Shown here: piece after piece, positions 1 through 64,000 of the stretch
Position numbering within the stretch: the first letter of the stretch is position 1
Layout of the letters: each line of letters opens with the position of its first letter
NCBI GenBank assembly: GCA_029976805.1
Contig: JAPOLY010000001.1
Coordinates: forward strand, 49,309-113,308
Reading direction: 5' to 3'
Length of the DNA: 64,000 nucleotides
From: a bacterium
Lineage (GTDB): Bacteria > Planctomycetota > UBA8108 > UBA1146
Notes under the pieces: generated by a model
Databases searched by the model: none
What the model was told of the DNA's origin: nothing
What the model saw: only the letters and a program-made list of their open reading frames with translations
Position numbers and translations under genes: made by a program

Positions 1-705
1 CTCGTGGGGACCGGTTCCAACAAGAGAGAGTGGGTTCATGAGTTTTTTGCAGGTGCAAAAAATCTCCTTCAAAGAGCACCGATCTTTCCAACGCTCGGGA
101 ATCATGAACAAAACGCCCAGTTGTACTACGATTACTTCACTCTTCCCGATCCAGAGTTTTATTACGACTATGTTTGGGGAAATACGCACTTTTTCGTCAT
201 CGACACCAACAAGTCCGTGAGTCCAGATACTGATCAGGTCAAGTGGCTCGAAAAAGCTCTCAAGAGGAGCAAGGCTGAATGGAAAGTGGTCTATCATCAC
301 CATCCGGCATGGACCTCTGACGAAAACGATTACGGGAACACCTGGAAGGGCAGTTCGGCTCAGGGAGTCCTGGCGATTCAGGATCATCTGGTTCCCATTT
401 ATGAACGACATGGTGTGGACGTCGTTTTCAATGGGCATATTCATGTCTATGAGCGCACTTGGCCTATTCGGAACGGCAAGACGGTTGGTCCTGGCAAAGG
501 TGTTGTTTACATTACTGGGGGTGGTGGAGGCGGACATTTGGAAGGTTTTGCTCCCAATCGAACCTGGTTCAGCAGTAACAAGCGGGTCGATCACCACTTC
601 CTGATGGTCAATGTCAACGGCGGTCAAATGGAGATTTCTGCCTATGACATCGAGGGAAGACTGTTTGATCGACTCCTTTTGAACACAACAGACAGGCGCA
701 AATGA
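1..705 (+). CDS. Purple-acid-phosphatase-like calcineurin-family metallophosphoesterase, 5' end outside window
   Basis: Motifs TLGNHE, VYHHHP and FNGHIHVYER; the frame is open from the window edge. Confidence 0.85.
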   Translation, partial: LVGTGSNKREWVHEFFAGAKNLLQRAPIFPTLGNHEQNAQLYYDYFTLPDPEFYYDYVWGNTHFFVIDTNKSVSPDTDQVKWLEKALKRSKAEWKVVYHHHPAWTSDENDYGNTWKGSSAQGVLAIQDHLVPIYERHGVDVVFNGHIHVYERTWPIRNGKTVGPGKGVVYITGGGGGGHLEGFAPNRTWFSSNKRVDHHFLMVNVNGGQMEISAYDIEGRLFDRLLLNTTDRRK

Positions 706-1577
706 TCTCTCTTCTTCCTTTGGAATCGGAGCCTGACCTCTCCCTGAATGAATTGGGAGACCAACTCAGGGATCTTCTCGGCGATGAAACCATTATTCGT
801 CTCGCGGATGAGGGCAGTACGGTGGTGGCGGAAATCGCTGGGGTTTCTGTCAAGGTCACCCTTTGTGATGAGCCGGTTCCTGCGGAAATCCTCGAAGGTC
901 CCTTGTCGGCCGCCTGGTATTGGGAAGATGGGGCCTCAGTCCTCCAGCGTCATGAAGCCCATTTGTTTGTGGTGGTCAGTGATCCCCGCCTTCCTGAGCA
1001 GTCTCCTGAAAGTACTTCCGACAGTGAAGCAGTGCCGGATGTCAGCCCCAGCAAGGGGGTGATTGAGATATACCCTGAGGCCCCGGCAGCTCCTGTTCTC
1101 GATGAGGAGGCGATTCGTTTCTCAGTTCAGGATGCCCTGCTTTTGACGAGGGTTTCCCTGTTGCTGGGGGATTGCTGCTCTGCTTTGGCAGTTTATTGGG
1201 ATGGATCAACTTCGATTCATTCATGGACCGCCTTTGAAGAATCCTGCGCTGCGATGACCCCGACAAATTTGCCTTTGAGAATCTGGATCGATTTCCGGCT
1301 TTGGGAAGCCAAGGATGGAACCCGGGGATTAGTCACACGGGGAATGACAGCCCTCGGTCAGCGAGAACTGGAAGTGATTGGTTCTACCAGCAGTGCCCAA
1401 CAGATCCGGGCTTGGAGTTATACCGTGGCTCATTATTGCCTCGAAAAGAACAAGGTTCTCGAGCATGGTCAAGCTGTCGGAATATCACCGAAGGAGTGGA
1501 TCCGGACATGGATCGTCAACAGTCGCCTCGAACCGGGTTCGTGGGCGATCTGGCTTGACCTTGAGGCGGAAGAATAA
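702..1577 (+). CDS. DUF4261-like hypothetical protein
   Basis: 291 aa ORF with ATGA overlap to the upstream gene; HxAHL, AVYW, LPLxIWIDF and TRGMxALGxRELE pattern resembles DUF4261 proteins. Confidence 0.55.
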   Translation: MISLLPLESEPDLSLNELGDQLRDLLGDETIIRLADEGSTVVAEIAGVSVKVTLCDEPVPAEILEGPLSAAWYWEDGASVLQRHEAHLFVVVSDPRLPEQSPESTSDSEAVPDVSPSKGVIEIYPEAPAAPVLDEEAIRFSVQDALLLTRVSLLLGDCCSALAVYWDGSTSIHSWTAFEESCAAMTPTNLPLRIWIDFRLWEAKDGTRGLVTRGMTALGQRELEVIGSTSSAQQIRAWSYTVAHYCLEKNKVLEHGQAVGISPKEWIRTWIVNSRLEPGSWAIWLDLEAEE

Positions 1578-1582
1578 CTGCT

Positions 1583-2770
1583 TTGCGAAAACTGTTGGCC
1601 CTGACCACGAGCCGTGCTGATTGGGGACATTTGTCCTCGCCCCTCAAAGCCCTGCGACGGGTTTCCGGGCTTCAGGTGTCTCTCGCAGCACTGGGCTCAC
1701 ACCTTTCACCCGAGTTTGGCTACACCGTCGATGACATTCTCGCCGATGGGTTTGAAGTGGATCACCGGGTGGAGTGTCTGCTCAGTAGTGATTCTGAACA
1801 GGGAATGGCGAAAACCATCGGATTGGCGACCCTCTCTCTTTCCGACCTTTTCGCCAGAGAAAAGCCGGACCAGCTTCTTCTGATCGCCGATCGTTATGAA
1901 ATGCTTGCACCCGCCTCTGTTGCTTTGGCTCACAGAATCCCTGTGGCGCACATTGAAGGGGGAGAGGTTTCCGAGGGGGCCATCGATCATGCCGTCAGAC
2001 AGGCATTGACCTCGATGTCGCATATCCACTTCGTTCCAACCGCCACTGCCCGCAAAAGGTTGCTGGCTTTCGGAGAAGAACCCTGGCGTATTCATCAGGT
2101 GGGTGCCCCCAGTATCGATCATCTGGTTGCAGGGAAATCACTGTCAGAAGTGGAAGTCCGAAAGACGCTGGATTTGAGAGAGGGTGTTTCTCCTCTGGTG
2201 GTCGCATGGCACCCGACGACCCTTGATGGAAATGTGGCTCTGGAAACAGATCCTTTTTTCGCTGCTCTCGAGACTGTCCGGGAGCCCCTGATTTTCTGTT
2301 TTCCCAATGCGGATGCAGGTAGCCGGGCGATTCGGGATCGGGCCCGAGAGTATTGTTCTCGTCATGACCACGCCTCGATGCACGTCAATCTTTCCCATCA
2401 TCTGTATTGGGGTTTGCTGAGAGTCGCCAAAGGAATCATCGGCAACTCTTCCAGTGGGATTATGGAAGCCCCGGCCATCGAATTGCCCTGTCTGAATGTG
2501 GGCCGTCGCCAACAGGGACGTGAACGCAGTCGCTGCATTGTCGATGTTCCTGCAGTCGAACAGGAAATCGTCACCGGTCTTGCAAAAATCTGCGACCCCG
2601 AATTCAAAGCGTCCCTGAACGGTATGACTCACGCTTATGGAGACGGAAACGCCGGGGAAAGAATGGCATCGGTTTTGGCAGATCTTCCGAGTCGCGAAAA
2701 ACTGTTGTTGAAGAGAGCGATGCCCGCAAACAGGATTCCGGAAATTCCCGAGTGGCAACCGGAGGACTGA
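1583..2770 (+). CDS. neuC: UDP-N-acetylglucosamine 2-epimerase, hydrolysing (NeuC/LegG family)
   Basis: TTSRADWG, ADRYE, HIEGGEVSEGAID, FPNADAG, GNSSSGI and YGDG motifs; TTG start. Confidence 0.85.
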   Translation: MRKLLALTTSRADWGHLSSPLKALRRVSGLQVSLAALGSHLSPEFGYTVDDILADGFEVDHRVECLLSSDSEQGMAKTIGLATLSLSDLFAREKPDQLLLIADRYEMLAPASVALAHRIPVAHIEGGEVSEGAIDHAVRQALTSMSHIHFVPTATARKRLLAFGEEPWRIHQVGAPSIDHLVAGKSLSEVEVRKTLDLREGVSPLVVAWHPTTLDGNVALETDPFFAALETVREPLIFCFPNADAGSRAIRDRAREYCSRHDHASMHVNLSHHLYWGLLRVAKGIIGNSSSGIMEAPAIELPCLNVGRRQQGRERSRCIVDVPAVEQEIVTGLAKICDPEFKASLNGMTHAYGDGNAGERMASVLADLPSREKLLLKRAMPANRIPEIPEWQPED

Positions 2771-2780
2771 GCTGTCGGAG

Positions 2781-4382
2781 TCAGTTCCTGTTTTGCAGAG
2801 TCCTGCCAGCGGCTGCGCGAATGACCACCCACATCGAGTCAACCTCCGCCACCTTCAGCCAACGACCCACCCCTGTGGCAATCAATACTCCCAGCAGGAT
2901 CGCAGTACCCAGAATCAGGTAGGCCCGCCCCGGAAATCCGGGGGTCCAGTCGGTGAGACCCTGAATCCAGTGATGAGCCCCCTGATGAACGACGAGAATC
3001 AACAGGGTCAATTTCAGTCCTTGGCTCCATCGAAGACGGGGGAGAGTCAGTGATCGACGAATCAATCCCTGCAGTGCCAGCCAGGTGAAGATTGCTGAGA
3101 TGACATAGGACTGGGCAATCAGGTCGGTACCCACCTCGAAGAATCCTCCGAATAGAATGACGGTTTGCAGGATGAGACCGAGCAGCGTGATCCCCAGTAC
3201 TGCCTTGCGAAGACCGAGTGTGATGGCGGTTCTCTGCAGGCCGACATTCAAGGCTGCAAAGGGGATCGCCAGGCAGTACCAACTCAGGATTTCTGCAGTT
3301 TTCAGTCCATCCGCGGGTGTGAATTCGCCCCACACAAAAAACGATTGAATTACGAGACCTGCAGTGGCCAGTAGCCCGGCACCGGCGAGTCCCCCGACAA
3401 ATGCGGTCAGTCGCTGATTGCGCGTCAGCATTCTGGAGAGCTGTCCCCGTTGTCCCCGGCTGAGGAGGTCTGCGGATTCGTCGGCGGCGACGATGCCGCT
3501 GCTGACACCGATCAGTGCGATGGGGAAAAAGTGAAATCGGAAAGCGGTTTCGAGGCAGGTCAGGCTTCCGGTCTGCAGCCCCGAGGCGAGATGAAAGGCG
3601 AGCAGGGAATACGATTGGATGAGAATCTGACTGAGGAGGAGAGCTCCAAAGTCGAGAAGGAAACGGCCATGACCGGGGACCTTCCAGCGCAGTGTCGGCC
3701 AGGGGATCGGGGCATGACGGGAAACATCGCGAAGCATCCCCAGAGCCCCCAGCAAGGCACCTCCCAGAAAGGCCCAGATCCACCCCTGTGCCCGTTCAAG
3801 GTCCGAGACTCCCATGACCAACATGATGCTTCCGGAGGCCAACAGGGTCAGATTCTGGAAGATCTGTGGCCTCAGAGCCTGAGAGTCCTGGCGATGGCAG
3901 TGCAGCAAACCTCTGAAGACGGCAAAGAAGGGAACGAGGGCGAGATAGGGCAGGAGGCTTCGCAGTCCGCGGACTGCCTGATCCCTGTTCTCGAGTCCGG
4001 GAAAAACCGTACCGATGATCCAATCGGCCTGCCAGGCGAGCACGGTGAGAAGGGTCAGCGACAGCAGGGTGATGGACCCCATCGCCGCACGGGCGAATTG
4101 ATGACTGGCAGTGGAATCCGCAGACTGCTGTTGCTCCCGGTAGGCCGGTGAAAAAGAGGCAGAAAGCGCTCCTTCAGAAAGCATGTCGCGGAGAATCACC
4201 GGAATTCGCAGTGCCGCCCGAAGTGCATCCGCAGTGGCACTGGCACCCAACAAGGTGGTGAGAAGAATATCCCTGAAGAGGCCGAGGATTCTGGAGATCA
4301 GCATCGTTCTGCCGAGAGGGCCGACCCGACGTACCTCCGCATCGCCTCGATCAGTTTTTGGCGAGTTCTCAGGGGGCATCAC
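2781..4382 (-). CDS. murJ: Lipid II flippase MurJ/MviN, divergent
   Basis: SRILGLFRD, ADA..AALRIP, EGALSASFSP, A.RF..FPIALIG and WGEFT..D motifs; many TM segments. Confidence 0.8.
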   Translation of the reverse strand: MMPPENSPKTDRGDAEVRRVGPLGRTMLISRILGLFRDILLTTLLGASATADALRAALRIPVILRDMLSEGALSASFSPAYREQQQSADSTASHQFARAAMGSITLLSLTLLTVLAWQADWIIGTVFPGLENRDQAVRGLRSLLPYLALVPFFAVFRGLLHCHRQDSQALRPQIFQNLTLLASGSIMLVMGVSDLERAQGWIWAFLGGALLGALGMLRDVSRHAPIPWPTLRWKVPGHGRFLLDFGALLLSQILIQSYSLLAFHLASGLQTGSLTCLETAFRFHFFPIALIGVSSGIVAADESADLLSRGQRGQLSRMLTRNQRLTAFVGGLAGAGLLATAGLVIQSFFVWGEFTPADGLKTAEILSWYCLAIPFAALNVGLQRTAITLGLRKAVLGITLLGLILQTVILFGGFFEVGTDLIAQSYVISAIFTWLALQGLIRRSLTLPRLRWSQGLKLTLLILVVHQGAHHWIQGLTDWTPGFPGRAYLILGTAILLGVLIATGVGRWLKVAEVDSMWVVIRAAAGRTLQNRN

Positions 4383-4458
4383 TTCTCCTCTTTGCAGCCT
4401 CGAGGCCGAATGATAGCGGATTCCCGTGGAGTATGGCTATCGACGATTCGACACCGAC

Positions 4459-4494
4459 AAAAAAAGAGGCCCGGGAGTGATTCTCCCGGGCCTC
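4459..4494 (-). terminator. Intrinsic terminator after the 4521-7760 gene
   Basis: GAGGCCCGGGAG-TGATT-CTCCCGGGCCTC hairpin preceded by A7 on + (U-tract on -). Confidence 0.85.
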
Positions 4495-4520
4495 CAATCT
4501 GCCTTGTTCCTGAAGAAAGA

Positions 4521-7500
4521 TCAGGGGCAGGGGTCGTAGGCGCCACAATCGAGGCTGTCCGCAGTCGGGTCATCGCCACATGCACCGAATGGATCGGGAA
4601 GGGGGCCGGAACCGCTAAAGAGGCTACCCAAAGAGGAAATCGCATCGGCAATGTTGATGCTGCCGTCGTCATTGGAATCGCAAGAATCGACGCAGGTTCC
4701 GTCGGGTCCTCCCGAGAAGAGGTTGCCGAGAAGGAAGACGGCGTCGGCGATGTTGAAGGCCCCATCCGAGTTGCAGTCACCTCTCTGGAAACCACCTCCG
4801 GGGGTGACACCGCCACCCGCCAGGAAATCGCGGTAAGCCGCAACCAGAGCGTTTTGATCTCCACCATATCCACCCAACTCGAAGGAAGAGCAGATCACGC
4901 GTCCACCGTTGCCAGGAATGTAGGCAGTGGTGACCCCGTAGGCGAGACCAAGGGCGTCATCGAACTGCCACACCAGACCTGCATCTCCGCCAGCAGGTTC
5001 AGCCGTGGCAGGGATCAGGATATTGGTGAAGTCATTGGCGTTGCCGGTCGCAGACTGGTTGTCCTGGTTGTAGGGCACATTCTGATTGGCGGACATGTCG
5101 AGGCCGAGGCCGCTGTCCTGACCATCGAGGCTGACCAGTGAATCGGTGTCGTCCTGAGCGTAGGGCTCAGCGACTCCGTCGCGGTCATCGAAGGCGGAGA
5201 TCGGATGCTGGAAACTCCAGTGGTCTGCACTCTCGAAGTAGATGGCGACTCCCGCTTCCGCAAGGCTTGCAACCAGATTGGCCTCGTCAACGTTGAGCTT
5301 GGCGTTGGTGGGGAAGGTACCGAGGAGGATCCAGACCTGCGAAACCTGTGCCGGATCGAGGCAGAGGTATTCGTCGATCTGCATGCGCACCAACTTGGAG
5401 TTGGCCCCCGCTGCAAGAAGTGCCTGCTGGACAGCAGCACCGGTATCGTTGGATCCGGTGTCTCCACCGTCGAAGAGACCTTCCATGGCGATCACGATGG
5501 TGTCTTCGCCATTGTAGCTGTAGTGATCGGTGGACCCGGAGGCTTCGCCGGCACCGGCAGTACAGTTGCCTCGCACGATGTAGCTCAGGAAGCCCTCTGG
5601 CGGAGAAGCGTCCGAGTAGGTCGTGGCATCACCGGGCAGGTTAGCGATCACGACACCGTCGCGCTCGATGGTGACTCCGGTGTAAGCACTGTTGTTGATC
5701 CAGGCCAGATCGACACTGTCGAGGGCACAGGAACTGGTAACAGTCAGATCGGTTGGGGCATTGCATTCCGCAGCACAAACCTGCAGGGCCCAGCCGGAAA
5801 GGGTGGCGGTCGCAGCGGTGTTCGCCACAGTCAGTGTCCAGTCACCACCGAGAGTCTCACCGTCGAAATCAGCCAAAATACCCGGACCGGACGGAATCAG
5901 GGATCCGAAACCGTCATTGTTGCCAGTGGCATCATCGAAGCGTCCGATCAGATCGGTTCCGGCACCGTTGTCATGCAGGCGAATACTGGTGCCTGCCGGA
6001 GAGAGCAGGTCGATGGCCACGCCGCTCAGATCCGGTGCTGCCAGATTCATGTCCACGTCGAGGTCGTTGATACCGATCAGCGAAGTGGGGTCGATACTGA
6101 TGGTGTAGGTTTCGACACCATTGATGGCCGCAGGCTGGGCGATCTGAACGCTCCAGCTGTCGAGGGTTCCACCTCCGGTACTGGGGAAGATATCCGCGAT
6201 CACGATGGCCCAGCTGCCACTGACCGGCTCACCGTCGAAATCGGCAAGGGATCCGGTGCCCTGGGAAAGGGCGTAGGGCTGCATGCGGACGCCACTGAAA
6301 GTGGTGTTACTGCCGTAGGGAACTCCTTCGTCATCGAAGATCAAGTTCATGTTGTCATCGGAGTTGTTTTCGTTCTGGTACAGACGCACCTGAGTGTTGC
6401 TGGGTGCGACCACATCGATGTCGAGGTTACCGATGAAGCCGTGGGTGATATTCACGCCGACGTCGAGGTCATCGATGGTTCCGGTTCCGGTGACATTGAT
6501 GGTGTCAAAGGTGAAGTTGGTTGCAGGGTCACCCACATAGGCGATCGGTGCCGCGGGTGCACTGGTGCCACCGATACCGATGAAGCCGTCGAAGGAAAGG
6601 TTCGGATTCGGGAACTGGTGACAGTCTGCAGGCGGGCAACTGACGGTCAGGGTGAGATCACCCCGCTCGCCATTGAAGCCACCAATCTGGACCAGGTAGG
6701 TCTCACCGGCGATGGCGTCGAGGAAGATCTCCGGCTCACCGGAACCGACACAGCTTCCGGAGTCACAGGCCAGTTCTGATGCGGCATCCGGAGGGCAGGC
6801 AGAGGTTCCAGGGTAGATGGCCATCTGAGGGTTGAAGTCGGCCGTGCCGCAGGTGGTTAGCGTGATGAGTCCACTGCAGGACGCGGTGTAGAGGTACCAG
6901 ACGTCATTGAGATTGCTGCCACCGCATGAGGAGGGACCATCACTGGAGGCTCCCAGAGTGGTGACGGCGACGCTTCCCTCACCAATGGGGGTGGCGTCCG
7001 CACAGTTGTCATTGGCAGGCGGTGCCGCACAGAAGGGGTCACCGGTGCAGTCGTCATCAAGGCAGTCCACAAGTCCGTCGCCATCGTCATCGCCACCGTT
7101 GTCACAGACTTCAGGGCAGATGTTAGGCAGTCCCGGGGTATCCAGAGTGAGATCTCCGAAGGGCTGGATCTCCCAGCTACCGTTTCCGTCAGGGCAGCGG
7201 ACGGGGTGAGCCGGGACAAAGGTGCCATCGGGACCCAGAGTGGTGGAGCAGTAAACGAGTTCTCCGCCAGTGGGAAGTCCGGTCGTCGGATCCAGAGGAT
7301 TTTCGAGGACGGCCAGGCAGTCGATGATGGATGTCCATGGAGTGACATCGAGAACACCGTCGTCATCAGTGTCCAGATCATCACCGGCGGCACCTGTGAA
7401 TCCTTCGACGAGAAGGTGGGTGACGTTGTCGCTGTTTTCAAAGGCGAGATCGGTGATCAGATCTGCGGTTCCCAGAGTGAAGGAACTTTCTGCAGCCACA

Positions 7501-7760
7501 AAGATCCCGGTCAAACCGATGGAGTTTCCGGCGAGACTGACGACGGCTTCCACGGTTCCACTGCCGGTGGAGCCATCACCGATGACGATGTAGGTGAAGG
7601 TATCCAGACTCGAAGCCGCTGGACCCCACAACTCAAAATATTCATCAGTGTCTGAACCACCCTGATCGATGCGGAATTCATTGATCGTCACCTGGGCCTG
7701 GGCCGAAACGGTGAAGACGGTGAAAAGGAGCAGGAGCACCCCTGTTAAAACTCTGTTCAT
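4521..7760 (-). CDS. Secreted modular Cys/Asp-rich surface protein 1: lamin-tail-like domain, Cys-Asp repeat, PxNDxC domain, two proprotein-convertase P-domain-like modules, FN3-like module, shared ~230 aa domain, dockerin-like tail
   Basis: ATG 7760 with GGAGG RBS; signal peptide ending AQA; VTINEFRID start; two DLDV...LADFDGE..G.W modules; FQRGDCNSDG...DSNDDGSINIAD tail. Confidence 0.8.
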   Translation of the reverse strand: MNRVLTGVLLLLFTVFTVSAQAQVTINEFRIDQGGSDTDEYFELWGPAASSLDTFTYIVIGDGSTGSGTVEAVVSLAGNSIGLTGIFVAAESSFTLGTADLITDLAFENSDNVTHLLVEGFTGAAGDDLDTDDDGVLDVTPWTSIIDCLAVLENPLDPTTGLPTGGELVYCSTTLGPDGTFVPAHPVRCPDGNGSWEIQPFGDLTLDTPGLPNICPEVCDNGGDDDGDGLVDCLDDDCTGDPFCAAPPANDNCADATPIGEGSVAVTTLGASSDGPSSCGGSNLNDVWYLYTASCSGLITLTTCGTADFNPQMAIYPGTSACPPDAASELACDSGSCVGSGEPEIFLDAIAGETYLVQIGGFNGERGDLTLTVSCPPADCHQFPNPNLSFDGFIGIGGTSAPAAPIAYVGDPATNFTFDTINVTGTGTIDDLDVGVNITHGFIGNLDIDVVAPSNTQVRLYQNENNSDDNMNLIFDDEGVPYGSNTTFSGVRMQPYALSQGTGSLADFDGEPVSGSWAIVIADIFPSTGGGTLDSWSVQIAQPAAINGVETYTISIDPTSLIGINDLDVDMNLAAPDLSGVAIDLLSPAGTSIRLHDNGAGTDLIGRFDDATGNNDGFGSLIPSGPGILADFDGETLGGDWTLTVANTAATATLSGWALQVCAAECNAPTDLTVTSSCALDSVDLAWINNSAYTGVTIERDGVVIANLPGDATTYSDASPPEGFLSYIVRGNCTAGAGEASGSTDHYSYNGEDTIVIAMEGLFDGGDTGSNDTGAAVQQALLAAGANSKLVRMQIDEYLCLDPAQVSQVWILLGTFPTNAKLNVDEANLVASLAEAGVAIYFESADHWSFQHPISAFDDRDGVAEPYAQDDTDSLVSLDGQDSGLGLDMSANQNVPYNQDNQSATGNANDFTNILIPATAEPAGGDAGLVWQFDDALGLAYGVTTAYIPGNGGRVICSSFELGGYGGDQNALVAAYRDFLAGGGVTPGGGFQRGDCNSDGAFNIADAVFLLGNLFSGGPDGTCVDSCDSNDDGSINIADAISSLGSLFSGSGPLPDPFGACGDDPTADSLDCGAYDPCP

Positions 7761-7941
7761 TTGATTTTCCTCCAGAGTGGAACCCTCGCGTACCACTCAG
7801 TTGAAGTCGCATAAAACTTTGAATCTTGTTCTGCCAGATGATTGTCCATCAGTGATGAGTACCGTCGAAGGAACGATCAAACCGAGGTCTGAATCCGTGA
7901 ACCCAATAGTGAACCCATATTGTGAAAATCACCCACATCTC

Positions 7942-7970
7942 ATCGTAAGGGTCGAATAGGACTCTGGCAA
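7942..7970 (-). promoter_or_regulatory. Sigma70-like promoter for the 4521-7760 gene
   Basis: Minus strand TTGCCA-17 nt-TACGAT. Confidence 0.55.
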
Positions 7971-8015
7971 CATTCTCGGCCCTCGATCTTTCCCGGAATC
8001 CGCTGTTTCAGGGCC

Positions 8016-8061
8016 AAAAACAAAAAAATGGGTGGTGAGAGGAAAGCCTCTCACCACCCAT
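8016..8061 (-). terminator. Intrinsic terminator after the 8099-11545 gene
   Basis: 15 bp perfect stem ATGGGTGGTGAGAGG-AAAG-CCTCTCACCACCCAT preceded by A-tracts on +. Confidence 0.9.
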
Positions 8062-8098
8062 CAAGCGGACCTCATGAGATCCGATTCGCCGCTGTGGA

Positions 8099-11000
8099 TT
8101 AGCAGCCGTTGTAAGTGTCGCAGGTCAGACCATCGTCGGTCGGATCTTCGCCACAAACTGCCGGTCCCGGATCAGTCGGTGCAGGTCCACCGGAGAAGAG
8201 GGCAGCCAGACCGTAGATGGCGTCGGCGATGTTGACGCCGCCGTCGTCGTTCTGGTCACAGCTGTCGGCACAACCACAGGGGGTACCACCGGAGAAGAGG
8301 GCTGCCAGCAGGAAGACCTCGTCCGCGATGTTGAAACCACCGTCTTGGTTGGTATCACCACGCTTGAAGACGGGACCTCCGCCACCACCGCTCAGGAACT
8401 CAGCGTAGGCAAGAGACAGTGCAGACTGGTCTCCACCGTAACCACCGATCTCCCAGGACTGAACCACAGTGTTACCACCGACGGTGGTCTCACTGGCGAT
8501 ACCGGTGTTGTACTGCGGAATCGCTGCGCCAGTAGTGGGGTCGACAAGGGCGTCGTCAGAAGCCCAAATGACTCCAGCAGCGGCCACTCCGGCATCCGCA
8601 CCGGCAAGGGTCAACTGGTCAGTCCAGTCGTTGTCAGCCTGGTCCTGAGTGTAGGCCACGTCCTGGTTGGCACTCATGTCGAGTCCTGCACCAGAATCGA
8701 AACCGTCCATGGAGGTGAAGGTATCATCTCCGTCACCGGTGTCGTAGGTGCCGTCATCGACACCGTCACGGCCGTCGAAGAGGGAGGCGACGTGGAGGAA
8801 TCCGAAGTGATCTCCACCCTCGAAGTAAACGCCTTTTCCGGCTTCACCGAGGAGGGCCAATTCGTCACCTTCAGCGGCGGTGATGCGGTAGTCGTTGGGG
8901 ACCGTACCGGTCAGCGCCCAGATGTTGGCAACGCCGGCATCGCTGGCACAGGGGTAATCGACCCAGCTACCGCGAACGATGGCAGCGTCGCGACCAGCAC
9001 CGACGAGGGCGCTGAGAAGCAAATCGCCACTGTCGACAAGACCGACGTCTCCGCCAGTCTGAAGTCCCTCGACTGCGAAGATCAGATCGGTCTGACCTGC
9101 GTAGGTGAGCACGGAAACGCTGAGACCAACGGGGTTCGGACCACTGCCGCAATCGGTGACCACCTCGTACTGGTAGGTGCCGTCAGCCACGCCAAGATCG
9201 ACGTAAGTGGCGTCAGCAGCACCCAGAGTGGCCACGGAGACACCGTCACGAAGGACCTCTTGAGAGGATGCATTCGGGTTCGGGGTCCAGTTGAGGGTCA
9301 CGTCACCATTGGTGCAGTCAGCGGCACCGGTGAGGTTGGTCGCCGGAACGCAGTCATTAATGGTGTACTCAAGGGTTCCCACACCGGCAGCGTTGAAGGT
9401 ACCAAGGCGGATCAGGTATTCCTGACCAGCAGTGGCAGCGAAGACAGTCTCCGCAAGGAACACGTTGCAGGCGGGGTTGTTGGTCGGGTTGGCACCCACA
9501 TTGACGTCGTCACTGCAAGCCACGACCAGAGTCGGATCATCGAGCAGTGCGGCATCGTAGGTGTAGACGGCCAACATGGTGTCGGCACCGGCAATCACAG
9601 TATTCGGGCTGCAGGTGCTCACCAGCAGATCCCCGTCCACGGATGCGGTGTAACGAAGGAAGATGTCGTTGTTGATCTGGGTGATTCCGGTTCCGGGGTC
9701 ACAAACAGCCAGATCGATCGGCACACCGGTTGTGGTGGTGTAAGGCGTCGCAATCTCCTGCTGGAAAGTTCCAACAGCAGCAACGGAAGCACCAGCGGGC
9801 CAGTTATTGGCCGGAGCAGTCTGCAGGGTGCAACCGGCAGAGTTGATCAGAGCACCGGTACCACCTGCTCCAGACCAAGAGGTGATCAGAACATCGAGGT
9901 CCTGATACTCCGGCTGGGGAAGGGTCAGGAAGGAAAGATCAGTAGAGGGCAAGGTGGCTTCGACATTGCCATCGATCTCGATGATCCAGGAAGCGGCTCC
10001 TCCGGCATCATCCCAAGTCAGGTTCCAAGAAGTATCTCCCACGTTCTGATCGCACTGGAGATTGGCGATTCCACCCGCAGATCCGCAGGTTCCTGCAACA
10101 GCAACGGAGTAACCGATATCCATGATGTAACGGTTGTTGGGGAAACCAATTCCTGAAAGGGGGCTCGGTGAAGCGAGTCCACAAGCACCAGCAACGATGT
10201 AGCTGGTTCCAATCTCACCAGTGGCAGTAGCGTCAGTGAGTCCCATGTACCAGGAGTCTCCACCGTTGGCATTTCCATCGGGGGTGAAGATTTCCACAGC
10301 CAGATTTGCACTGGGGCCATAGGAAGTCATGCACTGAAGGGTGTTGGAGTTGGCGCCCAATCCATCAGGATCGACGACACCGGTTCCGAGAATGAAGTTG
10401 TAGATGTTGTCAGCAAGTTCAGGAACCTGGAACTCTTCCTCGTACACCATCAGCATGGTGGTGTTACCGGGATCGGGGGTTTGTCCGACGTTGGTTCCGG
10501 CAAGGTAGGTGAAGTTCTGGGGGCCACCTCCATTGAGGTCGATGATCAGACGGATACGAACCGGCTGGGTTCCACCTGCGAGCGCAGGGGTCGAAACGTT
10601 GACAGCAGTGGTCACACACTCGACGGTAATCTCGTCACTGACGCTGTAGCCGTTGACCAGATCGAAGGAACGCAGGTAAGAGTTGTCTGCATGAATACCA
10701 CCGGCACCACAGGCGACACCGCCACCGAGCGGAAGAACCGTCGGGATCGGAATCATGGAGCCAACCACAGTTGACGGGCAGGGCTCGGCAATGAAAACGG
10801 TGCAGCAGATCTGAGCACTGGCAACACCAGCGACCACACCCTCAAGACAAATGACGGTCAGACCCGGGGGGAATCCGGTCAGAATGTCCGTTGCCGCTCC
10901 GGCAGTTCCATCAAAGGTACCGGTGAGGGTTCCGTTGAGGTAGTAGTTCACAGTGTCGTACTGATCCTGGTTTTCCCAGGTCAGAGTCGCGGTGTCGGTT

Positions 11001-11545
11001 GGCTCATCGTAAGCGCAAACCAAGTTTGCGGGTGCGATGGTGCCCAATGTGAAGGTGACGTCCATGTCTGTTGTTCCAACAGAAGCGGCGTCCCAACCAC
11101 CGACACGAATGAAGTAGGTAACACCGGCGAAAACACCCGCACCTACGAGGTCGGATCCAAAGGCGGTGCATCCGGCTCCGTCACCGTTACAGCCGATCTC
11201 GATGAGACCAGTGCAACCTGCGGAGGCATCATAAAGAATGATATCTGTATCAAGACCGCCTGGATTGACACAGGTACTCAGGTCGAGAAGACCATTGGCC
11301 GGAGCAGTCCAGCTGAACCAGACATCTGACTCAGTCGTTCCCAAAGCGGTGCCGGGGCAGGTCGCGCCTCCAGCGGGAATCGCAGTGCTGCTGGTTGCAG
11401 CGGTGTTGTCGATCGCCACCGTCACCGTACCCGGTGCGGTCAAGTTGATCGGCTGAGCATTGGCACATTCATCCGCTCCCTGTGCGCCAACGACGCCACA
11501 GGAGAGAATCATGAATGCAGCCACCAAAAACGGTAGGTGTCTCAT
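8099..11545 (-). CDS. Secreted modular Cys-rich surface protein 2: two PxNDxC-type domains, FN3-like modules, shared ~230 aa domain, dockerin-like tail
   Basis: ATG 11545 (MRHLPFL) with AGGAAGGG RBS and signal peptide; FKRGDTNQDG...DQNDDGGVNIAD tail ending YNGC. Confidence 0.8.
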   Translation of the reverse strand: MRHLPFLVAAFMILSCGVVGAQGADECANAQPINLTAPGTVTVAIDNTAATSSTAIPAGGATCPGTALGTTESDVWFSWTAPANGLLDLSTCVNPGGLDTDIILYDASAGCTGLIEIGCNGDGAGCTAFGSDLVGAGVFAGVTYFIRVGGWDAASVGTTDMDVTFTLGTIAPANLVCAYDEPTDTATLTWENQDQYDTVNYYLNGTLTGTFDGTAGAATDILTGFPPGLTVICLEGVVAGVASAQICCTVFIAEPCPSTVVGSMIPIPTVLPLGGGVACGAGGIHADNSYLRSFDLVNGYSVSDEITVECVTTAVNVSTPALAGGTQPVRIRLIIDLNGGGPQNFTYLAGTNVGQTPDPGNTTMLMVYEEEFQVPELADNIYNFILGTGVVDPDGLGANSNTLQCMTSYGPSANLAVEIFTPDGNANGGDSWYMGLTDATATGEIGTSYIVAGACGLASPSPLSGIGFPNNRYIMDIGYSVAVAGTCGSAGGIANLQCDQNVGDTSWNLTWDDAGGAASWIIEIDGNVEATLPSTDLSFLTLPQPEYQDLDVLITSWSGAGGTGALINSAGCTLQTAPANNWPAGASVAAVGTFQQEIATPYTTTTGVPIDLAVCDPGTGITQINNDIFLRYTASVDGDLLVSTCSPNTVIAGADTMLAVYTYDAALLDDPTLVVACSDDVNVGANPTNNPACNVFLAETVFAATAGQEYLIRLGTFNAAGVGTLEYTINDCVPATNLTGAADCTNGDVTLNWTPNPNASSQEVLRDGVSVATLGAADATYVDLGVADGTYQYEVVTDCGSGPNPVGLSVSVLTYAGQTDLIFAVEGLQTGGDVGLVDSGDLLLSALVGAGRDAAIVRGSWVDYPCASDAGVANIWALTGTVPNDYRITAAEGDELALLGEAGKGVYFEGGDHFGFLHVASLFDGRDGVDDGTYDTGDGDDTFTSMDGFDSGAGLDMSANQDVAYTQDQADNDWTDQLTLAGADAGVAAAGVIWASDDALVDPTTGAAIPQYNTGIASETTVGGNTVVQSWEIGGYGGDQSALSLAYAEFLSGGGGGPVFKRGDTNQDGGFNIADEVFLLAALFSGGTPCGCADSCDQNDDGGVNIADAIYGLAALFSGGPAPTDPGPAVCGEDPTDDGLTCDTYNGC

Positions 11546-11761
11546 AGGTGAAAACCCTTCCTGGTTAATGAATCCCTTTACCGGAATTCGGATATCCATT
11601 GCGAAAGTCAAAATTCCTCGCAGGAATAAAAACAAATCCAAAGTTTCATGACAGAAGCACAAGCCCTGACGGACACCTGATGATCGGAGAGATTCCGATC
11701 TGTCAGACCACCTGAAAAGACCGCAAGTTGTCACAAAGTTACATTTAGCCCATTAACTTCA

Positions 11762-11789
11762 AATTTACCGGACATTCAGCACGGGTCAA
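11762..11789 (-). promoter_or_regulatory. Sigma70-like promoter for the 8099-11545 gene
   Basis: Minus strand TTGACC-16 nt-TAAATT. Confidence 0.5.
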
Positions 11790-11837
11790 GCACCCGCTCC
11801 GGTCTCAAAAAAGCCTTAATTAGTCTAGGGGAGTGTT

Positions 11838-13886
11838 TCAGGGACAATTTGCCGATTCGTCACAGGTCAGGAGAGTCGCTTTCGTGGGATCTTCTCCACA
11901 GGCTCCTTCCGGCTCAGGCAGGCTGGGAGATCCTGGAACAAAGAGGTGTGAGAGCAGAAAGATGGCATCCGCCAGATTGACTCCTTCGTCGTCATTACAA
12001 TCTGCAGAATCCCGACAATCGACCATGGCCGACCCTGGAACAAAAAGTGACTCAAGAAGGAAAATGCCATCGGCAAGGTTGACCGAATCGTCACCGTTGA
12101 TGTCTCCCCGGCGGAAGGGCGAGGCGATGAAGGACCCCTTGAAGGAGGCGATGAGATGAGTATCCGGGTATCCGAGATCTGAAAGTGGAACGGGAAGATC
12201 ATTGCCACAGAACGGAGCCGAGAATCGGGTGGGATCGGACTCTCCGGAGTCGTTGGTTCCCAGAATCAGCAGATGGCCATTTGCCGTGCCATCAGGCAGA
12301 TGAAATTCGACGACCACATTCATGCCGCAGGGAAGTTCCACAGGGTTGTCCAGAGTCAGGCACATGTGGGATGTCTCGAATGCGGGGACTTCGAAGGACT
12401 GTTCATGAATCAAATCCAGCAAAGAAGGATCGTTGATTCCGGACCCGGTCTGATCTTCATAAATCCGCAGGACGAGCGGCTGCACAGTAAAACCGGTCCC
12501 CGGATTGGAGTTTTCAATGCCGATGCGGATCGCCTCGAGATTCATGCCATTGCTGAGCTGAAAAGGGCTTTCACACGGGGAAAGTAGTCGCCATAACGAT
12601 TGGGCCTGGTGACCGGTCGCGTCTCCACAAAAGGGTGTTCCCTGAGTGATGCTTTCTGTATCCACACTGTGACTGATCTCAACAGTTGCGGGATCACAAC
12701 CGGGTGCCAACAGGTCGCAACTGACAGAGGGGGTCCAACTGTTGCCTGAAAATCCTTGCGCCTCAATGCGTACCAGGGAAGGAAGACTGGCTGTCACTCC
12801 AGCCCAACTTCCAGGATTTGCAGGCACGGTATCGATCAGAATCCCATTTACGCGAATCTCAACGAAATCTGCAGAAGTGCTCGGATCCCATGAAGCAAGG
12901 AGGGTTCCGTCACTCAAGGAGGAGCAGGAAAATCCGCTCAGTGCAGGAATCAGGGTTGGGCAATCATCGTGCCCCTCGACTACTGATATGGTGTTGCTTG
13001 AGTTGTCGACCACCCAATAGGAAGAGATACCGAATGGATCTGCAGTCGGTGCTGAAGCGGGTCGCGAACTCTCGACGCCATTGATAAAGAAACCGTGATT
13101 ACTCAAATCGACCGGTGCCAGTGCGATGGAACTTTGAGTGGATACGGAAGACAGGGTGGTGACGCGTCCAGCAAGATCATGCCCATGGGGAATGCTGAGC
13201 CGGTTGCAGTCGGCTCGAAACGCCAGACCGTTTCCGAGCCCGTTACCATCGGGGTGGTTCACTGAATTTCCAAGATAGGATCCATCGTTGATGGAGAGCA
13301 GGTCATAACGATCCGCAGTGATATCTGCTGCCCAGATGCCATCGGCTCCATCCCAGCACAGTCCACCAATGAATCCTCCGCCCTGAATATCCGCGATTCC
13401 GACGAGCAGGGGATCTGTTCCATCCGGATTGGAGCGCCAGATCTCATTGGGTCCAGGTGGGTTGATCACACCCCAGTAAAGCCATGTTCCATCGGTGGTC
13501 ACACCGGTCACGGAGATCCCTGCAGGAGGATTCAGAATCGGACCAATAGGGGCAAGGGTCAGGGCATCGTAGACCCAGCTCTCTGCACTGAAGAGTTCGG
13601 CGACGACCACGATGGGTTGAGCCCAGGGATTGTTGTCTGGCATGAAGCAGATGCCATAGGCACTGGTACCGGAAAGAGGGAAGGGCCCTGCCAGAAGATC
13701 CGCAGGATTCATCGGCGCTGTAGAAGTGGCCGAATTTCTGTCCTGTTCAAGCAATCCACGAGGAATCCCCTGGGCCACCACCTCCGAGGCGCTGAGCCAG
13801 AAAATCAGTATCGGAATCAGAACTGGAATCCGGGAGTGGATCCCCTTGCCCAAAATTCGGGCAGGAGTCATTCGTGGCATCTTCAT
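11838..13886 (-). CDS. Secreted modular protein 3: probable beta-propeller N-terminus, FN3-like module, domain shared with protein 2, dockerin-like tail (start uncertain, 13880-13958)
   Basis: Hydrophobic signal ending VVA-Q; repeated DGxWLYW / WDGADGIW blade-like motifs; FRRGDINGDDSVNLAD...DCNDDEGVNLAD tail. Confidence 0.7.
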   Translation of the reverse strand: MKMPRMTPARILGKGIHSRIPVLIPILIFWLSASEVVAQGIPRGLLEQDRNSATSTAPMNPADLLAGPFPLSGTSAYGICFMPDNNPWAQPIVVVAELFSAESWVYDALTLAPIGPILNPPAGISVTGVTTDGTWLYWGVINPPGPNEIWRSNPDGTDPLLVGIADIQGGGFIGGLCWDGADGIWAADITADRYDLLSINDGSYLGNSVNHPDGNGLGNGLAFRADCNRLSIPHGHDLAGRVTTLSSVSTQSSIALAPVDLSNHGFFINGVESSRPASAPTADPFGISSYWVVDNSSNTISVVEGHDDCPTLIPALSGFSCSSLSDGTLLASWDPSTSADFVEIRVNGILIDTVPANPGSWAGVTASLPSLVRIEAQGFSGNSWTPSVSCDLLAPGCDPATVEISHSVDTESITQGTPFCGDATGHQAQSLWRLLSPCESPFQLSNGMNLEAIRIGIENSNPGTGFTVQPLVLRIYEDQTGSGINDPSLLDLIHEQSFEVPAFETSHMCLTLDNPVELPCGMNVVVEFHLPDGTANGHLLILGTNDSGESDPTRFSAPFCGNDLPVPLSDLGYPDTHLIASFKGSFIASPFRRGDINGDDSVNLADGIFLLESLFVPGSAMVDCRDSADCNDDEGVNLADAIFLLSHLFVPGSPSLPEPEGACGEDPTKATLLTCDESANCP

Positions 13887-14139
13887 CTTCCCCATCAAGG
13901 ACAGTGATATAGGTTGCTCCTGTATACACAGAAGCGGGTTTTGGCCGCCCTTTGTCATATTTGTGCCCCCAAGATTAGCGGGGGGGGAAGTGGCAAGCGA
14001 GGGGTGAGGGACGCTTCTGGCACTTCTGTCATGAATGACAGGTCTGACATTTGGGAATGTCGATCTTCAACGAGGATTCCTGAAATCGTCGTCTTTGGGA
14101 CCAGATCGGGAATAACAGCATGGCCTTGACCTGGAAGAC

Positions 14140-14177
14140 AAAAAAAAGGGCCCCTCTGCGATTGCAGAGGGGCCCTT
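14140..14177 (-). terminator. Intrinsic terminator after the 14225-17503 gene
   Basis: AAGGGCCCCTCTGC-GATT-GCAGAGGGGCCCTT hairpin, with an A8 tract on + running into its left arm. Confidence 0.9.
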
Positions 14178-14224
14178 CGCGAAACCTTCCCGAAAAGGAA
14201 AGGCTTCAGAACTTCCGGCCAGGC

Positions 14225-17200
14225 CTAGGGGCAGGGCGGGAAGGAAGCACAGTCGAGCGGATCAGTGTCGGTCGGATCGATTCCGCAGCTGGTCGGCGTC
14301 GGAGCAGGTCCGCCACTGAACAGGGCTGCAAGAGCGTAGATCGCGTCCGCAATGTTGATACCGCCGTCGTCGTTGGCGTCGCAGGAATCCAGACAGGTTC
14401 CAGCAGGGCCACCACTGAAGAGGGCTGCCAGCAGGAAGATGGAGTCAGCAATGTTGAATCCACCGTCAGCGTTGCAGTCACCACGGACAAACTCAGGAAG
14501 GGTCGGTCCGCCACCACCACCACCGAGGGCAGCAATGATATCGGCAGCCAACAGAACCTGATCGCCTCCGTAACCACCAAACTCCCAAGACTGGACGAGC
14601 ACGTTACCGATCGGTGAGCCCGCAAGATCCTGGTTCTGGCTGTACGCTCCGGTGATGTAGGCACCGTTACCCTCTTGCCAGATGGCGCCGACATTCGGTC
14701 CACCTGCTTCAGGTCCGACAGTCAACTGGTCGGTCCAGTCGTTTCCTGCAGCGTCCTGGTTGTAAGGAACGTTTTGGATTCCACTGAAGTCCACACCGAG
14801 AAGTGTGTCCAGACCACTGACACTGAGGAAGGTGTCGTCACCATCCAGAGCGGAGAGAATGCCGTCATAGCCTTCGAAGGCTCCAATGGTGGGAGCGAAG
14901 CCCCACATGTCGCCACCCTCGAAGTAAACGCCGATTCCAGCTTCAACCCAAAGGGCCAGAGCATCGGAATCTGCAGTCGTCATGGGACCATCCTCGGGGA
15001 AGGTACCACTGCAGACCCAGACACGCTCGTAGGTGCCAATGACGTTACCCAGCTGGGAAGCCGGGAAGTCGACCACGGTCAGGAAGCTGATGCCGTTGGC
15101 GGTCAGGGCTGCCTCAAGAGCTGCAGAACTGTTGATTTGTCCGAGGTCAGATTCCGTCTTGAAGATGATGTCGGTCTCTCCGCCACTGGCGCAGGAGACA
15201 TTGACAAAGACCGAAGCGGAAACGGCACTGCCGGAAGCACAGTTACCCGTCACGGTGTACTCGTAGGTACCGTTGCTGAGTGCAGTGGAATCGGTGTAGG
15301 AAGTGGTTCCTGCAGCGAGGCCAGCGGCCAGAACGACACCGTCACGAAGAACGTCGTAGGTATCGAATCCACCGTCGTCCCAAGTCAGGCTTGAGGTGCT
15401 GGTGGCACAGTCGTAGGTAGCAATGAAGTTGCTGATGGCCGTGGCACCACAGCTGACGCTGATGTCGAGGAAACCGGCACCCAGGGCACCGTTCCAACCA
15501 CCGACCTGAACGTAGTAGCTTTCTCCGGAGATCACGGGAATCTCGACGGAAGACATGAAGGCAGCGCCACCCGCGACATTGGTGCAATTGTCGTCACCGG
15601 AAGCGAGGCAGGTTGCACCCGCAGTCGGGCAACCGGCAAGACCGTCGTAGACGATCAGAACAGTGTCGTCGTTGGATCCACCACCATCGCAGGTTTGAAT
15701 CACAGCAGTACCGTCGGCAGTCGCGGTGTAGAGGAACCACACATCGTTGGTCATGTTGGCATCGCAGTCGATAGGGCCAGCAGTGGTAGAGACAGTGTTG
15801 TCCCAGGCAAAGTTGCCTTCACTCACCAGCTCAGCGTTGTCACAGGTATCGTTGGGAGCACCCGGACATGGGGCAGTGTTGACGCAATCGGGATCGAAGC
15901 AGTCAGTGAGGCCATCGAGATCGTTGTCGATACCGTCGGCACAGGAAACATCGTCTCCCTCGAAGCAGAGAGGTGCAGTTGCACAGTCCGGATCGGCACA
16001 GTCGGCGAGGGTGTCACCGTCATTGTCGATGCCGTCATCGCAGATTTCAGAACCGCAAGCGGGGTCTCCGCCGCAGTCTGCATCCAGGCAGTCAATGTCG
16101 CCATCAAGGTCGTCATCGACACCGTTGTCACAAATCTCGCTACCCGAAGCACAGTTCAGGGTGAGCTCGTAAAGGCCCTGAGAACCACCGAAGCCATGGA
16201 CGACAATGATGTACTCGACACCTGCCACCGAATCCCAGAGGACGGTGGAAAGGAGGCCGGAAGAGCCTCCGGTGCAGTTGTCGTCGTTACCACCCACACA
16301 AATCGGAGTGGCGCAGTCGCCCTCGTAGACACTGATCTTGGTGTCGTACTGTGCGGTGCCACTGCAAGTGGTGGCAATCGTCGTGAAGCCGGTTCCGGTG
16401 TGGGTGTAGTAAACCGCACCACCGGTTCCATTGGAGGTAATGCACAGAGGCAGTGTGGAAGGTGTGGCCAGATTGGTGAATCCGGTCACCACGTCACCAC
16501 ACGAGATCGGAGTAGCCGTATCACACTCGTTATTATCCGGAGCGAGGCAACCGGGGACTCCGACCGGGCAATCGGCCGTATCGATGCAGTCGATCAGGCC
16601 ATCACCGTCGTTGTCGAGGCCGTCATCACAGATTTCAAGACCACAGGGGCCAATACCACCGCAGTCGGCATCTGCACAGTCAATGGCGCCATCGCCATCG
16701 TTGTCGATTCCGTCACCACAGGTGGCAGCATCACCCTCGAAGCAGAAGGGGTCACCGATGCAGTCGGTGTCGAAACAGTCGATGACACCGTCACCGTCGT
16801 TGTCGATGCCGTCATCGCAGATTTCGATTCCGCAAGGGGGAATTCCGGCGCAATCGATGTCCAGGCAGTCGATGGTGCCGTCACCGTCGTTGTCGAGACC
16901 ATCGCCACAGGTGGCAGCGTCACCCTCGAAGCAGTTCGGTGCTCCCACGCAGTCCGGGTCAAAGCAATCGATCAGGCCATCGACATCGTTGTCGATTCCG
17001 TCGTCACAAATCTCAGCTGCAGGGAAGAAGATGTTGAGTGCTCCGTCTCCTTCGGCACCATTCCAGCCGCCGACCTGAACGTAGTAGTTCTCACCGGCGA
17101 TCACGGGAATCTGAACCTGAGACATGAAACCGGCTCCACCGGCGACGTTTTCGCACTCGTCGTCACCGGAAGCGAGGCATGCCGCTCCGGCAGTCGGGCA

Positions 17201-17503
17201 ACCGGCCAGACCGTCATAGACGATCAGAACAGTGTCGTCATTGGTACCACCACCGAGACAAGTCTCGATCACGGCAGTGCCGGAGGCGGTGGGGGTGTAG
17301 AGGAACCACACGTCAGTGGTCATGTTTGCGTCGCAGTCATTGGGGCCTTCGATCAACGACCCGGTGTTGTCCCAGGGGAAAGAGCCCTCTCCGACAGCTT
17401 CAGCAGTCAGGCACTCATCATTGAGAGGCTGTGCCCCTGCATTACCCAGCGGAATCAGAGCCGAAATGGCCAGGATTGCCGCAAAAAATATGAAACGCTT
17501 CAT
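14225..17503 (-). CDS. Secreted modular Cys/Asp-rich surface protein 4: three PxNDxC domains, eight CxDGxDNDxDGxxDCxDxDC repeats, FN3-like module, shared ~230 aa domain, dockerin-like tail
   Basis: MKRF signal peptide ending AGA-Q; GGGAG RBS; repeats visible in the translation; [10 protein letters not shown]...[12 protein letters not shown] tail. Confidence 0.85.
15870..17020 (-). repeat. Two blocks (3 + 5) of ~30-33 aa Cys/Asp-rich intragenic repeats
   Basis: For example [22 protein letters not shown] and [27 protein letters not shown]; blocks at about 15870-16140 and 16560-17020. Confidence 0.85.
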
Positions 17504-18335
17504 CTTTTGACTCCCTTTCAGAGGGGTTCCAAAATACCTTTAACTCAGTATCCCGAAAAAGCCGCTGGGTGGTTTCCAGCCGTTTTCCGGAATGATTTTC
17601 AAAAAGACGAATGTCCGAACAGCGGAATTGCCCGCGCCTTCGGCATTCAAATTTAATCCAAAATGTCTCTAACCAAGCCCTAGTAAAGCCCATGTGCATA
17701 CCAGTTGGCCTGAATAGCGGAGGGCCACAATGAAGTACCGGATCTGGGAAGATCCTGCACAATCAGGGCCGGGCCAATGCAGAACACAGATTTTCACGCT
17801 CCGCAGGATTCAAAATTCCCCTAAAAGACCGGGAATCAGTCGAACCCTAATATCGGAACTCGTCGATTGTACACATGATTTTCGGGCCTTGAGAGGGGGG
17901 AGTTGCAAAAAAATCGACTTAGTCAGTCCTGAATGGGTTGTTCAGGGCATGAATTAAAGGGTTGTCGACATTTAGGAGAGTACGGATCTGCCGATATGAC
18001 CCCGATTGAGGCAACTCCGTTACTGTTGCCGATACTCCCTTGATGCATCAGGGAGTGAATTGCCCCTCAACAGGGAAGGTCGGCATTGATTGCCGAAGTC
18101 GCAGCCAATTCCCAGTTTCTGAAAGCGATCCACCTTTCCCTAGTACCGTCACTGCGCAGAGTTTCAGCGGGCGGGTTCCCTCGATTTTAACCCTGTACAG
18201 CCTTACCTTGTTGACCGAACAGGTGACAGGGCGAAGTGCAAGTCCTCCGGACGATCAGGAGACTGCTCCCACTGTCCAATCGGAATTCCACCTCGGGCCG
18301 ATTTCCCGGAGTTGGTGTGAGAAAGGCTGAAGATC

Positions 18336-19862
18336 ATGGATCGCTCATTTCTGAAAACCCTGGGACTTCCTGAAAATCACTCGGGTGTCTTTTCTGATCA
18401 GTGGCTCGAGGGTGCTGGCGGGTCTTTGACCAGTCATTCACCGATCGACGGTTCTGCTCTCGGATCGGTGACTTGTGGGTCAATGGAAGATTACGAGGCC
18501 GTTGTTAAATCGACGCATCAGGCTTTTCTCGAGTGGCGCAACTGGCCTGCACCCCAGCGTGGTGAAGTGGTTCGGAGAATTGGTGAGGCGCTGAGAGACT
18601 ACAAGCAGCCTTTGGGCGAGTTGGTTACTGCCGAGATGGGAAAGATTCTTCCGGAGGGACTCGGTGAGGTTCAGGAGATGATCGACATCGCAGATTTCTC
18701 CGTGGGACTGTCGAGGCAGTTGTACGGTTTGTCGATGCACTCCGAGAGACCCGGTCACCGCATGTATGAACAGTGGCATCCTTTGGGTGTGGTGGGCTGT
18801 ATCACTGCATTCAACTTTCCTGTTGCCGTCTGGTCATGGAACGCCCTTGTCGCAGCGGTGTGTGGTGATGCGGTCATCTGGAAACCCTCTCCGGCGACCG
18901 CTTTGTGTGCTGTGGCGACGCATCGCATCGCTCAGGCAGTTCTCGATGACATGAAGGCTCCGCCGATTTTCGGTCTGATCGTCGGGGACGCAGATCCCGT
19001 CGGTGAGGCGATGATTGCCGATCGCCGATTGCCGCTGATCAGTGCCACCGGTTCTTGCCGAATGGGACGCAGGGTTGCCGAAGTAGTGGGACAGCGTCTG
19101 GGTCGCAGCCTTTTGGAGCTGGGTGGAAACAACGGCATCATCGTCACCGAGAACGCAGACCTCGATCTGGTCACCCGGGCAGTTCTCTTTGGAGCCTGTG
19201 GAACCTCGGGTCAGCGTTGCACGACCACTCGACGTCTCTTCATGCATGAGAGCATTGCCGATGAACTCGAATCGAGACTGCTGGATGCTTACCAGCAAGT
19301 CACCATCGGCAACCCGCTGGATGAAGGGGTGCTGATGGGGCCCCTGATCAATGAGCAGGCAGTGGACGGAATGCTCACTGCTCTCGAGCATGCGAAAGCC
19401 CAGGGCGGCGAGGTGATTTTGGGTGGGGATCGTCATCAAGGTGATGCACCGGCAGGGGGGCATTACGTTCAGCCGGCCCTCGTCCGCGCGAAGCATGACA
19501 TGCCCATCGTTCACGAAGAAACTTTTGCACCTGTTCTTTACCTGATGCGCTATTCGGATCTGGACGAGGTCATCAGTTGGCACAATGAAGTTCCGCAGGG
19601 TCTTTCCAGTGCCATCTTTACCCGGGATGTTCAGGAATCTGAGAGATTCCTCTCTGCGGCGGGGTCTGACTGCGGTATTGCCAACGTCAATATCGGTACC
19701 AGCGGTGCAGAGATCGGTGGAGCATTCGGAGGAGAGAAGGACACCGGTGGTGGTCGCGAATCGGGATCCGACTCGTGGAAGGCCTACATGCGTCGCCAAA
19801 CTTGCACCATCAACTATTCGAAAGAGTTGCCTCTGGCTCAGGGGATCCAGTTTGGCTCCTGA
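18336..19862 (+). CDS. Aldehyde dehydrogenase family 7 (antiquitin / piperideine-6-carboxylate dehydrogenase-like)
   Basis: ITAFNFPVAVW, LLELGGNN, GTSGQRCTT, EETFAP, SDCGIANVNIGTSGAEIGGAFGGEKDTGGGRESGSD. Confidence 0.92.
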   Translation: MDRSFLKTLGLPENHSGVFSDQWLEGAGGSLTSHSPIDGSALGSVTCGSMEDYEAVVKSTHQAFLEWRNWPAPQRGEVVRRIGEALRDYKQPLGELVTAEMGKILPEGLGEVQEMIDIADFSVGLSRQLYGLSMHSERPGHRMYEQWHPLGVVGCITAFNFPVAVWSWNALVAAVCGDAVIWKPSPATALCAVATHRIAQAVLDDMKAPPIFGLIVGDADPVGEAMIADRRLPLISATGSCRMGRRVAEVVGQRLGRSLLELGGNNGIIVTENADLDLVTRAVLFGACGTSGQRCTTTRRLFMHESIADELESRLLDAYQQVTIGNPLDEGVLMGPLINEQAVDGMLTALEHAKAQGGEVILGGDRHQGDAPAGGHYVQPALVRAKHDMPIVHEETFAPVLYLMRYSDLDEVISWHNEVPQGLSSAIFTRDVQESERFLSAAGSDCGIANVNIGTSGAEIGGAFGGEKDTGGGRESGSDSWKAYMRRQTCTINYSKELPLAQGIQFGS

Positions 19863-19913
19863 TTCCTGAAACGAACCGGATAACCTGTGGCTTGAGGGGG
19901 GAGAAGAAGATCG

Positions 19914-20861
19914 ATGTTTGATCGCGGTGGTTTGAAGCTGGGAACCGTTGATGGCATCACCATCCGCATCCATTGGATTTTTCTCCTTTGGGGACTTTTT
20001 GAATGGATGACTCTCTCCCGCAGCGCACCGGGAACAGATGCTTCCGCGGGGGAATCTCTCGCTTCAGGAAGTACCGTGATCTACTACCTGGTTTTTCTGT
20101 TCGCCTCGGTATTCCTGCATGAAATGGGACATTGCCGTGCGGCGAGAAGGGTCGGCGGGAATGCCAGTGAAGTGTTGCTGTGGCCCCTGGGTGGGCTGGC
20201 AACCGTGGATATCCCTGACAGACCTGCGAACCATTTGGCAGTAGCGATCGGTGGGCCGGTCGTCAATCTGGTTCTGTGGCTGATTCTTTTGCCATTGGCC
20301 ATCTTTACCGGAGATGGAGTGGGTTCTTTCTTCCTGCGCATGCCCGTTTCTGATCCGCTTTCCATCGCTGCGGCAGTCAATCTGGACCTGCTGATTTTCA
20401 ACCTGCTTCCTGCTTTCCCCCTCGATGGGGGCAGGATTCTTCACTCCATCGTCTGGTCGCGTCAGGGTGAATGGAGAGCTCACAAAACCATGATCACTTC
20501 GGGCAGGGTCGTCTCCCTGGCACTCTTGCTGATCTGGTTGACCGTGGATGGTGCGAGTGGTTTTTTGCTGGCGATGGCTCTCATGATTTTTGCCCAGAGT
20601 TATGTGATGTCCCGGGCGGACCGTGAAGATGAGAGTGAATGGTGGCAGGGATCTTCCGAGCCAAAGCAAAGTTGGTGGGAGCAGCAAAAGCAGCGATTCC
20701 AGGAGCAACAGGATCAGAAACAGGCTCTCGAGGAATCACGAAAGAGATCCCGGGTTGATGAGCTGCTTGGGAAAGTGTCTCGGGAGGGAATCGAATCCCT
20801 GACCCCTGAAGAAAGAAAGTTTCTGGAGCAAGTCAGTCGCGAGTACGACCAGCGGGACTGA
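19914..20861 (+). CDS. Site-2 (M50) intramembrane zinc protease with a C-terminal DUF6576-like helical domain
   Basis: HEMGH and NLLPAFPLDGG motifs; tail VDELLGKVSREGIESLTPEERKFL. Confidence 0.88.
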   Translation: MFDRGGLKLGTVDGITIRIHWIFLLWGLFEWMTLSRSAPGTDASAGESLASGSTVIYYLVFLFASVFLHEMGHCRAARRVGGNASEVLLWPLGGLATVDIPDRPANHLAVAIGGPVVNLVLWLILLPLAIFTGDGVGSFFLRMPVSDPLSIAAAVNLDLLIFNLLPAFPLDGGRILHSIVWSRQGEWRAHKTMITSGRVVSLALLLIWLTVDGASGFLLAMALMIFAQSYVMSRADREDESEWWQGSSEPKQSWWEQQKQRFQEQQDQKQALEESRKRSRVDELLGKVSREGIESLTPEERKFLEQVSREYDQRD

Positions 20862-22659
20862 CCCGGGGCAACTCGGCATCCTGATGTTGCAGCCACTTTT
20901 GCACCTCTTCCGGATCGTGATGAAGATCTTCCAGTAAAGCGAGAATGGCTGTCCATTTGCCATCAAATCTCAGTTCACCCTGTGATCTGGCCAGTGCGAG
21001 CCACGATTCAGCAGCAACCTTGCCTGCAAGTCGGCCCCTTCTCGGAGGCTCGGCCCCTTCACCGCGTAGCCAACGCCACGCCGCTTCAGGAGATTGGGGA
21101 AGGTGCGGCAGGGAGATCTGATTCCACATGGGCAAGTCTGAAGCGATCGGTTGTTGATCTCCTCGGATTTCAAACCAGAGAGCCTGCGGTTGAACCTGAT
21201 AGTTGCTGGCAAGGGAGTGTGAGAGTCCCTGAGGCAAGAAGACCAGCGGGCGCTGAAGGGTATTTAACTCCCGCAGGGTATCCAGAACATCTTCCTTTTT
21301 CGTATCAGTAGGCAGTCCGAGTCTGACGGGAAGAATTTCTCCCCGAGGATCGAGAAGCGTGACATCCGGACGAATCTTTTCGAGCCACTGAATTGCTTCC
21401 AGAGCAATCCCCTGATCTCTGCCCCCCGTTACCACCAATGACTCAGAAGGAACGGTATTCAAAACAGAGATTCCCCATTGCCGTACCAATTCCGAGGAGG
21501 GTTTCCATAAGGGCGGGGTCACCAGAAAAGGAATCGTGGCGGAGATCAAGATCGAGCTCAGGGAAACGAGCAACTTTTTCGATGGTTGGAAACGTGCCAG
21601 TGATCGGTGTGCCAGTGTCAGGGTCCAGCTACAAAAAATGGCCGCTGGAAGTGCACTGAAAAGCGAAAACGGATCCAGGTCAGCGACTTTGGTTGGATCG
21701 GCACCGGGAAGCGACGCGGGAGCGATGAAGGCTCCGCTGGTGATGATCACCAGCAACAGTGCAACGTCTCCGGGTCGACGGAGGAGGGCCCAGATCAATC
21801 CGGGAAGGGCGAATCCCGCAGCGATCAGACCCCATTCCCGTGTGGACAGGACCAGTACCTCTATGGAAGGGGTTGAGATTTGCTGAAGGGACATGAGCCA
21901 GCCTTCAGAAAAAGAGGTCCACGTATTCGAGAGAGTGGGAAGGGGAGCAGTGCCCTGCAGGACATGGCCCAGCAGCAAGGACGAAAAGAGACCGGTCAGC
22001 AGGCCCAAGAGGATTGCGATCCAGCCTCGCGAGCGAACTCCCCGAATTCCCCGATCGAAGAGCATGGTTGCGAGTGAATAGATCAAGACTGGCAACATCG
22101 CGGGACCCAGTGCGACTGCAATCCCAAAGGTGAGGCCGACAAAAAACACTCCTCGTCCCGCCTCCGCCCTGACCTGATCAGTCGTAGCCAGAAGGATGGC
22201 ACCACTGAGAAACATGAGCGGCAATTCTCCACCTTCGACAACAAGGCTGCAAAGGCCGGGGGAGAGACCGATGATCAAGGCAGTGGGAATCACGGTCGAC
22301 CGCGAGGCGTCGAGTTGGCGCATCCAGCAAACGAGAACCGCGAATGCCAAACAGACTTCAGTGATCTCCAGAAATTTTGCGGAGAATGCGACAGGGAAGA
22401 GCAGGGTCAGGAAGCTTAGTAACCCCGATTGAACTGAAGCAGCGACAGATTGTGAAGAATGGGACGTCCAGTAAGAGGCGATCAATTCAGCGGTCGGTGT
22501 GGTCTCTGGTCCCAGAGGAACCAGCAGCCAGTAAAAAATGGCCAAAAGGAAAAAGATCAAACCTCCCCGAGCGACTGCGATGCGACCCGCCGGCAAGGCA
22601 GTTTGACGCCAGGTCGAACCCTCGACGAGAGTCAATCTTTCCTGATCCGCAGACCTCAT
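20833..22659 (-). CDS. Multi-pass membrane protein, divergent DUF2723/TMEM260-like GT-C glycosyltransferase candidate
   Basis: ATG 22659 overlaps the stop of the ubiA-like gene; about 10 TM segments followed by VLNTVPSESLVVTGGRD..LEAIQWLEKIRPDVTLLD. Confidence 0.5.
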   Translation of the reverse strand: MRSADQERLTLVEGSTWRQTALPAGRIAVARGGLIFFLLAIFYWLLVPLGPETTPTAELIASYWTSHSSQSVAASVQSGLLSFLTLLFPVAFSAKFLEITEVCLAFAVLVCWMRQLDASRSTVIPTALIIGLSPGLCSLVVEGGELPLMFLSGAILLATTDQVRAEAGRGVFFVGLTFGIAVALGPAMLPVLIYSLATMLFDRGIRGVRSRGWIAILLGLLTGLFSSLLLGHVLQGTAPLPTLSNTWTSFSEGWLMSLQQISTPSIEVLVLSTREWGLIAAGFALPGLIWALLRRPGDVALLLVIITSGAFIAPASLPGADPTKVADLDPFSLFSALPAAIFCSWTLTLAHRSLARFQPSKKLLVSLSSILISATIPFLVTPPLWKPSSELVRQWGISVLNTVPSESLVVTGGRDQGIALEAIQWLEKIRPDVTLLDPRGEILPVRLGLPTDTKKEDVLDTLRELNTLQRPLVFLPQGLSHSLASNYQVQPQALWFEIRGDQQPIASDLPMWNQISLPHLPQSPEAAWRWLRGEGAEPPRRGRLAGKVAAESWLALARSQGELRFDGKWTAILALLEDLHHDPEEVQKWLQHQDAELPRVSPAGRTRD

Positions 22660-23564
22660 AGGTATACTTCTACAGCCATGCACAGCATGAAGATGAAGCT
22701 GATGGCGATATTGAACTCGAGAAGAGCGTTCTCTATCCGCTTCAATTCTCGATACTCGGATCTGATGCGCAGGTGTCCGATACACAGAAGGGTAGCGGTC
22801 AGAAGAGTGGCGATAAGTACAGGCAGAGATCGATCCAGTTCAAGGTAAAGCAGTCCCATCAGGATGATCATTACCAAATGGAATGATCGTGAAATGATCA
22901 GGGATTTTGCGATCCCGAAACGTGCAGGAATGCTATTGAGAGACTGTTCTTTATCCACTTCCACATCCTGACATGAATACACGATGTCGAATCCAGCACT
23001 CCAGAAAAGTACGGCGGTTCCAAGGAGCCAGGGTAAGGGATCTGCGAGGTCTCCGGTCAGAACCAGCCATGCACCCACAGGTGCCAGACCCAGTCCGATT
23101 CCGAGAACTGCATGACAAAGCCATGTCAGCCTCTTGGTGTAGGAATATCCGAGGACGACGAGCAGGACGATGGGTGAGAGGAGTAACGCCTGATCACCGA
23201 TCCATGCGCAGGTTGCAACGAAACCGAAGATGGAAATCACGGTTGCGGTCAATACCTGGCCCGCAGTTAGACGGCCCGCTGGAATAGAGCGATTCTCGGT
23301 TCTCGGGTTTTTCCCATCGATATCGCGATCAGCCCAGCGATTGAAAGACATGGCAGAGGTTCTTGCGAACGCGATAGCCAATACAACCTGAAGAAAAGGC
23401 GTCCAACCGGAAGCAAGAAGATGGGAATCCTGAAGCGAAACCGCAAGAAATGCGGCCCCGATGGCAAACGGCAAGGCAAACAGGGTATGGCTGATTTTGA
23501 TCATCTCACCAAACTCAAAGAGTTGGTTGAGAAATCCTGCAGTCGCCTTGCTGTCGGGATTCAT
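22656..23564 (-). CDS. UbiA-family prenyltransferase of the MqnP type (futalosine menaquinone pathway)
   Basis: IKISHTLFALPFA, ARTSAMSFNRWADRDIDGKNPRT.NR.IP.G, YSYTKR, GFDIVYSCQD. Confidence 0.88.
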   Translation of the reverse strand: MNPDSKATAGFLNQLFEFGEMIKISHTLFALPFAIGAAFLAVSLQDSHLLASGWTPFLQVVLAIAFARTSAMSFNRWADRDIDGKNPRTENRSIPAGRLTAGQVLTATVISIFGFVATCAWIGDQALLLSPIVLLVVLGYSYTKRLTWLCHAVLGIGLGLAPVGAWLVLTGDLADPLPWLLGTAVLFWSAGFDIVYSCQDVEVDKEQSLNSIPARFGIAKSLIISRSFHLVMIILMGLLYLELDRSLPVLIATLLTATLLCIGHLRIRSEYRELKRIENALLEFNIAISFIFMLCMAVEVYL

Positions 23565-24178
23565 CGTTCGCTGCCCCAGCGGTGGAAGAGTTCATTATCC
23601 ACGCCAAGATGATCAAGAATCCGACTGACGACATAGTCGACCTGTTCGATCACACTGTCTCCCGGGTGTTGATAGAAAGTCAGTACCGGGGGCACGATGG
23701 TTGCTCCAGCCTTTGTCAGGGTCAGCATGTTTTGCAGATGGATCTGGTTCAGCGGTGCCTCCCGCGGACAGATAACCAGGGGTCTGCCTTCTTTGAGCAT
23801 GACTTCAGCAGCACGCTTGATCAAATTGTCGGAGATACCATGAGCGACACTTGCCACTGTGGTCATGGCACAGGGGACGATCGCCATGCCGTCGATGGGG
23901 GCGGTGCCGCTGGCAAAGGGTGCGTAAAAGTTCTTTTCGCCCCATTCCGTGAGGTTTTCATGTTCCATATCTGCAAAAAGGGTTCGTGTTCCTGCTGGAA
24001 TATTCATTTCATCATGTGTGACCAGTTTGCCTGTTTTGGAGGCGACGAGGTGCACAGCATTTCCTGATTCGAGAAGAAAACGCACCAGACGTTCAGCGAT
24101 AATCGATCCACTCGCACCACTGACTCCGATAACGAACTCGCGACGTTTTGCCTGAGGCTGGTTTTCACTGTTGCTCAT
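23561..24178 (-). CDS. ubiX: Flavin prenyltransferase UbiX
   Basis: GVSGASG, FASG, PCAM, DNLIKRAA, LKEGRPL, PREAPL. Confidence 0.92.
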   Translation of the reverse strand: MSNSENQPQAKRREFVIGVSGASGSIIAERLVRFLLESGNAVHLVASKTGKLVTHDEMNIPAGTRTLFADMEHENLTEWGEKNFYAPFASGTAPIDGMAIVPCAMTTVASVAHGISDNLIKRAAEVMLKEGRPLVICPREAPLNQIHLQNMLTLTKAGATIVPPVLTFYQHPGDSVIEQVDYVVSRILDHLGVDNELFHRWGSER

Positions 24179-25074
24179 GATGGTTGATTCCTGTTCACGC
24201 TTTTCGAAGAAGTGGAGTCGGGTTCAAGGTCTGCTGATTCGGGGCATTGATCATGGAGTCCGCCTCCCGATTCGATCCATGCCCGGACCGCCTCAATACG
24301 ATTTGACTGGTGGATTTCGAGATCCCTGCGAATCGTCTCAAGGTCCCCGCGAATCCAGAATTTGCGGGTTTGTGGAGTCACTACCGTTTCAGATACTGAT
24401 CCAATGAGCACTCCTGTGTATCGCAAGATGTTTGCGAGCGATTGAGCTGCACGTTGTTCGACAAGATCGAGGAAGACAGTGCTGCGGTCCATTGACCAAC
24501 ATAGATCTTCCTGGCCGAGGAGAAAAAGTTTTGGCTGAGGGTTCCGAATAGGGGCTTCGGATATTTTTTCGAGGAGATCCCCTGCCGGTGTCCCAGGCAG
24601 CATCACTTCAGCGAGACTCCTCATCACCCGGTCGCGCTGTTGGGTATGGTTTTCAATTTCAGGGTCGTCATCCTCAGCAGAAAGGCTCATGTCGATGGCG
24701 CGAATTGAAGACAGTGGAATCCAGCGGGAATCGGTAGGGGTCACCAGTTCGATTCGATCGTCCTCAAGTCGAGTGCGAATTGTACGCCGGACTTTGAGAC
24801 GTGTGGATTCGAGTGGACCCGTAAACTTGCGAGCATGGAAACCGAGCCCGGAGACGGACTCGATGATCTTGGTCGCCGCATCGTTGTCACCACCACGGAG
24901 TAACCAACCTCCGCAGTGCTTGAGTCGGTAGGTTTCGTCAAAGAGAACCCTGCCCAGTGCAGGTGCAAAAGTTTTTGCCAGCAATCCGGCGTCTGTATCG
25001 ATACCCGGAGGGGCGACGACATGGTGTTGCCCCTGCGTATCGTGTTGTCCCTGTTTGTCTGATTCGTTGTTCAT
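24175..25074 (-). CDS. Hypothetical protein in the menaquinone operon
   Basis: 299 aa ORF with 4 nt ATGA overlaps on both sides; no recognised family. Confidence 0.7.
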   Translation of the reverse strand: MNNESDKQGQHDTQGQHHVVAPPGIDTDAGLLAKTFAPALGRVLFDETYRLKHCGGWLLRGGDNDAATKIIESVSGLGFHARKFTGPLESTRLKVRRTIRTRLEDDRIELVTPTDSRWIPLSSIRAIDMSLSAEDDDPEIENHTQQRDRVMRSLAEVMLPGTPAGDLLEKISEAPIRNPQPKLFLLGQEDLCWSMDRSTVFLDLVEQRAAQSLANILRYTGVLIGSVSETVVTPQTRKFWIRGDLETIRRDLEIHQSNRIEAVRAWIESGGGLHDQCPESADLEPDSTSSKSVNRNQPS

Positions 25075-25871
25075 CCCTTAACCGCCTCATGGACCGCCAC
25101 GTTTCCAGGGAACAGGGGTTTCCAACGAACCGCATGGAAGGGTGTCATCCGGATGATTTCTGCAAAGCGATCACCATCCGGCCAATCTTTGACCGATTCA
25201 TCGAGATAACTGTAGGCCTTGACGCGGGAGCCGGAGAGGAGGTTTCCCAATGCAGGAAGAATCGTGCCCTGATACCAATCAGAAAATGGCCTCAACAGAC
25301 GGTTCGTCATCGGTGTGAACTCGAGGATCATCAAGCGGCCACCCGGTTTCAGAACCCTTGAAAGTTCCCTGAGGCCTGCCGGCAAATCGGAAACATTACG
25401 CATACCAAAGCCGACCATCGCACCGTCAAAAGTATTGTCCTTGAATGGCAGTCTCAGTGTGTCTGCCTGGACGAGACGTGGGCCTCTGGCTGACCCTGAC
25501 TTGTTTCTCCTTTTTCGATCGCCATTGAGAAGCATCTGCATCGAAAAATCACTGCCGATGACTTCGACCTCCGGTTCTGCCTTGATTGCAGCCATCGAAA
25601 GGTCACCTGTTCCACAACAGGCATCGAGCACTTTGTGACCGGGTTTCAATCTCAGGGATTGAACCGCTTTGTATCGCCACCAGATGTCGATGTTGAAGGA
25701 CAGGATTCGGTTCAGAAGGTCATACCTCGGGGCGATCTCGTCGAAGAGACCTTGTATCTTTTTTCCCGGTTTGTCGAGAAAGGGGTGAGAGGTATCCGTA
25801 GCAAGGTCGGCGGACGCTGAGTCCGGAGCGTCGGAAGTTGAGGGAGCAGAGGAGGAGTCAGAAGTGTTCAT
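25071..25871 (-). CDS. menG: Demethylmenaquinone methyltransferase UbiE/MenG
   Basis: FDEIAPRYDLLNRILS, VLDACCGTGDL, FGMRNV, RVLKPGG, AYSYL. Confidence 0.9.
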   Translation of the reverse strand: MNTSDSSSAPSTSDAPDSASADLATDTSHPFLDKPGKKIQGLFDEIAPRYDLLNRILSFNIDIWWRYKAVQSLRLKPGHKVLDACCGTGDLSMAAIKAEPEVEVIGSDFSMQMLLNGDRKRRNKSGSARGPRLVQADTLRLPFKDNTFDGAMVGFGMRNVSDLPAGLRELSRVLKPGGRLMILEFTPMTNRLLRPFSDWYQGTILPALGNLLSGSRVKAYSYLDESVKDWPDGDRFAEIIRMTPFHAVRWKPLFPGNVAVHEAVKG

Positions 25872-26132
25872 CGAAGCGGTTCTTCCTTCTCTGGTCGTCC
25901 ACGAAAAAAATCTCGGATTTACTCTTCCGAAGACATTGAATCTCTCGGTGCTGCAAGATCACAGTTATCCATCTTGTGACTGAAGTCCCCTGCAGGCAAG
26001 CGGATGGGAGCTTGAGGAGCATGGTTGATGGCCGTTTTGGGTGTTAGATTGCTCTCTCTGCCGGCATGCGTTCCCGAGTGAATCGGCATTTGGGCAGATG
26101 GATGTTCGGCTTGGCAGCAACCGGGAGGTGTC

Positions 26133-27080
26133 ATGATTCCCAAAGTTCAAATCGTCAATGCTGGTGGTTCCAGAGAGACCCGGTTTGCCCCTCTCCCCCG
26201 GCTGTCGAAAGTGACCTCAGTCAGTCTTCTTTCGGCGATTTTTCTTTTGGTATTCTTTTTCACTGCAACGGATCTTCATGCCGTTTCAGATGAAGGGGAA
26301 GTGAAATGGAGCCGCCCGGGACAAGCACTGGATCAATCGCTGGAGAATTTGTTTCCTGTGATCGTCGTACTTGCTTTGGAATCAGACGAGGAAACTGCGG
26401 ACAAGGTGGCCAAAGTTCTCGAGGAATCCTCGGTGAAGAAATTATTGTCGGATGTGGTACTTCTCCGAGATAGATGGATCAAAACCGAGAAGGGTTGGCA
26501 ATGGACGAAGTTGCCATCAAATCTGGACTCTGGACAACGCAAATCCGAGATCGCCTCACGCCAAATGCTGGAGCGACTGATCGTTGCCTCAGGAGGAAAA
26601 AGTGTGGTGGCGATTTTCGATCCGTATCTGCAAAAGGGAACGATGCTCACACCGTCAAAATTGAGGGCATCCAATGTTCGCAAGGCGATTCGCGCGACGA
26701 CGAAAATTTGTGATGGATTTCGCCGTTCCAGGGAACTTGCAGGTAAGCTCCTCGATAAAGCACAAATGCAGGTTCAAGACATGCAAAATGCTTCAGCATT
26801 GAGAACCCTGGCCGGTCTTGAACGATTCAGATTTCCAGACAATGAACCCCTGCTGAAGAGAAGGGCAAAGTTGCTGGAATTACTGGAGGAGCGTTGGAAA
26901 AAAGCCCGTTTCGAAGCGCGAGAAATGGAAAGATCCAATCGATTGGCCGCTGCAGCCGCCCGACTTGAGGAGATTCTCAAGGAGTTCCCCTATCCCGAGT
27001 GGGAAAAAGAAATCCGCGAAGACATCGGCAGGGTCTGGCGCCGTATACAGGGTCCCGGTGGAGGAACTCCCAACAGATGA
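26133..27080 (+). CDS. Hypothetical exported or membrane-anchored protein (possible thioredoxin-like fold lacking CxxC, plus a helical C-terminus)
   Basis: GGAGG RBS; hydrophobic segment at aa ~30-50; W...AL..S....PV.V pattern. Confidence 0.6.
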   Translation: MIPKVQIVNAGGSRETRFAPLPRLSKVTSVSLLSAIFLLVFFFTATDLHAVSDEGEVKWSRPGQALDQSLENLFPVIVVLALESDEETADKVAKVLEESSVKKLLSDVVLLRDRWIKTEKGWQWTKLPSNLDSGQRKSEIASRQMLERLIVASGGKSVVAIFDPYLQKGTMLTPSKLRASNVRKAIRATTKICDGFRRSRELAGKLLDKAQMQVQDMQNASALRTLAGLERFRFPDNEPLLKRRAKLLELLEERWKKARFEAREMERSNRLAAAAARLEEILKEFPYPEWEKEIREDIGRVWRRIQGPGGGTPNR

Positions 27081-28042
27081 ACCACTCTCAAAATGACCCT
27101 GATTCTCCGACAGAGGAGGTGGATCCCGGTGCTTCGAAAATCAACAGTGCTGAGGCATGTTGGAATCATTTCGAAGAGCAGGAGTCGAAGGTGTTGGACG
27201 CCATCACTTCATGCCGGGAATCTGCACTGGAGGCTTCCCGTTGGTGGGCACAAACACTTGGCGGGACCGGTCGGATCATCGGTATGGGAGCCGGAACCAG
27301 TGGCCGCCTGATCCAATTGGAAATGGCCGAGTGGGGCCCCACTTTTTCCGTAGCAGAGGAGCGTCGTCGGGCGTTGATTGCGGGTGGGGTGGAGGCATTG
27401 ACGCGTGCAGTGGAAGGTGCAGAGGATGATGGCCCGGCAGGTCGTTCTGCCATTCAGGACTGTGAAGTGAGTGAGTCCGATTTGGTCCTTGGAATCTCTG
27501 CCTCCGGAGCCGCTGCCTATGTCAGGGAAGGCCTGTTGGAAGCGGATCGAAGAGGCGCACGGGTGATGCTGATGACGAGCAATCCGCATAGCGACTGGTT
27601 TTCATCCGAACAGGGGCTGCGGCTTCTTCTCGAGACCGGATCGGAGGCCGTGGCGGGATCCACTCGTCTGGGCGCAGCCACTGCAACGCATCGTCTTCTT
27701 CACAGGATTTCGACGATGGGAGCATTGCGACTTGGCTGGATCTATCGCGGCAGAATGATCCGGATGCAGGTCACCAATGAGAAACTCGGTCGACGGGCAC
27801 AGGCGATTGTGTCTGACCTGACAAACCTGTCAAAAGATCGTGCAATTGAACTTATCTCAATGGCTGAAAACGACTTGCGACTTGCAATCGTGACCGGGTG
27901 GCTCTCCGGTAATCTGGATTTTGCCCGAGAGGTCTTAAATGCTGCGAATGGCCATGTAGGGGTCATTGAAGAACATTTGGAGTCGATCAAGGGGACTTCC
28001 CCGCCCCCTGAAGAACTTGCAGCCCTGTTGGGGAAGCCCTAA
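27077..28042 (+). CDS. murQ: N-acetylmuramic acid 6-phosphate etherase
   Basis: GAGTSGRL, AEWGPTF, AVEGAEDD, GISASG, GSEAVAGSTRL, TNEKL..RA; ATG 27077 overlaps the upstream stop. Confidence 0.85.
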   Translation: MNHSQNDPDSPTEEVDPGASKINSAEACWNHFEEQESKVLDAITSCRESALEASRWWAQTLGGTGRIIGMGAGTSGRLIQLEMAEWGPTFSVAEERRRALIAGGVEALTRAVEGAEDDGPAGRSAIQDCEVSESDLVLGISASGAAAYVREGLLEADRRGARVMLMTSNPHSDWFSSEQGLRLLLETGSEAVAGSTRLGAATATHRLLHRISTMGALRLGWIYRGRMIRMQVTNEKLGRRAQAIVSDLTNLSKDRAIELISMAENDLRLAIVTGWLSGNLDFAREVLNAANGHVGVIEEHLESIKGTSPPPEELAALLGKP

Positions 28043-28102
28043 TTTTCACACCTTGGGCAGATCAAGCCGCAGGCTCTGTCCATAGAAGATGAAGATGAGG
28101 TT

Positions 28103-28351
28103 TTGACCATGAATACCCAGACCCCCGACCATTCCCCTATGGAGAAGTCCGAGAGTACCCAGCCGGAAAACCCGCTGCGTCAAAATGTCATCGATCCCCT
28201 GATGGAGAATGCCCGTTCGATTTCCGGGCGTGCGGCAAGCGAGTTTTCCCAGGGGGCGGAGTTGATTCGTGCAAAGGTGATCCAGTCCGCAGAGGACTTG
28301 AAAAAATCAACCTTTGCTGATCATGTCTGCAATCCGCCAAAGATGCTCTGA
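28103..28351 (+). CDS. Small hypothetical protein
   Basis: 82 aa ORF filling the intergenic gap with GAGG upstream; no homology recognised. Confidence 0.35.
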   Translation: MTMNTQTPDHSPMEKSESTQPENPLRQNVIDPLMENARSISGRAASEFSQGAELIRAKVIQSAEDLKKSTFADHVCNPPKML

Positions 28352-28368
28352 TCCACTGAACGGGTGAA

Positions 28369-29166
28369 TCAGGAGCGGGTCATTCGGAACAACCTGCGAC
28401 AATTCTCAGTCGTTCCCTCGAGCAGTTCACGCAGCCCCTGTCCCCTGACTTTCCCCAGAGTCTCGGCGGTGTGCAGGGCGAAAACGGGTTCATTTCTTTT
28501 CCCACGTACCTGTTGAGGTGCCAAAAAGGGACTGTCTGTTTCCAGAAGCAATCGATCCGCTGGCACGATCTTCGCCGCCTCCCTGAGATCTTCCGCTTTG
28601 GGATAAGTCACATTTCCTGCAAAACTGATGTACCAGCCCAACTCCAGAGCACGTCGGGCTTCTTCTACCGTGCCTCCGAAACAGTGAAAGACTCCGATCA
28701 CGTCTCCGCCATCCTGTTCGATGACATCCAGTGTGTCTGACCAGGCTTCGCGGCAATGAATCACTACCGGAAGTTTGAGCTTGCGAGCCAACTTTAATTG
28801 GTCACGAAACGCACGGTCCTGAACTTCAGGAGTCACATCTTTCCAGTAGTAGTCGAGGCCGATTTCCCCGATGGCAACAACGTGGTCCCTGTTTTCCTCA
28901 AAGAGGGATTCGATTCCGGAAAGGGTTTTCAGGTAATCCTCTTCTTCGAGCTGGGAGTGGGTCGGATGCAGGCCGATCGCGGCGTGACAGAATCCGGGGT
29001 ATTCCCTGGCGAGTTGAATGACCTTCTGACTGGTTTCAAGGTCGATCCCAATATTGATGATTCCGACAAATCCCGATTCTTTCGCTCTCGAGATCACTTC
29101 CTGTCGATCCTCATCAAAGCGGTCAAAGTACAAATGAGCGTGGCTGTCGATCGCAGGAATCTTCAA
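28369..29166 (-). CDS. tatD: TatD-family nuclease
   Basis: DSHAHL, GLHP, IGEIGLDYY, IHCR, HCF, ETDSPFLAP; probable TTG start overlapping the upstream stop. Confidence 0.9.
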   Translation of the reverse strand: MKIPAIDSHAHLYFDRFDEDRQEVISRAKESGFVGIINIGIDLETSQKVIQLAREYPGFCHAAIGLHPTHSQLEEEDYLKTLSGIESLFEENRDHVVAIGEIGLDYYWKDVTPEVQDRAFRDQLKLARKLKLPVVIHCREAWSDTLDVIEQDGGDVIGVFHCFGGTVEEARRALELGWYISFAGNVTYPKAEDLREAAKIVPADRLLLETDSPFLAPQQVRGKRNEPVFALHTAETLGKVRGQGLRELLEGTTENCRRLFRMTRS

Positions 29167-30446
29167 CGGTCCTCTTCTCTGCCAGAGTCCACACTGGAGT
29201 CTGGGGCACTGGAGTTGATCACTCTTCCGTCGATCCAGCATGCCTGCACGGAACCCTGAAGAGCCGCCTCAAGGGGCACTTCAGGGGCGCCGCTGTGACT
29301 TGGAATGGAAACTGCGACCAGATCGGCAGGGTCTCCCGGTTGCAAACGACCACTTCCCAAGAGTGAGCTATGGCCGTTTCGGGCCAGCCAGGATCGGGGA
29401 TGAATGGTCACCATACGCCATAAGTCCACTGCGGGGATTTGTGGTGCCGCTTTTCGTGCGCTTCTCATCTCCTCCAGCATGGAGAGATGGCCCGCAGACA
29501 GGCGACCGTCAGTTCCGAGCAAAACCTCCACACCCATTCCGATGGCCGCCGGTGCGGGATGGGCAGGGCGACGGAAATAGTCGTGGGAGGATGGACACCA
29601 GACCAGTGCCAGATTGTTCGCCGCGATTTGCCGAAACTCATCTTCAGAGCAGTGATTACCGTGGATGATCAGTCCGGAAGAAGAGAGTGCGCCTTTGGCA
29701 TCGAGATCGCTGATCCAGCTGTTGCCCAGATTCCAATCAACGGGATCCGCGCCAAATCGATTGAGGAACTCTGCTCCAGGACCGGTTCCTTCCGTCAACA
29801 ATTCCTGTTCCCACTCTGCTTCTGCGACATGGGTCGCCCAGAGGAGTTTTTTGTCCTCGCAACATTTCATGAGCTCTGTCATCACGTGGGGGTGCACCGT
29901 GTAGGGTGAATGGGGGGAGAGTGCACGAAGTTCCCGGGAGGGATCAGAAGTTTCACCCACAAAATCGTCGATGATTTCCGCAGGGGGTTTGTCTGCAGGA
30001 AACTTTGCTTCCAGTGAAATCATTTCCCGAAAGAGAACCCTTTTGAGGTCGGAATCCTGAAGTGCTTCGCAGGAGTGCCCGCGGGGATCGATATCAAAGA
30101 CCGCAGTGGTACCGTTGCTCAGGGACTCTTCGATTCCGGTGACCGCTGCTTCGACCAAACCTTTATCACCGAGTTCCCTGCGCGCTTCGACGACCCCTTT
30201 CAGCCAATCTTCAAAACTGCCGGGAATCGTATCGGCATCCCGTTCCAGGCTCAGGTCGAGATGGACATGGGAGTTCACCATGCCGCTGCTCAGGATCACC
30301 GCTCCCAGATCGAGGTCGCTTTCTCCGGGAGGAAGGATCTCTGAAATGTTTCCATTCTCGATCACCAATCTTCCCGGAGAGGGATTCTCTTCACCGGTGA
30401 ACAGGTAATCAGCTGCGATTCGCATCGGTTCTGTGGCCCTCTTCAT
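29163..30446 (-). CDS. Metal-dependent amidohydrolase/deaminase, possibly aminodeoxyfutalosine deaminase (start uncertain)
   Basis: NSHVHLDLS, GTTAVFDI, SPHSPYTV, HVAE, HGN, CPSS, LGTD. Confidence 0.75.
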   Translation of the reverse strand: MKRATEPMRIAADYLFTGEENPSPGRLVIENGNISEILPPGESDLDLGAVILSSGMVNSHVHLDLSLERDADTIPGSFEDWLKGVVEARRELGDKGLVEAAVTGIEESLSNGTTAVFDIDPRGHSCEALQDSDLKRVLFREMISLEAKFPADKPPAEIIDDFVGETSDPSRELRALSPHSPYTVHPHVMTELMKCCEDKKLLWATHVAEAEWEQELLTEGTGPGAEFLNRFGADPVDWNLGNSWISDLDAKGALSSSGLIIHGNHCSEDEFRQIAANNLALVWCPSSHDYFRRPAHPAPAAIGMGVEVLLGTDGRLSAGHLSMLEEMRSARKAAPQIPAVDLWRMVTIHPRSWLARNGHSSLLGSGRLQPGDPADLVAVSIPSHSGAPEVPLEAALQGSVQACWIDGRVINSSAPDSSVDSGREEDR

Positions 30447-30579
30447 GAATCCAGAGTGGGAGTCTGCTACAATGTCATGCAATCCAGTCGTCAGAATCGA
30501 CTTCACGGGAGACTCCCGGACTGAACAATCGTTTTCAGTCTGGGGGATCAAAGTCGCCGCGACCAGCCTTCAGGAGTGT

Positions 30580-30972
30580 ATGTTGACAGATCAGTGCCGG
30601 ATTTCGACCGCAAAGGGTTTACGGAGTTCGTCTATCGAGTTCAGTGGACGCGGACCGGGGATCGGTTTGATTCTGGGGGTCTTGTTGATTCTCTGTGCCG
30701 GTTGTTCCGGTTCCTCCCCAACAAGGGGAGCAGAAAATCCGCGGGGATCCCTGATTCCGCTGCAGCCCCGAACCACCAAGGTCATGAGCCTCAGGGGAGA
30801 GACTCTGGAGGATGTTGCCCATCGTACCGGTTTTGAGATCTCGGTTCTGGAAGGGCTCAATCCTTCACTGGTTGATGTCAGGTTGTCCACGGGTGTTGAA
30901 ATACGCTGCCCTGTGGGCCAGCCTGGAATTCGCAGGGTCGAGCAACGGCCTTCGAAAGGGGCAAGAGATTGA
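30580..30972 (+). CDS. LysM-domain lipoprotein
   Basis: AGGAG RBS before ATG 30580; hydrophobic stretch followed by CAGC; GETLEDVAHRTG....LEGLNP.......G..I LysM pattern. Confidence 0.6.
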   Translation: MLTDQCRISTAKGLRSSSIEFSGRGPGIGLILGVLLILCAGCSGSSPTRGAENPRGSLIPLQPRTTKVMSLRGETLEDVAHRTGFEISVLEGLNPSLVDVRLSTGVEIRCPVGQPGIRRVEQRPSKGARD

Positions 30973-32162
30973 ATGAGGAAAGCGCGGCAAGAGCTTCGGG
31001 CAGGGTCAGGTCTGAAGAACTGGAAAAAAGCCTTCTTGCACCCTACGCCATGTTCAGCAGTGACAGCCGGGGGCGTCAGCATCCTGAGGAAGCAGACGAG
31101 TACCGGACGATTTATCAGCACGACAGGGATCGCGTCATTCACTGCACGGCTTTTCGTCGACTTGAATACAAGACTCAGGTCTTTGCCAATCACCAGGGGG
31201 ATCATTACCGAACCCGTCTGACCCATACCCTCGAGGTCGCCCAGGTTTCGAGAGCCGTCGCCCGTCGACTCGGCCTCAATGAAGATCTGGTTGAGACGAT
31301 TGCTCTCGTTCACGATGTCGGCCACCCGCCCTTTGGCCATGCAGGTGAACGCGAACTTGCCCAGTTGATGTCGAATCATGGGGGCTTCAATCACAATCGA
31401 CATGCCTTGAGGGTTGTCGATCTTCTCGAATCCAGATATCCCGCATTCCCGGGACTCAATCTCTCCTGGGAAGTGCGTGAATCCATCGTCAAGCACTACG
31501 GACGTTTTGATGAACCTGAGCTGGACCAATTCCTGCCCGGCAAGCCACCCACATTGGAAGCGCAGTTGGCGGATATCGGTGATTCCCTCGCTTACGACAG
31601 TCACGATCTGGATGATGGCCTGCGATCAGGAGTGCTGGATCTCAGGGAGTTGTCAGAGATCGATCTGTTTCGGCGGGCGATGGAGAGGGTCAATGCCCTT
31701 CACGGTTCCGGTATCTCGAGTCGTGCACTGATCGCCCGATGTGTCTCGGCGGTGATTTCCCAGCAAGTCAATGATCTGGTCCTGACCAGTCGTGAACGTC
31801 TGCAAAAGAATGCTGTCGGGGATGTTGAAGCGGTTCGCCAGCACGACGGGAACCTGATCGGTTTCTCCACGGCAATGTCTGCAGACAAGGCCCAACTTCA
31901 GGGATTTCTTCAGGAGAAACTCTATCGGGATCCGTTTTGCGTGCGCATGTCCCAGAAGGGTCGTCGAATGGTGGCGGCACTTTTTGAAGAGTTTGTGCAC
32001 GAACCGGCCCAATTGCCACCGGAGCATTTGGCCCGCTGTGCAGAGCTGGGTCGTGAACGTGCGGTCTGTGACTACATTGCCGGGATGACCGATCGTTATT
32101 GTGCGAAAGAGTATGAACGCCTGTTCCTTCCGAACAGCAGTGACCCCGGGAGAATGTCCTGA
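30969..32162 (+). CDS. dgt: dGTP triphosphohydrolase (HD family)
   Basis: DRDRVIHCTAFRRLEYKTQV, RTRLTHTLEV, HDVGHPPFGHAGE, HDLDDG, DYIAGMTD. Confidence 0.92.
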   Translation: MNEESAARASGRVRSEELEKSLLAPYAMFSSDSRGRQHPEEADEYRTIYQHDRDRVIHCTAFRRLEYKTQVFANHQGDHYRTRLTHTLEVAQVSRAVARRLGLNEDLVETIALVHDVGHPPFGHAGERELAQLMSNHGGFNHNRHALRVVDLLESRYPAFPGLNLSWEVRESIVKHYGRFDEPELDQFLPGKPPTLEAQLADIGDSLAYDSHDLDDGLRSGVLDLRELSEIDLFRRAMERVNALHGSGISSRALIARCVSAVISQQVNDLVLTSRERLQKNAVGDVEAVRQHDGNLIGFSTAMSADKAQLQGFLQEKLYRDPFCVRMSQKGRRMVAALFEEFVHEPAQLPPEHLARCAELGRERAVCDYIAGMTDRYCAKEYERLFLPNSSDPGRMS

Positions 32163-32854
32163 TGAAATATTGGGCGGTAGTGGTTGCGGCGGGGGATGGA
32201 ACGCGTCTGGGCAGAAAGCTGAGAAAGGCGGCTGTCGAACTCAGCGGCAAGTCGCTGGTTTCCCATTCCGTCTCAGCAGTGTGTCAGCATCCCGACTGTT
32301 TGGGCGGCGTATTGGTGGTGCACCCTGAAGATCAGCAGGTTGCCGGGGAGTGGTTGAGAAATGGCCTCGACAGGGAACTCCCCTTTCAGGTTGTCGCTGG
32401 AGGAGCCACCAGGCGGGAGAGTGTCCAGAACGGTGTGGCCACTTTGACAGACAAGGCTCGGCCGGATGATCTGGTGGCGATTCATGACGGAGCCCGTCCA
32501 CTCCTGCATCCACAGGATCTCCAGCGTGTCTTGGAAATGGCTCACGAGAATGGAGCGGCTCTCCTCGCGGAAGCGGTCACGGACACCCTTCACCGGGGAG
32601 ATGACCAGGCTTCCTGGGACGGCTTCGTCGACAGGGATCACCTGTGGCGCGCGCAGACTCCGCAGATCTTTCGATATTCGGGGTTGTCGGAGGCGCTCCG
32701 GAATAACGCAGGGGGCAAGACGGACGAGGTTGAGTGCGTGGTCGCTGCCGGGCAATCGGTCCAGTTTGTTCAGGCGGGGCACCTGAATCTCAAAATTACG
32801 ACCCCGGCTGATCTTCATCTGGCCCAATTACTTCTGGATTCCCGTCCCTCCTGA
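32162..32854 (+). CDS. ispD: 2-C-methyl-D-erythritol 4-phosphate cytidylyltransferase
   Basis: AAGDGTRLG, GGATRRESV, IHDGARP, AQTPQ, NLKITTPADL. Confidence 0.92.
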   Translation: MKYWAVVVAAGDGTRLGRKLRKAAVELSGKSLVSHSVSAVCQHPDCLGGVLVVHPEDQQVAGEWLRNGLDRELPFQVVAGGATRRESVQNGVATLTDKARPDDLVAIHDGARPLLHPQDLQRVLEMAHENGAALLAEAVTDTLHRGDDQASWDGFVDRDHLWRAQTPQIFRYSGLSEALRNNAGGKTDEVECVVAAGQSVQFVQAGHLNLKITTPADLHLAQLLLDSRPS

Positions 32855-33098
32855 GGACTGACTTGAGGCATTTGGGGGTCCTGAAGGCGGTATGAATCAT
32901 TTCCGGTCTTCTCTTCTCCTTGACGTCGGGGCCCATTTTGCTCAGACTCCTCATTGTTGCGATTGCGCAGCCTGAGATTTTCGAGTTTCGAAACATCCTG
33001 TTCCGATGCGGGTGGCTGCGTTTTCATCCAAGTCGTTCAAAAACAGCGGGGGGCTCCCGAGGGATCTCCCGGCATTTGCGGGGAAGGGGAATGACCCC

Positions 33099-34511
33099 AT
33101 GTTGAATCTTCTCAAAAGGACTCCTGCCATTCTTGGAGTTCTGATTGCTTCTGCTTGTGGAGTACTGGTCTCTTCCACTCCCGTGGATGCGCAGACTTCC
33201 ATCGGCGGAGACGTCAAGCCCAAGCGTGCCCTGCGCCTGACCATCAGCGGAGACCTCTCCCTGAGTTTCGTCGATCGCAGTTCCAGCTTTGCGGATGCGG
33301 CTCTCGGTGACGGTGCCGGCGGTGCTGCTGCTCCTCTTGCCAGTTCGTGGGACCCTGCAGTCCGCGATGGGTTCTTCTTCGATCCGATCTTCCACCTCGA
33401 CCTTGAGGCTGAAGTCTCGGAAGGCGTCGATGCGAGCATTCGTATGGGAACTCCCTTCGATGCCCAGGAAAATCTTCGCAATGGTCGTCCTCCGCTGGGA
33501 ATCCAGGAAGCCAAGATCAGTTGGGAAGGGGCGATGTACCCTGACCTTGACCTCGATCTGGGTGTCGTTCGCTACACTTTGGACCTCGCTGGTAACGGAA
33601 ATCCGATGTTCCTCAGTCTCGGAAACTCCGAGAGTGCATTCGACAATCCCGGTGCAGGAGTTCTCGACTCCGGCATGCCCCAGTCCAGTTCTGCGGGTCG
33701 GGTCGATGCCCTGAATCCAGCTGGTGCAGTGGGTTACTACGATCTGGGAGAGAACTCCATCGACATTCTCATGTTCGATCTCTCTTCCCTGAACGACGAG
33801 TCCCTGTTTGGCTTCGTCTACAACATGCCGCTGAATACCGGTGACTACGAAGGCAGCATGTCCTTCACTTGGATCAATGCCAAGAATGACGGTGGATCCG
33901 ATCTTTTCACCCTGGGTGGTGGTGCCCATGTTTCGGGTGCAGACGGCCTCAAGTTCTACGGTGAGATGTACATCCAGAATGGTGATTACGGATCCGGAAC
34001 CGGATCGGGAACCATCGATCAGGACGCCCATGCTTTCCTTGCCGGGGTTCGCTACGATCTTCCGGATATGGATGAAGAAGCTGCTCCGTGGATCGACGTC
34101 TCCTTCTGGGACTACTCCGGTGACAGTGATTCCACCGACAACTCCAATGGCAACTTCGTTTCCTACGAGTTCAACAACGATACGATCGTTCTTGAAGACT
34201 CTTACTACGGTCTCGACGTGGACACCAACTATCGCGCGATCAAGATCAAGGGTGGCATGAACCTTTCTCCCGAGTGGTCGATCCAGGGCACCTTTGCTTA
34301 CGCAACCCTGAACTCAAATGCCGGTGGAAATGCCTCGAACCCCTCCAACAACAGCAAAAAGCTGGGTGACGAGTTCGACGTCCGTGCGACTTACCGTGCA
34401 ACCGACTTCCTGACCTTCCACCTCAACGCCGGAACCTTGCAGAATGCCAAGGCTCTCGGTGTCGGTTCCGGAATTGAAGTCTTCTCGATGACTTCGGAAG
34501 TCCGCTTCTAG
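33099..34511 (+). CDS. Outer-membrane beta-barrel (porin-like) protein
   Basis: Signal peptide ending VDA-Q; amphipathic beta-strand pattern; C-terminal ..TSEVRF; followed by a terminator. Confidence 0.75.
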   Translation: MLNLLKRTPAILGVLIASACGVLVSSTPVDAQTSIGGDVKPKRALRLTISGDLSLSFVDRSSSFADAALGDGAGGAAAPLASSWDPAVRDGFFFDPIFHLDLEAEVSEGVDASIRMGTPFDAQENLRNGRPPLGIQEAKISWEGAMYPDLDLDLGVVRYTLDLAGNGNPMFLSLGNSESAFDNPGAGVLDSGMPQSSSAGRVDALNPAGAVGYYDLGENSIDILMFDLSSLNDESLFGFVYNMPLNTGDYEGSMSFTWINAKNDGGSDLFTLGGGAHVSGADGLKFYGEMYIQNGDYGSGTGSGTIDQDAHAFLAGVRYDLPDMDEEAAPWIDVSFWDYSGDSDSTDNSNGNFVSYEFNNDTIVLEDSYYGLDVDTNYRAIKIKGGMNLSPEWSIQGTFAYATLNSNAGGNASNPSNNSKKLGDEFDVRATYRATDFLTFHLNAGTLQNAKALGVGSGIEVFSMTSEVRF

Positions 34512-34554
34512 ACGATTTCGTCAGTGATTTAACCGACGACGTCAGTGAAACGAC

Positions 34555-34596
34555 AAGTCAGCCCCCCGGGGATTTCCCCGGGGGGCTGACTTTTTT
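34555..34596 (+). terminator. Intrinsic terminator after the OMP gene
   Basis: AAGTCAGCCCCCCGGGG-ATTT-CCCCGGGGGGCTGACTT followed by TTTT. Confidence 0.9.
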
Positions 34597-34730
34597 GTGC
34601 GAACGGTGCTCGTTCGAATCGCCCCACCTCTCTCGGGAGCCATGTTGGACAACTCGCACGCCGATGATTCAGGGTCTACAATCTGCTTCAACGAAGCGGA
34701 GTTCATCCAAAGATCTTCAAATGGAGAATC

Positions 34731-35261
34731 ATGACAGAGATCGATCCATCCTCGTCCGCACAACCTGCAGGCTTGAGCCAACGATACGGAATCGGGACCG
34801 ATAGACATCGATTGGAACCCGGAGAGGGTCTCATCCTTGCGGGGGTTCAGATCCCCTGCGAGTTGCAGGCTGTCGCACACTCGGATGGGGATGCCGTCCT
34901 TCATGCGGTGGCAGATGCCATCCTCGGGGCGGCCGGTGGTACTGATATCGGCGATCTGTTTGCAGACGACGATCCTCAGTGGAAGGGTCTCGATTCGTCC
35001 ATCATCGTGGAGCGGGCATGCCAATGGTCTGCTGCACAGGGTTGGAAACCGGTTCAGGTGGATGTCGTCATTCATCTTGAGCGCCCCAAACTGGCGGATC
35101 ATCGGGATGCGATGAAAGCATCCCTGGCTCGACAGCTTTCGATCCCGGTGGATTGTGTTGGGCTCAAGGCGAAGACCGGTGAAAGTCTGGGGCCGGTCGG
35201 AGAAGGCCGGGCCATCGACACGATGGCCGTTGTTCAGTTGCATAGAGCGGGAGAAAAATGA
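34731..35261 (+). CDS. ispF: 2-C-methyl-D-erythritol 2,4-cyclodiphosphate synthase
   Basis: GIGTDRH, HSDGDAVLHA..DAILGA, DIGDLF, KAKTGE. Confidence 0.92.
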   Translation: MTEIDPSSSAQPAGLSQRYGIGTDRHRLEPGEGLILAGVQIPCELQAVAHSDGDAVLHAVADAILGAAGGTDIGDLFADDDPQWKGLDSSIIVERACQWSAAQGWKPVQVDVVIHLERPKLADHRDAMKASLARQLSIPVDCVGLKAKTGESLGPVGEGRAIDTMAVVQLHRAGEK

Positions 35262-36694
35262 CCCTCAAATTGTGGAACACCATGGCGAACGCATTGGAAG
35301 AGTTTCAGCCGATTCAGGCGGGTGAGGCTCGCATGTACAACTGCGGGCCAACGGTTTACAGCGATCCGCATATCGGCAACTTTCGTTCTTTCCTGATGGC
35401 TGACCTTCTGCGGCGGGCACTCGATCAGCGCGGATTCAAAACGGTCCAGATCATGAATATCACCGACGTGGGGCACCTGACCACCGACGATGTGGCGGAC
35501 GCTTCCGGTGAGGACAAGCTCGAAAAGAAGGCCCGGGAAGAAGGGCTCGATCCCTTCGAGATCGCCCGCACCTATGAAGACGTCTTCCACGAAAATGCGG
35601 AGCAGTTGCACCTGCGCAAGGCACATGAGTATCCGCGTGCGACCGATCACATTCCCGAGATGATCGAAATGATCGGACAGCTGATCGAAAGAGGGCATGC
35701 CTACGAAGTGGAGGGGGTCGGAGTTTATTTCCGTGTGCACTCCTTTGACCAATACGGCTGCCTCTCAGGAAATACTTTGGATAATCTCGATTCCGGTTCA
35801 CGAATTGCTGTCGATGAAAGAAAGGAATCTCCCCATGATTTCGCTCTTTGGAAAATCGACGAAAAACACCTGATGCAGTGGGACAGTCCCTGGGGCAGGG
35901 GGTTTCCCGGCTGGCACATTGAATGCTCTGCGATGAGCCACAAATACCTGGGTGGAACCTTTGATCTTCACACCGGTGGTGAAGACAACATTTTTCCGCA
36001 CCATGAATGCGAGATCGCCCAGTCTGTGGGATCAGGAGTGGGGGAGTTCGCAAAGGTTTGGGTCCATGCCCGACACCTGCTCGTCGATGGTGAAAAGATG
36101 TCGAAGAGCAAAGGCAACTTTTTCACCATCAATGACCTCTTTGAGAAGGGGTATCAGGGATTTGAAATTCGCTACAGCCTGATCAACAGCCATTACCGTC
36201 AACCGATGAACTTTACCTTGCAGGGACTCGAAGGAGATTCGAAGGCGATTCAGCGCATTCGGACTCTCAGGGAGAGACTGGAGGAGAGGGCGACCGATTC
36301 CGGCGACGTTTCTGAAAGCCTGCAGCAAAAGTTGACGTCAGCGCAGGGTTCATTTGATGCCAGTATCGATGACGATCTCAATGTTTCCGGTGCCCTCGGA
36401 GTTCTTCATGAAACCGTGAGAGCTTTGGGTCGGGAAGAACCGGTGGGGGCGGATGCGGCCTCCGCTCTCGACTTTTTGCGTCACTGCGACGAGATCCTGG
36501 GGGTCATCTTTGTCGGTGAATCTTCCGGGGGAGATGAGTTATCGGAAGAACAGCAGGGTTGGATCGATAAACGGGAGCAGGCTCGCAAAGACAAGGATTG
36601 GGCTCTGGCCGATCAATTACGCGACCAATTGCTGGAGTCGGGTATCCAGATTGAGGATGGAGCCGGCGGAACCACCTGGTCGAGGGTCCGCTGA
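35258..36694 (+). CDS. cysS: Cysteine--tRNA ligase
   Basis: CGPTVY, HIGN, PGWHIECSAM, FPHHECE, KMSKSKGN. Confidence 0.96.
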   Translation: MTLKLWNTMANALEEFQPIQAGEARMYNCGPTVYSDPHIGNFRSFLMADLLRRALDQRGFKTVQIMNITDVGHLTTDDVADASGEDKLEKKAREEGLDPFEIARTYEDVFHENAEQLHLRKAHEYPRATDHIPEMIEMIGQLIERGHAYEVEGVGVYFRVHSFDQYGCLSGNTLDNLDSGSRIAVDERKESPHDFALWKIDEKHLMQWDSPWGRGFPGWHIECSAMSHKYLGGTFDLHTGGEDNIFPHHECEIAQSVGSGVGEFAKVWVHARHLLVDGEKMSKSKGNFFTINDLFEKGYQGFEIRYSLINSHYRQPMNFTLQGLEGDSKAIQRIRTLRERLEERATDSGDVSESLQQKLTSAQGSFDASIDDDLNVSGALGVLHETVRALGREEPVGADAASALDFLRHCDEILGVIFVGESSGGDELSEEQQGWIDKREQARKDKDWALADQLRDQLLESGIQIEDGAGGTTWSRVR

Positions 36695-36729
36695 AAACAG
36701 CGGAATTGGAAACGATCTTGTGGAGAGAC

Positions 36730-36758
36730 TTGCAGGAAGCGTGACAGATCGATATCGT
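36730..36758 (+). promoter_or_regulatory. Probable promoter of the tRNA-tuf cluster
   Basis: TTGCAG-17 nt-TATCGT, 20 nt before tRNA-Thr. Confidence 0.5.
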
Positions 36759-36778
36759 TCCCGTCGCGTGACTTTTGG

Positions 36779-36850
36779 GCTAGCGTAGCTCAGCGGTAGA
36801 GCTCCCGCCTTGTAAGCGGGTGGTCGTGGGTTCGACTCCCACCGCTAGCT
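36779..36850 (+). tRNA. tRNA-Thr(UGU), CCA not encoded
   Basis: Cloverleaf with GCTAGCG/CGCTAGC acceptor, CTTGTAA anticodon loop and GTTCGAC T-loop. Confidence 0.96.
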
Positions 36851-37095
36851 TTCATAAACTACCCCTCTTGAAGGGGTTAGGGCCTTGGTGCCCGCTGTTT
36901 GCGATTTTCCGGCGGAAAATCGCCCTGAAGCGTGACCGGAAGGTCGCTGCGCAGGTGGCTGTACTTGGGTGGCTGTACCCTGATGGCAGTTTTGCAGTGG
37001 CGACGGCCCTGGCGCAAGTGTCCTGAAATGGACCTGAAGCCCGGTTTTGAGCAAGTTTGAGTGATTTTGACAGGAACAGGAAAACAGAGAGTTTG

Positions 37096-37176
37096 GGGGG
37101 TGTGCCCGAGTGGTTAAAGGGGCTTGGCTGTAACCCAAGTGCGTAAGCTACGTTGGTTCGAATCCAACCGCCCCCA
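37096..37176 (+). tRNA. tRNA-Tyr(GUA), CCA not encoded
   Basis: CCCGAGTGGTTAAAGGGG D-arm, CTGTAAC loop, variable arm, GTTCGAATC. Confidence 0.95.
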
Positions 37177-37516
37177 CTCTCTCTGTTCTCTTTTCCTCCA
37201 AAAACCCGGATTTGCTTGAAAGAACCGCCTGAAAGTCGTCTCATTGCAAACTTCGCTTCGCAGCGAATCTCCGCTGATTCGTCTTCGGGGATCGTGTCGG
37301 CAGTCGACAACTGCTTGCACGATGCGTGTTTGTGAAGTGTGAATCGTTTGACGCGGTGTGGATGAAGCACGGTGTTGAGCGATGTTGACGAGTGATGTTG
37401 CATTGCCGATTTGCTGGCGTGCCGCGTCTCGATCTCTGTTCATGATCATGGATCTTGATGGAGGTCGTCGGCGTTTGCATGAGGGTTGGCGAAGCCGTTG
37501 AAGTGTGAAATTCAGT

Positions 37517-37590
37517 GCGGGTGTAGCTTAGTGGTAAAGCCCCAGCCTTCCAAGCTGGTCATGTGGGTTCGATTCCCATCACCCGCTCCA
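37517..37590 (+). tRNA. tRNA-Gly(UCC)
   Basis: GCGGGTG acceptor, CTTCCAA loop, ends TCCA. Confidence 0.96.
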
Positions 37591-37643
37591 AGTAATCAGG
37601 CGGGAGCGACCACAGGTTGCGACTGCGACGAGAAGAAATCAGG

Positions 37644-37719
37644 GCTGCTGTAGCTCAGCTGGTAGAGCACGTCCTTGGTAAGGACGAGGTCACGGGTTCA
37701 AGTCCCGTCAGCAGCTCCA
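37644..37719 (+). tRNA. tRNA-Thr(GGU)
   Basis: GCTGCTG acceptor, TTGGTAA loop, ends TCCA. Confidence 0.96.
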
Positions 37720-37858
37720 GACAATCGAGCCCGCACATGGGTGCGGGGGTGAACTTAAAAGGAATACGCCGTAGCCGGGTCACGAGTGTGGCTGGGTGGG
37801 GCGGGTAAAGAGACCCTGGTGACCGTATCGCGGTCTGATAGGGCGAGGAGATTGGATC

Positions 37859-39043
37859 ATGGCGAAGGAAGTCTTCGTACGCGACAAGCCTCACTGCAAC
37901 ATTGGAACAATTGGTCACGTCGACCACGGAAAAACGACTTTGACTGCCGCGATCACGAACGTGCTCGCCGAGGCTGGCATGTCCGAGAAGAAGGCGTTCG
38001 ACCAGATCGACAATGCCCCCGAGGAGAGGGAGCGTGGTATTACCATCGCGACCGCTCACGTGGAGTACCAGACCGAAGGTCGTCACTACGCTCACGTGGA
38101 CTGTCCGGGCCACGCGGACTACGTCAAGAACATGATCACCGGTGCCGCCCAGATGGACGGCGCAATCCTGGTGGTTTCTGCTGCTGACGGTCCGATGCCC
38201 CAGACCCGCGAGCACATTCTTCTGGCTCGCCAGGTCGGCGTCCCGAAGATCGTGGTCTTCATGAACAAGGCCGACATGGTCGATGACGAAGAGCTTCTCG
38301 AGCTCGTCGAGATGGAGATCCGCGAGTTGCTGAGCAGCTACGAGTTCCCCGGTGATGACATTCCGATCATCAAGGGTTCCGCACTCAAGGCTCTCGAAGC
38401 ACCGGGCAGCGATGCTGCAGCTCCGATTCTTGAGCTGATGAAGAACGTCGACGAGTACATCGACATTCCGGAGCGTGACTCCGAGAAGGATTTCCTCATG
38501 CCCGTGGAGGACGTGTTCTCCATCGAGGGACGTGGAACCGTGGTGACCGGCCGTATCGAGCAGGGCATCGTCAAGACCGGCGACGAGATCGAAATCGTCG
38601 GAATCAAAGAGACCCAGACCACCACTTGCACCGGAGTTGAGATGTTCCAGAAGACTCTCGACGAGGGTCAGGCCGGTGACAACGTCGGCGCTCTTCTTCG
38701 TGGAACCAAGAAGGACGAAGTGACCCGTGGTCAGGTGCTGGCCAAGCCCGGCAGCATCACTCCGCACACCAAGTTCGAGGCAGAGGTCTACATCCTCTCC
38801 AAGGACGAGGGTGGACGTCACTCTCCCTTCTTCAACGGTTACCGTCCCCAGTTCTACTTCCGGACCACTGACGTGACCGGAAACACTGAGGTGGTGGGCG
38901 CAGACATGTGCATGCCTGGTGACAATGCCAAGATCAACGTGACCTTGATTCAGCCCATCGCCATGGACGAGGGTCTCCGCTTCGCAATCCGCGAGGGCGG
39001 CAAGACCGTCGGTGCAGGCGTGGTGAGTAAAGTCATCGAGTAA
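37859..39043 (+). CDS. tuf: Elongation factor Tu
   Basis: [33 protein letters not shown]. Confidence 0.99.
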
Positions 39044-39166
39044 GTCCGGCTTTGCCGGTGAGTTTGACCGGGAACGCCGTGGTGCCTTTTGGGTACCGCG
39101 GCGTTCCTGCTCCCCAAGTCGCTCCAGCCGGAGTGAATCGGGAGCGAAGCGGATCTGCACGACAAG

Positions 39167-39243
39167 AGGGCAGTAGCTCCAATTGGTAGAGCAGCGGATT
39201 CCAAATCCGCGGGTTGGGGGTTCGAGTCCCTCCTGCCCTGCCA
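39167..39243 (+). tRNA. tRNA-Trp(CCA)
   Basis: AGGGCAG acceptor, TTCCAAA loop, ends GCCA. Confidence 0.96.
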
Positions 39244-39384
39244 ACCTTTGTTGCAGAGATGCAGAGTGTGATCGAGTTTTGAAAAAGCCTGCCAGGCAGG
39301 TCCTCAGTCCACCCCGGTGGGCTGCGAATCTTGCCGCGTCGTTGAACCGATCGCTTCGGCGATCCAGAGAGAGGGTCAGAGTCG

Positions 39385-39810
39385 ATGAGTTTTCGTCTCT
39401 ACAAGGAGGGACAGGGCAAATGGGCACGAGGTGCTCTTGCCGTGATTCTTTTTGGCGTAGGTCTCTTCGCCGCCGTCTCCACCGCAGACTGGCTGGAAGG
39501 CAACGGTTATGGAGATGGGGATCTGTTTACGATTCCCGGGATCGAATTCGGCGTTCAGGCGCGGGCGATCTACACCATTCTCGTGCTGTTGCCGTTTTTG
39601 CTGGCGGGCATCTGGTACTACAACAAACCCAGTCTCAGTGACTTCCTGATCGAGACGGAAGCGGAGCTGGAAAACAAGGTGACCTGGCCCACCCGCGATG
39701 AGACCACACGCAACTCTTTGGTCGTGTGTGTGACTGCGGTCATTATTTTGGGCTGGATCATGATGGCAGACGGATTGCTTCGCACTGTTCAGGGAGTGGT
39801 CTACGGATGA
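39385..39810 (+). CDS. secE: Preprotein translocase subunit SecE
   Basis: FLIETEAEL..KVTWPT motif; position between tRNA-Trp and nusG. Confidence 0.9.
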   Translation: MSFRLYKEGQGKWARGALAVILFGVGLFAAVSTADWLEGNGYGDGDLFTIPGIEFGVQARAIYTILVLLPFLLAGIWYYNKPSLSDFLIETEAELENKVTWPTRDETTRNSLVVCVTAVIILGWIMMADGLLRTVQGVVYG

Positions 39811-40586
39811 TCGACGATTTCACCGACCACGAAGAGACGATGCCCGAGGGCGAGGAGACGGTCGCTACCGGTGGTGCCGGTGAGACCGAATCCGAATCGG
39901 TGCAAGAGGATCTTGCTGCTGGCGGTGCTGACGATGCGATCGAAGATTCGGCGGATTCAGCAGAATCAGCAGAAGTGGAAGATTCCACTCCCGCTGCGGT
40001 GATGTCCGGCATCATCAAGCCGGAGGAATCAGACGACGACGAGATGGCCCATGAGTGGTACGTCGTCAAGGTGGCCAATGGTCGGGAGGATACCCTCTCG
40101 CGCAAGGTCGAAAGAAAACTGGCCCTGAGCGGTCTCGACAAGTACGTGCGGAGCATTGCCGTTCCGAAACAGAAGGTGATCGAGATCAAAGAGGGCAAGA
40201 AGCGGGTTCGGGAACAGAAACTCTATCAGGGATACTTCTTCATGGAGTGTCAGTTGGTGGACGAGATCTGGTACCTCCTGCGTGAAGTTCAGGGAGTGGG
40301 ATCCTTCGTAGGTGGAAAAGCCGCCGACAAGCCGATGCCGATGACCCCTGAAGAAGTCAGAAAATTGAGAGACATGATGGAGCAGCGCGAAAGTGAAGCC
40401 GCTCCGGAACTGAAAATTGACGTCAAGAAAAATGATTCCGTCAAGGTCAAGGATGGTCCGTTCGAAAACTTCGAGGGTGTCGTCGAGGAGGTTCAGCCGA
40501 AGACCGGCAAGCTCCGTGTGATGGTCACTATTTTCGGACAGGACACACCGGTCGACCTGGAATACTGGCAAGTAGAGAAAACCTGA
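39807..40586 (+). CDS. nusG: Transcription factor NusG with an acidic N-terminal extension
   Basis: WYVVKV..GRE, LYQGY, VKDGPFENFEG KOW motif; ATG 39807 overlaps the secE stop. Confidence 0.95.
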   Translation: MIDDFTDHEETMPEGEETVATGGAGETESESVQEDLAAGGADDAIEDSADSAESAEVEDSTPAAVMSGIIKPEESDDDEMAHEWYVVKVANGREDTLSRKVERKLALSGLDKYVRSIAVPKQKVIEIKEGKKRVREQKLYQGYFFMECQLVDEIWYLLREVQGVGSFVGGKAADKPMPMTPEEVRKLRDMMEQRESEAAPELKIDVKKNDSVKVKDGPFENFEGVVEEVQPKTGKLRVMVTIFGQDTPVDLEYWQVEKT

Positions 40587-40608
40587 TCTCGATTTTATCG
40601 AGATCCCA

Positions 40609-40650
40609 GCGGGAGGGCGGGGTGCATGTCATGCCCCGTTCGTTGACCGC
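40609..40650 (+). promoter_or_regulatory. Probable L1-binding autoregulatory leader of rplKA
   Basis: GCGG-GA-GGGCGGGG...CCCCGTTC-GTTGA-CCGC: two helices around an asymmetric GA/GA loop just before the rplK RBS. Confidence 0.55.
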
Positions 40651-40666
40651 AGGATAGGCAGAGATC

Positions 40667-41092
40667 ATGGCAAAAGAAGTCACAGGGCTGATCAAATTGC
40701 AGGTCCCTGGCGGGCAGGCTACGCCGGCACCGCCGGTGGGTCCGGCGCTGGGTCAGCATGGTGTGAACATTGGTGAGTTTGTTCAGCGTTTCAATGCTGA
40801 TACAGCCAGTCAGCAGGGATTGATTATTCCTGTTGTCATCACGGTCTATAACGACCGCACCTTTGATCTGACCTTCAAGTCTCCCCCCGCAGCAGTGCTG
40901 ATCAAAAAAGCCATTGGCCTCGACAAGGGTGCCAATGATCCCGGACATGAGGTGGTGGCAAAGATCACCAGCGATCAGGTCCGTGAGATTGCGGAAACCA
41001 AGAAGAATGACCTCAACGCTGCTTCCCTGGAAGCGGCCATGCTGATGATTGCAGGAACTGCACGGAGCATGGGAATAGAGGTGGAGGACTAA
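40667..41092 (+). CDS. rplK: 50S ribosomal protein L11
   Basis: [22 protein letters not shown]. Confidence 0.98.
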
Positions 41093-41778
41093 TGCCCAAG
41101 TTGAGCAAGAGACACTCTGGCAACAAGTCCAAGGTGGATCGCCAAACGGAAATGCCTTTGGCAGAAGCAGTCAAGACGGTGATGGGTTTCCAGAAAGCCA
41201 AGTTTGACGAAACCGTCGAGGTGGCTGTTCGTTTGGGAATCGATCCGCGACAGGGTACCCAGAACATTCGGGGCGCCTTCTCCCTTCCCCACGGAATCGG
41301 CAAGACGGTTCGAGTGATCGCCTTCGTCGATGGCCCTGCTGCTGACGAAGCGAAAGCCGCTGGAGCCGCAGAAGTGGGAGGCGAGGAACTCGCCGCCAAA
41401 ATCGAGGGTGGCTGGTTCGACTTCGATGTCGCCATCGCTCACCCGTCGATGATGCGATTCGTCGGAAAATTGGGAAAGGTTCTTGGTCCCCAGGGCAAGA
41501 TGCCGACCCCTAAATCCGGAACCGTGACGACGGACGTCGTGACCGCAGTTCAGGAGTTCGTGGCAGGTAAGATCGAATTCCGTAATGACGCCGGTGGCAT
41601 TGTTCATGCTCCGGTCGGTCGCCGCAGTTTCGAAGAGAATCAGTTGGTGGAAAACGTTCAGGCGTTCGTTTCCCACATCGAGAAGTTGCGCCCGACATCG
41701 ATCAAGGGCGTCTACATGAAGAAAGTCTTTATCAAGTCAACGATGTCGCCCGCTGTGGCGATTCAGTTGGCGCAGTAG
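41092..41778 (+). CDS. rplA: 50S ribosomal protein L1
   Basis: KFDETVE, LPHG.GK, LGP.GKMP.PKSGTV, STM. Confidence 0.98.
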
Positions 41779-41805
41779 GAGCCGCGAAGCTGGAAAGGAG
41801 GGCCC

Positions 41806-42336
41806 ATGGCCCGCAGGATGAAGGTGATGATGACTCAGCAGTTGTCCAATCGCCTCGATGATTCCGGAGACGTGCTTCTGGTGGATTTCTCGGGATTGAA
41901 TTCTTCCGAGGATTTCGGTGCGCGAAACAAACTCCGTGAAGCGGGACTCAATATCAATGTCGTCAAAAACTCTCTCCTCAAGAGAGTGATGGACGAGAGT
42001 GGTCGTGAGTTCCCTGCTGAGACCTATTCCGGTCCCGTTGCCTTGATCAACGGAGACACGGATGCGATTACCGCAAGCAAGACGATTGCGGATATGCGCA
42101 AGGAACTGGGCAAGAAATTGCCGATCAAGGGAGGAGTCCTCGAGGGCTCCATTCTCGGACCCGAAGAAGCCGAGAAGTTGACGAAGATGCCAAGCGTTCA
42201 GGAAACGCAGGCAGCGGTCGTTTCCGCGATTGCCGGACCGCTGACTGGCCTGGTCGCCATTACTCAGAATCTGCTCACCGGGTTGCCCGGTGTTGTTCAG
42301 GCGATCGCTGACAAACAACGAGAAGAAGGGGAGTAG
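41806..42336 (+). CDS. rplJ: 50S ribosomal protein L10
   Basis: DFSGL, VVKNSL, KGG, position in the cluster. Confidence 0.93.
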
Positions 42337-42341
42337 CTGAC

Positions 42342-42764
42342 ATGTCGGATGAAGCTGCAACCGAAGAAAAGGCACCGCCGAGCGAAAAGGTCGGAGCCAT
42401 CATGGAGAGCATCAAGGGCCTTAGCGTCATGGAGCTCGTCGAGCTGAAGGACGTCCTTGAGGACGAGTTTGGCGTCAGCGCCGCCGCCATGCCCATGGGC
42501 ATGCCGATGATGGCTGCTGGTGGAGACGGTGGCGGAGACGCTGCCGAGGAGAAGACCGATTTCGACGTCGTCCTGACCGGCGACGGTGGCAAGAAGGTCC
42601 CCGTGATCAAGGCCGTCCGCGGCATCACTGGTCTGGGACTGAAAGAAGCCAAAGAGTTGGTCGAGTCCGCACCCAAGGCCGTCAAGGAAGGCGTTCCGAA
42701 GGAAGAGGCCGAGAAGCTCAAGGCCGAACTCGAAGAAGCCGGTGCTTCGGTCGAACTCAAGTAG
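42342..42764 (+). CDS. rplL: 50S ribosomal protein L7/L12
   Basis: [27 protein letters not shown]. Confidence 0.98.
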
Positions 42765-43143
42765 TGATCGCCAGTTCCAGGATTGCAAAGTTCTGAACAC
42801 GTCGCCCATGAAGTGATTCTTCATGGGATATCGGCGTTTATGGGTTATAGAGCAATTTTGGAAGTGTGTTAGCTGGGGAGCGTCCATGCGAGGGATGCCT
42901 CCCCGGGATTCGAAAGCCAGTGGTAGGCCCCGGGGGGAGTCCGGGTCTGGAAGGCTATCGAAAAGTCCCGGACAGCCGTCAACGGGTTGTCCTAGCAGTC
43001 CATCTCGCTCGGAAACCCCTGGTTTCCGTCATGAAGGTTTGCTGATCGAGGATGCATGGGTCGCATCCCCGGTCTCAGGGACTCGTGCGACTGACTTCAC
43101 GAAGTATTTGTGATGGAAGCGCGCACGAAGGAAGCAGGTATCC

Positions 43144-46100
43144 ATGTCGCCTGAAGAAGCGATGGCCGTGGAGCACGGACCGAGACCAGCCAAGGTCTTT
43201 GGTAGTGGTCTGAGGGCTGTGCAAATTCCGAATCTGATGGAGTTGCAGATCAATGCATACTCCCAGTTTCTGCAAAGGGATGTTCACTGGGCGGACCGGG
43301 ACAACATTGGTCTCGAGTCGATCCTCCGTGAGATTTTCCCCATCAACAGTTACGACGAGTCGATCACCCTGACTTATCTGGGTTACGACCTCGGCAGTCC
43401 CCGTTACTCGGTCGATGAGTGCCGACAGCTCAAGCTGACCTACGGGGCCCCCTTCAAAATTCGCCTTCGCCTTGAGAAAGAGGGGGAGTCACTGGAGGAA
43501 GAGGTCTATCTCGGAGAGATTCCGCTGATGATCGGTGGCGGTGAATTCATCGTCAACGGTTCCGAGCGCGTGATCGTCAGTCAGCTGCATCGCTCTCCCG
43601 GCGTGGACTTCAGCGAAGAGCTGCACACTGGCGACGTCAAGCTGCACTCGTGCCGGATTATTCCCGAGCGCGGATCCTGGGTCGAGTTCAACGTCACCAA
43701 AAAAGGTGCACTCTCGGTTCGGATCGACCAGAGCGGCAAGTTCCCTGCCTCGATGCTTCTGCGTGCCATGGACGAGGACTTTGGTTCCTCCACGGCTCTG
43801 CTTTCCATGTTCTATGAGCTGGAAACGGTCAAGGCAAAGACGGTCAAGGACATCGACAAGCTGATCGGAACAGAAGTCGACGGCGTGCGTACAGGCCGGG
43901 TGAGTGCCGAGGACATCCTCGACGCTGAAACCGGCGAGGTTCTGCTCCACACCGGAGACGTCTTTACGGAAACCTTCCTCAACAGTTACTTCTCTGAGGA
44001 CATGAACGCCAAGCGTGGTGGCAAGAGCAGTTTCAAGGTCTTGCCCGAGAGCTTTGACGACCTGTTCCTCAAAACGATTCGTGAAGACAACTCCATCGAT
44101 CACGAAGACGCCCTGATCAAGATTTACACCCGCCTTCGCCCCGGCAACCCGCCACAGGTGGCCAAGGCCCGCGAGTTGTTCTTCGACAAATTCAAGAACG
44201 ACGCCAAGTACCGTCTTGGCAAGGTCGGAAGATTCCGCATCAACCGCAAATTCGGACTCGAGCTTCCGGAAGATGCCCAGGTGATTCAGAAGGAAGACAT
44301 CCTCGAATCGATCTCCTACATCTTCAAGTTGCGCGATCGCCAGGGACAGTTGGACGATATCGACCATCTGGGTAACCGCCGTGTCAGAACCATCGAGGAA
44401 CTGGCCGGGGACGAACTGCGCAAGGGCTTCCTGAAGCTCAAGCGTACCGTCCAGGAGCGGATGAGCATGATGGAGCCAGAGAACCTGACTCCCCGTTCTG
44501 TCATCAACTCGAAAACCATCTCCAGTGCCGTCGAGTTCTTCTTCGGTCGTGGTGAGCTTTCACAGGTGGTGGACCAGACCAACCCGCTTTCCCAGTTGAC
44601 TCATGAGCGCCGTCTCAGTGCGTTGGGACCCGGTGGACTGAACCGGAAGCGTGCCGGCTTCGAAGTGCGAGACGTGCACATTTCCCACTATGGCAGGATC
44701 TGCCCGATCGAGACTCCCGAGGGAACCAACATCGGTCTGATCTCCAGCCTCAGTGTGTTCGCCACCATCGACAAATACGGATTCCTGATTACGCCCTACT
44801 TCCCGGTGAAGAACGGTAAAGCTGATCTGTCCAAGACCGGGATCCGTTTCCTGCGTGCGGACGAAGAGGAAAACAAGTACCTCACTCCTGCGGACTCTCC
44901 GCTGGACGATACCGGCACGTTGATCGGTGATCTGGTACTCGCTCGCTACAACGGTGAATTCATCATGGTGGAACCGGACAAGATCGAACTGATGGACGTT
45001 TCGTCCAAGCAGTTGATCGGTGTTTCGGCTGCCCTGATTCCTTTCCTCGAGCACGACGACGCAAACCGGGCCCTGATGGGATCGAACATGATGCGTCAGG
45101 CGGTGCCGTTGCTGCGCACCGATCCGCCACTGGTCGGAACCGGTATGGAAGAGCACGTCTCCAAATACTCGGGAATGGTGATGCGTGCGCCCAAGGATGG
45201 CACCGTGACCAGCGTCGATTCGACTCATATCGAGATCGACGGCGAGCGTCATGAGTTGCGCAAGTACCGCGGCCTCAACGAAAGAACCTGTCAGAACCAG
45301 CGCCCTTGTGTGATCCTCGATCAGAAGGTCACCAAAGGGGATGTGATCGCTGACGGAGCGGCAACCGAGAATGGCATTCTGTCCCTCGGGCGTAACGTGC
45401 TCGTCGCCTTCATGTCATGGGACGGCTACAACTTCGAGGATGCGATCATCGTCAGTGAGCAACTGGTTCGTGAGGATGTCTACACTTCGATTCACATCGA
45501 TGAGTTTGAGATCGAAGTTCGCGAGACCAAACTGGGTCGCGAAGAGTTTACCCGTGACATTCCCAACGTTTCCGAGCGCGTGCTCTCCAAGTTGGATGAG
45601 CGCGGAATCATCAAAACCGGAACCCAGGTGGTTCAGGGCGACATCCTTGTCGGCAAGGTGGTTCCCAAATCGAAGAGTGAGCTCTCTCCTGAGGAGAAGC
45701 TTCTTCACGCCATCTTTGGTCGTGCAGGTGAGGACGTCAAAAACGAATCCCTGACCGTTGGTTCGGGTGTCAAGGGCGTCGTCATCGGTTCGAAGAAGTT
45801 CTCCCGCAAAAATGAGATCACCCCGGAAGATCGTCGTGAGATGAAGACGAAGATGGAGAAGCTGGAGACGGAAACGTACGACCAGATCATCTTCGAACTG
45901 GAATCTCTCCTGGGCGAAATTCGCGACGTCACCGGCTCCTCTCCGAGGAACCCGGACACGGGTCGCGTCTTCAAGGCCGAGGAACTTTTCATGACGCGGA
46001 ACGTGCACTCGGTCAAGATTGCACTTAACCCTGAGTTGTTCCTTGGATCTTCAGAGAGCAACAACCAGAAGATCAAGGATGCCCTCTTCCGTCGCTTCCA

Positions 46101-46908
46101 GAAGATGGAAGAACTGGAGGATTCCAGAAACCGTGAGATCAACCGCATGACCCGTGGTGACGAACTTGCTCCGGGTGTCATTGAAATGGTCAAGGTTTGG
46201 GTCGCAACCAAGCGCAACCTTTCCGTCGGTGACAAAATGGCGGGACGTCACGGTAACAAGGGTGTGATCTCGCGGATTCTTCCGTTGCAGGACCTGCCCT
46301 TCCTCGAAGACGGGCAAATGGTTGAGGTCATCCTCAATCCGCTGGGTGTGCCTTCACGAATGAACCTCGGACAGATTCTCGAGACCCAGCTCGGTTGGGC
46401 TGCGGACAAACTGGGATACCGCGCGGTGACCCCCGTCTTCGACGGAGCCACCGAAGAAGAGATTCGTGACGAATTGACCAAGGCCGGACTGACCGACGAC
46501 GGAAAGTCGGTGCTTTACGACGGCCGTACCGGTGAGCGTTTCGAGCAGAAGGTGACCGTTGGTCGCATGTACCTGCTCAAACTGCACCACCTGGTGGACG
46601 ACAAGATTCATGCCCGAGCCACCGGGCCTTACTCCCTCATTACGCAACAGCCGCTGGGAGGAAAGGCGAGGTTCGGAGGACAGAGATTCGGAGAGATGGA
46701 AGTGTGGGCGCTGGAAGCCTACGGTGCTGCACACATCCTTCAGGAACTGCTGACGGCCAAGTCGGATGACGTCGACGGCAGGGCAAAAATCTACGAGTCG
46801 ATGGTCAAGGGTGAAAACAGTCTGCAGGCAGGAACTCCTGTCTCCTTCGACGTTCTCACCAATGAGATCAAGGGCCTGGGTCTGAACCTCGAACTGGAAA
46901 AGAAGTGA
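43144..46908 (+). CDS. rpoB: RNA polymerase beta subunit
   Basis: [38 protein letters not shown]. Confidence 0.99.
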
Positions 46909-46912
46909 TCCA

Positions 46913-49900
46913 ATGATGGAACCCGTATACGACAAGGTGAATGACTACGGAGCGGTCAACATCCGCCTCGCATCACCCACGGATATCCTCTCGTGGTCCC
47001 ACGGAGAGGTGAAAAAGCCCGAGACCATCAACTACCGGACCTACCGTCCGGAAAAAGATGGACTCTTCTGCGAGCGAATTTTCGGACCTGAAAAGGACTG
47101 GGAATGTGCCTGCGGAAAGTACAAGGGCATCAAGCACAAGGACATCATCTGTGACCGCTGTGGCGTCAAGGTGGCCCATTCCCGCGTCCGTCGCGAGCGC
47201 ATGGGGCACATCAATCTCGCCGCACCCGTGGTTCACATTTGGTTCTTCAAGGCGATGCCATCCCGTCTGGGCAATCTGCTGGAACTGAAGACCACCCACC
47301 TCGAGCGGGTGATCTACTATCAGGACTACATGGTTCTGGATCCGGGAGATACGCCTCTCAAGGAGAAGCAGCTTCTGAATGAAGAAGAGTACCGCTTCGC
47401 CCGCGAGAAGTACGGAGATGAGTTCGAGGCCGACATGGGAGCGGAAGCGATTCGCACCATGATTCGCAATCTTGATCTTCCTTCTCTCTTCGATGAGTTG
47501 AAGGAAGAGTACGAGACCACCCGTTCCAAGCAGAAGAAGGCAAGTTTGATTCGCCGTCTCGGAATTATCCGTACGGTGATCGAATCTGGCAACAAGCCGG
47601 AGTGGATGATTCTCGAAGCGGTTCCTGTGATTCCGCCCGACCTTCGTCCTCTCGTTCTTCTGGAAAGCGGAAACTTTGCGACCAGTGATCTCAACGACCT
47701 TTACCGTCGTCTCATCAACCGCAACAACCGCTTGAAGAAGTTGCTCGATCTGAATGCACCTGAAGTGATCATTCGCAACGAGAAGCGAATGCTCCAGCAT
47801 TCTGTTGATGCACTCTTTGACAACAACCGCTGCCGTCGTCCGGTTCTCGGTTCAAACAACCGTCCGCTCAAGTCCCTGACCGACATGATCAAGGGTAAGC
47901 AGGGACGTTTCCGTGAGAACCTCCTCGGTAAGCGTGTGGACTACTCCGCCCGTTCCGTGATTGCGGTTGGCCCGGAGTTGAAACTGCACCAGTGTGGATT
48001 GCCGAAGAAGATCGCTCTGGAGCTTTTCCAGCCCTTCATTATTCGCAGACTCAAGGAACTCGGTTATGCCGATACCATCAAGAGCGCGAAGAAGATGCTG
48101 GAGCGCAAGGACGATGAGGTTTGGGACATTCTTGAAGAAGTGACCCAGGGTCACCCTGTGATGCTGAACCGTGCGCCGACTCTTCACCGTATGGGAATCC
48201 AGGCTTTCGAGCCGGTATTGATCGAGGGTAATGCAATCCTTGTTCACCCGCTGGTCTGCGAGGGTTTCAATGCGGACTTCGACGGTGACCAAATGGCCGT
48301 GCACCTGCCACTCTCCGTAGAAGCGCAGCTCGAAGCACAAAACCTGATGCTTTCGACCAACAACATCTTCTCGCCGGCACACGGTAACCCGATCATCGCA
48401 CCTTCTCAGGATATCGTGATGGGTTGTTACTACCTGACGGTCGCCAAGGAAGAAATGTTGGGGCACAACATCATTTTCTCGAGCCCTGAAGAGGTTCACA
48501 CCGCACTCGGTGCCGGAAAGATTCACGGTCATGCTCTGGCCAAGGTTCGCTTGCCGGAAGGCAAGGTGGTTTACAGCTCCTTCGGAAAAGTGGAATCACC
48601 AGACGAGTACGGCTTCTACCGGACGACGCCGAGTCGCATCATCTTTAATGATCTTCTCGATCATGAAGACATGCCGTTCTACAACTTCGCCCTCGCCAAG
48701 TCTGATCTGAAGTCGGTCATCGCTGACTGTTTCCGCATTCGTGGGCGCCGTGCCACCCTCAAGTTCCTTGATGACATGAAGGATCTGGGATTCAAGGCGG
48801 CCACCCGCTCCGGACTCTCCTTCAGCCTTGCTGACTTGAGAACCCCGGAACAGAAGCTCAATGAACTGGAGAAAACGCAGGGCCAGGTCGATCTGATTCA
48901 GCAGCGTCACCAGGATGGTGTGATCACCAACGACGAGCGCAGTAGTCAGATCATCGACAAATGGACCCAAACCACCAACGTGGTCGGTGAGATGCTGATG
49001 CAGCGTCTCAAGGAAGACACTCGTCCAGGTGATGAGTACGTCAATCCCATCTTCGTCATGGTGGATTCAGGCGCACGGGGATCCGTGACCCAGATCCGTC
49101 AGCTGGCGGGAATGCGCGGATTGATGGCGAAGCCCTCCGGTGAAATCATCGAGACTCCCATCAAGGCGTCTTTCCGTGAGGGACTGAAAGTTCTGGAGTA
49201 CTTCTCCTCAACTCACGGTGCCCGTAAAGGTCTGGCTGATACTGCACTGAAGACCGCTGACTCCGGTTACCTGACCCGCAAACTTGCTGACGTCGCCCAG
49301 AATGTGGTCGTCAATGAGCTGGACTGCGGTACTCGCAACGGGCTTTCCAAGAAGGCTCTCAAGCGTGGTGAAAAGGAAGCGATTCCGCTGGCCGCAAGGG
49401 TTCGCGGACGGACCTCCGTCACCGAAATCAAGGATCCGGTTTCTGGCGAAGTGGTCGTCGAGGCGGATGGCCTGATCACTCCGCAGATTGCAGACCGAAT
49501 TCAGGATCTGGGGTACGAACGGATTCTCGTCCGCAGTCCCCTGACCTGCGACAGTCCTCTGGGAGTCTGTGCCAAGTGTTACGGCATGGACCTCTCCAGC
49601 GGTAAGCTGGTTGAGCAGGGTCTGGCAGTTGGAATCGTCGCGGCACAATCGATCGGTGAGCCGGGTACACAGCTGACGATGCGGACCTTCCACATCGGTG
49701 GTGTGGCCTCGAAGTCGGTTCAGGAATCTTCAGTCAAGGCGAACAATGCCGGTGAGATCGTCCTCAAAGAGGCCAATCACGTCGTCAACCAGGATGGCCA
49801 GGATGTGGTCATCAGCCGCCGTGGACTCTTGACCATCGTCAAGGACGGCCGGGAACTGGAGAGTCACGAACTGAGTCTTGGAGCGATTCTTCACGTCAAA

Positions 49901-51298
49901 GAGGGAGCCGCAGTTCGCAAGGGAACCGCACTCTTTGACTGGGATCCGCACTCCCAGTCGATCCTGACCGACGTTGTCGGTTACGCCAAATTTGAAGACA
50001 TCGTTGAGGGTGCAACCCTGAACGTTGAGATCGACCCGGTCTCGAATCAGGAGCGCAGAATCATCTCTGAGCACAGGGGTGAAATGCAGCCACAGATTCG
50101 GATCTGCAGTGACAAGGCAGGACAGGAAACCGTTGCCGCTTACCCCGTACCCGAGAAGGCGATGATCCAGATCGCAGACGGTGACAAGGTGGCCCCGGGT
50201 GACCTGTTGGCAAAATCTCCCCGTCAGACTTCCGGTACTCAGGACATCACCGGTGGACTGCCGCGAGTTACGGAGATTTTCGAGGTTCGCAAGCCGAAAA
50301 ATCCGGCTGTGATCGCCGAGGTGGATGGAATCGTCGAGTTCGGCGAGAAGAAACGCGGCAAGGTGATCATCAATGTGGTTACCGAGAATGGAGAGATCCA
50401 TGAGCACGTGATCCCCTCCGGCAAGCACTACCGCGTGACCAAAGATGACCAGGTGGTCCATGGTCAGCCTCTCACCGACGGTGACAAGGTCCCCAAGGAT
50501 ATCCTTCGTGTTGAGGGAGCTGAAGAAGTTCAGCGCTACCTTATCGAAGAGGTCCAGGGTGTTTACCTGTCCCAGAACGTGACCATCAATGACAAGCACA
50601 TCGAAACCATCGTTTCCCAAATGATGCGCAACGTGATGATCAGGGAAGCGGGTGACAGTGAGTTGCTGCCCGACACCGTGATCGACCGTCATCGCTTCCG
50701 CAAGATTTGCGAAGAGATGGCTGAGAACGGAATGATGCCACCGACCGCCGAGCCGATGCTTCAGGGTATCACCAAGGCTGCGGTTCAGTCGGACAGCTTC
50801 ATCTCCGCAGCCAGTTTCCAGGAGACGACGAAGGTTCTCACGGAAGCGGCACTCAGCGGCAAGAAGGATCGTCTCGTCGGTCTCAAGGAGAATGTGATCA
50901 TGGGTCACATGATTCCGGCCGGTACCGGTTACCGCAGTTACTTCGACAAGGGTGTTCGCCACCTCGGGGAGCCTCCCGTACCGGCAAAGCCCGAGTTGGA
51001 GTCTGTTCTGATCGGTGATCCGGCGACCACGGAGGAGGAGGGGGCTGAAAAGGCCGCTTCTGCAGATCCGTTGAGGGACTTCCTGATGGGTAATGATGTC
51101 AAGGTTGAGGCTCCCGAAGAGGCTGCTGAAACGCCAGATACCTCAGAAATTGCTCAGGAGCCCGCTTCTGAGCCGGTTTTGAGAGATGACGAGATTCAGC
51201 CCCATCCGGATCTCCTGATCGGGGGAGAACCTTCTGTCCCCGAGGAGTCCGGCGAGGAAACTCCAAATTCGGAAGACGAAAACAATTCTGAGGGTTAG
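46913..51298 (+). CDS. rpoC: RNA polymerase beta-prime subunit
   Basis: [38 protein letters not shown]. Confidence 0.99.
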
Positions 51299-51442
51299 TA
51301 TGAGGGGCCGCTCCGGGAATGAATCGGGGCGGCGAGTCGATTCCAGCGGCCAGTGAGAGCTGTTCAGGAATCCTTCGAGACCAGAAAAGGATGCACGAAT
51401 CGATCGCGATGATCTGATCGCAGTGTCCTTGAAAGAGAATGA

Positions 51443-51814
51443 ATGCCAACGATCAATCAGTTGGTCCGCAAGGGCCGCAAAGACAAGTTGAAGAAGAGCA
51501 AGTCTCCGGTGTTGGACCGTTGTCCTCAGCGCCGTGGAGTTTGCCTCAAGGTCCACACCATGACTCCCAAGAAGCCGAACTCGGCATTGCGCAAGGTGGC
51601 TCGTGTCCGCCTGTCCAATGGCAAGGAAATCACGGCTTACATCGGGGGTGAGGGACACAACCTCCAGGAGCACTCCATCGTGCTCGTCAGAGGAGGACGT
51701 GTGCGTGACCTTCCCGGGGTTCGTTACCACGTGGTTCGAGGCACCCTCGACTGCTCCGGTGTGGATGACCGGAAGCAGGGACGCTCCAAGTACGGCAAGA
51801 AAAACAAGAAGTAG
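51443..51814 (+). CDS. rpsL: 30S ribosomal protein S12
   Basis: [29 protein letters not shown]. Confidence 0.99.
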
Positions 51815-51828
51815 CGGGGTAGAGAATC

Positions 51829-52326
51829 TTGGCCAAGCGCAAGAACAAGGTCGTGAAGCAAAAGTTCCGTTCAACGCAGCGGTTCCAAAAACCCGACCCG
51901 AGGTACAACAGCATGGTGGTTACAAAGTTCATCAACCGTCTCATGTGGGATGGCAAGAAAGCCATCGCCCGCGGCATTTTCTACGATGCCATGGACCTGC
52001 TCGGGAAAAAGGTCAGCGACGCAGAGCCGCTGGACATCTTCCTGACTGCGGTACAAAACGTCATGCCACAGGTAGAGGTTCGTTCCCGCCGAGTGGGTGG
52101 TGCCACTTATCAGGTTCCGGTGGAAGTCACTCGCCGTCGCGCACAGGCTTTGGCCCTGCGCACCATCGTCGAGACCTGCCGTGGACGCAGTGGAAAGCCA
52201 ATGGCCGAGCGTCTCGCCGACGAGTTCGCCCAGGCATTCCGCAAAGAGGGTGCTTCCGTGACGTGGCGTGAAAACACCCACAAAATGGCTGAAGCGAACA
52301 AGCTTTTCGCCCACTACGCCTGGTAA
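51829..52326 (+). CDS. rpsG: 30S ribosomal protein S7 (TTG start)
   Basis: MWDGKK, EVRSRRVGGATYQVP, HKMAEAN. Confidence 0.97.
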   Translation: MAKRKNKVVKQKFRSTQRFQKPDPRYNSMVVTKFINRLMWDGKKAIARGIFYDAMDLLGKKVSDAEPLDIFLTAVQNVMPQVEVRSRRVGGATYQVPVEVTRRRAQALALRTIVETCRGRSGKPMAERLADEFAQAFRKEGASVTWRENTHKMAEANKLFAHYAW

Positions 52327-52367
52327 ACGATTTTCGTCGTCGACCCGGCTCATTCGTTTTGTTGATC

Positions 52368-52400
52368 AAACCCCCGCACCTCCCGGTGCGGGGGTTTTTT
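52368..52400 (+). terminator. Intrinsic terminator between rpsG and fusA
   Basis: AAACCCCCGCACC-TCCC-GGTGCGGGGGTTT followed by further Ts. Confidence 0.85.
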
Positions 52401-52554
52401 GTTCGACCGATACACATCTTCTTTCCGAGCCTCTGTCGTCGCATCCCTTGAGTAGGGGCCTGTCTTGAATGAGAATCCGCATCGGAAGAGAAGAATTGCG
52501 GCTTCTCACTCATTGCCGCAGCCTCACTGACCAGCCAGCCAAATCGGAGCGAAA

Positions 52555-54630
52555 GTGTCGAGCCAGTCATCTGCCAGTCATCCCACACGCAACATTGGAA
52601 TCATTGCGCATATCGATGCGGGGAAGACGACCGTCTCTGAACGGTTCCTTTTTTACTCGGGCAAGGAATATCGCATGGGTGAGGTTCATGAGGGCAGTGC
52701 CCACATGGATTGGTTGGTGGAAGAGCAGGAGCGCGGGATCACCATCACCAGTGCCGCGACCAGTTTTCGCTGGTCCGATGCGGTACTCAATCTGATCGAC
52801 ACCCCTGGCCATGTTGATTTCACCGCAGAGGTCGAGCGCGCCCTTCGGGTTCTCGATGGAGCGGTGGGGGTTTTTTGTGGTGTTGCCGGTGTGCAGGCAC
52901 AGTCAGAAACCGTATGGCGGCAGGCTGATCGCTACAACGTTCCCCGTATCGCTTTCATCAACAAGCTTGATCGAGTGGGGGCAGATTACTTTCGAGTCCT
53001 GGAAAATGTCAGTGATTCATTTTCTGTCGATACTCTTCCACTGAATATTCCTGTGGGAACAGAGTCTGATTTCAGAGCCGTCATCGATCTGGTGACGATG
53101 AAGCAGTACTCCTTTGACAGTGAGAGCCTTGGAGCCAAAGTTGTGGAGTCCGCTATCGATGCGGATCAGGAGGAGCTGGCTGAATTGTGGAGGGGGGAAC
53201 TTCTCGACAAGGTCGCCGATCACGACGATGCCGTCATGGAACTGCACATGGAGGGTGAAGACGTTCCGGAGGATGTCCTCAGGGCTGCCATTCGCAAGGG
53301 GACTCTGGGAAGGGTGTGGGTTCCGGTTCTCGGTGGAAGTGCACTTTCCAACAAGGGGATTCAGCCGTTGCTGGATGCCGTGGTGCATTATCTCCCGGAT
53401 CCCCTGGACGTTCCCACGGTCGAGGGGCAGGACCCCAAGTCCGGCGATCCGATTCAGGTCCCATGTACGGGGGAAGACCCCTTCAGCGCACTCATCTTCA
53501 AAGTTCAGATCGACACCCATGGAGAGTTGCTCTACATGCGGGTCTATTCGGGAGCACTGGAAAAAGGCAAAACTGCCATGAACCCGCGCACGGGCAAGCG
53601 CGAACGCATCAATTCGATTCATCGCATGCATGCCAACAGCCGGGAAAACCTCGAAAAAGCGGTGGCGGGGGACATCGTCGCCGTCACTGGCCCACGTTTC
53701 AGTGGAACCGGTGACACCCTTTGCGAGGCCAAGAAACAGGTCATGCTGGAGGAGCCGGTATTCCCGGAAACGGTGATCTCGATGGCCATCGAACCCCGTT
53801 CCGGTCAGGACCGGGATCGATTACAGGAGATTCTCGGCAGGATTGAACGGGAAGACCCGACCTTCCGGACCGAGATCAATGAGGAGACTGGTCAGTTCGT
53901 CATGTCAGGAATGGGAGAGCTCCATCTCGAGGTGATTCGCAATCGTCTCGAGCGGGATTTCAAGGTCAATGCGAATATTGGCCAGCCTCGGGTGGCTTAT
54001 CGACAAATGGTGTCGAAAGAAGCGACTTCGAGGGTCAAGGTCGAACGCCAATTGGGTGGAAAAGACCAATTTGGTGAGGTTTCCCTGACTTTGGTCCCAC
54101 TACAGCCAGGAATAGACGAAGAAGAGTCGGTTCCAGTGGTTTGGGATGGGGGAGTTCCCCCCATTGCCCCGGAATGGGTTCAGGCGGTCCAGGGGACGGT
54201 GGAATCCTGCCTGAGCGGAGGAGGAAGCCTTGGATTTCCATTTATTCAGGTCCAGGCAAGGATCCAGCTTCCACCGATCACTCCGGAAACCACCGAGGCC
54301 GGTTTGGCAGTCGCAGCCCGCGAGGCCTTTGATGAAGCCCATGAAAAGGCGGGAGACGTCCTTCTGGAGCCGTTGATGCAGTTTCAGGTCAGCACTCCGG
54401 AAGAGTATTTCGGTTCGATTCACCAGGATCTGGTGCGTCGCAGGGCTCAGATCGAGGATGTCGATCTGGTGCTCGATATCCGCAAAATCACCGGGAAAGT
54501 GCCTCTAGCGGAGGTATTCGGCTATACGACCGGTTTGAGATCCCTTTCACAAGGCCGTGCGGGCTTCTCGATGGAGCCGGTCGGCTTCGATTCGGCCCCT
54601 CCGGAGGTCGCGGAGAGATTCCGCTTCTGA
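52555..54630 (+). CDS. fusA: Elongation factor G, divergent (EF-G2 / recycling-type candidate)
   Basis: AHIDAGKTT, RGITI, DTPGHVDF, NKLD and GMGELHL intact; domain IV degenerate. Confidence 0.93.
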   Translation: MSSQSSASHPTRNIGIIAHIDAGKTTVSERFLFYSGKEYRMGEVHEGSAHMDWLVEEQERGITITSAATSFRWSDAVLNLIDTPGHVDFTAEVERALRVLDGAVGVFCGVAGVQAQSETVWRQADRYNVPRIAFINKLDRVGADYFRVLENVSDSFSVDTLPLNIPVGTESDFRAVIDLVTMKQYSFDSESLGAKVVESAIDADQEELAELWRGELLDKVADHDDAVMELHMEGEDVPEDVLRAAIRKGTLGRVWVPVLGGSALSNKGIQPLLDAVVHYLPDPLDVPTVEGQDPKSGDPIQVPCTGEDPFSALIFKVQIDTHGELLYMRVYSGALEKGKTAMNPRTGKRERINSIHRMHANSRENLEKAVAGDIVAVTGPRFSGTGDTLCEAKKQVMLEEPVFPETVISMAIEPRSGQDRDRLQEILGRIEREDPTFRTEINEETGQFVMSGMGELHLEVIRNRLERDFKVNANIGQPRVAYRQMVSKEATSRVKVERQLGGKDQFGEVSLTLVPLQPGIDEEESVPVVWDGGVPPIAPEWVQAVQGTVESCLSGGGSLGFPFIQVQARIQLPPITPETTEAGLAVAAREAFDEAHEKAGDVLLEPLMQFQVSTPEEYFGSIHQDLVRRRAQIEDVDLVLDIRKITGKVPLAEVFGYTTGLRSLSQGRAGFSMEPVGFDSAPPEVAERFRF

Positions 54631-54743
54631 GGCGGCGACCGCGTACGGTTATCGGAGCACCTGCCGCCGGAACCCGCCCACCCGCGGTCTTGCCGTTTCT
54701 TGAGATTCTCTGGGGCAAAATTCTGCAAATTGCTCCGTCTTCG

Positions 54744-54771
54744 TTGACAGGGAATCTGAGGTTCTTAGAAT
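54744..54771 (+). promoter_or_regulatory. Strong sigma70-like promoter for the S10 operon
   Basis: TTGACA-16 nt-TAGAAT. Confidence 0.7.
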
Positions 54772-54777
54772 CGTCGT

Positions 54778-55370
54778 TTCCCGTGTATGCAAACCGTGCT
54801 CCCGGGGCGATTTCCGTTCTTCTTCAGGTGGGTGTTTCCTGCCTTGGAAAAACGACCCGCACCCTTCGGTTTGCGATGCTTTAAGGCAGTGTTTGCCTTC
54901 AGGTTTTCACGGGCATGCGTGTAAGGATTGCGTGCCAGGAAACGGACTCCGAATCGGGGTTTTGTTTCAACGAGACTGGACCGGTTGCTGTCGTCTTGAA
55001 CGTCGGCGGTGATTGAGGTCCGCAGCTCTTTGGCAGATCGGGATCGGTGCGTGCTTGGCACGACCCAATGATCCAGCGACCCGGGCAACCTGAGTCTTTG
55101 ATTCAGGGTGCCTGTGACCCTCCGGGAAGTACGCCCCCCGGAGGAGTCAGCGGTCGTGGTGATCATGGGTTGGACCCGCATGTGTGAACGGCCGGATGAT
55201 TCTCTTCGGAGTTTTCTCCCGGGTTCACAATCGGGTTTGCAGTGTGCAAGTCGCATCGCTCGTTCGAGGTGTTGCCACCTCCAGCATGACTGTCGGGCAT
55301 GAACTGTAGTTTTGATGTTTTGCCATTTGAAATGGTGCTGGAACTTGCTGGGGATGGAGAACAGACACCC
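54778..55370 (+). ncRNA. Candidate long structured 5' leader / ncRNA upstream of rpsJ
   Basis: More than 10 helices found by eye, many G-U pairs, a CUUCGG tetraloop, no credible ORF. Confidence 0.55.
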
Positions 55371-55679
55371 ATGCCGAAAGACAAGATACGAATCCGAATG
55401 GAAGCCTACGACCACCAGGTTCTGGATGGTGCATCCGCTTCCATCGTGGACGCTGCCAAGAAGAGCGGCGCCCGCGTACACGGACCGATCCCACTTCCTA
55501 CTCGAATCGAACGTTACACGGTTCTTCGTTCTCCGCACGTGAACAAGAAGTCCCGTGAGCAGTTCGAAATGCGCACCCACAAGCGCGTCATCGAGATCAG
55601 CGAGGCGAGCCCGAAAACAATGGATGCGTTGACGAAGATCAGCATGCCTGCGGGTGTGAACATCAGGATCAAGATCTAG
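55371..55679 (+). CDS. rpsJ: 30S ribosomal protein S10
   Basis: [31 protein letters not shown]; GGAG RBS before ATG 55371. Confidence 0.98.
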
Positions 55680-55687
55680 GAGGTCCC

Positions 55688-56320
55688 GTGGCTCGGAGAA
55701 TCAGAAAGACGATCCTCGGGAAGAAGCTGGGAATGTCCCAAATGTTCGATGATTCGGGCAATTGGGTCCCGGTCACCCTCATCGAGGCTGGCCCCTGCAC
55801 CGTATTGCAGGTGAAAAACAATGACAACGATGGCTACGAGGCGGTCCAGATCGGATTCGATCCGACTCACAAGGATCCCGGCAAGCCGATGGGCGGTCAC
55901 TTCGACAAGGTCGGAGTTCAGGCCCAAAGATACGTCCAGGAGATTCCGCCCATCGAGGGGCAGGATGTCGAACCGGGACAGGCCATCGATCTCTCCATTT
56001 TTGAGGGTGTCGAGATGGTCGACGTTCAGGGAACGAGCAAGGGAAAAGGCTTCGCCGGAACGGTCAAGCGCTGGAACCACAGCATCGGTCCCAAGAGTCA
56101 CGGCTCGAAGAGCAAGCGTCAAATCGGATCGACCGGAATGATGCAGGACCCGGGACGTGTGATCAAAGGCAAGAAGATGCCGGGTCAAATGGGTAGTGCG
56201 AAGGTGAAAGTCAGGAACCTGAAGGTGATCGAGGCCAACCCCGAGAAGAACCTGTTGGTTGTTCGCGGTGCGGTGCCCGGTGCCAATGGGACCTACCTGA
56301 CAGTTGAGGAAAGTCTGTAA
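55688..56320 (+). CDS. rplC: 50S ribosomal protein L3
   Basis: LGKKLGM, DGYEAVQ, SKGKGFAG, GKKMPGQMG. Confidence 0.98.
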   Translation: MARRIRKTILGKKLGMSQMFDDSGNWVPVTLIEAGPCTVLQVKNNDNDGYEAVQIGFDPTHKDPGKPMGGHFDKVGVQAQRYVQEIPPIEGQDVEPGQAIDLSIFEGVEMVDVQGTSKGKGFAGTVKRWNHSIGPKSHGSKSKRQIGSTGMMQDPGRVIKGKKMPGQMGSAKVKVRNLKVIEANPEKNLLVVRGAVPGANGTYLTVEESL

Positions 56321-56363
56321 AGATCAGCAAGCCAGCGTGACTCCCTTCAGGGGATAACGGGGC

Positions 56364-57092
56364 GTGGACGGAATGGAACGAGCCGTGAGTACCGGACTCG
56401 AAAACAACAAGGAGCCGCAAGTGCTGGAGGCCGTAGAGGTCCCGCATCACGGAGCCGATGGAAATCATCAGGGCAGCAAGACCTTTACGCCCGGAGTTGT
56501 TTCCAACTACCCGAACATCCCTCTGATGAAAGAGGCTGTTCGCAGATACCAGGGACGCATGCGTCGGGGAACCGCCAGCACCAAGTCCCGTGGTGAAATT
56601 AATGGCTCACCGAGAAAGCCGTGGCGCCAGAAGGGTACGGGTCGTGCCCGTTCCGGAAGCAAGAAGTCGCCAATCTGGCGAGGGGGCGGAGTCGTTTTCG
56701 GCCCGCGTCCGCGCAGTTACGACTACGGCCTTTCCCGCAAGCAGCGTCGCCTGGCCACTCGCCACGCCCTGCTTTCCAAGATGATCGACGGCGAAGCCCT
56801 CATCATCGACAGCTTGCCGGTGGACAAGCCTTCCACCGCTGAATTCCGCAAGAGATTTGAGGCAGCCGGCCTCAACCGTTCCTACCTCGTCTGTCTGCCG
56901 ACGGCGATGTCGGTCGAGGATCGCCGCAATGTGTGGCTTTCCTGCCGCAACCTGGAATCGGTGGAAGTGATGCCGGTGTCCGACCTGAATGCGCTTTCCC
57001 TGCTGCGCTGCAACAACCTGGTGATGACCGCCGATGCTTTCGACGAGATTCAGGGGATTGAAGCTCAGCACGTTGCCGGAGAGGGGAACTGA
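56364..57092 (+). CDS. rplD: 50S ribosomal protein L4 (start uncertain)
   Basis: GTASTKSR, KPWRQKGTGRARSG, GGGVVFGP. Confidence 0.96.
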   Translation: MDGMERAVSTGLENNKEPQVLEAVEVPHHGADGNHQGSKTFTPGVVSNYPNIPLMKEAVRRYQGRMRRGTASTKSRGEINGSPRKPWRQKGTGRARSGSKKSPIWRGGGVVFGPRPRSYDYGLSRKQRRLATRHALLSKMIDGEALIIDSLPVDKPSTAEFRKRFEAAGLNRSYLVCLPTAMSVEDRRNVWLSCRNLESVEVMPVSDLNALSLLRCNNLVMTADAFDEIQGIEAQHVAGEGN

Positions 57093-57373
57093 TGAAGGAT
57101 CCGCATACCATCATCCGCAAGCCGGTGATCACTGAAAAGAGTACTTTTCAGGTTGAAGAGAACAACAGCTACATCTTCAAGGTGGCGCCCGATTCCAACA
57201 GGATCGAAATCAAGGCCGCCATCGAGCAGATTTTTGATGTCAAGGTGAAGAAGGTGAACACCCTCAACCAGAACGGCAAGCGCCGTCGGGTCGGACGTTC
57301 CATCGGCTTCTCCAGTGGATACAAGAAGGCGATGGTGACCCTCGAACCGGGGTTTGAAATCGACCTGATCTGA
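57092..57373 (+). CDS. rplW: 50S ribosomal protein L23
   Basis: PVITEKS, EIK.AIE, KKAMVTL. Confidence 0.97.
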   Translation: MKDPHTIIRKPVITEKSTFQVEENNSYIFKVAPDSNRIEIKAAIEQIFDVKVKKVNTLNQNGKRRRVGRSIGFSSGYKKAMVTLEPGFEIDLI

Positions 57374-57488
57374 TCGACCTTCCCGGGTGGACCGGGAGGC
57401 AAATTAGGGTGGGACTCCTGATACCCATGGGAGTCTGGCCGAGAAACTCGAGAGTCTGGCCACGGGGCTGGACAGTGAAAGGGACGAC

Positions 57489-58319
57489 ATGGGCGTCCGT
57501 AAATACAAGCCGACGTCTCCAGGGCGCAGGAACGCTTCCGTCTCCGATTTTGCGGAGATCACAGCAACCCGTCCGGAGAAATCCCTATGCGAACCACTGC
57601 ACAAAACCGGTGGCCGCAACAATCAGGGACACATCACGACGCGGCACCGCGGCGGAGGCCACAAGAGGCTTTACCGTCGAATCGATTTCCTGCGAAACAA
57701 GGATGGTGTTCCGGCTCGCGTAGCGACCATCGAATACGATCCGAACCGCAGTGCCAGAATCGCCCTGTTGCACTACAGGGATGGTGAGAAGCGTTACATC
57801 CTTGCCCCGCGCAACCTGCAGGTGGGAACCATGCTGATGTCCGGTCCGGGATCTGATCCCAAGCCCGGCAATGCCATGTCCCTGGCGGATATCCCCGTCG
57901 GTCTGGCCGTGCACAACATCGAGCTGGTCCCCGGTCGTGGAGCCAAGATGGTTCGATCCGCCGGTGGCAGCGCACAGTTGCTCGCCCGTGAAGGCAAGAT
58001 CGCAACGTTGGCCCTTCCTTCCGGTGAAATCCGTCAGGTCAACTCCCAGTGCCGTGCCACGATTGGCACCGTCGGCAATGAGGATCACAGCCTGATCAAG
58101 TTGGGCAAGGCGGGCCGCAAGCGCTGGCTCGGTCGTCGCCCCAAAGTTCGTGGTACGGCCAAGAACCCCGTCGCCCACCCCATGGGTGGTGGTGAGGGAA
58201 GAACAGCGGGTGGACGTCACCCATGTTCAGCCACTGGACGTCTCTCCAAGGGTGGAAAGACGCGCCGCAGGGGCAAGGCCAGCAACAAGAGCATCGTGCG
58301 TCATCGGAAGAAGAAATAA
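57489..58319 (+). CDS. rplB: 50S ribosomal protein L2
   Basis: [28 protein letters not shown]. Confidence 0.99.
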
Positions 58320-58321
58320 CG

Positions 58322-58579
58322 ATGGGTAGATCACTGAAAAAAGGACCCTACGTCGACCTCAAGTTGATGAAGAAGGTTCAGAAAAATATTGAGTCGGGAT
58401 CCACCGAGCCGATCAAGACGTGGGCACGCGCCTGCACGATCAGTCCGGAGTTCATCGGTCAGACCTTCCTTGTCCACAACGGCAAGGAGTTCAAGCCGGT
58501 GCAGGTCACCGAAAACATGGTTGGGCACAAACTCGGAGAGTTCAGTCTGACCCGCAAACTGGGTAGTCACGGCAAGTAA
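58322..58579 (+). CDS. rpsS: 30S ribosomal protein S19
   Basis: [22 protein letters not shown]. Confidence 0.98.
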
Positions 58580-58633
58580 AACAATGAAGCGGGTCTGCCC
58601 TGTTGGGCAACATGACCCGAAGGTGAGGAACCG

Positions 58634-58981
58634 ATGGTAATGGAATACAGGGCGAGTCACAGATACGCCCGGATCACGGCGCGCAAGGCTCGCTACGTGA
58701 TCGACCAGGTTCGCAGCATGCCAGTGGAAAGTGCATTGGACATGTTGAAGTTCAGCAATCGCCGGGCAGCACCGATGATCGCCAAGGTCATCAAGTCCGC
58801 ATTGGCGAATGCCGTGCAAGAGGGTGGAGCCACCCCTGAAAATCTGGTGGTGACGCAAGCCACCGTCAATGAGGGGCCGACGATGAAACGTTGGCGTCCA
58901 CGCGCTCGCGGAATGGCCTATCCCATTCTCAAGCGCACCTCACATATCAACATCAGCCTCGGTGAAAAGAAGGGGCAGTAA
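58634..58981 (+). CDS. rplV: 50S ribosomal protein L22
   Basis: RKAR, SALANA, GPTMKRWRPRARG, KRTSHI. Confidence 0.97.
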   Translation: MVMEYRASHRYARITARKARYVIDQVRSMPVESALDMLKFSNRRAAPMIAKVIKSALANAVQEGGATPENLVVTQATVNEGPTMKRWRPRARGMAYPILKRTSHINISLGEKKGQ

Positions 58982-58983
58982 CA

Positions 58984-59676
58984 ATGGGTCATAAAGTCAG
59001 ACCAACGAGTCTTCGACTGGGAATCACCCGCAACTGGTCTTCCAGATGGTATGCCTCCAAAAAGGAGTTCAGCGACCAGCTGGTTCAGGATCAGCAGATC
59101 CGCAGCTTCGTCAAGCACGAGTTCTACTCGGCTGGAGTTCCTGAGATCGAGATCGAGCGCAGTGGTAACAAGTTGACCGTCCATCTTCACGCAGCCCGAC
59201 CCGGAGTGGTGATCGGAAAGCGCGGAGTCAAGGTTGAGCAGCTCAAGGAAGATCTGGCACGCATCGTCGGATCTGAAACTGACGTCGATCTGCAGATTCT
59301 CGAAGTACAAAACCCGGACACCAATGCCCAACTGGTCGCTGAAAGTATCGCTGATCAGTTGCGCAGAAGAATGCCTTTCCGTCGCATCATGAAGCAGACC
59401 ATCCGCACGACCATGGAGTCCGGTGCCAAGGGTGTGAAGATCATGATCTCCGGCCGACTGGGTGGAGCGGAAATCGCACGGACTGAGCAAACCTCCGAAG
59501 GCAGCATTCCCCTTTCAACGATGCGGGCGGATGTGGACTACGGATTCGCGGAGGCGAAGACGACCTACGGCATCATCGGCGTGAAGACCTGGATCTATCG
59601 CGGCGAGGTGATGCAGGGCAAGAATCGGAAAGGCGGCGGGCGCCATGGCAATGATGCCCAAGCGCGTCAAGCGTAG
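58984..59676 (+). CDS. rpsC: 30S ribosomal protein S3
   Basis: MGHKV, ARPGVVIG, SGRLGGAEIAR, TTYGIIGVK. Confidence 0.98.
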   Translation: MGHKVRPTSLRLGITRNWSSRWYASKKEFSDQLVQDQQIRSFVKHEFYSAGVPEIEIERSGNKLTVHLHAARPGVVIGKRGVKVEQLKEDLARIVGSETDVDLQILEVQNPDTNAQLVAESIADQLRRRMPFRRIMKQTIRTTMESGAKGVKIMISGRLGGAEIARTEQTSEGSIPLSTMRADVDYGFAEAKTTYGIIGVKTWIYRGEVMQGKNRKGGGRHGNDAQARQA

Positions 59677-60064
59677 AAAAGTTCACCGTGGACGAGTCAA
59701 GGGCAATGCGACCCGTGGCAACTTCGTTCACATCGGTGAATTCGGAATCGTGGCCACCGAGGCCGGCTGGGTCACCGCCAGGCAGATTGAGGCGGGCCGT
59801 ATCGCCTGTAACCGTGCATTGGCTGGTTCGGGAAAGGTCCACATTCGAATCTTCCCCGATAAGCCAGTGACTTCGACCCCCGCCGAAACCCGAATGGGTA
59901 AGGGTAAGGGTGAGCCGGAGTTCTGGGCCGCAGTCGTTCGTCCCGGTCAGGTTCTTTACGAAGTTCAGGGGGCTCCCGAAGCCACCGCAAGACTGGCTTT
60001 CAACCGCGTGGCTCACAAGCTCGCCATCGGTACCCGCATGGTTCACAGGAGGCCGACGGTATGA
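59645..60064 (+). CDS. rplP: 50S ribosomal protein L16
   Basis: [25 protein letters not shown]. Confidence 0.98.
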
Positions 60065-60279
60065 ATGTCAAAGAAGTTCGCCAACTGCCTGACGAGGACC
60101 TGGTCCTCGAAATCAAGAAGCGTCACGAAAGCCTTTTTCAGATCCGGCTCAAGGCCGCCAATGAAGAAGTTCAGCGTGCTGGAGAGATCCGTGAAATGCG
60201 TCGCGACATTGCCCGCATGAAAACGGTTCTTCGTGAGAGAGCACTCGAAAAGACACGCTCTGCTGAGCAGGAGTCATAA
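60061..60279 (+). CDS. rpmC: 50S ribosomal protein L29
   Basis: LF..R, RRDIARMKT, position in the operon. Confidence 0.93.
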   Translation: MNVKEVRQLPDEDLVLEIKKRHESLFQIRLKAANEEVQRAGEIREMRRDIARMKTVLRERALEKTRSAEQES

Positions 60280-60617
60280 TGAGTAACGAGAACACTGAAA
60301 ACACTGCGACCGAAAAGACAATCCGGACCATCACCGGACTCGTCGTGAGCAGTTCGATGGACAAGACCCTTGTCATCAAGGTCGAGCGTCTGGTCCAGCA
60401 CAAGAAGTATCGCAAGTTCATTCGCAAGCACACCAAGTACTATGCGCATGACGAAGCCAACGAAGCTGCGGAAGGGGATCTGGTCGAGATCGAACAGAGA
60501 CGCCCTCTCTCCAAGCTCAAGCGCTGGGAGCTCAAGCGGATTGTTCGCATGGCCCCCCGCGATGGTGCGATTTCTCCTCAGGATACCGCCCGTGAGATCG
60601 AGGAGGATCAGTCATGA
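60279..60617 (+). CDS. rpsQ: 30S ribosomal protein S17
   Basis: G.VVS..MDKT, AHDE.N, RPLSK.KRW. Confidence 0.97.
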
Positions 60618-60982
60618 TCCAGATGCAGACCCAACTCGATGTCGCCGACAACAGTGGTGCCAAGAAGGTGATGTGCATCAAGGTTCTCGGTGGAAGCAAG
60701 CGCAAGTCCGCTGGAGTAGGCGACATTATTGTCTGCTCGGTGAAAAAGGCATTGCCTTCCAGTGAGATCAAACCGGGATCGGTGATTCGCGGAGTCATCG
60801 TCAGAACCAAGAAGACGATTCGTCGTCGCGACGGTTCCTACGTGAAGTTTGACCGCAATGCATTGGTTGTGGTCGACAAGGACGGAAACCCCAAGGGCAC
60901 CCGTATCTTCGGAGCGGTTGCCAGGGAACTTCGTCAGAAGAACTACATGAAAATTATCAGCCTTGCACCTGAAGTGGTCTGA
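60614..60982 (+). CDS. rplN: 50S ribosomal protein L14
   Basis: [26 protein letters not shown]. Confidence 0.99.
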
Positions 60983-61002
60983 GGCGAGAGAGAGGCAAGA
61001 AG

Positions 61003-61314
61003 ATGGCGCGGCTTAAAAGCGGAGACACCGTCGAGGTGATCAGCGGTGCCGAAAAAGGCAAGCGCGGCAAGGTGCTCAACGTGGATTTGGGCTCAGGACG
61101 GGTGACCGTTCAGGGCGTGAACATGGTCTACAAGCATCTGCGCAAGAGCCAAAAGCATCCTCAGGGTGGTCGGATCCAGCTGGAATCCGGAGTTGATATC
61201 AGCAATGTCATGCTGATTGACCCGAAGGATGGCAAACCCACGAGGGTTCGCATGGAGATCGACGGCAATGGCAAGAAGGTGCGGGTTTCATCCCGCAGCG
61301 GAGAACCGGTCTGA
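61003..61314 (+). CDS. rplX: 50S ribosomal protein L24
   Basis: GDTVEVISG..KGKRG, GVN, SNV. Confidence 0.97.
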   Translation: MARLKSGDTVEVISGAEKGKRGKVLNVDLGSGRVTVQGVNMVYKHLRKSQKHPQGGRIQLESGVDISNVMLIDPKDGKPTRVRMEIDGNGKKVRVSSRSGEPV

Positions 61315-61335
61315 TCCGGAATCAGGAACAAGACA

Positions 61336-61878
61336 ATGGCAAGATTGAAAACACTCTACAACGACACGGTCGCCCCGAAGGTTCGGGAGCAGTTTGGAAT
61401 CACCAACGTGATGCAGACTCCCCGCCTTGAGAAGATCGTTGTCAATCGCGGTGTCGGTAAAGCGCTGGAAAACAAGAAGCGTCTGACCGAAGCGGTAGGA
61501 GAACTGGCAAAGATCACTGGCCAGCAGCCCGTAGCAACCCAAGCCAAGAAGTCGATTGCAAACTTCAAGCTTCGGGAAGGTAACGGAGTTGGTTGCAAGG
61601 TGACACTTCGCGGCGAGCGAATGTATGAATTCCTGGATCGCCTGATTGCGGTTGTGTTTCCCAGGGTTCGCGACTTCCGCGGAGTTTCCTCCACTGCATT
61701 TGATGGTCGTGGCAACTACTCGATGGGACTGACTGACCAGTTGGTATTCCCCGAGTTGAGAGCCGACGATGTGGAGTTCCTTCAGGGAATGAATATTTGC
61801 ATTACTTTCAGTAACTCAGACGACGAGAAGTCCCAGTTCCTCCTGTCGGAGTTCGGCTTCCCGTTTAAGAAAAAGTGA
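61336..61878 (+). CDS. rplE: 50S ribosomal protein L5
   Basis: [26 protein letters not shown]. Confidence 0.98.
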
Positions 61879-61888
61879 GGTAGAGGCT

Positions 61889-62074
61889 TTGGCAAGAAAA
61901 GCCCTCATCAACAAGCAGAGATTAGAGCCCAAGTTTTCAACTCGGGCATACAACCGGTGTCGCCTTTGTGGGCGGCCACGTGCTTTCTACCGCAAGTTCG
62001 GTATCTGCCGGATCTGTTTCCGTAACCTTGCCTCCAGAGGTGAGATTCCGGGCGTCCGCAAGGCCAGCTGGTAG
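61889..62074 (+). CDS. rpsN: 30S ribosomal protein S14, zinc-binding (type Z)
   Basis: RCRLCGR...CRICFR, GVRKASW; TTG start. Confidence 0.97.
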
Positions 62075-62140
62075 TTCGTACGTTTTTTTAATCCATGGCT
62101 GACCAGCGCGCGCGTCGCGCCAGGAGCGAAGGAGATCAGA

Positions 62141-62539
62141 GTGAGTATGACTGATCCTGTTGCGGATCTGCTGACACGCATCCGCAACGTTAATGTGCTG
62201 GGACGGAAATCTGTCAAAGCACCTTTCTCCCGTATCAAGGAACAAATCCTCAGTACGCTGAAGCGTGAAGGTTTCATCGAGGACTACCGGATTGAGGGCG
62301 ATATTCCTTCCAAGGAACTCGTGGTCGATCTGAAGTATGGTCCTGAAGGTGAAACCGTGATCCGTCGCATCGACCGGGTCTCACGTCCCGGGTGCCGGGT
62401 TTACAGCACTGTGGCCGACCTCCCTGTCGTTCGTGACGGTCAGGGAATCATGGTCATTTCCACCTCCCATGGGATTCTCAGTGACAATGAAGCACGCCAG
62501 CAAAATGTCGGTGGCGAGCTGATCTGTCGGGTCTATTAG
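62141..62539 (+). CDS. rpsH: 30S ribosomal protein S8
   Basis: DPVADLLTRIRN, SRPG.RVY, STSHG, GGE. Confidence 0.98.
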   Translation: MSMTDPVADLLTRIRNVNVLGRKSVKAPFSRIKEQILSTLKREGFIEDYRIEGDIPSKELVVDLKYGPEGETVIRRIDRVSRPGCRVYSTVADLPVVRDGQGIMVISTSHGILSDNEARQQNVGGELICRVY

Positions 62540-62550
62540 GGGGGGGCAAC

Positions 62551-63090
62551 ATGTCAAGACTGGGTAAAAAACCCTTGCCGATTCCCTCTGGTGTAACCGT
62601 CGACGTCAATGCAGACGCCGTCAACGTCAAGGGACCCAAGGGAGAACTGAGCTTACCGGTGCATCCGACGATTGAGTTGTCCGTCGCTGACGACGCTGTC
62701 ACCGTCGGCCGCAAATCCGAGGATCGGATTGCCCGTGCCATGCACGGCACTTCGCGCCAGTTGCTTCAAAACATGATTTTGGGTGTGACTCAGGGTTTCA
62801 CCAAGGAACTTGAGATCGTTGGAGTTGGATACAACGCCAAGATCCAGGGATCCAAGTTGACCCTTGCTATTGGATTCTGTCACCCCGTCGACTTCGACAT
62901 TCCCGAGGGAATCAATTGCGAGTGTCCTGAGAACACGCGCATTGTCATCTCCGGAATGGACAAGCAGGCGGTGGGGCAATTTGCTGCCAACATCCGCGCC
63001 GTTCGCAAGCCCGAGCCCTACAAGGGCAAGGGAATTCGTTACAAGGATGAAGTGGTTCGCCGCAAGCAAGCCAAGAGCTTCGGGGCATAG
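62551..63090 (+). CDS. rplF: 50S ribosomal protein L6
   Basis: VKGPKG, GVGY, PEPYKGKGIRY. Confidence 0.98.
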   Translation: MSRLGKKPLPIPSGVTVDVNADAVNVKGPKGELSLPVHPTIELSVADDAVTVGRKSEDRIARAMHGTSRQLLQNMILGVTQGFTKELEIVGVGYNAKIQGSKLTLAIGFCHPVDFDIPEGINCECPENTRIVISGMDKQAVGQFAANIRAVRKPEPYKGKGIRYKDEVVRRKQAKSFGA

Positions 63091-63104
63091 GGAGGTAAAG
63101 CACG

Positions 63105-63470
63105 ATGAAAGCCATCAAGAAAAAGACCGTGCGTCGCCTTCGCAGGAAGCGCCACATTCGGAAAAAAGTTTCTGGAACTGCCGACCGTCCCCGTTTGACG
63201 GTCTTCCGCAGTGCCAAGCATATCTACTGCCAGGTGATCGACGACTTCACTGGAGTCACCATCGCCAGTGCATCCACCCAGGTGAAAGAAATCAGCGACG
63301 CTGGTTCCACCGGAAACATCAAGGGTGCGGAAGCAGTCGGTGCACTTCTCGCCGGGCGTCTCAAGGAGAAAGGCATCGAAGCCGTCTCCTTTGATCGCAA
63401 TGGCTACAAGTATCATGGGCGGATCGAGGCGTTGGCCGAGACTCTCCGCAAGGAAGGCATCAAGGTCTAA
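63105..63470 (+). CDS. rplR: 50S ribosomal protein L18
   Basis: [23 protein letters not shown]. Confidence 0.98.
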
Positions 63471-63472
63471 GC

Positions 63473-64000
63473 ATGTCTGAAGAAGAAAACAAGCCGGCAG
63501 AAGAAGCTGCAAAGCCTGCCGAGAACAACGACGCTCCCGCTGCCAAAGCGGCAGCTCCCGCTTCTGACAGCGCACCTGCAACCGACAGTGCACCTGCCGA
63601 TGGCGGTGGTCGCGGCGGTCGCGGAGGTAATCGTCAGGGTGGTGATCGTGGTGGCCGTGGTGGTCGTGGTGGCCGTGGTGGTCGCGGCGGTCGGGGCCGT
63701 GGACGGGGTCGCGAGGAAGATGAAGGCCCACGCCTTGAAGAGCGTGTGGTCAAGATCAATCGCGTGGCCGCTACCGTCAAAGGTGGACGCCGCATGTCTT
63801 TCAGTGCCCTCGTTGTCCTTGGTGACAAAAAAGGCAAGGTCGGCATCGGTTTCGGCAAGGCCAAGGAAGTGCAGAGCGCCCTGGAGAAAGCCTTCAAGGA
63901 TGCCCGTGCCAACCTGGTGACCATCGAGACCAAGGGAACCACCATTCCCCACGAAGTCGTCGGTGTTTCCGGGACTGCCAAAGTGAAACTGATCCCGGCT
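63473..64000 (+). CDS. rpsE: 30S ribosomal protein S5, truncated by the window end, with an N-terminal Ala/Pro and RGG extension
   Basis: Manual translation from ATG 63473 (absent from the ORF track): ...[43 protein letters not shown]. Confidence 0.96.

Follow-up and report, generated by a model that had tools for sequence, protein, structure and literature searches.

A divergent dockerin-like tail on four tandem genes and a candidate protein-docking system at the cell surface of a marine planctomycete

Four tandem genes from a marine planktonic Planctomycetota MAG (a 2.9-Mb assembly) end in one shared module, which sequence profiles and a structural model identify as a divergent type-I-like dockerin with predicted calcium binding. 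With moderate confidence, we propose that this tail belongs to a large protein-docking system at the cell surface, of the planctosome type and not devoted to cellulose degradation; that the tail binds within such a system is what we infer from the modules described below.

The genes lie in the window, by which we mean the whole 64,000-nucleotide stretch that was analysed, as four minus-strand reading frames (4521-7796, 8099-11734, 11838-13958, and 14225-17503), all closed by the tail module. In an alignment of the four tails, 42 of the 107 columns are invariant, and tails 2 to 4 are 48-66% identical to tail 1. A profile built from them recovers its own members among all reading frames of the genome at E-values of 2e-43 to 3e-46, so the sharing goes far beyond chance. 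The original prediction of four co-oriented genes with a common ending is thus confirmed, and its tail coordinates were correct within about 30 bases. The likely starts are ATG 7760 (1079 aa), ATG 11545 (1148 aa), 13958 or 13883 (706 or 681 aa), and 17503 (1092 aa); after each, the translation, read by eye, shows a charged stretch, a hydrophobic stretch, and then a small-residue cleavage-type site. The strong terminators that had been predicted for three genes were found as hairpins of 13-16 pairs just downstream (4495-4465, 8062-8027, and 14178-14145, minus strand). The recognisable promoters predicted for two genes fared worse, as the scan that placed promoter-like sites upstream of genes 1 and 2 (7970-7942 and 11789-11762) gave four sites against 5.1 +/- 2.2 expected in shuffles, so these sites carry no weight. 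The features of the array are the following:

4521..7760, minus strand: gene 1 (P0001), 1079 aa from ATG 7760; in order, predicted signal peptide, one acidic double-disulfide repeat, weak galactose-binding-like domain, two proprotein-convertase P-domains, FN3-like module, GATase1-like domain, and dockerin tail
6144..6473, minus strand: best-scoring P-domain of gene 1 (Pfam; residues 442-551 of the 1091-aa frame)
4839..5465, minus strand: GATase1-like alpha/beta domain of gene 1, non-catalytic (match G000:C123:54147-54773; also in the homologue alignment)
4521..4820, minus strand: dockerin tail of gene 1, two calcium-loop/helix repeats plus Pro/Cys extension, six-Cys form
4465..4495, minus strand: terminator-like hairpin 3' of gene 1, 13 pairs, with a T-run
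8099..11545, minus strand: gene 2 (P0002), 1148 aa from ATG 11545; predicted signal peptide, galactose-binding-like domain, FN3-like modules, beta-rich regions, GATase1-like domain, and dockerin tail
11099..11473, minus strand: galactose-binding-like domain of gene 2 (GBD_T9SS_assoc, Pfam 35.9 bits; residues 88-212 of the 1211-aa frame)
8414..9100, minus strand: GATase1-like domain of gene 2 (sequence match and homologue alignment)
8099..8398, minus strand: dockerin tail of gene 2 (tail alignment and profile)
8027..8062, minus strand: terminator-like hairpin 3' of gene 2, 16 pairs
11838..13958, minus strand: gene 3 (P0003), 681-706 aa
11838..12137, minus strand: dockerin tail of gene 3 (tail alignment and profile)
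14225..17503, minus strand: gene 4 (P0004), 1092 aa; predicted signal peptide, three galactose-binding-like regions alternating with acidic double-disulfide repeats, FN3-like module, GATase1-like domain, and dockerin tail
15965..16051, minus strand: best-scoring acidic double-disulfide repeat of gene 4 (residues 485-513)
14522..15193, minus strand: GATase1-like domain of gene 4 (structure modelled)
14225..14524, minus strand: dockerin tail of gene 4 (structure modelled, dockerin fold), six-Cys form
14145..14178, minus strand: terminator-like hairpin 3' of gene 4, 15 pairs

No catalytic domain is found by either Pfam or NCBIfam in the four window proteins, in line with what had been predicted, and these look like secreted, non-catalytic binding or structural proteins. 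Gene 1 is matched by P_proprotein (72 bits in two stretches) and, below the cut-off, by GBD_T9SS_assoc (18.5 bits). Its N-terminus is reminiscent of a lamin-tail domain (LTD) motif, but Pfam LTD found no match there at E<=1, and BLASTP against the LTD proteins of the genome was not significant. Gene 4 is matched by acid_disulf_rpt (204 bits in eight stretches), and its internal repeats match genes 1 and 2. All that gene 3 has in common with the other array genes is the tail and a weak, 22%-identical region shared with gene 2, and its Pfam scan returned no family besides a sub-threshold Dockerin_1 match; a lead to clusters with an RGI_lyase beta-sheet domain (score 0.87) is recorded as a lead only. 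In three studies, metatranscriptome libraries contain contigs that match genes 1, 2, and 4 with at least 99% identity; the one over gene 2 spans 8115-11680. This is consistent with transcription of these genes, but contaminating DNA may explain such contigs.

In genes 1, 2, and 4, the tail is preceded by a domain whose predicted structure is a flavodoxin-like GATase1 fold. The model from gene 4 (pLDDT 91.7) was compared by VIA-align over 177-190 aligned residues in each case, with Z-scores of 16.8 for 5xb7_A (the non-catalytic domain of a GH42 enzyme), 15.9 for 2gk3, 15.2 for 3rht (a GATase1-like protein from Planctomyces limnophilus), and 13.6 for the IFT52 N-terminal domain; Foldseek E-values were 1.6e-5 and weaker. 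The catalytic Cys-His-Glu triad of class I glutamine amidotransferases is not conserved in this domain. Among 30 homologues, no Cys or His occurs in the 13 invariant or 26 nearly invariant columns, where acidic residues, Gly, Trp, and Ser are found instead.

The tail itself, of about 95 aa, contains two tandem segments of about 22 residues, in each of which a helix comes after a calcium loop rich in Asp and Asn (DxNxDG...D), in all four tails and in the consensus of the 121 tails found in the genome. The last Asp of each loop is invariant across 105 tails, and the two repeats are nearly symmetrical. When those 105 tails are made into a profile, its positions 13-70 match solved type-I dockerins, 2y3n_B best (E 1.9e-8). 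Pfam Dockerin_1 (PF00404; cut-off 22.9 bits) gives 17.1 bits for gene 1, no match for gene 2, and 16.3 and 13.0 bits for genes 3 and 4, with 15 of the 121 carriers above the cut-off. An AlphaFold2 model of the gene 4 tail (pLDDT 89.2, pTM 0.80) superposes on about 30 solved dockerins, the top Foldseek matches in the PDB, with rmsd values of 1.6-2.0 A over 54-63 columns and target TM-scores of 0.65-0.79. The Foldseek probability is near 1; the small size of the domain keeps the E-values at 0.03 and weaker. Profile and model together therefore uphold the earlier description of the tail as dockerin-like. They weaken the idea of a new docking or secretion tag without a partner, as the family is a characterised one with a known kind of partner. 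The tail was also considered as a T9SS C-terminal sorting domain, which was rejected because it is helical in the model and not a beta-sandwich CTD.

The dockerin core is followed by a Pro/Cys extension of about 30 residues (profile positions 71-100), which has no match in solved dockerins and usually ends in Cys-Pro right at the C-terminus. The cysteines had been proposed as disulfide partners, and their pairwise co-occurrence across 117 tails agrees with this. The first pair is complete in 86 tails, reduced to a single member in 0 and 8, and absent from 23 (p 6e-18); for the second pair, the corresponding numbers are 25, 2 and 1, and 89 (p 4e-22), and the third is present in 114 of the 117. 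Such co-occurrence implies two to three disulfides per tail, which would tie the Pro-rich extension back onto the dockerin core. Being unmatched in solved dockerins, the extension could alter the binding of the module.

The tail is not peculiar to this array, as 121 reading frames of the genome carry it. These, together with the cohesin-bearing frames described below, amount to 257.5 kb, or 9.0% of the assembly. Of the 103 carriers with an intact 5' end, 89 begin like a protein with a signal peptide according to a crude scan. The expected preference for a C-terminal position on secreted proteins was also seen, as 110 of the 121 tails lie within 12 residues of the stop codon. Although the four window proteins appear non-catalytic, as predicted, this does not extend to the genome, where many carriers contain ordinary catalytic domains. 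The Pfam domains found among carriers include S8, M4, and M12B peptidases, penicillin amidase, endonuclease I, di-haem peroxidases, esterases, and adhesin-like repeats, as well as GBD_T9SS_assoc (six carriers), P_proprotein (six, gene 1 included), HYR (five), and LTD (two, neither with a cohesin-like module). This cargo bears directly on whether we are dealing with an ordinary cellulosome, that is, a cohesin-dockerin complex organising glycoside hydrolases for plant-polysaccharide breakdown. The dockerins, multi-cohesin proteins, and scaffoldin-like gene clusters would all fit, but none of the 121 carriers has a glycoside-hydrolase catalytic family in Pfam at E<=1e-4, the identifiable enzymes being peptidases, nucleases, peroxidases, esterases, and an amidase. 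Moreover, the host is marine and planktonic, with a 2.9-Mb assembly, and neither a carbohydrate-binding module nor an SLH-type anchor was seen on the cohesin-bearing proteins that were scanned. Even granting that 59 of the 121 carriers have no Pfam match and may include novel enzymes, we give a cellulosome in this sense very little credence.

The same census raises another explanation, namely that the tail acts as a C-terminal signal for sorting or secretion, following the logic of T9SS CTDs or PEP-CTERM, that is read by a dedicated export or attachment machine and for which the dockerin fold is only a scaffold. Its terminal position on proteins with signal-peptide-like N-termini would be expected of such a signal, as would its heterogeneous cargo, its more than 100 copies per genome across the whole class (as for known sorting domains), the six carriers with GBD_T9SS_assoc, and the usual Cys-Pro ending. 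However, 11 of the 121 tails are N-terminal or internal, five of them directly behind the signal peptide, and nine of these 11 still align into the extension; in a library of 1.84 billion proteins, some proteins have 2-12 copies. The tail thus behaves as a module and not merely as a terminal signal. Furthermore, the calcium-loop residues and the helical dockerin fold are intact, and cohesin-like modules have expanded along with the tail, in the same proteins; no candidate for the machine was seen. For these reasons, we regard a sorting signal as quite improbable. A genome search for SprA (TIGR04189) gave no match, but the positive controls were equally silent, making that search uninformative.

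Whether cohesins are available as partners is the next question. The original prediction that there is no cohesin holds inside the window but not for the genome, in which we found 86 divergent cohesin-like modules in 53 proteins. These were detected with an HMM seeded on four Pfam-Cohesin regions and iterated to convergence (E<1e-5). The nearest to the array are 4-13 kb upstream on the same contig, and 46 of the 53 frames also carry the tail; in the tail-bearing set, three cohesin-like modules occur in six proteins and two in fifteen. Of the 16 matches to a profile made from 67 modules, 14 are solved cohesins (best 5lxv_A, E 4e-6). Pfam, for its part, finds Cohesin in five of the 67 at E<=0.01 and any other family in none, and Cohesin (PF00963) itself yields one genome match above cut-off (24.3 bits), with one carrier at 32.1 bits. 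Judging from these profile matches, the modules are probably very divergent cohesins and candidate partners of the tail.

It might be argued that the tail is a true calcium-binding domain of dockerin fold with some other partner, such as an envelope glycan, peptidoglycan, an S-layer-like coat, or another class of protein, or even that it is a mere stabiliser in calcium-rich sea water. The extension, without precedent among the solved dockerins matched, could form a new binding surface, and, as far as sequence goes, the case for calling the modules cohesins is weak, with a best E-value of only 4e-6 and 62 of the 67 modules missed by Pfam Cohesin at E<=0.01. Other planctomycetes have also been published with many dockerins and 0-2 cohesins per genome, according to the sheet of counts accompanying one report (PMC6461901). 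Such low counts may simply arise because cohesins this divergent escape the standard models, as they do in the present genome. Nevertheless, the 86 modules have cohesins as their only detectable relatives, mostly share a polypeptide with the tail, and have the same taxonomic range, and we therefore consider a partner other than cohesins unlikely, if worth keeping in mind.

This taxonomic range is narrow. The tail occurs in 31 of the 31 genomes of the class; at E<=1e-8, it is found in seven of seven class genomes and in two of 144 other Planctomycetota; the cohesin-like profile is found in seven of seven and one of 144, respectively. Both modules are expanded in every class genome sampled, and since this joint expansion is confined to one clade, it counts as one evolutionary event and not as independent co-occurrence.

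A possible membrane anchor is also conserved. The protein C159_22774_24231 and its neighbour combine N-termini of lipobox type with He_PIG repeats and a C-terminal cohesin-like module, and both lack the tail. Sixteen orthologues from 16 genomes (G000 included), representing six genera of the family, all keep a Cys-containing hydrophobic segment and end in the cohesin-like module, matched at E-values of 1e-19 to 3e-25, and none has the tail. We take this cohesin-ending protein, called a lipoprotein from its lipobox pattern only, as a candidate anchor.

Returning to our preferred reading of a docking system, carriers would undergo Sec export and oxidative folding, after which the dockerin would bind a divergent cohesin module, of which the rest of the genome encodes many. 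The cohesin-bearing proteins, mostly with one to three cohesins and a dockerin of their own, could then act as adaptors or scaffolds that chain together, and the conserved lipoprotein, with its terminal cohesin and no dockerin, would tether the network to a membrane. The result would be a multi-protein assembly at the cell surface with about 120 cargoes, including peptidases, nucleases, peroxidases, esterases, adhesin-like repeat proteins, and the four window proteins. More tentatively, one aquatic class of Planctomycetota might use the cohesin-dockerin principle as a general organiser of its secretome, by means of a new dockerin subtype stapled by disulfides, cohesins invisible to standard models, a lipoprotein-cohesin tether, and adaptors with one to three cohesins. 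If this is true, about one gene in twenty and 9% of the DNA serve a cellulosome-sized, non-cellulolytic surface machine that would gather proteases, nucleases, peroxidases, and adhesins onto particles or prey. The puzzle posed by "orphan" dockerins in counts from planctomycete genomes would then be solved as well.

Among known systems, the type I cellulosome pairs of Acetivibrio (Clostridium) thermocellum, Pseudobacteroides cellulosolvens, and Ruminococcus flavefaciens have the same duplicated calcium loop and helix, the same fold (rmsd 1.6-2.0 A), and multi-cohesin proteins with their own dockerin. In type I dockerins, near-symmetrical repeats go with a dual binding mode. The system described here differs in its lack of glycoside-hydrolase cargo, its diderm planctomycete host, its disulfide-stapled C-terminal extension of about 30 residues, its cohesins, of which Pfam sees five in 67, and its candidate anchor, which is a lipoprotein and not an SLH or sortase type. 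Docking by dockerin and cohesin outside cellulose degradation is also found in the Ruminococcus bromii amylosome and the Clostridium perfringens NagH/NagJ toxin complex, which have from a handful to a few dozen components and belong to Gram-positive gut bacteria; here, the scale is that of a cellulosome, with proteolytic, oxidative, or adhesive proteins making up most of the cargo. The tail profile matches R. bromii Amy12 (9qfa_A, E 2.4e-5), and 2ozn appeared weakly in the fold search. With C-terminal sorting domains (T9SS CTD, PEP-CTERM), the tail shares a terminal position on over 100 heterogeneous secreted proteins per genome and a lineage-restricted distribution, but it has a helical, calcium-binding dockerin fold instead of a beta-sandwich or transmembrane helix and also occurs N-terminally and in multiple copies.

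The closest precedent, as far as the published description that we draw on goes, is the "planctosome", a hypothesis put forward for freshwater Nemodlikiaceae and CL500-3 Phycisphaerae (Andrei et al. 2019, PMC6461901). Its host class is not the one studied here, its anchor is a lamin-tail-domain protein with a cohesin where our candidate is a lipoprotein, and its M14 carboxypeptidase has no counterpart among our carriers; the Cys extension and the GATase1-like-plus-dockerin block are features of the present system that do not figure in that description (PMC6461901). The scale also differs: the present genome has 86 cohesin-like modules and 121 dockerins, whereas the genomes in the CAZy sheet of that paper have 0-2 cohesins and at most 42 dockerins each (PMC6461901). 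Nevertheless, the ingredients overlap, since both include proprotein-convertase P-domains, HYR repeats, lamin-tail domains, and a dockerin-bearing peptidase of the M12B reprolysin type (PMC6461901); in our genome, C91_1470_4142 unites the tail with Reprolysin families, TIG, and a cohesin-like module. The two are non-cellulolytic cohesin/dockerin systems of Planctomycetes proposed to hold peptidases at the surface, and the non-cellulosomal surface-assembly role suggested at the outset, which resembles the planctosome hypothesis (PMC6461901), thus stands as the best reading of the tail.

The four co-oriented secreted-protein genes of the window (genes 1 to 4) most probably serve a large, non-cellulolytic cohesin-dockerin surface system as cargo or structural subunits without catalytic activity, and do not form a system in their own right. 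Translation and a tail alignment confirm the observation with which the original prediction began, namely that four co-oriented genes have a common tail: all four reading frames terminate in one module of about 95 residues, with 42 of 107 alignment columns invariant and the tails of genes 2 to 4 being 48-66% identical to that of gene 1.

Reading frames and assigned domains of the four window genes
4521-7796, minus strand: gene 1, two proprotein-convertase P-domains and a single acidic double-disulfide repeat
8099-11734, minus strand: gene 2, galactose-binding-like domain (GBD_T9SS_assoc); start at GTG 11734 (longest frame) or ATG 11545
11838-13958, minus strand: gene 3, nothing assignable except a sub-threshold Dockerin_1 match
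14225-17503, minus strand: gene 4, eight acidic double-disulfide repeats (NCBIfam NF033662, 204 bits)

Each gene has a signal-peptide-like segment at its N-terminus, as judged by eye from the translations. For gene 2, the shorter start is the more likely one, because the signal peptide begins at ATG 11545 and a single 3566-nt RNA-library contig, which spans 8115-11680 and thus nearly the whole gene plus 135 nt upstream of that ATG, ends at 11680. A hairpin scan recovered strong terminator-like hairpins of 13-16 pairs downstream of genes 1, 2 and 4, in agreement with the claim that three of the genes have a strong terminator, while the recognisable promoters claimed for two of them did not hold up, since promoter-like sites showed no excess over shuffled sequence (4 observed, 5.1 expected). 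The region's sampled words were present at 28-73% in six metatranscriptome runs, which came from three studies. When contigs from four of the runs were placed on 4300-17800, they covered genes 1, 2 and 4 at an identity of at least 99%, with cover of gene 3 near zero, a contig gap that proves nothing. These contigs are consistent with the transcription of genes 1, 2 and 4, although such libraries may hold DNA and contigs cannot rank genes.

The flanks of the array consist of housekeeping genes, encoding NeuC, a MurJ-like flippase, aldehyde dehydrogenase, ubiX/ubiE, murQ, tatD, dGTPase, ispD, cysS, nusG, L11, L1, rpoB, rpoC and EF-G. Directly downstream of the array (1583-4382), the NeuC-type UDP-GlcNAc 2-epimerase (383 bits) adjoins the MurJ-like flippase, which falls below its family cut-off, and the two may be part of a surface-glycan locus. 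The conserved nusG-L11-L1 ... rpoB-rpoC ... EF-G block at 39726-54630 would be of use for the phylogenetic placement of the genome.

Neither Pfam nor NCBIfam assigns a catalytic domain to genes 1 to 4, and their description as non-catalytic is therefore borne out. In gene 4, the acidic double-disulfide repeats alternate with three copies of a galactose-binding-like region of about 150 residues. Genes 1, 2 and 4 are paralogues across their final ~420 residues (40-43% identity), a block that comprises an FN3-like module, an alpha/beta domain of about 225 residues, a Gly-rich linker and the tail. A structure model of the alpha/beta domain, built from 30 homologues (pLDDT 91.7), has the class I glutamine-amidotransferase fold, and the structures nearest to it are non-catalytic versions of that fold (Z 13.6-16.8): the GH42 middle domain, STM3548, a GATase1-like protein of Planctomyces limnophilus and the IFT52 N-terminal domain. 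The alignment of the 30 homologues conserves neither Cys nor His, and thus the amidotransferase triad is missing. All 25 sampled genomes of the order have the domain, mostly in 4-30 copies each and always with the tail behind it, and it was not found at E<=1e-10 in six genomes from other orders of the class; in databases, its relatives are nearly all named "hypothetical protein" and come from Planctomycetota MAGs. For gene 3, the best score in an ESM Atlas search was 0.87, below the level at which a match exceeds a lead. A lamin tail domain (LTD) at the N-terminus of gene 1 was considered on the basis of motif resemblance and rejected: there was no Pfam match at E<=1, and BLASTP against the genome's two LTD proteins aligned unrelated short segments (E 0.038 and 0.26).

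The tail extends far beyond the window. In the genome's 2.88-Mb assembly (GCA_029976805.1, here G000; 171 contigs, 91% complete), a profile of the four window tails finds it in 121 reading frames at domain E<1e-5. In 110 of these carriers it ends at most 12 residues from the stop codon, and five of the 11 remaining copies lie immediately after the signal peptide. Of the 103 carriers with complete 5' ends, 89 showed a signal-peptide-like N-terminus in a crude scan, and most of the other 14 visibly have a signal peptide behind an alternative start. The consensus of the 121 copies comprises two near-symmetrical DxNxDG-type loops with an amphipathic helix after each, a Cys that lies between the repeats in nearly every copy, a Pro-rich stretch, a CG-x-DPT motif and a further two Cys, of which the last usually precedes a terminal Pro.

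We regard a dockerin fold for the tail as almost certain. When 105 tails are combined into a profile, only its positions 13-70 match solved type-I dockerins (best 2y3n_B, E 1.9e-8; CelS, 2.5e-6), and its final 30 positions match nothing. The AlphaFold2 model of the tail (pLDDT 89.2, pTM 0.80; 80-91 in the extension) was compared with the PDB by Foldseek, and about 30 of the best matches were dockerins, with an rmsd of 1.6-2.0 A over 54-63 columns; the weak E-values (0.03 upward) are due to the small size of the domain. The Pfam Dockerin_1 cut-off is passed by 15 of the 121 carriers, with none of genes 1 to 4 among them, and NCBIfam has no model for the tail. The original interpretation is partly supported: the tail is dockerin-like, but it is not a new kind of tag, since its family is a characterised one and partners of the type usual for that family are present in the genome.

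The original prediction also envisaged the tail as a disulfide-closed module, and the co-occurrence of Cys columns across 117 tails supports this idea. The columns vary in pairs, which would predict three candidate disulfides.

Co-occurrence of Cys columns in 117 tails (both present; first only; second only; neither; p)
CG-motif Cys and terminal Cys: 86; 0; 8; 23; p 6e-18
Loop-1 Cys and loop-2 Cys: 25; 2; 1; 89; p 4e-22
Inter-repeat Cys and Cys after the DPT motif: 114; 1; 1; 1; p 0.034

As had been reported from the sequence, no cohesin lies within the window, but this does not extend to the rest of the genome. Pfam Cohesin gives four weak matches in G000, one of them over the cut-off and all in tail-bearing proteins. 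An HMM seeded on these four regions and iterated on the G000 reading frames converged after three rounds and identified 86 cohesin-like modules in 53 frames at E<1e-5. As many as 46 of the 53 frames also bear the tail, and four of the remaining seven are cut by contig ends; one, two and three modules are found in 24, 15 and six tail-bearing proteins, respectively. At E<=1, a profile of 67 modules matches 16 PDB sequences, 14 of which are cohesins (best 5lxv_A, 4e-6; 3l8q_A, 8.7e-6; 4uyp_A, 2.8e-4). Scans of the single modules gave a Pfam Cohesin match at E<=0.01 for five of the 67 and a match to another family for none. By these profile comparisons, they are cohesin-like modules of such divergence that routine annotation would pass them over. 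The absence of the second Cys pair from a tail shows no overall association with carrying cohesins (30/15 vs 56/16, p 0.2); the three-cohesin proteins, five of six of which have the tail variant without this pair, are the only group that stands out.

The cohesin-like genes nearest to the window are four at G000:C123:26721-45225, on the same contig and 4-23 kb before the window starts. Just upstream of the window, G000:C123:21378-45225 holds six further tail-bearing genes, one of which encodes an M4 peptidase of 1606 aa that has two cohesin-like modules, while others encode proteins with one, two and three modules, so that with genes 1 to 4 this contig has ten carriers in 45 kb. Consecutive cohesin-like genes occur on several contigs, for example six on C32 (2-10164, L093) and five on C129 (8255-16398, L139), each gene with one to three modules and a tail, in an arrangement reminiscent of scaffoldin gene clusters. 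We lean towards the view that the tail works by docking to the cohesin-like modules. A complex prediction for one module with one tail scored 0.05 against a mark of 0.32, but it was run without controls and speaks neither for nor against binding.

A candidate membrane anchor is also encoded outside the window. Two adjacent genes at G000:C159:19694-24231 (L190) encode He_PIG-repeat proteins (C159_19694_22774 and C159_22774_24231). In both, a lipobox-type Cys closes a hydrophobic segment at the N-terminus and a cohesin-like module forms the C-terminus; neither has the tail. The shorter protein, of 486 residues, has full-length orthologues, with 17 of 18 genomes of the family matching at E<=1e-15. 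In 16 loci from 16 genomes and six genera, G000 included, we found the hydrophobic segment with its Cys and the terminal cohesin-like module (E 1e-19 to 3e-25) in every case, and the tail profile matched none of the 16. In a diderm cell, an anchoring scaffoldin would be expected to take just this form, a cohesin that is held by a lipid and lacks a dockerin; if acylated, as its lipobox-type Cys predicts, the protein would be held by one of the cell's membranes.

The description as non-catalytic cannot be extended to carriers in general. A scan of all 121 against Pfam (E<=1e-4) found penicillin amidase, two subtilases, two thermolysin-type M4 peptidases, an M12B reprolysin-type peptidase, a trypsin-like peptidase, endonuclease I with a lamin tail domain, an Exo_endo_phos nuclease/phosphatase, di-haem peroxidases (four CCP_MauG and two DHOR), three alpha/beta-hydrolase esterases, a glucose/sorbosone dehydrogenase and a multi-haem cytochrome-like protein. 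Adhesin-type repeats include HYR (five carriers), FG-GAP (eight), P-domains (six) and GBD_T9SS_assoc (six), as well as PKD, cadherin-like, legume lectin and TIG domains. The same scan matched no glycoside-hydrolase catalytic family, and 59 carriers had no Pfam match at all. Given this range of cargo, the tail marks a large part of the secretome; in stop-to-stop frames, tail carriers and cohesin proteins span 257.5 kb, or 9.0% of the assembly. A search for the T9SS SprA family gave no match in G000 and was uninformative, as the control genomes were equally silent.

The tail profile matches all 31 sampled genomes of the class, with 60 to more than 150 scored matches per genome; first-look candidates number as many as 564 in a genome, and 368 in the relative G030, which is assembled in four contigs. 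When 151 evenly sampled Planctomycetota genomes were searched at E<=1e-8, the tail was found in all seven class genomes (G000 included) versus two of the other 144, with one or two matches each, and the cohesin-like profile in all seven versus one of 144. Since the class genomes are kin, this pattern represents one expansion of both modules and not repeated co-occurrence. Among 1.84 billion representative proteins, the tail profile matched 60,648 at E<=1e-3, 29,326 at E<=1e-10 and 939 at E<=1e-30, and some of these proteins have 2-12 copies. For instance, the metagenome proteins P0125-P0145 have 3-12 tail copies per chain, and such multi-dockerin proteins have no counterpart in G000. The same tail, at 43-71% identity, is also seen on MAG contigs titled Bacillota (L013, L015, L041, L081), Proteobacteria (L065) and Nanoarchaeota (L066); mislabelled or mis-binned planctomycete DNA seems a more likely explanation for these than transfer.

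The result for the four window genes specifically is more modest than that for the system as a whole. In this genome, likely cohesin partners for the dockerins surface once a lineage-specific profile is applied, and the conserved lipoprotein-cohesin is a concrete candidate for the anchor. If the modules do bind, this would be among the largest cohesin-dockerin systems known, in a small genome, and would serve protein, nucleic-acid and oxidative chemistry, not cellulose. It would then have a bearing on the processing of particulate organic matter by abundant marine planctomycetes, and protein engineering would gain a new family of docking pairs that are small, calcium-dependent and stabilised by disulfides.

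In titles and abstract openings, with subscription journals largely outside the search, we found no description of the class-wide expansion, the Cys-stapled dockerin subtype or the hidden cohesins. The closest precedent comes from the freshwater Nemodlikiaceae (CL500-3, Phycisphaerae), for which Andrei et al. (2019, PMC6461901) reported cohesin and dockerin modules without a cellulolytic context. The "planctosome" proposed there has parts of three kinds: its anchor combines a cohesin with P-domains and a lamin tail domain, its adaptor joins a cohesin to HYR repeats and a dockerin, and its M12B and M14 peptidases bear dockerins. In the supplementary CAZy sheet of that paper, planctomycete genomes have 0-2 cohesins and at most 42 dockerins each, with 33 dockerins and two cohesins in Rhodopirellula baltica WH47, so that dozens of dockerins are counted there beside almost no cohesins. 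The G000 system has the concept and several ingredients in common with the planctosome, but differs from it in lineage, in scale, with 121 dockerins and 86 cohesin-like modules, and in its dockerin extension, its GATase1-like-plus-dockerin block and its proposed lipoprotein anchor.
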